From a virus (Duplodnaviria > Caudoviricetes), in the IMG/VR virus record IMGVR_UViG_3300027752_000050, positions 1 to 36,193 of that record: a DNA stretch of 36,193 bases; one strand, 5' to 3'. The translations under genes and the position numbers were made by a program. The notes below the pieces were generated by a model. The model made no database searches. It saw only the letters and a list, made by a program, of their open reading frames with translations, and was not told where the DNA came from. Below, in pieces: positions 1 through 36,193 of the stretch (position 1 is the stretch's first letter; each line of letters starts with the position of its first letter).

Positions 1-221
1 GAGCGTCAGGAGTACACAGCTACTTCAGGCCAGACAACTTTCGCTGCGACTTATGACGTAGGTTTTGTTGATGTCTATCTAAATGGATCAAGGCTTGTTC
101 CTACTACCGACTTCACTGCGAGTAACGGGGCGCAGGTAGTTTTAACCACAGGCGCTACCACAGGCGATAACGTAGGAATAATTGCTTACGGCGCTTTTAG
201 CGTAGCTGATGTTTATACACA
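1..221. repeat. Terminal direct repeat, left copy (assembly overlap of a circular/permuted genome)
   Basis: 1-221 is identical to 35973-36193 (GAGCGTCAGGAGTACACAGC...GTTTATACACA) and lies inside a continuous ORF. Confidence 0.97.
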
Positions 222-2028
222 GGCGCAATCTAACGCTCGGTTTGCGCAGATAGCAAACGTCTACAGCAAGACAGACAGTGACGCTCGGTACACACAAAAG
301 GCTAACAACCTATCTGATTTAGCTTCAGCTTCTACTGCTTTAACCAACTTAGGTCTGACGGCTACGGCGGCCGAGGTAAATGTCTTAGATGGCATTCCTG
401 CTACTTTAACAGCAACAGAATTAGGATACGTTGACGGTGCTACGTCTAACATTCAAGCACAGATAAATAACATAGACGCACTGCCAAGCCAGACAGGTAA
501 TTCTGGCGAATACTTGACTACTAACGGAGCGGTTGCTTCTTGGGCTGCTATTCCTGCGCCAAGTACAGGTTCTTTGTACTTAACTAGCGCAAATTCATTT
601 ACGGCAGGAGACAGAGTTTATTTTAATAATAATCAGGCTGCCTCTTTAACCACCACAATAAGTCAAAGTATTTCGCTTAGCTCTACACAAACTATTACTG
701 GCGGCTTAACGGCATTAGGTACTCCTCATGATGGTGCGTTTGATAAGTACGGAAATTTTGCTCATGTAGCAAGAAATGGAAGCAACTACTTAGTGGCTTG
801 TATTTACGATTATAACGAAGCTACTGGGCAGTTTAGCGCATCAAGTCAGACAACTATATATTCTGGTCAAATGCGAGATACTCAGAACGCAATGAAAATA
901 GTTTACAACCCAGTGGCTGATAGTTTTTGGTGTGCATTTTCAGACACTTCAAATTATCCGAGGGTTGCAGGTTTCCAAAGAGGGCTTAGTGGAGGCAGTG
1001 GTTATGTAGCGAATGTTTCGCAATCGTCGATTGGCAGTAATAGTTTCGGAGGCAGTCACTGTGATATTGCTTGTGATGAATCCACTGGAACAGTAGTCGG
1101 CGCGTGGCATTCAAATCCTTCACAGAATACAAATCTTGCGGGTTTTAAAAATGTCAGCAGCACAACAAGAACTGGTATTTTTACAGAAAAAACATTTGGA
1201 AGTAACAGTGAAAATTATTTCAACAGGATTGCTTTTGATAGCACTAATAACAAATATCATGTTGCAGTAAATTATTATGGCACAACAAGATTTGCCAACT
1301 TTACTTATGATGGAGTTAATTCTCCAACTGTAGCTTCGTCTATTGCGGCTACAGGAACAATTTCATCTTTTAACTCTGGAGCTGCTAATTTAACGCAATC
1401 GGGTTCTAATATGCCTTGGCATAAAGGACAGTCGGCGCTGTTGTTTATGAATGATCTAAGTACATCATCACTGGAATTTACAGCCTTTGTTTATAACAAC
1501 TCAACTAATGCGTATTCTACGAATGGATCTACATCTCTTCCTAGTATTTTTGGTAGTAACTACTCAAGTTATGGAACTAATAAGTATAATAGAATGGTAT
1601 GCCCGTTTGACAGTGACCAGTTTTATATAAACAGTGGCCCATCTTTAAACTTAGCTAGTTATAACGGTACTGCTATTACCAATGTTGCTGCTTCCACTGT
1701 TACAAGTGGATATGATTACATTATTGCTTATAGCTCTGGAAATTTTAAAATAGCGTTACCCGCTTTCACAAGTAATCAATCTCGTTGGCAGCTCAGTGAT
1801 GCAGCTTCTACAGATTCTAAGGCATTTATTGGATTTGCAGGAGCATCGGTTTCTTCAGGAGTTAATTTAGAAATAAAAAGCACTAGCGCCATCGAATCTA
1901 ACCAATCGGGATTGTCCGCAGGTAGTCAGTATTACATTGCAACTAATGGGGCGATATCAACTACCGTGTCCGATACTAGAGCAGGTAAAGCCCTATCAGC
2001 AACTCAACTACTGGTGAATGTCACATGA
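1..2028 (+). CDS. Tail fibre/receptor-binding protein 1, 3' part (gene starts at 34500 and crosses the junction; ~1166 aa total)
   Basis: Frame 1 is open from base 1 into the listed 514..2028 ORF. Motifs VYLNGSRL..TDFTA.NG..V.L, NNLSDLASASTALTNLG and LPSQTGNSGEYLTTNG, plus a C-terminal GLSAGSQYYI...G.ALSATQLLV cap, are typical of phage fibres. Confidence 0.88.
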   Translation, partial: ERQEYTATSGQTTFAATYDVGFVDVYLNGSRLVPTTDFTASNGAQVVLTTGATTGDNVGIIAYGAFSVADVYTQAQSNARFAQIANVYSKTDSDARYTQKANNLSDLASASTALTNLGLTATAAEVNVLDGIPATLTATELGYVDGATSNIQAQINNIDALPSQTGNSGEYLTTNGAVASWAAIPAPSTGSLYLTSANSFTAGDRVYFNNNQAASLTTTISQSISLSSTQTITGGLTALGTPHDGAFDKYGNFAHVARNGSNYLVACIYDYNEATGQFSASSQTTIYSGQMRDTQNAMKIVYNPVADSFWCAFSDTSNYPRVAGFQRGLSGGSGYVANVSQSSIGSNSFGGSHCDIACDESTGTVVGAWHSNPSQNTNLAGFKNVSSTTRTGIFTEKTFGSNSENYFNRIAFDSTNNKYHVAVNYYGTTRFANFTYDGVNSPTVASSIAATGTISSFNSGAANLTQSGSNMPWHKGQSALLFMNDLSTSSLEFTAFVYNNSTNAYSTNGSTSLPSIFGSNYSSYGTNKYNRMVCPFDSDQFYINSGPSLNLASYNGTAITNVAASTVTSGYDYIIAYSSGNFKIALPAFTSNQSRWQLSDAASTDSKAFIGFAGASVSSGVNLEIKSTSAIESNQSGLSAGSQYYIATNGAISTTVSDTRAGKALSATQLLVNVT

Positions 2029-2309
2029 AGCTAATTTGCATGAAAGAAAATAAAGAAGTGAAATGGATTGTAGAAAACGATGCCGTGGTTGAATTGCTTG
2101 AAAGCTCAATAGAAATGTACGGCTCTTTTAGAATGACTGTTTCTGATTGCAACGCCTCTAATACAGAAGTAATTGAAACAGATGTTGCTCCTCCAGAAGA
2201 TTGGCTTGGAAGCAAATATATAATTGAAAAATCAAATGATTCATCTGTTGCAGATTCTTGGGTTTTAAATTCAGAGTATATAGAACAGAGTAATGAGGAG
2301 TCTGCGTAA
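2025..2309 (+). CDS. Small acidic protein, probable tail-fibre assembly/chaperone
   Basis: ATGA overlap with the fibre 1 stop; position between two fibre genes; PPEDWLGSKY motif. Confidence 0.6.
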   Translation: MKLICMKENKEVKWIVENDAVVELLESSIEMYGSFRMTVSDCNASNTEVIETDVAPPEDWLGSKYIIEKSNDSSVADSWVLNSEYIEQSNEESA

Positions 2310-5300
2310 TGAGCAATTCAAGAGACATAGCCGATAGCGCGGCAACTATAAATTTTATAGACACCGTTACCTCTAATGTGCAGACGCAACTGAACACAGC
2401 GACAGCGGCTATTGCTACGAATACTTCAGCGATTAGCAATATCTCTGTGACTAACGGTTCATTGACCAAGACCTTCGTAAACGGCGAGACAGCATCAATC
2501 TCACTGACTAGCTCTGTGCTTGCGCCTGTCGTTTCTGTGACTAAAGAAGTCCCACAGTCAGGCGTGACCAATAACTCATGGGATGTTAATTCTACTTCAC
2601 AGAATTACACGAGATTGGATAGTGCTGCTGCGACTACTTTGAATTGGGTTGGCGGCGATATCTCTGAGGCAACATTCGCATCACAAAGTTTTAATGCTCT
2701 TTCAGTGGTTGGCGGCAATGTTGCTGATTTAGCTTTAAAGCCTGATGGTTTAAAAATGTTTCTGTGTGCAGGTACAGGAGTAATTTACGAATATGCGCTA
2801 AGTACGGCTTTTGACGTATCAAGTGCTAGTTATAGCAGCACCAGTAGCAATATATCGACACAAACTCCTGCATTAACAGGAATTTCGTTTAGTCCTAATG
2901 GGGCAAAAATGTATGCGGTAGGCACTACAAACCGAACCATATACGAATTTGATTTAAGCACTCCGTGGAGTGTTGCTTCCGGTTCTCTTTCGTACTCTGG
3001 CAATAGTTTCAGTATAGCCTCAAAAGAGACTTCCCCAACAGGCGTTACTTTAAATCCTTCGGGTACAAAAGTTTATATCATTGGCTACAACTCGGACAGT
3101 GTGCATGAGTTTGCTTTAAGCACAGCCTTTGATATAAGCAGCGCATCCTTTACAAGCACTTTTAGTATTGCGTCACAAGAGACAAGCCCTCAAGCTATAC
3201 TATTTAATTCTGATGGAACTTTGATGTTTATTTGTGGAAGCAATTCCTCAAAGATTCATGCTTACAATCTTTCGTCTGCTTACGACATTTCTAGTTCGGT
3301 TTATAACTCAAAGTTCTTATCAGTTGCGTCACAGACGACTTCTCCTGTGGGGTTTGCCTTTAACCCGCTCGGTTCGAAGCTGATGGTATTTTCGGCAAAC
3401 AACAGTAATGTTTATGGATATACGCTACCGCTAGCTCTATCACTAGGCTCAGGCTCATTCGCCTCAGCAGACGTAGGCAAGACCATCGAAGCTAACTCAG
3501 GTGCGTTTGTCTTAACAGCGACAAGCGGTAGCTATTTACAAGTCACAGCTCCTACCTCATTTAATCAAGTCGCGTCAGGCTCTTGGGGGATGTTTGGTGT
3601 TATCTATAACACTACCGATGGTGACCTGGAGCTTAGTGGGGGAGTCGGTGAAGGATATTCTTTAAGCGATGCTTCTTATACTCAAACCTTCTCAGTATCG
3701 GCTGACGACACTTCACCCGCAGGAATAGCCTTTAACACTGATGGTTCGAAGATGTACGTTGTTGGAGGGGCAGGTCAGGATGTAAACGAATACAATTTAT
3801 CAACTGCTTTTGATATCTCTACTTCAGTGATTTCGTATGCGTTTTCAGTAGGAAGTCAAGACACACAACCACTTGATATACATTTTAGTCCGTCAGGTTC
3901 TCTTATGTATATTCTTGGCACTACTAGCGACTCCGTGTATGAGTATGCATTAAGCACTGCTTTTTATGTTGGCTCTGCATCCTTTGTTCGAAGTTTCTAC
4001 CTTGGTAGCCAAGAAATATATCTAAACGGATTAACAATGAGTTCTGACGGCACTAAGATGTTCGTTTGTGGTTCTCAAGGAGCAGATATAAATGAATACA
4101 CGCTATCAACAGCCTTTAATGTTTCCACTGCTTCATTTGTAGATTCGTTTTCAGTATCAAGTCAAGATTCCGACCCAAGAGGATTAAGTTTTAATAGCGA
4201 CGGTACTGAGATATTTATGGTAGGACAATCAAGTCAAGCTATATATAAATACAGCTTAGCCACGGCCTATGATATATCTACAGCATCTCTTGCAGATAGT
4301 TTTTCTATAGCCGCTCAAGAAACAGCCCCAACAGGAATAGCGTTTAGCACTGGCGGCGCTCAGATGTTTGTTTCTGGCACAACAGGAGATGATGTAAACG
4401 AATATTCTATTCAGTCAATAACCCTTCTTGCAGGCTACCACGCAGCACACACCACGGCGTCAACAGACACTACCTACTGGACAGACATCAACAGCATGAC
4501 GGCTAACCAAGCTGCGGGTAGCGGCAATGTCTACTACTGCATCTCTACAGACGACCGTACTACTTGGACTGTCATTGATAACACTGATGGCGAGAGAGAT
4601 ATTGTCAGGAACAACGCAGGTACTTGGCAGTATAACTCTAACGCTACATACGCTTCAGAGACTTGGGCGAATGGTACTACGAATACTGAGTTAGCTACGA
4701 TTGCACAGGCTATGACAGGTGCTAGTTCTGCCGTTGGCTATCAGCTTGCTACTGCTAGTTATGACTCTGTTAGTTTTAATGCCTCCGCTCAAGAAACAAA
4801 CATCTTTGGCCTGACCTTTAATGCAGACGGAACTGCAATGTATACGTTAGGTTACGGTGCCAATACTGTTTATCAATACACACTATCAACTGCTTACGAT
4901 ATTACTACTGCCTCTTATGCTTCAAAAAGTTTTAGCGTAGCAAGCCAAGAAACAACTGCGCTAAAAGTTAAATTCAATACAAACGGAACAAAGATGTTTG
5001 TTGTTGGGCAAACTAATGACACTGTATTTCAATACACGCTATCAACTGGCTTTGATGTTTCTACTGCTAGTTATGCCTCAGTTAGTTTTAGCGTTGCAGC
5101 CCAAGAAGTAAACCCAGTGGGAATGGCGTTTAATACTGACGGAACAAAGATGTTTATCGTTGGTAGTGCTAATAACACAGTATTTCAATACACGCTATCA
5201 ACTGGCTTTGATGTTTCTACAGCGTCTTATGCTTCTATAAGTTTTAGTGTTTCTAACCAATCTACCAGTAGCAACGAAGTATTATTTAATTCAGACGGAA

Positions 5301-5794
5301 CAAAAATGTTTGTATTGGATAATGCCAATCCGGACGAAATATATCAATACACTTTATCTACGGGATTTAATGTTTCTACTGCTAGTTACGATTCTGTAAG
5401 TTTTGACGTAACTGCTCAAACAACTACCGCAAGTGGAATGGCATTTAATGGCGATGGAACAAAGCTCTTGCTTGCTTCTTTTAACAACGGAACTATTTAT
5501 CAATACAACACAAGCACAGTAACCTACACAAACCAAATGGACAAGACTCAGCTAGACGCTGTAACAGACCCAAACCACATAGCTCTTGGTAATGACTTTG
5601 ATTTGTCTATTATCCTGAACATGACCAGTGGTACTACAGTGCCTTCTTCAAACGGTGTAGCGATTAACTACGATGCTAACATTTTAAATCAAGGTGCTGT
5701 GTTGGGTACTGATTATAACTTTGATGCTCCTGCTCAGAACTCTGTAAGGATTACAGCGTTGGCGGGTAATAATCTTAAAGTGCGGGTTGTTTAA
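2309..5794 (+). CDS. Tail fibre/receptor-binding protein 2 with beta-propeller-like repeats
   Basis: 1161 aa, Ser/Thr-rich, with three blocks of ~50-aa repeats (F..DGTKMFV.G...D.V.QY.LST.FDVSTASY..SFSV..QE..P). GAGGAG RBS upstream. Confidence 0.85.
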   Translation: MSNSRDIADSAATINFIDTVTSNVQTQLNTATAAIATNTSAISNISVTNGSLTKTFVNGETASISLTSSVLAPVVSVTKEVPQSGVTNNSWDVNSTSQNYTRLDSAAATTLNWVGGDISEATFASQSFNALSVVGGNVADLALKPDGLKMFLCAGTGVIYEYALSTAFDVSSASYSSTSSNISTQTPALTGISFSPNGAKMYAVGTTNRTIYEFDLSTPWSVASGSLSYSGNSFSIASKETSPTGVTLNPSGTKVYIIGYNSDSVHEFALSTAFDISSASFTSTFSIASQETSPQAILFNSDGTLMFICGSNSSKIHAYNLSSAYDISSSVYNSKFLSVASQTTSPVGFAFNPLGSKLMVFSANNSNVYGYTLPLALSLGSGSFASADVGKTIEANSGAFVLTATSGSYLQVTAPTSFNQVASGSWGMFGVIYNTTDGDLELSGGVGEGYSLSDASYTQTFSVSADDTSPAGIAFNTDGSKMYVVGGAGQDVNEYNLSTAFDISTSVISYAFSVGSQDTQPLDIHFSPSGSLMYILGTTSDSVYEYALSTAFYVGSASFVRSFYLGSQEIYLNGLTMSSDGTKMFVCGSQGADINEYTLSTAFNVSTASFVDSFSVSSQDSDPRGLSFNSDGTEIFMVGQSSQAIYKYSLATAYDISTASLADSFSIAAQETAPTGIAFSTGGAQMFVSGTTGDDVNEYSIQSITLLAGYHAAHTTASTDTTYWTDINSMTANQAAGSGNVYYCISTDDRTTWTVIDNTDGERDIVRNNAGTWQYNSNATYASETWANGTTNTELATIAQAMTGASSAVGYQLATASYDSVSFNASAQETNIFGLTFNADGTAMYTLGYGANTVYQYTLSTAYDITTASYASKSFSVASQETTALKVKFNTNGTKMFVVGQTNDTVFQYTLSTGFDVSTASYASVSFSVAAQEVNPVGMAFNTDGTKMFIVGSANNTVFQYTLSTGFDVSTASYASISFSVSNQSTSSNEVLFNSDGTKMFVLDNANPDEIYQYTLSTGFNVSTASYDSVSFDVTAQTTTASGMAFNGDGTKLLLASFNNGTIYQYNTSTVTYTNQMDKTQLDAVTDPNHIALGNDFDLSIILNMTSGTTVPSSNGVAINYDANILNQGAVLGTDYNFDAPAQNSVRITALAGNNLKVRVV
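4740..5510 (+). repeat. ~156-bp tandem coding repeats (52-aa propeller blades)
   Basis: An exact 41-nt match GTATTTCAATACACGCTATCAACTGGCTTTGATGTTTCTAC occurs at 5024-5064 and 5180-5220; further degenerate copies flank it. Confidence 0.85.
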
Positions 5795-6981
5795 TGAGTC
5801 TAGTAGACTACGCAAAGACAGACCGACATCGTGAAGCAATGCAAGTGTGGGAAGAATGTGGTCGTAATAGTGCAAGGGCTGCGGGGGTACTAGGTATCTC
5901 GCAGTCCACCATGCGCGACTATGTGTCTATCACCAAGAACACTGCGGCGGCTGCGGGATACTCTGAGAATTGGGATGCTCGAAGGCACGTACCGGAAGGT
6001 GAGTTTGTCATCGGTCGCTCTATCTATACGACAAATGACGATGGCGAGAAGGCGTGGCTAAAAACGCGCCGCACCATGACCGAGGCTGCGCGAGATAAAG
6101 CGCTGCAAGGTTTTGTTGACGGTCTTGTTAAAGGGATTAAACCGTACAAGCCCAAAGCCAAGCCAAAGACTAAGAAGTTTGCTACGGATTTATTGCCTGC
6201 AATTGTAATAGGTGATGCCCACTTCGGTATGAGGGCAGACGCAAGAGAGACCAAGGCTCGTGATTACGATACCAAGATAGCCTCGCAAGATATGCTAGCG
6301 GCTATAGAGTATTTGGTAGATGCTGCTCCTGCATCCGAGCAGGCACTACTGGTCAACGTAGGAGACTTTATTCACGCCAATGGTAGTAGTGGCACTACCT
6401 TTGGAGGAACGAAGCTAGACGTAGATACCAGAATAGAAGTAGTGCTTGAGATAGCAGCGCAGACTTTTTTGTACGCAATAGATAAGTTGCTTACGAAACA
6501 TAAGAGTTGCGTTGTGGTAATGGCTAGAGGTAACCACGACTCAGATACTGCCATCGCCCTCGCGCTGATCTTGAAGTTCTACTACTCTAAAGAACCACGA
6601 GTGACCATCTTAGACCCTCACGGATTCTTTCACACCGTGCAGTTTGGCAAGAACCTCTTAGCGGTGCATCATGGGGATAAGGTCAAGGCTGTAAAGCTAG
6701 GCGCTATCCTACCTAAGATGTTACCAGAACAATGGTCAGCCACTGTCTACAGGAAGTGGCTAGTAGGACACATACACCACCAGAACGCCATAGAAACAGA
6801 TAACGGCGTTTTCGTGGAAGCCTTTGGCACATTAGCCCCACCTGATTCTTGGCATGCAGGAGCAGGATACGGTGCTTCTAGCGTGATGAACCAAGTAGTA
6901 TTCCATCGTGACGGAGGAGAGGTTCTTCGTCATGTTTATCAAATCAGAGACTCGCGTAAAGTCCCTGACCTGACGCTATAG
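5794..6981 (+). CDS. Calcineurin-like metallophosphoesterase with N-terminal HTH
   Basis: All five motifs are present (GDAH, VGDFIH, GNHD, HHGD, GHIHH). N-terminal SARAAGVLGISQSTMRDY is HTH-like. Confidence 0.85.
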   Translation: MSLVDYAKTDRHREAMQVWEECGRNSARAAGVLGISQSTMRDYVSITKNTAAAAGYSENWDARRHVPEGEFVIGRSIYTTNDDGEKAWLKTRRTMTEAARDKALQGFVDGLVKGIKPYKPKAKPKTKKFATDLLPAIVIGDAHFGMRADARETKARDYDTKIASQDMLAAIEYLVDAAPASEQALLVNVGDFIHANGSSGTTFGGTKLDVDTRIEVVLEIAAQTFLYAIDKLLTKHKSCVVVMARGNHDSDTAIALALILKFYYSKEPRVTILDPHGFFHTVQFGKNLLAVHHGDKVKAVKLGAILPKMLPEQWSATVYRKWLVGHIHHQNAIETDNGVFVEAFGTLAPPDSWHAGAGYGASSVMNQVVFHRDGGEVLRHVYQIRDSRKVPDLTL

Positions 6982-6989
6982 GTAGTAGT

Positions 6990-7241
6990 ATGGAAGACCG
7001 ATTAAGCCGAGTAGAAAAGAAGATTGACACACTCCAAGAAGCTATCGTGTCATTGGCGCGTGTTGAAGAAAGACTTGTCACTGTGTTTAATCGGCAGTCC
7101 CATATAGAGACTAAGGTAGACGCGATGGATGAGAAGGTGGATAGATTATCCGAAAGCGTCATTAAGGGTAAATCAGCCGAGCGAATAGTCTGGCTAGTCG
7201 TAGCAGCGGCAATCGGCGCAGCCGTCAGGTATATAGGATGA
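6990..7241 (+). CDS. Coiled-coil protein with C-terminal TM helix (holin/XhlA-like lysis-module protein)
   Basis: Heptad pattern followed by IVWLVVAAAIGAAV; lies upstream of the endolysin. Confidence 0.65.
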   Translation: MEDRLSRVEKKIDTLQEAIVSLARVEERLVTVFNRQSHIETKVDAMDEKVDRLSESVIKGKSAERIVWLVVAAAIGAAVRYIG

Positions 7242-7423
7242 CCACAATTGAGTTTCCAGATGTACGGAATGACCGTTTAACTGAGGAAGCCCTTGATAAG
7301 CTCGGTGAGTGGGTTGAGCACTACATTGAGCTAGGCGTCAATCAAATCACTATTATCGGGCTGCTGGATATTTACAAAACCTCTCTCTCATTTAATTTAC
7401 TGGAAGACGAAGAAGATGATTAA
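7238..7423 (+). CDS. Hypothetical acidic protein
   Basis: Overlaps both neighbouring genes (ATGA overlap upstream); 61 aa. Confidence 0.6.
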   Translation: MTTIEFPDVRNDRLTEEALDKLGEWVEHYIELGVNQITIIGLLDIYKTSLSFNLLEDEEDD

Positions 7424-7670
7424 GAAAGCAAAGGCGGCCATTACGCTACTACAGAAAGGAAAGGCAGTATCAGACCCAGCCAAGTGGAAAGCTCGTCAGA
7501 TCACCGCTACGGCCCTCACAGGGGCATTCTGGGCAGCTATTCAGGCAGCAGAGGCGTTTGGTTATGCGTTACCAGTGGATGAAGCTACCGTTGATTCTGT
7601 TGCTATTGGGTTTCTTGCTCTCGTCAACTGGGTGCTCACACTATCAACATCTGAAAAAGTCGGGATGTAA
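7416..7670 (+). CDS. Putative holin (two hydrophobic segments)
   Basis: ITATALTGAFWAAI and VAIGFLALVNWVLTL segments, basic N-terminus, lysis-module context. Confidence 0.6.
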   Translation: MIKKAKAAITLLQKGKAVSDPAKWKARQITATALTGAFWAAIQAAEAFGYALPVDEATVDSVAIGFLALVNWVLTLSTSEKVGM

Positions 7671-7773
7671 TTTGGGGGTAAAGCCTGTTATAGTCAACCC
7701 GCACTGGGTACACGTTGTGCCTAATTTGTATGGCGTAGAAGCCATTTTGCTGACTATGGAGTGTAAGATATGA
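7579..7773 (+). CDS. Putative lipoprotein (o-spanin-like) overlapping the holin-like gene
   Basis: ATG 7579 gives MKLPLILLLLGFLLSSTG-C, a signal peptide II with lipobox-like Cys. Fills the 7670-7770 gap and has an ATGA overlap with the next gene. Confidence 0.6.
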   Translation: MKLPLILLLLGFLLSSTGCSHYQHLKKSGCNLGVKPVIVNPHWVHVVPNLYGVEAILLTMECKI

Positions 7774-8033
7774 ACATATTTACCTATTTAAGCTGGGTCA
7801 AAAAGCTCTGGACGACCGTTGTAGAGATCGTAAAGCTAATCGAAGAAACAATCCCTGATGACGGGGCCGGCAAGGCTAAACTTGCTGCGTTTGATTTGAT
7901 GTTAAAGGCCGCGCTAGAAAAGGCAGACGACATTGATGAGAGCTTTGATAGGCTTCAGCCAGTAGCGCACGATATTGTGGGCGCAGTCGTTACTCTATTC
8001 AACGCTACAGGTTTGTTTAAGCGAGCAGAGTAA
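7770..8033 (+). CDS. Hypothetical amphipathic lysis-module protein
   Basis: GGAG RBS; coupled to the endolysin start (TAATG). Confidence 0.65.
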   Translation: MNIFTYLSWVKKLWTTVVEIVKLIEETIPDDGAGKAKLAAFDLMLKAALEKADDIDESFDRLQPVAHDIVGAVVTLFNATGLFKRAE

Positions 8034-8449
8034 TGGATAGGCTACAACGCCTGCTAATCAGGCACGAGTCTCTCAGGAATAAGCCTTACGAGGACACAAC
8101 TGGGAATCTCACTATTGGGGTTGGAAGAAATCTTGAGTCACTTGGCTTGTCTCGTGACGAGTGTTTATATCTGCTCGATAACGATATAGCTCGCTGCGAC
8201 CGAGAGCTCAGACACAACTTCAAATGGTATCTAGAGCTCTGTAGGGTCCGGCAGGACGCTATGATAAACCTTTGCTTTAATCTGGGCATCACTCGCCTAC
8301 TTACCTTTAAAAAGGCTCTCGCCGCGATGGCTGAGGGCGATTTCAATAAAAGTGCAGACGAGTTTCTTGATTCTAAATGGGCAACTCAAGTCGGGCCCAC
8401 GCGCAGCAGTGATATAGACTGCATGGTGCGGACCGGAAGATACCCGTAA
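8033..8449 (+). CDS. Endolysin, T4-lysozyme-like (GH24)
   Basis: HESLRNKPYEDTTGNLTIGVGRNL has E-x8-D-x5-T catalytic spacing; also NLCFNLG and SKWATQVG motifs. Confidence 0.93.
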   Translation: MDRLQRLLIRHESLRNKPYEDTTGNLTIGVGRNLESLGLSRDECLYLLDNDIARCDRELRHNFKWYLELCRVRQDAMINLCFNLGITRLLTFKKALAAMAEGDFNKSADEFLDSKWATQVGPTRSSDIDCMVRTGRYP

Positions 8450-8489
8450 AAAAAGACCCCTAACCAGCGGGAGAGCCAGTTAGGGGTCT
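8448..8489 (-). terminator. Intrinsic terminator on the minus strand
   Basis: 11-bp stem 8454-8464/8479-8489, extended by G.U pairs only on the minus strand, followed by U7 (A-run 8448-8454). Confidence 0.8.
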
Positions 8490-8519
8490 GCGGTGGTAGC
8501 TGACGGAGATAACCACTCG
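8448..8519 (-). ncRNA. Candidate ~70-nt two-hairpin sRNA with anti-SD loops
   Basis: Minus-strand TATACT -10 at 8529-8524, then a hairpin GUGGU-[UAUCUCCGUCAGCU]-ACCAC, then the terminator hairpin with loop UCUCCC. The -35 is poor. Confidence 0.55.
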
Positions 8520-8549
8520 ACAGAGTATATCCGATTTTTCTTTTGTTGA

Positions 8550-8593
8550 TGTCATCCATTTTGCTTGACAACAGATACGCATCTCTTTACTAT
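8550..8593 (+). promoter_or_regulatory. Sigma70 promoter for the recombination operon with overlapping TGTCA-N11-TGACA operator
   Basis: TTGACA 8565-8570, 17-bp spacer, TACTAT 8588-8593; TGTCA at 8550-8554. Confidence 0.85.
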
Positions 8594-8625
8594 CGTCTAC
8601 GTTATTAACTGACGGAGTAAAGAAA

Positions 8626-9258
8626 ATGACACAACGTACTATCTTCAAGGCGCTCAGCGCTGTCCAGTCCGATTTATCTATAGTCGGAATCGCAAAAAAT
8701 CAACAGAACAGCCACCAAGGCTACAAGTTCCGTGGTATCGACGACGTGCTTAACACGCTGGCGCCGATCATCGCTGAGCATGGCGTTCTGATTATCCCTA
8801 ACGTATTGAGTAAAGACGTAAAGACTATCAACACGGCTCGCGGCGGTGTCGCATCGCACGTGATCCTTGAGGTCGGTTTTGTGCTTTACGATCAGGAAGG
8901 CGATTCTATCTGCCACACTGCCTACGGTGAGGCTATCGATACCAGCGACAAGGCTGTCAACAAGGCGATGACCGCTGCGTATAAATACTTTCTGTTTCAA
9001 GCCTTCTGCATACCTATTGAGGGCCTAGAAGACGCTGACAGCCAACAACCAGAGCAGGCAGAATTACAGCCAGCACTGGTAACGGCTGACACTCTAGCGC
9101 AGATTATCTCTCTGTGCGAAGAGACAGGCGAAGACATTCAGCGCTACGTTGACTGGGCCGAGGTTTCTGAAACAAAGCTTATCCCGCAGGAAAAAGCGGT
9201 GCGCATTGCTGCTAGCCTGACGCGAAAAAAAGAGGCAAAAAATGAAGGGCAGCCATAA
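8626..9258 (+). CDS. erf: ERF-family single-strand annealing protein
   Basis: GYKFRGIDDV and GEAIDTSDKAVNKAMTAAYKY motifs; adjacent to an exonuclease. Confidence 0.88.
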   Translation: MTQRTIFKALSAVQSDLSIVGIAKNQQNSHQGYKFRGIDDVLNTLAPIIAEHGVLIIPNVLSKDVKTINTARGGVASHVILEVGFVLYDQEGDSICHTAYGEAIDTSDKAVNKAMTAAYKYFLFQAFCIPIEGLEDADSQQPEQAELQPALVTADTLAQIISLCEETGEDIQRYVDWAEVSETKLIPQEKAVRIAASLTRKKEAKNEGQP

Positions 9259-9382
9259 TGCTTGTGAGGTATGTAAACAGCAGGGGTCGCGCAGTCAAAG
9301 CGTCTGCTCGCCCTGCTTAGACTTTTTTAACTACGCAATAGCGTTATGGATAAAGGGAGCCCCAAATGCCACGAATAATTGA
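9242..9382 (+). CDS. 46-aa Zn-finger-like protein (below ORF-track cutoff)
   Basis: MKGSHNACEVCKQQGSRSQSVCSPCLDFF...: two CxxC motifs, GAGG RBS, fills the erf-exonuclease gap. Confidence 0.6.
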   Translation: MKGSHNACEVCKQQGSRSQSVCSPCLDFFNYAIALWIKGAPNATNN

Positions 9383-9965
9383 TTGTATCCAAGGTAGCGA
9401 CGAGTGGCTTGCACAGCGTTGCGGAGTCATTACAGCTAGTAACTTCAGCAAGGTATTCACAGGCGCCGGCAAGGCGTCTACTCAGGCTGACGCGCTTATC
9501 AATACTCTTGTAGCGGAACGCATTACTGGTAAGCCTACAGAGACGTTTAAGTCGGACGCCATGCAGCGAGGTAACGATCTGGAGCCTGAGGCTAGGGATA
9601 TGTTCGAGCTAGAAACCGGTTTGTCAGCGGAGCTCGTCGGCCTGATTAAAATGGATGATTACGAGATAGGTTGCTCACCTGACGCCCTCATAGGTGACGA
9701 CTCCGGCCTAGAAATCAAGTGTCCTTCTGCGTCAACCATGATAGCATACAAAAGATCAGGCAAGCTCCCATCGGCATACGTCCAGCAGGTCCACGGTTGT
9801 ATGCTTGTCACTGGGCGTTCTAACTGGTGGTTCTACGCTTACCATCCAGAAATGAAGCCTTTTATCTTGAACGTCAAGCGGGACGATAAACTGCTGGCCG
9901 CAGCGGAAGAGCTGCTAAAAGAAACTGCAATTAAAATTAATGAACTGACGGAGACGTTAAAATGA
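9366..9965 (+). CDS. YqaJ/lambda-exonuclease family recombination nuclease
   Basis: QGSDEWLAQR..ITAS, G.DLEPEAR, GCSPDAL, GLEIKCP and YVQQV motifs. Confidence 0.93.
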   Translation: MPRIIDCIQGSDEWLAQRCGVITASNFSKVFTGAGKASTQADALINTLVAERITGKPTETFKSDAMQRGNDLEPEARDMFELETGLSAELVGLIKMDDYEIGCSPDALIGDDSGLEIKCPSASTMIAYKRSGKLPSAYVQQVHGCMLVTGRSNWWFYAYHPEMKPFILNVKRDDKLLAAAEELLKETAIKINELTETLK

Positions 9966-10270
9966 GTAATTACACCACTATCTTTGAATACGCATTATGG
10001 AAGGACAACGAGCGAAAGAACGATCGAGCTCCTCAAACCAATGGCAGCGCTAGCTTTACCTGCCCTAAGTGCCAGTTCCATATTCCTAAGATCAGGACCA
10101 GCGCTTACACAAACAAGCCTGACCCAGCAGCCCCTAAGCGCCCGCTAATTAAAGGCGACGCAAGCATAAGTTCTGACGCTCTAGCAGAGCTCTTAAACGG
10201 ACCAAGCACGGTTCCTGTCCCAGCGGTAGAGTCACCTATTGATGACTTTGACGACGACTTACCGTTCTAA
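9962..10270 (+). CDS. Probable single-stranded DNA-binding protein
   Basis: Acidic tail DDFDDDLPF as in SSB C-termini; LWKD..K...AP N-terminus; follows erf/exonuclease; contains CPKC. Confidence 0.6.
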   Translation: MSNYTTIFEYALWKDNERKNDRAPQTNGSASFTCPKCQFHIPKIRTSAYTNKPDPAAPKRPLIKGDASISSDALAELLNGPSTVPVPAVESPIDDFDDDLPF

Positions 10271-10279
10271 GGAGTAATC

Positions 10280-10489
10280 ATGGATTTTGGCAAAGCTTTA
10301 ATAGCGGCCCAAGATCTCAAGGGTGTTCGGTCAGCGCAACTGGCCGAGCAACTTGGAGTCAGCAGGCAGCAGATACACAAATGGCGCACCAAGAAAGATG
10401 CGCGGTTGTCACTGGTTGTTAAGTTCTCAAAAGAGCTTGATATTGACGTAATGGAATTCTTGGAGCTCGCCAATGCCAGCAATAGCTAA
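10280..10489 (+). CDS. Cro/XRE-type HTH transcriptional regulator
   Basis: SAQLAEQLGVSRQQIHKW HTH; 69 aa with no peptidase domain; AAGGAG RBS. Confidence 0.88.
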   Translation: MDFGKALIAAQDLKGVRSAQLAEQLGVSRQQIHKWRTKKDARLSLVVKFSKELDIDVMEFLELANASNS

Positions 10490-10721
10490 ATTCACTTATG
10501 CCCTAGCGGCTATTGAAGATGCAACATGGCGAGCCTCACAGTATCAGGAGCCCTACGCAGTTATAGAGCTCAAGGGCGATTTTGGCGTTTGCTCGTTTGA
10601 CGACTTAGAGCCCTACGATAATATCTTGGAAATATGCACTCCGACAAAAAGCAAGTTAACGGTGGAAAATGAACAATTTCAAGCGCCCGAGGCAGTACGC
10701 CGCAGAGATTATGAAGATTGA
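10473..10721 (+). CDS. Hypothetical protein
   Basis: GGAG RBS; overlapping operon arrangement. Confidence 0.6.
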   Translation: MPAIAKFTYALAAIEDATWRASQYQEPYAVIELKGDFGVCSFDDLEPYDNILEICTPTKSKLTVENEQFQAPEAVRRRDYED

Positions 10722-10839
10722 AGACAGGGAGGAGCGCCGCGAGGCGCTTAATAAAGTGCCCGAGGACCTTCGGGACTGGGTAAAAAAATTGGTGGTAAAC
10801 GCTTATGAAATTCGAGCAGCTAGAAGAAACAGCGCGTAA
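10669..10839 (+). CDS. 56-aa hypothetical protein (below ORF-track cutoff)
   Basis: MNNFKRPRQYAAEIMKIEDREERREALNKVPEDLRDWVKKLV...; fills the gap and resembles a common small phage protein pattern. Confidence 0.65.
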   Translation: MNNFKRPRQYAAEIMKIEDREERREALNKVPEDLRDWVKKLVVNAYEIRAARRNSA

Positions 10840-11122
10840 GTACGCGGAGGCTGAAGCCAGCCGGCAGTACCTGATGGAGTTTAGAAAGTCTAAGAAAGCT
10901 TTGCTTATGGGCGAGGCTGAGCGTGATAACCCTAAAATGCCTATTGCCGCTCAAGAGCGTTACGCTTACTCTCACCATGAGTACCTAGAATTACTTGATG
11001 GGCTCAAGGTTGCAATAGAACAGGCCGTCGGGCTCAAGCACCAGCTTGCAGTCTGGCAAATGAAGTTTGAGACATGGCGCACTCAGGAATCAACCAAACG
11101 CGCGGAGATGAATATAAGATGA
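10805..11122 (+). CDS. Hypothetical coiled-coil phage protein
   Basis: 105-aa helical ORF within the operon. Confidence 0.7.
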   Translation: MKFEQLEETARKYAEAEASRQYLMEFRKSKKALLMGEAERDNPKMPIAAQERYAYSHHEYLELLDGLKVAIEQAVGLKHQLAVWQMKFETWRTQESTKRAEMNIR

Positions 11123-11307
11123 TAAATGAGAAAGGTGATTATATTCCGCCCGACGATGTTGAAAGGCTATCTAAGGGATTCTCTGTAATGAGTGAGAAGT
11201 TTTCATTGGCTTTGCTTAAGTCACGCTCGCGCAAGATGGACCACGAAACCTTTGACCGGTGCATTAGGACCATGGCGGCCCTAAAGGGCAAAAGTTATTT
11301 CCGATGA
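11119..11307 (+). CDS. Hypothetical protein
   Basis: ATGA-coupled start at 11119 (MINEKGD...) with a GGAG RBS; in frame with listed ORF 11074..11307. Confidence 0.55.
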   Translation: MINEKGDYIPPDDVERLSKGFSVMSEKFSLALLKSRSRKMDHETFDRCIRTMAALKGKSYFR

Positions 11308-11879
11308 AGACAAGACGCTGCAAACTATGCCGCACCAAGATGCCTGAAGATCAGGTAATCATGGGCGGCATTTATTCGTTTTGCTCTTGGGATCATCTGC
11401 ACGAGTACACCACGACAGATCAGGCAAAAAAGACTGCCAAATTGTCGTATGCTCGTGAAGCAAAAGCTGTTAAGGAATCCCTGAAGACTGCCTCAGATTA
11501 CGTCAAAGAAGCTCAGACTGCTTTTAACGCATATATCAGAATCAGGGACCGCAACAAGCCCTGTATTAGCTGCGGGACCGCTCAGGGCGAGACAGTGCAG
11601 GGCGGCAAGTTTGACGCTGGGCACTACCGTTCACGTGGATCTGCTGGGCACCTTAGATACCATTTATTGAATTGCCACAGTCAGTGCGTCAAATGCAACC
11701 GGTATCTCTCAGGCAACGTCGTAGAGTACCGTAAAGGGCTGATTGAGAAGGTTGGTCCTGAGCGCGTAGAGCGGCTTGAAATGGATAATAATCCACGTAA
11801 ATTTACCATTGAGTACCTGAAGCGGGTAAAAAAGATCTTTAATTACCGAAAGCGGTTATACGAAAGGAAGTTCAGATGA
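11304..11879 (+). CDS. ninG: NinG/Rap-family recombination endonuclease
   Basis: AQTAFNAYIRIRD..PCISCG, DAGHYRSRG and NCHSQCVKCNRYLSGN motifs. Confidence 0.93.
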   Translation: MKTRRCKLCRTKMPEDQVIMGGIYSFCSWDHLHEYTTTDQAKKTAKLSYAREAKAVKESLKTASDYVKEAQTAFNAYIRIRDRNKPCISCGTAQGETVQGGKFDAGHYRSRGSAGHLRYHLLNCHSQCVKCNRYLSGNVVEYRKGLIEKVGPERVERLEMDNNPRKFTIEYLKRVKKIFNYRKRLYERKFR

Positions 11880-12082
11880 GCGAAAAACATATAATTTCGA
11901 TGAGTTCTAAAGAGCTGGACACTTTCATGGATGATGAGTTTAAACAGCTCCCAGAGAGCTCTCAGAGGGCCGTAGCGACCTTAATGCTTATGTGCTCAGA
12001 CTACGTGGACTTTATTGTGAAAATAGATTTATGGGACGATTTTGAGGACTATATACAGCTTGACGAAGTGGAGATGCACTAA
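11876..12082 (+). CDS. Hypothetical acidic protein
   Basis: ATGA/TAATG coupling with its neighbours. Confidence 0.6.
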   Translation: MSEKHIISMSSKELDTFMDDEFKQLPESSQRAVATLMLMCSDYVDFIVKIDLWDDFEDYIQLDEVEMH

Positions 12083-12300
12083 TGATAAACCCTAGGCGCC
12101 AAGTCGGCGGGACTCACTACGAAAAACTTAAGATTCAGCCTATTCAATATATCCTTGAGAATAAGCTCGGCTATTGCGAGGGGAATATTATCAAGTACAT
12201 TACTCGATGGAAGGACAAGAACGGCATTGAGGATTTGCGCAAGATAATCCAGTACGCTGAGTTTCTTATTGATCAAGAGATCTCAGATCGCAACGCGTAA
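12082..12300 (+). CDS. DUF3310 (T7 gp1.7 nucleotide-kinase-like/SaV-like) protein
   Basis: QVGGTHY..IQPI, GYCEGNIIKYITRWKDKNGIEDLRK..Y signature. Confidence 0.88.
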   Translation: MINPRRQVGGTHYEKLKIQPIQYILENKLGYCEGNIIKYITRWKDKNGIEDLRKIIQYAEFLIDQEISDRNA

Positions 12301-12310
12301 AATTTCAGTC

Positions 12311-12348
12311 AAAAAAAAGCCCGAGCGTTTCACAACGTGTCGGGACTT
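12311..12348 (-). terminator. Intrinsic terminator, minus-strand orientation
   Basis: CCCGA-CGTT/AACG-TCGGG stem preceded by A8 on the + strand (U8 after the hairpin on the minus strand). Confidence 0.7.
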
Positions 12349-12398
12349 AAAAAAAAGAATCAGAAATAAAAAGCATATAGATTAAATCACGTTTTCGC

Positions 12399-12427
12399 TT
12401 GCAGAATTATTTCTGTAAGAGTAATCT
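12399..12427 (+). promoter_or_regulatory. Putative sigma70 promoter overlapped by a palindrome
   Basis: TTGCAG-17-TAATCT; inverted repeat TTGCAGAA-TTAT-TTCTGTAA at 12399-12418. Confidence 0.5.
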
Positions 12428-12439
12428 GTGAAAGTTAGA

Positions 12440-12513
12440 TGTCGGTGGGTTGTTAAGGCCCTGAATTCCGGCTAGATCAATACGGAGAAGCAAGTGTAGC
12501 CAGAAACCCGACA
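12440..12513 (-). ncRNA. Candidate three-way-junction antisense RNA with UUCUCC loop
   Basis: Closing stem TGTCGG/CCGACA; 9-bp arm UUCUGGCUA/UAGCCGGAA; 5' end coincides with the predicted start of a minus-strand promoter. Confidence 0.5.
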
Positions 12514-12519
12514 AGGGCT

Positions 12520-12552
12520 ATTCTACACTATATGTTGTGTTCTTCAACATAT
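12520..12552 (-). promoter_or_regulatory. Putative minus-strand sigma70 promoter overlapped by a palindrome
   Basis: TTGAAG (12547-12542), 16 bp, TAGAAT (12525-12520); perfect 8-bp inverted repeat ATATGTTG-N7-CAACATAT at 12530-12552. Confidence 0.55.
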
Positions 12553-12580
12553 TTTCTCTATAGATTTAGTCTACGACTCG

Positions 12581-12846
12581 ACTGCGAAGGATATGTCACC
12601 TGTAAAGGGTCTCTCACCGATCGCAGTTTAAAGCCCCAAAAGAGTAGCGCGGGGGCACCGCAACTTGCTAAAAGTCTGAATGCGGCGCGGGGGGATGGAG
12701 CAGCATCCCTTGCAGACTTGCTTGTATCAACTGACTCATTGATACGGCCTCGCTGTCCATACGACAGGCTCCGAAGGCAATGCAATGTCCCGAAATCTAC
12801 TTCACTGTGGGTTGGGGCTTGCTTGCTCGCAGAACCGCCAACTCAC
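12581..12846 (+). ncRNA. Candidate highly structured non-coding RNA (~270 nt), family not recognised
   Basis: Continuous run of at least 8 stems, a GUAA tetraloop, a G.U pair favouring the + strand, and no credible ORF. Confidence 0.55.
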
Positions 12847-12859
12847 CAAAGGCAATACA

Positions 12860-13057
12860 ATGACAAACACTGAGAACATAGATGATCTTAGAGAGAAGCC
12901 GTGTAGATGCGGAGAGGTAATGGGTGAGGTGATAGGGTTCAAAGAGAGAGTGACTGATAACCAAATGGTTATGTACAGAGTCTGCTGGTACTGCCCTGAA
13001 TGCCACGCGATAGATAAGGCAATAGGCAGGGAAACTTTTATTAGTCAGAAAGGTTGA
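12860..13057 (+). CDS. Small Cys-rich (Zn-ribbon-like) protein
   Basis: ATG 12860 after AAAGG; CRCG...CWYCPEC. Confidence 0.6.
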   Translation: MTNTENIDDLREKPCRCGEVMGEVIGFKERVTDNQMVMYRVCWYCPECHAIDKAIGRETFISQKG

Positions 13058-13083
13058 CAGTATAAATAAAAATAAACTAAGAT
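13054..13083 (+). promoter_or_regulatory. Sigma70 promoter
   Basis: TTGACA 13054-13059, 18-bp AT-rich spacer, TAAGAT 13078-13083. Confidence 0.7.
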
Positions 13084-13130
13084 TAGGTTATTGGTTGCAC
13101 AACGCAGCCACTCTTGACGGAGATAGCACT

Positions 13131-13430
13131 ATGAAAAATCAAAACATTGTATCAGCGGTTGTCCCAGAGGGCCGCTATGAGATCACTGGCGAAATTCTTT
13201 ACACTAAATGGTATGAGTCAGATTACGGTCCGTGCCTGAAGTGTACCATTCGAGACGACCGAGGCTTTCGAGTTTTCGGTTCAGTTCCAACGGCTATTGT
13301 TGATTACACCGAGTCAGAAAAAATTGATCTTATCGGTCAACGCATTCATCTGACAGGCACGGTAACTCAGACCGAAGACGACAATAAATTCGGTTTCTTC
13401 AAACGCCCAGCCAAAGCCGAATTAATCTAA
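13131..13430 (+). CDS. Hypothetical protein, possible OB-fold
   Basis: ATG 13131 follows the TGACGGAGATA RBS; beta-rich, ends FGFFKRP. Confidence 0.7.
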   Translation: MKNQNIVSAVVPEGRYEITGEILYTKWYESDYGPCLKCTIRDDRGFRVFGSVPTAIVDYTESEKIDLIGQRIHLTGTVTQTEDDNKFGFFKRPAKAELI

Positions 13431-13449
13431 TTTCTCTGGAGACAAAGTT

Positions 13450-13650
13450 ATGAAAAAAGAATTCTATCTATTAACGCTCGCAATCATTGTTATTGCTGGG
13501 CTCAACTATTCCGGCAAGCTTGAACAGCAAGACGCCGAAATCGCATCTGCTGAATACGCCTCTATGGTGTGCCTTGGCAGAGAAACCGGTCAGCAATTCG
13601 GCTGGCCAAATTACTTAAACCTTGAAATAAACTGTACGGAGATAAACTAA
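13450..13650 (+). CDS. Small membrane-anchored protein
   Basis: N-terminal hydrophobic helix, two Cys, GGAG RBS. Confidence 0.65.
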   Translation: MKKEFYLLTLAIIVIAGLNYSGKLEQQDAEIASAEYASMVCLGRETGQQFGWPNYLNLEINCTEIN

Positions 13651-13871
13651 TGACTTACCACGTAATCGAACGCGATGTTGAAATCCCAGAATTAAGTCGT
13701 AAGAAAGGCGGAGTCTGGGCCGATCTTGCTAACAAAATGTCAGTAGGTGACAGCGTTGAGCTAAAGAGTACAAGCGAAGTTAGTGGCCTTGTTTCGGCTT
13801 TGAAAAAGCGTAACTACAACGCAGCCCAGCGTAAACACCTCAACAAATACAGGGTCTGGAGAACCCAGTAA
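13650..13871 (+). CDS. Small basic hypothetical protein (possible nucleic-acid binding)
   Basis: IERDVEIP...MSVGDSV...RVWR pattern common in small phage proteins; ACGGAGATAA RBS. Confidence 0.7.
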   Translation: MTYHVIERDVEIPELSRKKGGVWADLANKMSVGDSVELKSTSEVSGLVSALKKRNYNAAQRKHLNKYRVWRTQ

Positions 13872-13884
13872 AAATAATTAGTAT

Positions 13885-13978
13885 TTGTCACCCGAAAAGG
13901 TTGACACCCGCAGTGGTTTCTATAGAATGGGAACCACTGAGGGGCATACTGCTCCTCACCAACGGGAGAAACATCATG
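13885..13978 (+). promoter_or_regulatory. Promoter/operator/hairpin cassette, copy 1
   Basis: TGTCA-N11-TGACA; TTGACA 13901, 16 bp, TAGAAT 13923; inverted repeat around the -10; leader hairpin; homologous to 14285-14379. Confidence 0.85.
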
Positions 13979-14284
13979 GAAATCAACAACTACACCCTAG
14001 AGCTCGAAGCTGACAACATCGTTAATCAAGCGCTTGTATCGCACAATGAGTTCGGCGAAGACGCCGTACAAGTAATCCACGAAGTCTGCTTCGCCCACCA
14101 ATGGGCTACCTATTACGCCAAGGCGTTCCAACTGTGCTTGAATTGCGACACCGATGAAGGCGAAGATTACCTTGAGGAGACAGGTGATACTCACTTCACC
14201 AGCATCTCTGACCATGCGACCAAGGTAGCCTACGCCACACTGCTGCAAACCTCTATGAAAAAATATTTTCATTATTTTGATTAA
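13976..14284 (+). CDS. Ocr (T7 gp0.3)-like acidic protein, putative DNA-mimic anti-restriction factor
   Basis: IHEVCFAHQWATYYAKAFQL and ATKVAYATL recall Ocr IHMAADNAVPHYYADIFSV and LQARIYEQL; acidic, 102 aa, own strong promoter. Confidence 0.55.
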   Translation: MEINNYTLELEADNIVNQALVSHNEFGEDAVQVIHEVCFAHQWATYYAKAFQLCLNCDTDEGEDYLEETGDTHFTSISDHATKVAYATLLQTSMKKYFHYFD

Positions 14285-14379
14285 TTGTCATCTAAAGTGG
14301 TTGACACCCCTGATGGTTCTGCTAAGATGGGAACCATTGGAGGGGCGCGGTGCTCCTCCCAAACAGGAGAAAGAAAATG
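14285..14379 (+). promoter_or_regulatory. Promoter/operator/hairpin cassette, copy 2
   Basis: TGTCA-N11-TGACA; TTGACA 14301, 16 bp, TAAGAT 14323; exactly 400 bp after copy 1. Confidence 0.85.
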
Positions 14380-14613
14380 AAAACAGCATATTTATCACAG
14401 TGGGAAATCCAGCAAATGGCAGAGGCCGCTCTTACTTCATACGAGTTTAGCTGCTGCTGGAAGCGCGCGTTTCAAGAGGCTGCTGAGTTTGCAACTGACG
14501 AGTTAGGCGTAAAGCCGACTCGTGCTCAAGCTGCAACGGCAGTAAGAATTGCTCAAACTGGCTGGGAGGGCATTCGCCAATCAGTAGAGACAGTAATTTA
14601 TAACGCTCAATAA
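14377..14613 (+). CDS. Hypothetical early protein
   Basis: ATG 14377 after AGGAG; 78 aa, helical. Confidence 0.7.
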   Translation: MKTAYLSQWEIQQMAEAALTSYEFSCCWKRAFQEAAEFATDELGVKPTRAQAATAVRIAQTGWEGIRQSVETVIYNAQ

Positions 14614-14623
14614 CAATAATCGC

Positions 14624-14637
14624 GCCCCTACGGGGGC
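14624..14637 (+). other. GC hairpin with UACG tetraloop (no U-tract)
   Basis: GCCCC-TACG-GGGGC immediately 5' of the CACTCTTGACGGAGA RBS motif. Confidence 0.6.
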
Positions 14638-14657
14638 ACTCTTGACGGAGAATCACC

Positions 14658-14870
14658 ATGGATCCAGTAATCGCAGACCTTAACCGCTACCTCGACGAGT
14701 GCGAAGCTTCTATTGACGAGCAGGAAGCAGCCGAGCTTGAGCTCTACCGCGATCGCCTAGATTGGGCAACTCGCGTACTGTCAAACGAAACATTGACCAT
14801 AGCCGAGAAAGCGCGCCGAATTGTTGCCGGCATTGAAGAAGAAATAGAAGAGGCCCTCAATGGAGCTTAG
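14658..14870 (+). CDS. Hypothetical acidic protein
   Basis: TGACGGAGA RBS; overlaps the helicase start. Confidence 0.7.
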   Translation: MDPVIADLNRYLDECEASIDEQEAAELELYRDRLDWATRVLSNETLTIAEKARRIVAGIEEEIEEALNGA

Positions 14871-16362
14871 ACCTCACCAGCAGAAGGGAATCGACATGGT
14901 TCGTGATTCCCTTCGTACAGGCCACATGAGGCCATTACTGGCAGCACCCTGTAGTTACGGAAAAACGTACGTGGCGCTAACAATGATGCTCGCTTACGCT
15001 GAGACAGGCCGTCGATCAGTGTTTTTCGCAGATAGAGTGAAGCTCGTGCAGCAAACGGCCGACACGCTGGACCACATGGGCATTGATTACTCTGTCATGC
15101 AGGCAGACGATCCAAGGTGGGACCCGCGCAAGCTTATTCAAATTGCGTCAATTCAAACGGCAGTGAATCGCCCTAACTTTGATTTTCACTTTGCCGTAGT
15201 GGACGAGGCCCATACTGTCTATAAGGGTTTCAAGGAGAAATACCTAGATCGCTACGACGCTATCCCGTTTGTTGCGCTTTCAGCCACGCCATTCAGCAAA
15301 GCCTTGGGGCAGGTTTGGGATGATCTATTAATCCCGATTACTAGCGAGGAGCTCACTGAGCTGGGCTACTTGGCGCCGATTGATTACTACGTCGGCAGCT
15401 CGGTAGATACCTCTGGCATTCGCACAATGCGCCTGCCCACTGGTGGAACTGAGTTTAATCCAAACGACCTAGGCGCTGCGATGGTAGAGGATGATCAGCT
15501 TAGCGGTGACATAGTGGAGAACTACCTAAAGCATTCGCCTGACGGCTCAAAGCGCGCGATTGCATTCTGCCCTACCATTGACCATAGCAAAACACTGGTA
15601 GACAAGTTTAACGCGCACCCAAGCGGAATCAAGGCTCGTCACATTGATGGTTATACCGAAGAAGATCTGAGGCGGGCATTGTACGCAGATCATAAGGCAG
15701 GGCTCTTTTCGGTGCTCTCATGCAGTCGCTTGCTCGGAACCGGATACGATGCGCCCTACGTAGAAATGTTGATTGATTGCTACCCGTGCAAATCGAAGAT
15801 AGATTTCGTGCAGCGCTGCGGAAGGGTGGCTAGGATATCTCCAGAAACTGGCAAAACACGCGCGATCTACCTTGATCACGCCGGCAACATTACACGCCAC
15901 GGCCAGCTCCCAGATACGATTGTGCCCTATCAGCTAGACGACGGCACCAAGCGTTACAACGAGGACCGGTTGATAGAGCAAGAAGAGCGCCAGCCAGTGC
16001 TCAGGCCGTGCCCAGTCTGCACAACTCAAATGAGCGGTAGACGGTGCAAGGCTTGCGGTTATGAGCTCCCTGTAGATTCTGAGATCTACACTGACAACGA
16101 GATACTCAAAAAGATTGAGCGTGAGAATATGCCCAAGCCTGAGCAGTTTTCAATAGACGATAAGTCTCGCTGGCTGTCAGAGCTCTACCACTACGCAAAT
16201 CTCAAAGGCTTTAAGCAAGGCTGGGCCCACTATAAGTACCAAGAGAAGTTCGGAGTAGCGCCGGCCAGAGTTAATCTCACCAAGGTTGACGGAATCTCTC
16301 TCGAGGTTAAGAACTGGATAACATCAAGGAACATTGCTAATGCACATCGACGAGCTCGCTAA
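14860..16362 (+). CDS. SF2 (DEAH/ResIII-type) helicase with C-terminal Zn ribbon
   Basis: LRPHQ Q-motif, APCSYGKT, VDEAH, LSATP, QRCGRVAR, and CPVC..CKACG. Confidence 0.93.
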   Translation: MELRPHQQKGIDMVRDSLRTGHMRPLLAAPCSYGKTYVALTMMLAYAETGRRSVFFADRVKLVQQTADTLDHMGIDYSVMQADDPRWDPRKLIQIASIQTAVNRPNFDFHFAVVDEAHTVYKGFKEKYLDRYDAIPFVALSATPFSKALGQVWDDLLIPITSEELTELGYLAPIDYYVGSSVDTSGIRTMRLPTGGTEFNPNDLGAAMVEDDQLSGDIVENYLKHSPDGSKRAIAFCPTIDHSKTLVDKFNAHPSGIKARHIDGYTEEDLRRALYADHKAGLFSVLSCSRLLGTGYDAPYVEMLIDCYPCKSKIDFVQRCGRVARISPETGKTRAIYLDHAGNITRHGQLPDTIVPYQLDDGTKRYNEDRLIEQEERQPVLRPCPVCTTQMSGRRCKACGYELPVDSEIYTDNEILKKIERENMPKPEQFSIDDKSRWLSELYHYANLKGFKQGWAHYKYQEKFGVAPARVNLTKVDGISLEVKNWITSRNIANAHRRAR

Positions 16363-16765
16363 CCTCTGCGACAAGCCTCGCAAGAACTCCAAGGGCTGGA
16401 CCGTATGCTGTCCGGTTCACGGTGAGACCAATCCCAGCATGGGGATAACTACTGGCCGCAAGGGTGACATCATTGCAAACTGCTTTGCGTGTGGCGCTAA
16501 CGGGATGGACCTCGCTGACGCACTGGGAATAAACAAATCAGAGCTCTTCGCGCAACCTCTGCAAAAGGGGCAGGACAGGCACTGGCAACTGAACTCTACA
16601 ACGGACTTAGATGATGGCTTTATTGTAATCCACGAGAGCGCCCTAAAGCGCGGCGAGAAGCCACGCTATGACGACATGGTAGAGTATAAGCAAGCAAAGG
16701 CTAGACGAGCTCAGAGATTCGCTCTGGGCCTACAACAGACGATAATCCCATGGAAGAAACTTTAA
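16334..16765 (+). CDS. CHC2-type primase Zn-binding-domain protein without catalytic domain
   Basis: CPVHGETNPSM...NCFACGANG; only 143 aa (start may be 16340). Confidence 0.8.
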   Translation: MLMHIDELANLCDKPRKNSKGWTVCCPVHGETNPSMGITTGRKGDIIANCFACGANGMDLADALGINKSELFAQPLQKGQDRHWQLNSTTDLDDGFIVIHESALKRGEKPRYDDMVEYKQAKARRAQRFALGLQQTIIPWKKL

Positions 16766-16980
16766 TGGTTAATACAGAACATGACAGAGAGAAGGACAAG
16801 CTTCTGGTAAAGCTTGCTCAGGACAAGGCGGCTTACTTCGCCGCTGGTGGCAAGGTTACTAACTACCCTGCCCAGACCTTTGCCTCAGACCTTCACAGCG
16901 ACTACAACGCCAGAAACAAGAAGGTGAACCTTCGGTTCGGATCAAGAATAGAGCCTAGTTTCCCTGATGCCGTGTTATAA
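16750..16980 (+). CDS. Small protein with SutA-RBD-like F..GGK motif
   Basis: KAAYFAAGGKVT resembles the helix-F-x-x-x-GG-x-I/V motif; last gene before the late genes. Confidence 0.55.
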   Translation: MEETLMVNTEHDREKDKLLVKLAQDKAAYFAAGGKVTNYPAQTFASDLHSDYNARNKKVNLRFGSRIEPSFPDAVL

Positions 16981-16981
16981 T
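16973..16981 (+). promoter_or_regulatory. Extended -10 promoter upstream of terS
   Basis: TG-T-TATAAT with no consensus -35. Confidence 0.6.
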
Positions 16982-17015
16982 TCAGCAATATGAAGCATTT
17001 ACAGGATTTATCAAA

Positions 17016-17387
17016 ATGAGCTCAGAAGGTCGTCCGCCTAGGGTGTTTTCACCAGCAGAAATTGAAGAGTGCCAGCGCTTGGCCGCGTCAATAACCAAGC
17101 GCCAGCTCGCAGATTATTTTGGTTGTAGTTTCAATACCTTGCAGGCCGCTATGCAAAGGCAGCCTGAATTTAATGAAGCTTACAGAAAGGGTAAGGCTAT
17201 GGCGATCATTCAGATGGCCGGATCATTGCAGATGAAGGGGCTCGACGGTGACGTGGGAGCTGCTAAGTTCTGGCTATCTCACCAAGCCGGATGGTCCGAG
17301 ACCAAGCGCACCGAGCTCTCTGGTCCTAACGGCGACCCCATTGAGATGGACGTTGACATGAAATGGACTATCGAGGTCGTTGAATGA
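17016..17387 (+). CDS. terS: Terminase small subunit
   Basis: GRP N-terminus, HTH (QLADYFGCS), AAKFWL..GW, ELSGPNGDPI tail; directly upstream of terL. Confidence 0.88.
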   Translation: MSSEGRPPRVFSPAEIEECQRLAASITKRQLADYFGCSFNTLQAAMQRQPEFNEAYRKGKAMAIIQMAGSLQMKGLDGDVGAAKFWLSHQAGWSETKRTELSGPNGDPIEMDVDMKWTIEVVE

Positions 17388-18807
17388 GTGCCTACACATA
17401 ATGCCTGCGATGCAAATCCCCAAGAAGCTTCAGCCTTTCCTTAAGCCTAAGCGCATCAAGGTCGCACTGGGCGGAAGGGGAAGTGGGAAAAGCATGAGCA
17501 TCGCGGACCTGTGCCTGATGGACGCAATGACCAAGGGCATCAAGACGCTTTGCTTTCGTGAGTTCCAGAACAGCATAGACGACTCGGTGCTTAGCATCCT
17601 GCGCGCTGAGATAGAGCGCCTGAACCTTAGTGGATTTGATGTCCAAAAGTCTCAGATCCTGTACAACGAAGAGCCCGCGTTCCGCTTCAAGGGTATGGCT
17701 CGGGACCCAGAGGCAATTAAATCGGCGCACGGGTTCCAAAGGTTCTGGGTCGAGGAAGCTCAGACAATATCCTTTGACTCTCTCAAGGCCCTAACGCCTA
17801 CACTCCGCGAGGAGGGCTCGGAGCTCTGGTTCTCGGCTAACCCTCGGTCCTCACTAGACGCGTTCAGTCAGCGCTTTATCAAGCCGTTTGAGAAGGAGCT
17901 TCTGCGCGACGGGTTCTATGAGGACGAAGATCATCTGATCATCATGATCAACATTGAGGACAACTCTCTAGCGCCTGACGTTCTCAAGCGTGAGATGGAG
18001 GGCGACAGGGATAGGATGAGCCCTGCCCTCTTTGACCATGTGTGGCGTGGTCACTTCTTGGATGACGTTGAGGATTCTATCATTCCAGCAGAGTGGTTTG
18101 ATGCAGCGATTGATGCTCACGTTAAGCTAGGCTTTGAGGGCACCGGAGCAATCATCGCCTCACACGACCCCTCAGACGAAGGCGGGGACAGTAAAGGCTT
18201 TGCTCTACGCAAGGGGTCAGTAGTCCTAGACATCTGCGAGAAGGTCACAGGCGACGTTGCAGAGGGTATGGACTGGGCGCTGCGCAAGGCCCGCGAGTGT
18301 CAGGCCGATTGGTTCGTCTGGGACTGTGACGGCATGGGCATAGCGCTTAAGCGTCAGGTAGATGCCGAGCTCGAGTCTACTGCAATGCAGAAGCACCAGT
18401 TCAGGGGCTCAGAGTCACCTGATGACGCAATGATCCCCTACAGCGGCTCAGACTCTAAGACCAACCGCGACACGTTCCTGAATAAGCGCGCGCAGTACTG
18501 GTGGAAGCTCAGGGACCGCTTCGAGGCAACCTATCGCGCAGTGACAAAGGGTGAGTATATAGACCCCGAGAATCTCATCTCTCTGTCGTCTGAAATCCCC
18601 GTATTACAGCAGCTCAGGTCCGAGGTGTGTCGTATACCACAAAAAAGGTCAAACAATGGTAAAATCGCCATAATGACCAAGATAGACATGGCGAAGAAAT
18701 ATCAACTGCCCTCACCTAACATGGGCGACGCACTAATGATGGCGATGTTTTCGCCGAAACAGATCGCCAAGCAGGCGGTCAAAATCAATTTTCAGGGCTG
18801 GGGCTAG
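17380..18807 (+). CDS. terL: Terminase large subunit (PBSX-like; start may be 17401)
   Basis: GGRGSGKS Walker A, CFREFQNSI, WVEEAQ Walker B, SANP; nuclease acidic residues HDPSDEG and SPNMGDALMM. Confidence 0.96.
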   Translation: MNECLHIMPAMQIPKKLQPFLKPKRIKVALGGRGSGKSMSIADLCLMDAMTKGIKTLCFREFQNSIDDSVLSILRAEIERLNLSGFDVQKSQILYNEEPAFRFKGMARDPEAIKSAHGFQRFWVEEAQTISFDSLKALTPTLREEGSELWFSANPRSSLDAFSQRFIKPFEKELLRDGFYEDEDHLIIMINIEDNSLAPDVLKREMEGDRDRMSPALFDHVWRGHFLDDVEDSIIPAEWFDAAIDAHVKLGFEGTGAIIASHDPSDEGGDSKGFALRKGSVVLDICEKVTGDVAEGMDWALRKARECQADWFVWDCDGMGIALKRQVDAELESTAMQKHQFRGSESPDDAMIPYSGSDSKTNRDTFLNKRAQYWWKLRDRFEATYRAVTKGEYIDPENLISLSSEIPVLQQLRSEVCRIPQKRSNNGKIAIMTKIDMAKKYQLPSPNMGDALMMAMFSPKQIAKQAVKINFQGWG

Positions 18808-18810
18808 ACT

Positions 18811-21072
18811 ATGGCTGAGTACGAGAACGGAAAGGAAGAGAAGGAAGAGGATCAGGAGTCGGGCCAGTACACCGAGGACGATCTCTCGTACAAGGCTGAT
18901 TACGATGAGCATCAAGACGTAATCAACTTGCTGTCTTCTTGCCAAGAGGCCGACCACGACAACCGCGAGAACGCTCGTGAGTCTCACTTGTTCATAGATA
19001 AAAGGGACGGTCAGTGGGAGCCCATGTTCTGGAATTCGAACGCTAATCGTCCGCGCTATCAGTTCGACTCAGTGAACCCAATCATTGACCAGATCTCTAG
19101 CGGCATCGAGGATGCTGACTACGATATCAGGGTGAGCCCAGCAGGCGGCAATGCGACGAAAGACGTTGCAGCGACCTATGACGGCATTATCCGCAACATT
19201 GAGAACCTATCTAACGCTAAGCAGATCTACTCTCAGGCAGCTCGTGGCATGGTCACCGGTGGCTTTGATGCGTGGCGTGTATGCCATAAGTATGCAGACG
19301 ACAACTCATTCGATCAGGACATCATGATCGAGAAGATTTCTAACCCGCTTGATCGGGTATGGTTTGATCCGGCAGCAGAGAAGCAGGATAAGAGCGACTC
19401 TCGCTATGCGTTCGTGCTGCATCCGGTAGCTGTAGATGAATACGAAAGCCGCTGGCCTGAGGGCTCTGGTGAGTCTGTCTCTGATGACCGTGACGGCGAT
19501 GCTTACTTTGACAAGGCCGAGGTCATTGTTGTCGGTGAGTTCCTGTATGTAGAGTCTGAGGACCGCGAGCTTGTGCTTATGAGCAACGGCCAGACCCATG
19601 AGGTCAGTGACGACTTTGACAAGATCAAAGACGACCTTGAGGCTATCGGGGTGACCGAGGTTAAGCGCCGCAAGCGCAAGATGCACAAGGTCTGCTCTAG
19701 GTTCTTTGATGGCAAGGACTGGCTAGAGGATGACCGCGACACAGTGTTCAACCGAATCCCTGTTGTGCCTGTATACGGCAACTTCAAGATTTTCGAGAAC
19801 AAGACGATCTACTGGGGCGTGGTTGAGAAGCTACTAGATCCGCAGCGCGTCCTTAACTACGCGATGAGCCGTGAAATCGAAGAGGGAGCTCTGGCGCCAC
19901 GGGCCAAGTACTGGATGACCCCTGCCCAAGGATTAGGGCACGAGGACCAGCTACGCACTCTAAACACAAACAATGATCCGGTGCAGTTCTTTAACGCTGA
20001 CCCTGAGTTTCCATCGGTCCCACAGCAAAACGGTGGAGCTCAGATCAACGCAGGTTTGCGCACTGTTGCTCAGGCAATGCAGGGCATGATCAACGCAACG
20101 GCTGGTATGTTTGCAGCCAACATGGGCGACAATCCTAACGCTCAGTCAGGCGTTGCTATACGCCAGCTACAAGACAAGGGCGACAACGGTACTCTCAAGT
20201 ACAGCCGATCAATGGAAATCGCCATACAGGCTACAGGCCAGCTCATCAAGGACGCCATCCCCAAGGTCTACGATACCGAGCGGACTATTCGTGTTCTCAA
20301 GGAAGACGAGTCCTATGACATGGCGGACATTAACCAGAAGGTGGTTGATAACGCTACCGGCGAGATCGTGGTGATAAACGACCTGAGCGTTGGTGTCTAC
20401 GACGTAGTATGCAAGGCCGGCCCAAGCTACAAGAATCGCCAGCAAGAGACTGTAGAGGCCATCACCAATCTAGCGCAGATAGACCCGTCGCTGATGCAGA
20501 TCGCCGGCGACCTACTACTGCAAAGCGTGGCTACCCCAGCGGCAGGCCAGATCGCAGAACGCAAGCGGGCCCAGATGATTCAGCAGGGCTTGATCCCTAT
20601 GAAGCAGCTAACCGAGGAAGAGATGGCCGAAATGCAGCAGCAGCAGATGCAGGCACAAGGCCAGCAGCAGCAGCCTGATGCGGCAATGGTTCTCGCTCAG
20701 GCGGAAGGCATGAAAGCTCAGGCAGAAATGCTCAAGGCCCAAGTGGACCAAGCCAAGCTACAAAATGACCAGATGAAGCTACAGATCGAAGCTCAGAAGC
20801 TACAGCTAGAGCAAGCCAAGATCGAAACGCAGGCTATGGACTCTCAGTCTAGCGCTCAGATCGACGGGTTCAACGCAGAGACCAAGCGCATTGATTCTCA
20901 GATCAAAGCTCAGCAGGCCGGTGCGACTATTGACCGAACGCAGATTCAGGCATTCGGTGACGAGCTCGACAATCAAGCCAAGATGAACGACATGATGGAT
21001 GAGCAGCGCCGTAAGGCTCAACTCGGCATGATGAGCCCTGAAGACCTTATGAGGATTGCTAACGGTGGCTAA
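18811..21072 (+). CDS. Portal protein, P22 gp1-like with Gln-rich C-terminal coiled coil
   Basis: Follows terL; GQW, IPVVPVYG, DPQR..NY and SGVAI motifs; 753 aa. Confidence 0.92.
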   Translation: MAEYENGKEEKEEDQESGQYTEDDLSYKADYDEHQDVINLLSSCQEADHDNRENARESHLFIDKRDGQWEPMFWNSNANRPRYQFDSVNPIIDQISSGIEDADYDIRVSPAGGNATKDVAATYDGIIRNIENLSNAKQIYSQAARGMVTGGFDAWRVCHKYADDNSFDQDIMIEKISNPLDRVWFDPAAEKQDKSDSRYAFVLHPVAVDEYESRWPEGSGESVSDDRDGDAYFDKAEVIVVGEFLYVESEDRELVLMSNGQTHEVSDDFDKIKDDLEAIGVTEVKRRKRKMHKVCSRFFDGKDWLEDDRDTVFNRIPVVPVYGNFKIFENKTIYWGVVEKLLDPQRVLNYAMSREIEEGALAPRAKYWMTPAQGLGHEDQLRTLNTNNDPVQFFNADPEFPSVPQQNGGAQINAGLRTVAQAMQGMINATAGMFAANMGDNPNAQSGVAIRQLQDKGDNGTLKYSRSMEIAIQATGQLIKDAIPKVYDTERTIRVLKEDESYDMADINQKVVDNATGEIVVINDLSVGVYDVVCKAGPSYKNRQQETVEAITNLAQIDPSLMQIAGDLLLQSVATPAAGQIAERKRAQMIQQGLIPMKQLTEEEMAEMQQQQMQAQGQQQQPDAAMVLAQAEGMKAQAEMLKAQVDQAKLQNDQMKLQIEAQKLQLEQAKIETQAMDSQSSAQIDGFNAETKRIDSQIKAQQAGATIDRTQIQAFGDELDNQAKMNDMMDEQRRKAQLGMMSPEDLMRIANGG

Positions 21073-22645
21073 AACCAATCAGGAGCTCGCTCAAGAGCAG
21101 TTAGACTCCATGGGTATACAGTGGCAGTACGGCGGAGACCGATCAAAGGTCAGCGCCATTACTGCGCCATTCTTGGGCGAACGCAGGCAAGTCATTCGCC
21201 CAGAGCAAAGCATGATCGTGGGCTACGAGCCTAGCGGCGAAGCTATCATTGAGACAATCCCTGCCCAGTACGGCGAGACTGAATACGACTCCTCATACGC
21301 TCCAGCTAGGCGCACAATGTCTTCTCTTAACGACGTTCTGTTCGGCGATGCCAATAAGCAAAACGCCGCAATAGGCGGGGCCGTTACTGCGCTTAAAGGA
21401 TTGCCTGAATATGCCAAGTCGCAGTATCAGGCAGGCATGGCAGGCGGGGTCTCATTTGATCCCGAGACTAACACGCTAACTGAATTTGATCCGATGAACG
21501 TGCCTCTAGGCATGGCTCCGGCAGGCATTGCAGGCGTTGCGTCTACCGGTGCTGGAGAGCTAACTCTAGGCGCCATGGGCAGCAAGATGCGCCGCCAAGG
21601 CATGACCAGAGAAGAAGGTATCGCGGACGCAAAGCAATTGATGCGCGAGCATACAGCCGTCCCCATTGAGGATTTCAAGCCGTTAGAAGGGGCCCCCAAG
21701 TACAGCGGCCCTCTTGATATGGCTGGGGTGGATTCGCCGAACTCTCGTTTTGCTGCAATCTCAGCAGAGAACCCGCCAAAAAAGACTAAAGATGAGCCTA
21801 GCTTAACTGACGAGGAGAATATCCGCAGATCAAATGAGCTTGGCGACTATCTGATTGACGAGTACGGAGTCGACAACGTATCTCTGGTGAAGGGTGATTA
21901 TGGCGGTCCTGAGCGCACGTTTATGGTTGAAGGCATGGACCCTATCGCTGCGGCAAACATCGGCAACCGCTACGGTCAGGACTCAGTGTTTACGGACAGA
22001 GGCATACTATATACCTCTGGATCCCGCAGAACTGGAGAAAGGGAGCAGATCAGTCCGTTGACTGGCGAGTACGGGCAGCAGGTCTATAAACCTAATATAG
22101 ATCCAGAGCTGGATAGTTTCTACACTGAGATTCAGCCAGAGCGCGGCGATCCTATCCGATTTAGTTTCCCTATCGACTTCAACACGAAGCTCGAATACCC
22201 CAGCGGCGAACTTGCACCTGCAAGCGCTAGAGGCGTTCACTTCAGCCGGAAAGAGGGATTGACTGAGACAAACCCAGAATACTACGGCACAGGCTCGGCT
22301 GGGGCAGAGGAGGCTTTTGTAGGCCGTGGGCGTAGAGCGTATGGGGAAGGACCGCTAAGAACGTATTTCTACACGCCTTCAGGGTCTGAGCTTGACGTAA
22401 GGCCAGAGCAAATAGTGACTGGCGCCAATCGTTACAAGAGCACCCTGAATAACCTGTACGACATCAAGAGCGACCCAGAGGGCTTGGTTTCGTTTTCTAA
22501 GGGCCGCACTGACTTAGAGCGGATGGTGCAGTCACGAGGCTACTCAGGGATACTAACCGACTCGCTATCCAGCCCAGAAATGGGCAGGTCCGGATCTGCT
22601 GCGGTATTTGGTAATCAGCCGGTATCAAGTCTACGGGAGCCCTAG
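21065..22645 (+). CDS. Portal-adjacent multidomain protein: DUF3293-like domain plus C-terminal ADP-ribosyltransferase-like domain
   Basis: GTG 21065 after GAGGA (track start 21056). AISAENP...G.YG..E.TF.V...GNRYGQDSVF, then VHFS..YGTG..RTYFY..NLYD..GYSG..AVF. Confidence 0.6.
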   Translation: MAKTNQELAQEQLDSMGIQWQYGGDRSKVSAITAPFLGERRQVIRPEQSMIVGYEPSGEAIIETIPAQYGETEYDSSYAPARRTMSSLNDVLFGDANKQNAAIGGAVTALKGLPEYAKSQYQAGMAGGVSFDPETNTLTEFDPMNVPLGMAPAGIAGVASTGAGELTLGAMGSKMRRQGMTREEGIADAKQLMREHTAVPIEDFKPLEGAPKYSGPLDMAGVDSPNSRFAAISAENPPKKTKDEPSLTDEENIRRSNELGDYLIDEYGVDNVSLVKGDYGGPERTFMVEGMDPIAAANIGNRYGQDSVFTDRGILYTSGSRRTGEREQISPLTGEYGQQVYKPNIDPELDSFYTEIQPERGDPIRFSFPIDFNTKLEYPSGELAPASARGVHFSRKEGLTETNPEYYGTGSAGAEEAFVGRGRRAYGEGPLRTYFYTPSGSELDVRPEQIVTGANRYKSTLNNLYDIKSDPEGLVSFSKGRTDLERMVQSRGYSGILTDSLSSPEMGRSGSAAVFGNQPVSSLREP

Positions 22646-22815
22646 TCGGCTCCTGTTAGAATCCTGATCTTTCCTTCGAGCTCTTCTTCGAGCTCTTTGG
22701 ATCGCTCAAATTCACCGTAGGCGTGACAACTCAATATCTCTCCCACCATCGCCATCAAATCATCTGAGATCTGATCGGGATCGTCTGTCTCAAATACTTC
22801 GAATAAATCACTCAT
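22642..22815 (-). CDS. 57-aa acidic protein, the only credible minus-strand gene
   Basis: MSDLFEVFETDDPDQISDDLMAMVGEILSCHAYGEFERSKELEEELEGKIRILTGAD; fills the gap, and its stop overlaps the convergent gene's stop (CTAG). Confidence 0.65.
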   Translation of the reverse strand: MSDLFEVFETDDPDQISDDLMAMVGEILSCHAYGEFERSKELEEELEGKIRILTGAD

Positions 22816-22865
22816 AAATCACCGTTGGTCAAATTGACTAGATTTTGTTGATTTTAACCTCTTTA

Positions 22866-22874
22866 TGCTATAAT
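22866..22874 (+). promoter_or_regulatory. Extended -10 promoter for scaffold/coat
   Basis: TATG-C-TATAAT; TTGATT 15 bp upstream; GTCAA-A-TTGAC palindrome at 22828-22838. Confidence 0.7.
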
Positions 22875-22927
22875 CACCAACAGGCCACCAGACCTTCATC
22901 TGGGCATTTACCTTTAAGGGGCACAAC

Positions 22928-23758
22928 ATGAGCGAGCTGCAACCAGAAGACAACTACGAGTACGAATCCGAGGACGACGTAACCACGGAGCCGGAGGTAG
23001 AAGAAACTGAAGATTCTGCTGAGGAGCAGGATACCGATTCAGCACCGGAGGCGGGGGAGACCCCAGAGAAAGAAATCAAGTTCGATGAAGAGCAGCAGCG
23101 TGTATTTAACGATGCAGTCGGCAAGAAGGTTTTCAAGCTTCGAGAGAAGGAGCGTGAAGCTGAGTCGCTGAAAAAGCAGTTAGATGAGTTACAGGCCAAG
23201 CTTGGAGAACGTCAGGCGCCAAAGATTCCAGATCTGCCGGATCCGTTTAGACTCTCAGATGAAGAGTATAGACAGAGCCTACATAGAAGGGATCAGGCGC
23301 TTAGAGCCGCTGCGGAATACGATATGCAGCAGCAAGCCGTCCAGCAGCAGCAGCAAGCGCTAAAGCAGCAGGAATGGCAAAAGCAGCAGGAGGAAATGAC
23401 CACTAAGGTTAAGTCCTACTCTGACAGGGCAACTACATTCGGCATTACGCCGGAGCAGTTACAGGAAGCAGGCAACGCGGTAGCGCAGTTTGGGATCGAC
23501 GAATCTCTCGTGAATATTATTCTTGATGAGACCGACGGGCCCCTGATTACCAAGTACCTTGCCAAAAACCCGTTAGAGCTTGACGCGTTGCGATACCTGC
23601 CGCCAGCGCAAGCAGCAGTAAGGATAGCGACAGAAATCAAGCAGAAAGCTGCATCGCTTAAACCCAAGGTAAATAACGCTCCGGATCCGCTGGAGCAGCC
23701 GCATGGCGCTGGAAGTGCCCCCAAACCTAGGGGCCCGCAAGGCGCTACATTTGAATAG
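22928..23758 (+). CDS. Scaffolding protein
   Basis: Acidic N-terminus, coiled coil, GP...YLAKNP and APDP motifs; directly upstream of the coat gene. Confidence 0.85.
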   Translation: MSELQPEDNYEYESEDDVTTEPEVEETEDSAEEQDTDSAPEAGETPEKEIKFDEEQQRVFNDAVGKKVFKLREKEREAESLKKQLDELQAKLGERQAPKIPDLPDPFRLSDEEYRQSLHRRDQALRAAAEYDMQQQAVQQQQQALKQQEWQKQQEEMTTKVKSYSDRATTFGITPEQLQEAGNAVAQFGIDESLVNIILDETDGPLITKYLAKNPLELDALRYLPPAQAAVRIATEIKQKAASLKPKVNNAPDPLEQPHGAGSAPKPRGPQGATFE

Positions 23759-23773
23759 GAAAGGTAATAGATC

Positions 23774-25036
23774 ATGGCTAATAATTTAAACAGTAACGTC
23801 ACACGGAAAGTCGCTCGCGTCTTTCTTGATGCTTTTGAAGCTTCACGAGTTCTAACCAAGACAGTAAACACGCAGCTCCTGAGCGGCAAGTTCAACCCGT
23901 CTTCTGGTTCTAACGTAGACTTCAAACGCCCGCACGACTACAACTCTATCCGTACTTCTGGTGGTGACATCAGCGGTGCCGATAAGTCGGACATCATTGC
24001 AGGTAAAGCAACTGGTACAGTACAGGACTACTTCACAGCGGCCACTGAGTGGGGCAACGTGGAAGAGGCACTTCAACTGGACCAACTCGACCAGATCCTT
24101 GAGCCTATGGCCCGTCGCATTGTGACTGACCTTGAGCTTGATCTTGGCTCGTACATGAACAAGAACGCTTCACTCAAGTATGGTACTCACGGCAATGCTG
24201 TAGATGCTTGGGGCGATGTTGCAGGCGCTGGGGCATTGATGGACTCTATCGGCGTTCCAATGAGCGACGAGAAGTATTACATCATGAACCCCTTCACCAC
24301 TACTGCGCTGTCTTCAGCTCAGAACGGTCTGAATGCGGCTGATGGCCTTGTTCGCACTGCATGGGAAAAAGCACAGATCAGCCAATCTTTCGGTGGCATG
24401 ATGGCGCTTACTTCTAACGCACTGCCTAGCTACACTTCAGGTACTACTACTGACCGTGCTGGCGCTTTGGCTGCTGCTCCTGACGCAACTTACGTCACAG
24501 CTAAAGACACTATGACTCAGGTTCTTTCTTTGAACGGTCTGGGTACTGGTACTATCAAAGCTGGTGACATGGTAACTATTGCAGGCGTTAATCGTCTCAA
24601 CGTAGCTACTCGTCAGCCTATGATTGACGCAACTGGCGCTGTTGTTCCTTGGACAGGCACTGTACTCGCAGATGTGACTATTGCTGCTAACGCTGCGACA
24701 GTTACTGTTTCTGGTGCTGCTATCTACGAGGCCAACGGTCAGTACAACAACGTAGACGCTGCTCCTGCAAACGCTGCGGTCGTAACGATCCTTGGTGCTG
24801 CTTCAACTCTGTACCAGCCTAACCTCTTCTACACGAAGCAAGCGTTCGGCATGGGCACTGTTAAGCTACCTAAGCTCTACTCAACTGACACTATCGCTAC
24901 TACTAGCGACGGTATGTCAATCCGAGTATCTAAGTACGCAGACGGTGACGCGAATACTCAAAAGATTCGTTTCGATCTCTTGCCGGCGTACGCGACGTTT
25001 AACCCCTTGTTTGCCGGAAAAGGCTTTGGGGTCTAG
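23774..25036 (+). CDS. Major capsid protein, P22 gp5-like
   Basis: MANNL start, 420 aa, GTIKAGDMVTIAGV insertion-domain motif, IRFDLL...P C-terminus; followed by a terminator. Confidence 0.92.
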   Translation: MANNLNSNVTRKVARVFLDAFEASRVLTKTVNTQLLSGKFNPSSGSNVDFKRPHDYNSIRTSGGDISGADKSDIIAGKATGTVQDYFTAATEWGNVEEALQLDQLDQILEPMARRIVTDLELDLGSYMNKNASLKYGTHGNAVDAWGDVAGAGALMDSIGVPMSDEKYYIMNPFTTTALSSAQNGLNAADGLVRTAWEKAQISQSFGGMMALTSNALPSYTSGTTTDRAGALAAAPDATYVTAKDTMTQVLSLNGLGTGTIKAGDMVTIAGVNRLNVATRQPMIDATGAVVPWTGTVLADVTIAANAATVTVSGAAIYEANGQYNNVDAAPANAAVVTILGAASTLYQPNLFYTKQAFGMGTVKLPKLYSTDTIATTSDGMSIRVSKYADGDANTQKIRFDLLPAYATFNPLFAGKGFGV

Positions 25037-25051
25037 CGACTGACTGAGGAT

Positions 25052-25076
25052 GGGGGCTTCGGCCCCCTGATTCTTT
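25052..25076 (+). terminator. Intrinsic terminator after the coat gene (weak U-tract)
   Basis: GGGGGC-TTCG-GCCCCC followed by TGATTCTTT. Confidence 0.75.
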
Positions 25077-25100
25077 ATGGCAATCAGCAAGGTACGAATA

Positions 25101-25265
25101 ATGGCTGGACTATACGAAAACATCCACAAAAAGCGTAAGCGCATCAAGCGGCAAAAGGCTGAAGGCAAGACTCCTGAAAGAATGAGGAAGGCTGGGTCTA
25201 AAGGCGCACCTACTGCAACAGCGTTTAAGCAATCAGCTAAGACTGCTAAAGCAACTTACGAATAG
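25101..25265 (+). CDS. Small very basic protein ending ATYE
   Basis: MAGLYENIHKKRKRIK...GSKGAPTATAFKQSAKTAKATYE; ATG 25101 after AAGG. Confidence 0.75.
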   Translation: MAGLYENIHKKRKRIKRQKAEGKTPERMRKAGSKGAPTATAFKQSAKTAKATYE

Positions 25266-25275
25266 AGGTTTTGTT

Positions 25276-25452
25276 ATGGCTAAAGGAGTACAGCACTTCA
25301 AATCCTCTGGGAAGCCGTATAATGGGAAAACCCATACAATGGCTGATGGGACGGTTCACACTGGATCAACTCACACGAGCGCAAGTGTTCGAGTGTTCCA
25401 TAAAGGAGAGCTGCCAAAAAAACCGTCAAAAAATAAGAGTACATACGAATAA
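25276..25452 (+). CDS. 58-aa His/Lys-rich protein ending STYE (not in ORF track)
   Basis: MAKGVQHFKSSGKPYNGKTHTMADGTVHTGSTHTSASVRVFHKGELPKKPSKNKSTYE; GAGG RBS; TAATG coupling to the next gene. Confidence 0.75.
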   Translation: MAKGVQHFKSSGKPYNGKTHTMADGTVHTGSTHTSASVRVFHKGELPKKPSKNKSTYE

Positions 25453-25931
25453 TGGCTACTGTAGCGCAAGTCGCAAAAGCATCACTCCAGCGAATTCTGG
25501 TCCAAGCATCGGAGTCTCCTCTCGAGCCTGATGAGTACCAAGATTACATATTCGCTCTAAATAATTACATGGCGCAGCTAGATGCTCAGGGCATCACGCT
25601 CGGCTATACCGAGGTCGATAGCCTTGGAGATAAAATCACTGTACCCACCGGCGCGCTGCGCGGAATCATCGCTAACATGGCGATAGAGGTCTCCCCTGAT
25701 TACGGGGGTGTGGTTTCAGAGGGATTGGTTAAAGCAGCCCGCGAGGGCATGAATACTATGCGTACCATTGGTGGCCGCATGGGTCCAACCTCATTACCGT
25801 CAACACTGCCTATCGGTGCAGGGAACGAAGACGACAGCTACGGGATTTCTGGTCATTTCTACCCAGAACAAGAAGCAGAGATACTCGCCGAATCTACTGG
25901 CGCAATTGGATTGGAGCTTAACACGCAATGA
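25452..25931 (+). CDS. Head-to-tail adaptor, P22 gp4-like
   Basis: Size and position; LNNYMAQL..G..LGY and PSTLPIGAGN motifs. Confidence 0.8.
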   Translation: MATVAQVAKASLQRILVQASESPLEPDEYQDYIFALNNYMAQLDAQGITLGYTEVDSLGDKITVPTGALRGIIANMAIEVSPDYGGVVSEGLVKAAREGMNTMRTIGGRMGPTSLPSTLPIGAGNEDDSYGISGHFYPEQEAEILAESTGAIGLELNTQ

Positions 25932-26773
25932 CAATTAGAGCCGATGGTCGCAGGAAAAGCGAGTTCGTAGCTAAAGATACCGTCCAAGCCGGCGGCTATC
26001 TTGATTACGTTGTGAACGGGACAAACTACAAGATCAGCTACGATAAATTCGTGGCCAACCTTGGCGTCACCGGCTCAATTGTTCAGACTGGTGCTGTCAC
26101 TGGCGCTCCGGTCCTAGAGATTGACGGCCCTGTAAACCGGATTAGAAACTTAGAGGGCGGATCAGGCGTTAATGTAAATATATCCGCACAGAATGGCGTG
26201 AGCTTATCTCACAGCTTCACGGCTAACGCTGACGGCCTCCCGATCCTCTTAAACACAACAGCAGCATCTCCGACAATTGCAAGCATTGTCGCTGGTAGTG
26301 GTATTAGTGTAACGGCGGTTAATACTAACGGCATTCAGATAACTTCTATTGCTGATGCGATAAACGCTCAAGTTTCTATGCACAGCAATTCAACTGCTAC
26401 AACTATTTCTACAACAAGCACTCCTGTCAAAGTAGCAGGGACATTCGTTTCAGGATCTGCCTCTAGTTTTACGGTAGATACTACAGGCAAGTTGACCTAT
26501 ACAGGTTCCACGACCACTACAGTTCATTTGACGGCTTCTGTGACTTTGGGTGTGGTTGGGACAAATCAGGATCTAGCTGTTCATTTGGCAAAAAATGGCA
26601 CTGTTATTTCTGCCGCTAAAATATCCAGATTAGTGTCCGCATCCGACACGGCAAACGTGGGAGTGTTTTATAACGTCTCCGTGGCTACCTCTGATTATCT
26701 TGAAGTTTTTGTTTCCAATGCTACGACCACAAACAATATAACCGTTACGGACTGCTTGTTCGGAGTATCTTAG
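25928..26773 (+). CDS. Virion structural protein (Thr/Ser/Val-rich, fibre/spike-like)
   Basis: Lies between the gp4- and gp10-like genes; beta-rich C-terminal domain. Confidence 0.6.
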   Translation: MTIRADGRRKSEFVAKDTVQAGGYLDYVVNGTNYKISYDKFVANLGVTGSIVQTGAVTGAPVLEIDGPVNRIRNLEGGSGVNVNISAQNGVSLSHSFTANADGLPILLNTTAASPTIASIVAGSGISVTAVNTNGIQITSIADAINAQVSMHSNSTATTISTTSTPVKVAGTFVSGSASSFTVDTTGKLTYTGSTTTTVHLTASVTLGVVGTNQDLAVHLAKNGTVISAAKISRLVSASDTANVGVFYNVSVATSDYLEVFVSNATTTNNITVTDCLFGVS

Positions 26774-28210
26774 ATGCCAGTAACCCAGTTACCGATAGCG
26801 AACGGATTCTATGTCAGCGACTCCCTGCCTATCTCCGCGCAAGAGTGTACCAACTGGTATCCGAACATTGTCCAAGGCACTGGCTTGTCTCAAGAAACTC
26901 TATTTGGCACTGAGGGCATTGTTCAGCTTGCTTCGTCGGGAATACTTGATAACGTAAACCGTGGCGCACACGAGATGGCTGGCAAGCCTTACTTCGTGAA
27001 TGGCGAGCGGTTATACCGTTTAGATGAGTCTGGCGACGATTACAGCCTAACCTTTATCGGCGACGTTACTGGTGTTGCTCGCGTTTCTATGGCGGATAAC
27101 GGAACGCAGCTAATGGTGCTCGTGCCTAACGGTAACGGTTATATCTATAACCACGTTACGGACACGTTCGCCCAGATCACAGATTCTGACTTCACAGCGA
27201 ATGGCGCTCCGCAGTTCGTTGTGTTTATTGATGGCTACTTCTTAATCACCACAGACTCTAAGAAGTTCATAGTAAGCTCCATCAATGACGGCTTGAGCTA
27301 TAACGCTCTCGACTTCGGTACAGCCGAGTCAGACCCCGATGACATTGTTGCTCCAGTCGTTTATAAGAATCAGCTATTCATCTCAGGAGGCCAGACGTTT
27401 GAAGCTTTCCAGAATATCGGCGGAGCTGACTTTCCTTTTCAACGGACCGGACTATTTTTGCAGAAAGGATGCTATGCGCCCTACTCTCTCGTAAACGCGC
27501 AAGATACCTTTATGTGGGTTGGTGGCGGAGAGAACGAGGGGCCGGCTATCTGGGCTCTTAACGGGAACAGTACAGTCAAAGTCTCTACGACTGCAATTGA
27601 CTCTCTTTTATCAAAGCTGTCAGATACTCAGGTTGCAAGCATTTACTCATGGGCATACGCCAGCAAGGGGGCCTACTTTATAGGTTTTGCACTGCCCGCT
27701 ACAACGCTTGTATACGACACAACATCTCAGAGATGGCATGAGCGCAAGTCTTTCTTAGAGGGCACTCTAGGAGCTCTGAGAGTGTCCTCTGTGGTTAAGG
27801 CGTACAATAATATTCTCTGCGGCGACATCATTGACGGCCGTATTGGTCAGTTTGATCAAAACGTCTACACCGAATACGAAAACACAATCGTTCGAAGGGT
27901 TGCTACTCAGCCTTTCCAAAACAACATGCAGTCAGTGTTTTTCCCAAGCCTAGAGCTCACGGTAGAGTCAGGCGTTGGTAATGATGCGGTGGCAGATCCT
28001 CAGATCACGCTTGAGCGGTCCAAGGACGGCAAGACATGGAGCGGGCCTATATCTCGCAGCATAGGCAAGATCGGTGAGTACAGCCGTCGCGCCATCTGGC
28101 GTCGCAATGGTAGGGCAGCAAGATTTGAGGTGTTCCGTTTCACCCTAACGGATGCGGTCAAGCCTGTAATAATACAGTTAACCGCTAACATCATTGGTGG
28201 TGATAAGTGA
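26774..28210 (+). CDS. Tail hub / packaged-DNA stabilisation protein, P22 gp10-like
   Basis: 478 aa; VSMADNG.QL, DGYF, AESDPD and SKDGKTW..IGKIGEY..R..WRR.G motifs. Confidence 0.88.
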   Translation: MPVTQLPIANGFYVSDSLPISAQECTNWYPNIVQGTGLSQETLFGTEGIVQLASSGILDNVNRGAHEMAGKPYFVNGERLYRLDESGDDYSLTFIGDVTGVARVSMADNGTQLMVLVPNGNGYIYNHVTDTFAQITDSDFTANGAPQFVVFIDGYFLITTDSKKFIVSSINDGLSYNALDFGTAESDPDDIVAPVVYKNQLFISGGQTFEAFQNIGGADFPFQRTGLFLQKGCYAPYSLVNAQDTFMWVGGGENEGPAIWALNGNSTVKVSTTAIDSLLSKLSDTQVASIYSWAYASKGAYFIGFALPATTLVYDTTSQRWHERKSFLEGTLGALRVSSVVKAYNNILCGDIIDGRIGQFDQNVYTEYENTIVRRVATQPFQNNMQSVFFPSLELTVESGVGNDAVADPQITLERSKDGKTWSGPISRSIGKIGEYSRRAIWRRNGRAARFEVFRFTLTDAVKPVIIQLTANIIGGDK

Positions 28211-28461
28211 CAGGCCCTAGGCTTAACGCAGCCCAGCCTATCGTTGAAAGCGATGGGACCATGGCTCAGCCGTTCAGGCAGTTCACTCAGGACGCAAGCT
28301 TAAGCATCCCTATAGTGGGTGTGGGATCGCCGGAAGGTGTGGTAGAGGCTAGACAGTACAGCCTTTACATTAACTCCGCTGGAACCACAGGATCGATAGA
28401 ATATAGGAAAATGCTACCGTCAATTGGCGGCGACGTAACACAGGGCTGGATAGCGGTTTAA
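28207..28461 (+). CDS. Small tail protein
   Basis: GTGA overlap; GSPEGVVEA...LY..GW motif. Confidence 0.7.
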   Translation: MTGPRLNAAQPIVESDGTMAQPFRQFTQDASLSIPIVGVGSPEGVVEARQYSLYINSAGTTGSIEYRKMLPSIGGDVTQGWIAV

Positions 28462-28470
28462 TCAGCAAAA

Positions 28471-28481
28471 TGTGGTAAAAT
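28471..28481 (+). promoter_or_regulatory. Extended -10 promoter upstream of the cupin/ejection genes
   Basis: TGTG-G-TAAAAT in a short intergenic gap. Confidence 0.55.
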
Positions 28482-28510
28482 TAAGCAAATAACCAAGGGG
28501 TTATATTTTG

Positions 28511-28951
28511 ATGGATCAAGAACACAGAGGCAAAATGGAGTCGCTTGAAAGCGCGATTTTGTCAAGCAGTCAGAATATAGACATACAAACCCTTGAATGT
28601 AATCATTATTTTTCACACGGCCTATACACCAGAGAATTACATATTCCTAAAGGCGTGGTTATAACTGGCGCTATACACAAGTATTCAAATGTAAATATTC
28701 TTTCCAAGGGGAAGGTTATAGCCGTCACCGATCAGGGCAGGGTTGAGGTAGAGGCGCCCTATACGTTTGTGTCTAACGAGCTAGTCAAAAAAGCTATTTA
28801 CGCCGTGGAGGATGCCGTTTGGATTAACGTCCTCCCTTGGGATAAAGAGCCGGATGTTGATTTGGTTGAACAAGAATATGTTATACCAACTTATGATTTA
28901 CTTGATGCCCAAGCGGGGATTGAGCCAGTTAAGTTTTTGGAGAAAGAATAA
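28511..28951 (+). CDS. Cupin-fold protein
   Basis: HYFSHGLYTRELHIPKGVVITGAIH...LSKG..APYTFVS pattern. Confidence 0.7.
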   Translation: MDQEHRGKMESLESAILSSSQNIDIQTLECNHYFSHGLYTRELHIPKGVVITGAIHKYSNVNILSKGKVIAVTDQGRVEVEAPYTFVSNELVKKAIYAVEDAVWINVLPWDKEPDVDLVEQEYVIPTYDLLDAQAGIEPVKFLEKE

Positions 28952-29703
28952 TGGCATTTGCAGCAACAGCAGCCGCTCTTGGCGGCGCAGCAGCCAGCCT
29001 TGGCGGAAGTTATTTGCAGAACAAGGCTAATAAGAAAATGGCCGAGCAGTCTGCCAAGAATCGAACGCAAGAGATTGGCATGATCAAGGACTACGGCCAA
29101 CGCGCCACAGAGTCCATGCTCCCTGCTTATCAAGCGGCTCAAGACATCCGCCAGCAAGGAATGAATCAAAACCTTTCTCTTGCCGGCCAGACTTTCCGAC
29201 CTATGATAGATGCTACTCAGACCGGCGACTACATGGCGCAGCAGGCGCTTATCGCCGGCCTCATGGGGCAGCGGTCCGCAATCCTTGGTGACAACATCAA
29301 CTACGGCAACTTGCAAGCTCAGAGCGTCCCTATGGACTACTCACAGCTTGGCGGCTTGACTAATCCTCAGCCTTTAGATTTTAAGGGATTTGAGCAGATC
29401 GAATACTCAAACGCCGGAGTGATGGACTGGGACGCGAACACGGCTCAAGGGTATCTATCGGCCAACCCAGACATTCTTGCTGATTACAATTCAAAGAAAG
29501 CACAGCTTCTTGAAGGCGGGGATCCCCAGTTCAATACCGCAGAGGGCTACGCTAAGTGGCATTGGGATAATTACGGAAAAGCAGAAGGTCGCTCCCTCAA
29601 ACCTGCTGCGGCAGGTGCTGCAACATCTGGTGTTGCGGGGGAATCTATTACATCTGAACAAGTCGCTAAAGCCCTTGGCATGACGGGAGGCCAGCAACCA
29701 TGA
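28951..29703 (+). CDS. Probable DNA ejection protein (gp7-like position)
   Basis: Ala/Gly-rich hydrophobic N-terminus; Gln-rich; YL.ANPDI...HW..YGK.EGR module. Confidence 0.65.
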   Translation: MAFAATAAALGGAAASLGGSYLQNKANKKMAEQSAKNRTQEIGMIKDYGQRATESMLPAYQAAQDIRQQGMNQNLSLAGQTFRPMIDATQTGDYMAQQALIAGLMGQRSAILGDNINYGNLQAQSVPMDYSQLGGLTNPQPLDFKGFEQIEYSNAGVMDWDANTAQGYLSANPDILADYNSKKAQLLEGGDPQFNTAEGYAKWHWDNYGKAEGRSLKPAAAGAATSGVAGESITSEQVAKALGMTGGQQP

Positions 29704-31367
29704 GTATTGCAAAACTAAACGGCCTGCCCAAGGGCACTGACTACTCAGTAGAGACAGTGGACCGCGTAAAGGCGTTATTGAACTCTGGTGAAGTTGATGT
29801 CAATGATGTCGCTCAATATTTTAGCGTACCAAAAGCGCTTATTATTCAAAGTCTTACAGATATTCCCCCTGATGTTTACACTAGCGGGGCTTTGACTGCT
29901 TCTCAAGTAGAGAGGGTGCAGGACCTAATTCAGAAAGGCGTGACAAGCACTGGCGATGTCTCAGAGTATTTTAATGCGCCTCAAGAAGTCGTAGAGCGCA
30001 ACCTGACGCAAGAGCTAGGTTTTAATCCTGCCCAGATAGCAGAGGCTCAAGCAGGCTTACCTATATCGCCTCCACCGGCTCCAATTAATGTAGATCCTGA
30101 GCCAAGACCAATAAGGTTCCCACCGACGCCGGAACCTTATGTGCCGCCTACCCCGACGCCTACCCCGACGCCTACCCCGACGCCTACCCCTGCGGCTACC
30201 CAAATCAGTGTTAATGATCTTGACGCCTTGGCTGGTAGATCGTACGACCTGCCACAGATGGCCACAACTCAATACCAAACTGGCAGCGAGATCCCTACGG
30301 GCCTCCGTGGCTCTGAGATGGCTCTAAAGGGTGGGGCAACCGGCGCGATTGATCTGCTGGATATGCTCAACCGAACCGGTAGGCAAGAACTCGCAAACCA
30401 GTACGGCTTAGGGCTTCAGCAGGCAGAAGCGAGAGCTCAGGATGCCAGTGGATTTATCCAGCCTTACCAACAAGCAGGCGAAACAGCTCTACAGCAGCAG
30501 ATGGCATTGTCAGGGGCTCTAGGCCAAGACTCATTTAATGCGGCTTATCAAGAATCCCCGCAAATAGCTTTTTTGCGTGAGCAAGGTATGCGGGCTAACC
30601 TAGCCGGTGCAGGCGCTACAGGCGGGCTCGGTGGCGGTAATGTTCAGAAGGAATTACAACGCTTCGGGCAGGGTCTAGCCTCACAAGGGCTGCAACAGCA
30701 GATTGGCAACCTAAACACTTTGTCTGGCCAAGGAATGAACGCTGCGGGTACGATGGCCAACATCCAAACAGGTCTTGGGACTCAGCAGCTACAGGGCCAG
30801 CAAGCTCTTGGAAATCAGTTAAGCAATCAATTAACAACTTACGGATTACCTGCGGCCCAGCAGATTGGGAATCTTGGGGTTAATCTTGCTACAGGTAGAA
30901 CAGTGGCGGGGCAGCAACTAGCCAACCAGTACGGCAGCGCAGCGTCAAACCTTGCCGATATCTACGCCAACCAAGGAAGCAACTTAGCAACTATGCTCGG
31001 CGGTCAGCGCAATATGCTGATGGACCAGTATAATAGCGCAGCGCTAAACGAGGCACGAGCTCAGCAAGGTTACGGTGCGGGTATGTCTAACATTCAGCAA
31101 GGGATAGCGTCCGGAATTTCCGGAACTCCTCAGGCTCAGATCAACACGCCTGATTATCAAGGTGGAGTGCAAAATGCATTGTATGCTGCTGGCGCAGGGT
31201 ATAATCTATTTGACCAGCCAACTCAGCAAAATACGTTTACTCCTACAAATCCAAATCAAACATTTACTCCGGCGCAAACCTACGGGTTTAGCCAGTTCAT
31301 GAATCCGCAAGGCACTATGCCTGCGCCCACCACCGCAGGAATGCCTGCTGGTGGAATAGTTACATAG
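29700..31367 (+). CDS. Probable DNA ejection/transfer protein with Pro-Thr linker
   Basis: Gln/Gly/Ala-rich; PYQQAG..AL, ESP..F, GGLGGGN..KELQRFGQGLASQ motif. Confidence 0.7.
   Translation: MSIAKLNGLPKGTDYSVETVDRVKALLNSGEVDVNDVAQYFSVPKALIIQSLTDIPPDVYTSGALTASQVERVQDLIQKGVTSTGDVSEYFNAPQEVVERNLTQELGFNPAQIAEAQAGLPISPPPAPINVDPEPRPIRFPPTPEPYVPPTPTPTPTPTPTPTPAATQISVNDLDALAGRSYDLPQMATTQYQTGSEIPTGLRGSEMALKGGATGAIDLLDMLNRTGRQELANQYGLGLQQAEARAQDASGFIQPYQQAGETALQQQMALSGALGQDSFNAAYQESPQIAFLREQGMRANLAGAGATGGLGGGNVQKELQRFGQGLASQGLQQQIGNLNTLSGQGMNAAGTMANIQTGLGTQQLQGQQALGNQLSNQLTTYGLPAAQQIGNLGVNLATGRTVAGQQLANQYGSAASNLADIYANQGSNLATMLGGQRNMLMDQYNSAALNEARAQQGYGAGMSNIQQGIASGISGTPQAQINTPDYQGGVQNALYAAGAGYNLFDQPTQQNTFTPTNPNQTFTPAQTYGFSQFMNPQGTMPAPTTAGMPAGGIVT
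30145..30190 (+). repeat. 12-bp tandem repeat CGCCTACCCCGA x3.8 encoding (PT)n
   Basis: Copies at 30145, 30157, 30169 and a partial copy at 30181. Confidence 0.95.
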
Positions 31368-31376
31368 AGGTTTACC

Positions 31377-32642
31377 ATGGCGGTAGATGTTGGAAGGGCC
31401 CTGATGGGATTAGGAGCAGCGGTAGGCGGTGAAGCCCCGCAGTTCCGTCAACAGATGATGCAAGAAGACGAGCTCGCTCGCAAGCGCGGCTTAGAAGATG
31501 AGCAGGCGGCAGAGAAGCGCAAGCAGACTTTATTTGCGGACGCATCTGCGGCCAGTAATCTCTTGGATCAAGGTGACGTTGGCGGTGTTCTTGGCTTAAT
31601 GCAGGACCGCTTTCAGATACTTAGCCAGATCCCTAACGTAGACACCAGTCATACAAAACGCTACTTGCAGCTCGCTCAAGCGGCAGCGGCTGGCGATATG
31701 GAGGCGAAAGATCGTCTTACGACCGAGATGAATAACGCCGTTACTGCTGGTCGCGCTTACAACCAAATCTCTGGAAGTAAGGATGCTCCTTCATCCTTTC
31801 GCTCTTTGCAGCTACAAGCTCAGGCGGCAGGTCTTAAAGAAGGAGATGCGGATTATCAAGAATTTATGCGCTACGGCGGTTCTTCTGGAGAGATGGGCGC
31901 AGCGAAGACGACTACATACAACGACGGCACTGTAGTTAAAATTACGCGCATTGGTGCTCCGGAGGTATACGGACCTGACGGCCAGATAGTAACCGACCCA
32001 GACCAAAAGCGCGCGGTTCTCAAGGAGGCTATCGAGAGTAAAATTGCTTACGAGGGCGATGTTGCTACAGCTAGGGCTCGAGGCACGGCCGAGGAAGGAT
32101 TCGGTCAAGATGTGCTTGAAAACGGTATCAGGCAAGCTAGAAACATTGGCAGGCTAAGAGATGCTCTTAAAATTCTTGAAAGAGTAGATACTGGTGGTTT
32201 TGCAGCAATCGGCTTAAAAGCAAGAAGAGCGCTGGGCCTGACAGATGCAGACGAAGCAAGGCTTGCATATATACTAAGAAAAAATGTATTGCAGCAATTA
32301 AAGCCGACATTTGGAGCCGCGTTTACAGCTCGTGAAGGCGATTTGCTTGCATCGATCGAGGCGAATGAAGATCAAAGCACTGCCGCTAACATGGCTTTGC
32401 TAGAAGATATGATTCGTGAAATGGAGCTCGATATAGACAGGGCTGAGCTATATGCCGCCGATATGGGCAAAGGCGGAGAACGAGCGCTTACAACCATGGA
32501 AGGATTTCAAAACAGAAATTTCTACACTGGTTTAGATGGCGAGACACAAGCCGCTGGAGCAGGAGCTGGTGAGCCAGAACTCAATCCTACTCCGGAAGGC
32601 CCTCGAGTAATAAGGTATGACGACCAAGGAAACAGAATCTGA
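31377..32642 (+). CDS. Probable DNA ejection protein
   Basis: Helical, 421 aa, GAGG RBS, third gene of the ejection cluster. Confidence 0.65.
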   Translation: MAVDVGRALMGLGAAVGGEAPQFRQQMMQEDELARKRGLEDEQAAEKRKQTLFADASAASNLLDQGDVGGVLGLMQDRFQILSQIPNVDTSHTKRYLQLAQAAAAGDMEAKDRLTTEMNNAVTAGRAYNQISGSKDAPSSFRSLQLQAQAAGLKEGDADYQEFMRYGGSSGEMGAAKTTTYNDGTVVKITRIGAPEVYGPDGQIVTDPDQKRAVLKEAIESKIAYEGDVATARARGTAEEGFGQDVLENGIRQARNIGRLRDALKILERVDTGGFAAIGLKARRALGLTDADEARLAYILRKNVLQQLKPTFGAAFTAREGDLLASIEANEDQSTAANMALLEDMIREMELDIDRAELYAADMGKGGERALTTMEGFQNRNFYTGLDGETQAAGAGAGEPELNPTPEGPRVIRYDDQGNRI

Positions 32643-34483
32643 TGGATGAGATTAAAGTAATACTGGCCGATGGGACTGAGCTATATTTCCCATTGGGCAC
32701 AGATGACGCGATAATTGATGCCAAAGTAAAAGAGGTTGTTTCTGGGCAGTCTCAAGATCCTGCGGCTACAGAGAGGCGGGAGCCTATTGGTCTTGGTGCC
32801 CAAGCAGCGCTTAGCGCAACTCAGGCTGGCTTTGATGCTCTCGGCGGCGACTCTACTCGAGCTCAGAAGGCAAACGAAATATTCGCATCTACTCTTAAAG
32901 GCGATCAGTCTGTTTCAGAGGGTGTAACGCAGGCTTATGGCCAAGGATTTGTTGCGCTAGGTGACTTGTTCGTTGAGGGCGTTGGATTAGCAGGCAAAGG
33001 AATAGCCGCTATGACTCCTGATTTTATCAAAGAACCGGCTGATGCTGTTGGAGATGAAGTAATGAATCAGCTCGGCATCTTCTTTGATCAGCCTTTGATG
33101 CAGGCCGGCAAAAGAGCGTTTGGGGCTGGCGCCGAGGAGTGGGGCGAATTCTCCCAAGAGAATCCCCGCGCAGCTCGCAACATTGAAGCAGGCGTCAATA
33201 TTCTTGGCGTTACTGGTGTCGGTGGCATTGGAAAGCAAAGTGCTAGTCGCTATGCACGAACTTACGAGCCCACTAAGGCGCGAGTAGCCAGAGAGAATAT
33301 TGAGGGTGGCGAATCTACAGCTACACGGAATACGACAGCACCTTATCGCTTAGAGAAGATTGAAGGCGCAGAGCCCACCGTTGTTGGCGAGAGAGGGCCT
33401 TTGCCTGAGCCGACAGTGCCGACTAGAGCGGTTAAGAACCCAACTCAGCAAGCTGCTGTCAAGCAGGGATTCGATGAAGGCTTGGTCGCTATGATCCGAG
33501 AGGCTAGCCCTGCCGACCGCAGAAATATGCTCAGATCTCTCGAGGTAATGAAGGACGCCACCGAAGACAAAAGATTCAGCATGACCAACAGAACGACGGA
33601 CATAGCTGGCGAATCCATACTTAATCGTTACAAACTGATTCGTGACGTAAACCGGAAAGCTGGCGCAGGCATAGATGATTATGCTGAAAAGAATCTGAAA
33701 AAACGCGCGGTAGACTTTGCAGCCCCGATTCAAAATTTCGAGGAATCCTTGCAGAAATTAGGCGTTAAGTTCAACGACGATCTAACCCTGAATTTTGAAG
33801 GCTCGGCAATTGAAGGAGTACTCCCAGCGGAACGAATACTCAACCAGCTAGTCAAGCGTATGAGAGCGCCTAGACAAGTCACTGCTTATGATATTCATAA
33901 CCTTAAGCGCTTTATTGACGAGCAGGTCAACTACGGCAAAGCAGCAGAAGGCTTAAGCGGAAAAACTATCAATGTTATCAAGGGACTTCGCCGCGAGCTA
34001 GACGGGGTGCTGGATAACAAGTTCCCTGAGTATGACAAGCTTAACACTACCTACGCCGAAACGATTCAGGCGATGGATGATTTCAGCACAGCCATAGGCA
34101 GGACCATTGACCCTGACAGCCCTAGCGCAGCAACAGCTATCGGCACTTCTCTAAGAGGCTTAGGGTCCAACAGGCAGACTCGCGGCAGGCTTGTTGATTC
34201 AGTGTCAGAGTTAAACTCTCTGGGTAACAGGTATGGCAGCTTTGATGACGACGTGATTACTCAAACCGCTTTTACTATTGACCTTGATAGAATATTTGGT
34301 ACTAAAGCCGATACCAGTCTTTCGGGAGTGGTTGGGGAGGCGTTGGGTACAATGCCTAGCAGCAACGCTCAATTTGCTGGAGCCGCAGCTAAAGCAGCAG
34401 GAAATAAGCTTAGAGGCGTTAATCAAGAAAAGCAGTTTGAGGCGATGAGAAATCTTCTCAAAAGCTTTGAGCCCTCAAATTAG
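32642..34483 (+). CDS. Probable large DNA ejection protein (gp16-like position)
   Basis: 613 aa, helical; V.L.DGT.L.FP.GT N-terminus; precedes the tail fibre. Confidence 0.65.
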   Translation: MDEIKVILADGTELYFPLGTDDAIIDAKVKEVVSGQSQDPAATERREPIGLGAQAALSATQAGFDALGGDSTRAQKANEIFASTLKGDQSVSEGVTQAYGQGFVALGDLFVEGVGLAGKGIAAMTPDFIKEPADAVGDEVMNQLGIFFDQPLMQAGKRAFGAGAEEWGEFSQENPRAARNIEAGVNILGVTGVGGIGKQSASRYARTYEPTKARVARENIEGGESTATRNTTAPYRLEKIEGAEPTVVGERGPLPEPTVPTRAVKNPTQQAAVKQGFDEGLVAMIREASPADRRNMLRSLEVMKDATEDKRFSMTNRTTDIAGESILNRYKLIRDVNRKAGAGIDDYAEKNLKKRAVDFAAPIQNFEESLQKLGVKFNDDLTLNFEGSAIEGVLPAERILNQLVKRMRAPRQVTAYDIHNLKRFIDEQVNYGKAAEGLSGKTINVIKGLRRELDGVLDNKFPEYDKLNTTYAETIQAMDDFSTAIGRTIDPDSPSAATAIGTSLRGLGSNRQTRGRLVDSVSELNSLGNRYGSFDDDVITQTAFTIDLDRIFGTKADTSLSGVVGEALGTMPSSNAQFAGAAAKAAGNKLRGVNQEKQFEAMRNLLKSFEPSN

Positions 34484-34499
34484 ATTATAGGAAACTACG

Positions 34500-36193
34500 A
34501 TGGCACGTTTCGGCGATTTTGACCAATACCTAGACAACGCTGGCGAACCTTTAGTAGAGGGTAAGCTTTACTTTTACGAGTCCGGCACTACGACTCCTAA
34601 GACTACTTTTGCGGATATCAATAACTCGATCCCGAACACTAATCCCGTTCTACTGTCTGCCGCTGGTCGCCAGCCAAACATCTTTTTTGACGGCGTGGCA
34701 AAGTGCATCCTTGCCGATAATGCCGACGTGCAGATTGCGGTCCGAGATCCTGTAGGCGAGACTGCAACAGATTTCGGTGATCAGTGGGTAGCCACTAAGA
34801 TTTACAGCGCCACCGACGTGGTTCTGGGTTCGGATGGAACATTCTACCGATCGCTTATTAACGGAAATCAGAATAACAATCCTGTGACTACCACGGGCTC
34901 TTGGACCTTGCTTTATTCTGTAGAATGGAATCAGGGCATCACTTATCAGGTTGGCGCGCTGGTCACTTACGGCGGCGAGCAGTACCAATCTCTACAAGGC
35001 ACTAATTTAAACCAGAACCCCTCTACTCAGACAGCGTACTGGGTATTGCTGAGTTTTGCATGGTTAGCCACAGCGACTTATGCAGAGGATCAGAACGCAG
35101 TCGGTACAGATGGTGTTTTATATACCTCTCTCCAAAACTCTAACACTGGCAACGATCCTGCAACCTCACCTGCTTACTGGGTGGGTACAAGTGCAGCGGC
35201 AGCGGCAAGTGCTACTGCTGCTGCGGGTTCTGCTACGGCGGCGGCTGGAAGTGCTACAGCGGCGGCTACCTCTGAGACTAATGCAGCGACTTCGGCTACT
35301 AACGCAGCAACAAGCGCAACTGCAAGTGCATCATCGGCTACGGATAGCGCAACCAGCGCCACAGCATCTGCTGGATCAGCAACGGCGGCGGCATCAAGTG
35401 CAAGTGCGGCAGCTACTAGCGAAACCAATGCAGCAGGAAGTGCAACGGCAGCGGCAAGCTCTGCAACAGCGGCAGCTACCAGTGAGACTAATGCGGCGAA
35501 CTCAGCTACAGCAGCGGCCTCTAGTGCCTCTGGTTCTAGTGGTAGTGCTAGTGCGGCGGCAGCGTCAGCAACAGCAGCGGCGGCTAGTGAGACAGCAGCA
35601 GAGACTGCTAAAACAGCAGCAGAGACTGCGGAAACCAATGCCGAAACAGCAGAGACTAATGCAGCTACTAGCGCAACAGCAGCGGCAGGTTCTGCAACTT
35701 CAGCAGCTACTAACGCAACGGCAGCAGCAGGATCAGCTACGGCGGCAGCAGGCAGTGCAACGGCAGCGGCAGGATCAGCAACAACTGCGGCTGCGACTCT
35801 AGTCGATTTTGAAGAATTGTATCTAGGAGCAAAGTCAACAGCTCCCACAGTGGACAACCAAGGCAACGCTTTAGTCGCAGGTGCTTTGTACTTCAATACT
35901 GTTAGCAACACGATGTTTGTCTACTCAGGCTCGTCTTGGGCAGCAGCAGGAAGCGCAGTAAACGGCACGGCCGAGCGTCAGGAGTACACAGCTACTTCAG
36001 GCCAGACAACTTTCGCTGCGACTTATGACGTAGGTTTTGTTGATGTCTATCTAAATGGATCAAGGCTTGTTCCTACTACCGACTTCACTGCGAGTAACGG
36101 GGCGCAGGTAGTTTTAACCACAGGCGCTACCACAGGCGATAACGTAGGAATAATTGCTTACGGCGCTTTTAGCGTAGCTGATGTTTATACACA
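34500..36193 (+). CDS. Tail fibre 1, 5' part (missing from the ORF track because it runs off the end)
   Basis: MARFGDFDQYLDNAGEPLVEGKLYFYESGTTTPK...NTNPVLL...GR virion-anchoring N-terminus, three Trp/Tyr repeats, Ala/Ser/Thr stalk; in frame with base 1. Confidence 0.9.
   Translation, partial: MARFGDFDQYLDNAGEPLVEGKLYFYESGTTTPKTTFADINNSIPNTNPVLLSAAGRQPNIFFDGVAKCILADNADVQIAVRDPVGETATDFGDQWVATKIYSATDVVLGSDGTFYRSLINGNQNNNPVTTTGSWTLLYSVEWNQGITYQVGALVTYGGEQYQSLQGTNLNQNPSTQTAYWVLLSFAWLATATYAEDQNAVGTDGVLYTSLQNSNTGNDPATSPAYWVGTSAAAAASATAAAGSATAAAGSATAAATSETNAATSATNAATSATASASSATDSATSATASAGSATAAASSASAAATSETNAAGSATAAASSATAAATSETNAANSATAAASSASGSSGSASAAAASATAAAASETAAETAKTAAETAETNAETAETNAATSATAAAGSATSAATNATAAAGSATAAAGSATAAAGSATTAAATLVDFEELYLGAKSTAPTVDNQGNALVAGALYFNTVSNTMFVYSGSSWAAAGSAVNGTAERQEYTATSGQTTFAATYDVGFVDVYLNGSRLVPTTDFTASNGAQVVLTTGATTGDNVGIIAYGAFSVADVYT
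35187..35800 (+). repeat. Low-complexity Ala/Ser/Thr heptad-like coding repeats (SATAAAG/SETNAA)
   Basis: GCN-rich repeats similar in style to the lambda Stf stalk. Confidence 0.9.
35973..36193. repeat. Terminal direct repeat, right copy
   Basis: Identical to 1-221. Confidence 0.97.

Follow-up and report, generated by a model that had tools for sequence, protein, structure and literature searches.

The locus between the endolysin and erf genes of this phage raises the question of what a conserved hairpin-terminator unit on the minus strand is doing in a genome where every identified gene lies on the plus strand. The stretch of DNA analysed (the window) spans 36,193 bases, is complete as a virus record, and has a terminal repeat of 221 nt. 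The virus is an uncultured podovirus; its head, portal, and ejection module was P22-like in PHROG matches, and the nearest cultured capsid was that of Pseudoalteromonas phage H6/1 (56%). PHROG matches also placed an endolysin gene at 8033-8449 (plus strand) and, in the early region, genes for Erf, an exonuclease (Exo), a short HTH protein, NinG, a helicase, and a primase. A first-pass annotation had proposed that a small RNA encoded divergently from the main early promoter could silence many early genes in trans. As set out below, a conserved minus-strand RNA with loops complementary to the phage's own early ribosome-binding sites (RBSs) is a well-supported prediction.

Fold, strand, and signals of the predicted RNA

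Positions 8448..8517 of the minus strand are predicted, from folds and from conservation in 11 aligned variants, to encode a small RNA of ~70 nt. Its 5′ end is placed at ~8517 from the −10 box, and its 3′ end falls within a U7 tract that overlaps the endolysin stop codon. The RNA would contain two structures. Hairpin 1 (8493..8516, minus strand) has a 5-bp stem and a 14-nt loop that is mostly unpaired in the ensemble; the invariant core of this loop, UCUCCGUC (plus-strand positions 8502-8509), is complementary to what we term class-1 sites, (U)GACGGAGA. An intrinsic terminator follows (8448..8489, minus strand), with a 15-pair stem that includes G.U pairs and a U7 tail. Its loop, UCUCCC (8469-8474), is likewise mostly unpaired in the ensemble and is complementary to class-2 sites, CGGGAGA. 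This terminator had the longest stem among 18 terminator-like sites in 7500-17500. The sequence strings quoted in the first-pass annotation were all found where it had placed them, and its minus-strand hairpin and terminator, with a stem extended by G.U pairs and the loop UCUCCC, were borne out by folding.

With regard to strand, hairpin plus terminator folded at −32.7 kcal/mol (z −5.1) on the minus strand and at −30.6 kcal/mol (z −4.0) on the plus strand. The terminator stem had 11-12 pairs on the minus strand versus 9-10 on the plus strand in 8/8 variants, and within the window the terminator has a U-tract only on the minus strand. The predicted promoter (8524..8531, minus strand) consists of a −10 box, TATACT, with a G at −14. 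The box had already been picked out in the first-pass annotation, and both TAnnnT and G(−14) were conserved in all eight variants checked. A canonical −35 element was not present at 17 nt from this −10 box; TGACA lies 19-20 nt upstream. Given the terminator pair counts by strand and the conserved −10 box, a minus-strand RNA starting near 8517 is favoured.

These same data bear on the idea that the shared motif is an RNA site for a protein, either Csr/Rsm-like or a phage translational repressor, and that the plus-strand hairpins act as a decoy within endolysin 3′ read-through RNA. ANGGA is the Csr/Rsm motif; plus-strand loop 1 displays ACGGA, which fits it, and the plus strand does fold, as its z-score indicates. 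However, the plus strand loses 1-3 stem pairs in each of the eight variants and carries no U-tract in the window, loop 2 lacks ANGGA, and the conserved −10 box points to the other strand. A Csr/Rsm sponge would show several ANGGA loops on the transcribed strand, whereas only one ANGGA was found here, on the strand without the U-tract. We therefore regard a protein-binding decoy as very unlikely.

The Rfam scan suggested in the first-pass annotation gave no gathering match for the unit, nor any elsewhere in the window or in seven other loci including that of H6/1. The best weak match, ctRNA_pGA1, scored 22.8 bits against a gathering threshold of 45, and a counter-transcript reading was rejected because no gene leader lies opposite the 8448-8517 unit on the other strand. 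No transcript was identified among RNA-library contigs from 4 of 13 listed runs, in which contigs made up small shares: one 240-nt contig touched 8493-8526 and none spanned the terminator; the contigs carry no strand, and these data are uninformative on strand, ends, level, and habitat. In sum, a conserved, C/U-rich, unpaired seed and an intrinsic terminator occur together in a short predicted RNA, and 8448-8517 is a real, conserved, and uncatalogued RNA gene candidate with a specific proposed mechanism.

Conservation in the clade

The unit was present in 13/13 viral-contig clade loci that cover the site (L001-L011, L135, and L136; Erf 63-97% identical), and further variants were obtained from metagenome loci. 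The 11 aligned variants have Erf proteins 63-100% identical to that of the window; L504, which equals the window in length and in its Erf sequence, was left out of the counts. The loop cores GACGGAGA and CGGGAG (given as plus strand) were invariant in 11/11 variants, and the promoter spacer varied, as did the stems, with compensation; the hairpin 1 stem differed in sequence in L003, L135, L136, and L515. When pairing was scored in eight variants, 94.8% of cells were paired and four pairs had changed on both sides, compared with 24-56% of cells paired in slid controls; hairpin 1 was misaligned in two rows of this count, which lowered the hairpin 1 figure. For the terminator alone (12 pairs, eight variants), 100% of cells were paired and three pairs had changed on both sides.

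Conservation of the loop and its co-variation with RBS motifs had been put forward as a check on the proposal. The first part held, in that both cores are invariant, but co-variation within the clade was flat or contradictory: the loop-by-genome matrix was nearly flat, and in L515 and L136 the base 5′ of the loop core breaks the match to the phage's own erf site. Fine co-variation is not evident in the clade, since loop and site barely vary there. A loose DNA pattern for hairpin 1 retrieved 119 stretches, nearly all by chance; beyond clade members, only L031 was of note. A terminator pattern retrieved 13 loci, comprising six from the clade or from the record of L031 and seven unrelated terminators. 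A sister lineage (L207, L292-L309, L323, L332, and L333) has lysis and early genes in common with the window; its erf-exo operon is inverted, and the stretches fetched from it were without the two-hairpin unit.

Complementarity to early translation starts

When curated start regions were compared, the loops matched at least 7 nt at 7/21 early starts versus 0/25 late starts (p=0.002). The motif is therefore not equally common at late genes, in line with the first-pass annotation, which had not seen it at terminase, portal, scaffold, coat, or tail starts, and the explanation that it is merely the host's normal extended Shine-Dalgarno was rejected, since it is absent from all 25 late starts. The remaining 14/21 early starts, including those of exo, ninG, and helicase, had no match. 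Taken as whole sets, early and late starts did not differ significantly in interaction energy (Mann-Whitney p=0.29; the position of one late start was wrong in this comparison); the early-late signal sits in a subset of starts. The string TGACGGAG occurs six times on the plus strand and never on the minus strand, compared with 0.98 on average and at most 4 in 100 shuffles. Of these six copies, four belong to starts, one is that of the loop, and the last, at 6909, is inside ORF 5794-6981.

Five class-1 sites were found, all on the plus strand. At the erf RBS, the site spans 9 nt (8609..8617), with a predicted gain of −10.6 kcal/mol, and TGACGGAG is invariant there in 11/11 variants. The site of ORF 9962 (9945..9954, 10 nt; predicted gain −11.8 kcal/mol) lies in the last codons of exo. 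The other three belong to ORF 13131, the first gene after a promoter at 13054 (13115..13125, 11 nt; predicted gain −17.3 kcal/mol), to ORF 13650 (13636..13644; predicted gain −16.3 kcal/mol), and to ORF 14658, upstream of helicase (14643..14651, 9 nt; predicted gain −14.3 kcal/mol). The claim of a perfect loop 1 match at five RBSs thus stands for the five sites, with a correction at 13636, where the loop accounts for 9 nt and the tenth base pairs with stem sequence; this site reads ACGGAG rather than TGACGGAG.

The terminator loop matches a class-2 site at ORF 13976 (13963..13969, plus strand, 7 nt). This match had also been proposed earlier and is present, although weak, with a predicted gain of only −4.6 kcal/mol. 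The earlier list of six matched early starts was sound but incomplete: ORF 11119 has a 7-nt loop match at 11103..11109 (plus strand), making it a possible weaker target. Absence of the motif from late starts likewise held at the threshold of at least 7 nt, but late gene 29700 partly matches both loops, a match lost in the two relatives where its start was located. Two gene labels did not survive, as neither the "SSB-like" ORF 9962 nor the "Ocr-like" ORF 13976 had a PHROG or Pfam match, and the latter had no Atlas match either. The slot of the former holds a true Pfam SSB in L135.

The site within exo was informative. Its codons, CTG ACG GAG, were kept in 11/11 exo genes, whereas only 13 of the 78 invariant residues with four- or sixfold codon choice keep their codon. 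The site also persists in L135, where the downstream gene is the different, Pfam-type SSB. Among relatives, both site classes (including the CGGGAGA class) precede many non-homologous genes, and one gene flips class between genomes. Given that the site classes stand before unrelated genes and that the same gene can have either class, the motif goes with the leader and not with the gene.

It might be argued that the RNA is real but is aimed mainly at mRNAs of the host or of other phages with GGAG-type sites, and that the phage's early genes share the motif for some other reason, such as a shared origin of their leader cassettes. C-rich anti-Shine-Dalgarno seeds are commonly aimed at cellular mRNAs (PMC12205990), and shared descent is plausible, since the early cassettes share promoter and leader sequence beyond the site. 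Nevertheless, the loop has conserved exactly the bases that the early sites have conserved, down to synonymous positions inside exo; late genes avoid the motif; and H6/1, described below, has its own matched loop/site pair. This alternative consequently appears unlikely.

As a separate observation, the sixth TGACGGAG copy (6909-6916) lies in an ORF, 5794-6981, that is late and exonuclease-like, and it is not at a start; L508 and L510 have it too, equally far from erf.

Early promoters, inverted repeats, and a candidate regulator

The predicted RNA gene stands back to back with the erf-exo early promoter, a sigma70-type sequence on the plus strand (TTGACA-17-TACTAT, 8565..8593). An inverted repeat, TGTCA-N11-TGACA (8550..8570), overlaps the erf −35 element and is centred at about −43 from the predicted RNA start, making it a candidate operator. 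Three exact copies occur in the window (8550-8570, 13886-13906, and 14286-14306), all over the −35 elements of predicted early promoters. GTCA and TTTGCTTGA of the repeat were invariant in 11/11 variants, and the repeat, whose left half is retained in relatives, is present at their early promoters.

A second, looser repeat, YGTCA-N11-TGACG, spans the erf start site and RBS, with the TGAC of the motif as its right half. This raises the question of whether the motif is one half of a DNA operator whose overlap with the Shine-Dalgarno sequence is fortuitous, the hairpins then being a mere terminator for stray antisense transcription. The erf repeat does resemble the one at −35, and a promoter spacer of the sister phages L207, L295, L297, and L306 contains a site-like motif. 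Yet the left half is missing at the other four class-1 sites and at the loop copy, all six TGACGGAG copies are on one strand, and a plain terminator would need neither an invariant loop nor a second conserved hairpin. An operator half-site is, in our judgement, decidedly unlikely as an account of the motif.

The early operon contains a Cro/C1-type HTH gene of 69 aa (10280..10489, plus strand) that is a candidate for the protein binding the inverted repeat; its own RBS is without the loop-complementary motif. The statement that this is a genome with no CI therefore needs qualification: no other CI-type repressor was found, but this HTH protein is a candidate protein regulator. The spacing of ~43 bases between repeat and RNA start is the geometry of lambda OR2 to PRM. 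Because the RNA promoter lacks a good −35 element and lies at about −43 from a repeat that also covers three early −35 elements, one regulator could both repress and activate. As a working model, a dimeric regulator on the inverted repeat, with the early Cro-like HTH protein as candidate, would repress the three early promoters and activate the RNA promoter, and the same regulator would thereby bring the early phase to a close on two levels, DNA and mRNA. That an HTH dimer represses early promoters and switches the RNA on is speculative, and we hold it to be somewhat doubtful.

The position of the RNA gene had previously been described as the place of a cI gene, with immunity as one possible role. 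In its full form, this reading makes the RNA an immunity or carrier-state factor that replaces CI and silences early genes of a resident or incoming phage, as P1 c4 and P4 CI do. The back-to-back arrangement with the main early promoter, the fact that the only CI-type repressor in the genome is the 69-aa HTH protein, and the c4 precedent (PMC12197685) all speak for it. However, neither an integrase nor an antirepressor was found among 53 ORFs scanned against PHROGs, and an Erf profile search of 185,579 prokaryote genomes returned no clade member or prophage (best Erf match, 47%). Moreover, the loops are invariant across the clade, whereas c4 antisense RNA is the basis of P1/P7 heteroimmunity (PMC12197685). 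With no integrase or prophage found, the placement in a cI slot and the immunity role are unsupported, and we consider immunity highly improbable. A role in shutting off the early phase fits better than immunity, as there is no sign of lysogeny.

Two side observations were made in this region. Two early promoter-leader cassettes (13895-13990 and 14295-14390) can form alternative hairpins and are kept in relatives before different genes. Their Shine-Dalgarno sequences were predicted to be unpaired at 0.74 and 0.97 in RNA from the cassettes' own promoters versus 0.29 and 0.33 in read-through RNA, so that a start-site-dependent switch is possible in the folding model. The other is an element at 12310-12900, in which a further minus-strand terminator (UUGUGAA in its loop) is accompanied by a sigma70-type promoter and by a conserved leader starting GTCGGTGGGTT. 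It is common to the sister phages L207, L294-L306, L323, L332, and L333, had no Rfam match at threshold, and includes an ACGGAGA at 12482 that is away from any start.

Own-versus-other test and phage H6/1

To place the loop matches on an unpicked footing, all intergenic terminator units were collected, and the match of each to the phage's own start regions was compared with its match to those of other clades. For the window element, all seven tested variants ranked first among the 21 clades (p≤0.0034). Of 39 units outside the window's cluster, two reached p<0.01, namely those of H6/1 (p=0.0002) and of G026/L357 (p=0.0024). In a second set, drawn from terminase relatives of H6/1 (36 loci of at least 9 kb, out of 80), 0/34 units did so. 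In both sets combined, 71/73 units outside the cluster were without an own-site match at p<0.01; after correction for 73 tests, H6/1 passes and G026 fails. Since few units outside the cluster pass, the test is not inflated and the design is not universal.

In H6/1 (L362, KX257490.2), the unit lies at 35604-35669 and is unannotated. It consists of a promoter-like site after the gp55 stop, a hairpin, a linker, and a terminator. Its three C/U seeds differ in sequence from the window loops and match the phage's own non-structural starts: 13/37 non-structural versus 0/19 structural/lysis starts were matched (p=0.002, with the seeds chosen after the unit was inspected). When seeds and starts were swapped, own starts were matched at 7/46 (window) and 13/56 (H6/1), compared with 2/56 and 2/46 in the crossed combinations. 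In both phages, the matched starts include the erf-like slot. The opposite strand of the H6/1 unit gives a slightly more stable fold (−20.4 vs −18.7), and the unit might do no more than terminate the upstream gene. No relative of this unit was found, and no cultured phage was found with DNA similarity to the 8448-8517 locus.

The G026/L357 unit (same as L395; 5879-5965) has three hairpins on the minus strand, with two C/U loops, a terminator, and a TATACT box; it lies directly after a Cro/C1-type HTH gene. A similar unit follows the HTH gene of L031. As a case of co-variation (loops CUCCCUCCAG, sites CTGGAGGG), L031 was rejected, having given p=0.18 and rank 6 of 21 in the unbiased test; L213, L337, L347, L012, L250/L262, and G025 failed the own-versus-other test as well. 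Another candidate, "Element B" (a terminator and promoter before a conserved leader), ranked first in L207, L295, L297, and L306 (p 0.01-0.06) and did not do so in seven other loci. It was not counted as support, because the motif there sits in the promoter spacer.

Proposed mechanism

From the fold, strand signals, invariant seeds, and early-restricted complementarity seen in the sequence, we infer that the RNA is made, pairs, and represses, with multi-target translational repression as the best inference. In the proposed scheme, transcription of 8448-8517 would yield an RNA of ~70 nt, and its two C/U-rich loops would pair with the extended RBSs common to six or seven early genes. Pairing over the Shine-Dalgarno region would block 30S entry, in the manner of the C-rich seeds of bacterial sRNAs (PMC12205990), and thus turn translation down. 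The bases beside GGAG (UGAC..A and C..A) would serve as a phage-private address; host and late mRNAs with an ordinary Shine-Dalgarno would pair weakly, since specificity lies in the bases beyond GGAG. A gene that came to sit behind such a leader by exchange would become a member of the regulon. We consider it reasonably likely that a trans-acting anti-Shine-Dalgarno RNA damps early translation in this way through loops complementary to early RBSs, and a role in early-to-late shut-off is plausible.

A broader reading is that many phages run an RNA-addressed regulon of this kind, pairing a private extended early RBS with one anti-Shine-Dalgarno RNA under the same regulator, and so end the early phase without CI; this we put forward tentatively and think rather improbable. 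If it is true, the Start-Associated Sequences (SAS) of other phages would in some cases be such addresses, and a single RNA acting over a set of a phage's own early genes would be a post-transcriptional route to infection timing. It would likewise provide one explanation, open to testing, of RBS over-conservation in some phages, and a 70-nt RNA with 8-11-nt seeds would be a compact orthogonal translation switch. The cultured phage H6/1, if it has the same design, makes the idea directly testable.

Comparison with known systems

Known phage RNAs differ in the breadth of their targets. As described in PMC12197685, c4, sar, OOP, and aQ act on single phage genes, and VpdS and PreS act on or through the host. 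A close likeness is to P1/P7 c4 (RF01695), which is also phage-encoded, ~70-80 nt long, and trans-acting, has seeds that probably lie in loops, and blocks translation near an RBS in mRNA of the phage itself (PMC12197685). Unlike the unit described here, c4 controls ant mRNA and immunity in a temperate phage (PMC12197685). Unlike c4, the unit matches many early genes via a shared extended Shine-Dalgarno and has its own terminator and predicted promoter. The loop seeds do lie against the phage's own RBSs, but there was no match to RF01695, a model absent from the five Rfam matches up to E=10 in 8300-8700, and no ant-mRNA target. As proposed, the unit works like P1 c4, yet it is not a member of the c4 family. 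P22 sar and lambda OOP are likewise short RNAs of phages, and each represses a phage gene through base pairing (PMC12197685). A single target is described for each (ant and cII, respectively), whereas our unit lies outside all of its predicted targets and matches several by short seeds.

Among chromosomal RNAs, RsaA, RNAIII, the csRNAs, and CJnc190 resemble the unit in setting a C/U-rich loop seed, and often more than one, against a G-rich Shine-Dalgarno sequence (PMC12205990); RsaA and RNAIII are staphylococcal C-rich/CU-rich anti-Shine-Dalgarno sRNAs (PMC12205990). In contrast to the unit, whose seeds fit a motif private to phage early genes, these RNAs act on cellular mRNAs (PMC12205990). 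No motif matching the unit appears in the accessible part of Weinberg et al. 2010 (PMC2864571), and no published description of the unit, or of a multi-target phage anti-Shine-Dalgarno RNA, was found in a search of mostly open-access papers.

The SAS of Cluster K mycobacteriophages, reported by Pope et al. 2011, were left open as binding sites for either RNA or protein (PMC3203893), and in 2024 their role was still called unknown (PMC11373665). Like the sites described here, SAS are over-conserved, phage-specific extended RBSs that precede non-structural genes, and an inverted repeat often covers the upstream promoter (PMC3203893, PMC11373665). The two are unrelated in sequence, and a reverse SAS was found in a hairpin loop in only 3/10 Cluster K phages checked. 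One reverse SAS copy was described in four phages (PMC3203893). In our analysis, a 10-nt reverse-SAS complement was present in Anaya and Angelica, as the 10-nt loop of a long stem, and in Mdavu, where the surrounding stem is similar; no more than 5 nt matched at the corresponding place in Yuna, Hurricane, Pixie, TM4, Shandong1, Amgine, and Bryler. In folding, the Anaya loop was recovered with one window but not with a longer one. We treat the Cluster K reverse-SAS hairpin as a lead only. It lies in a conserved and highly structured intergenic region close to the genome's right end (30770-31060 in Anaya, L404; 29530-29830 in Angelica, L407) that is matched by 186 records, and the start of Cluster K late transcription has been placed between genes 92 and 93, towards the right end (PMC11373665).
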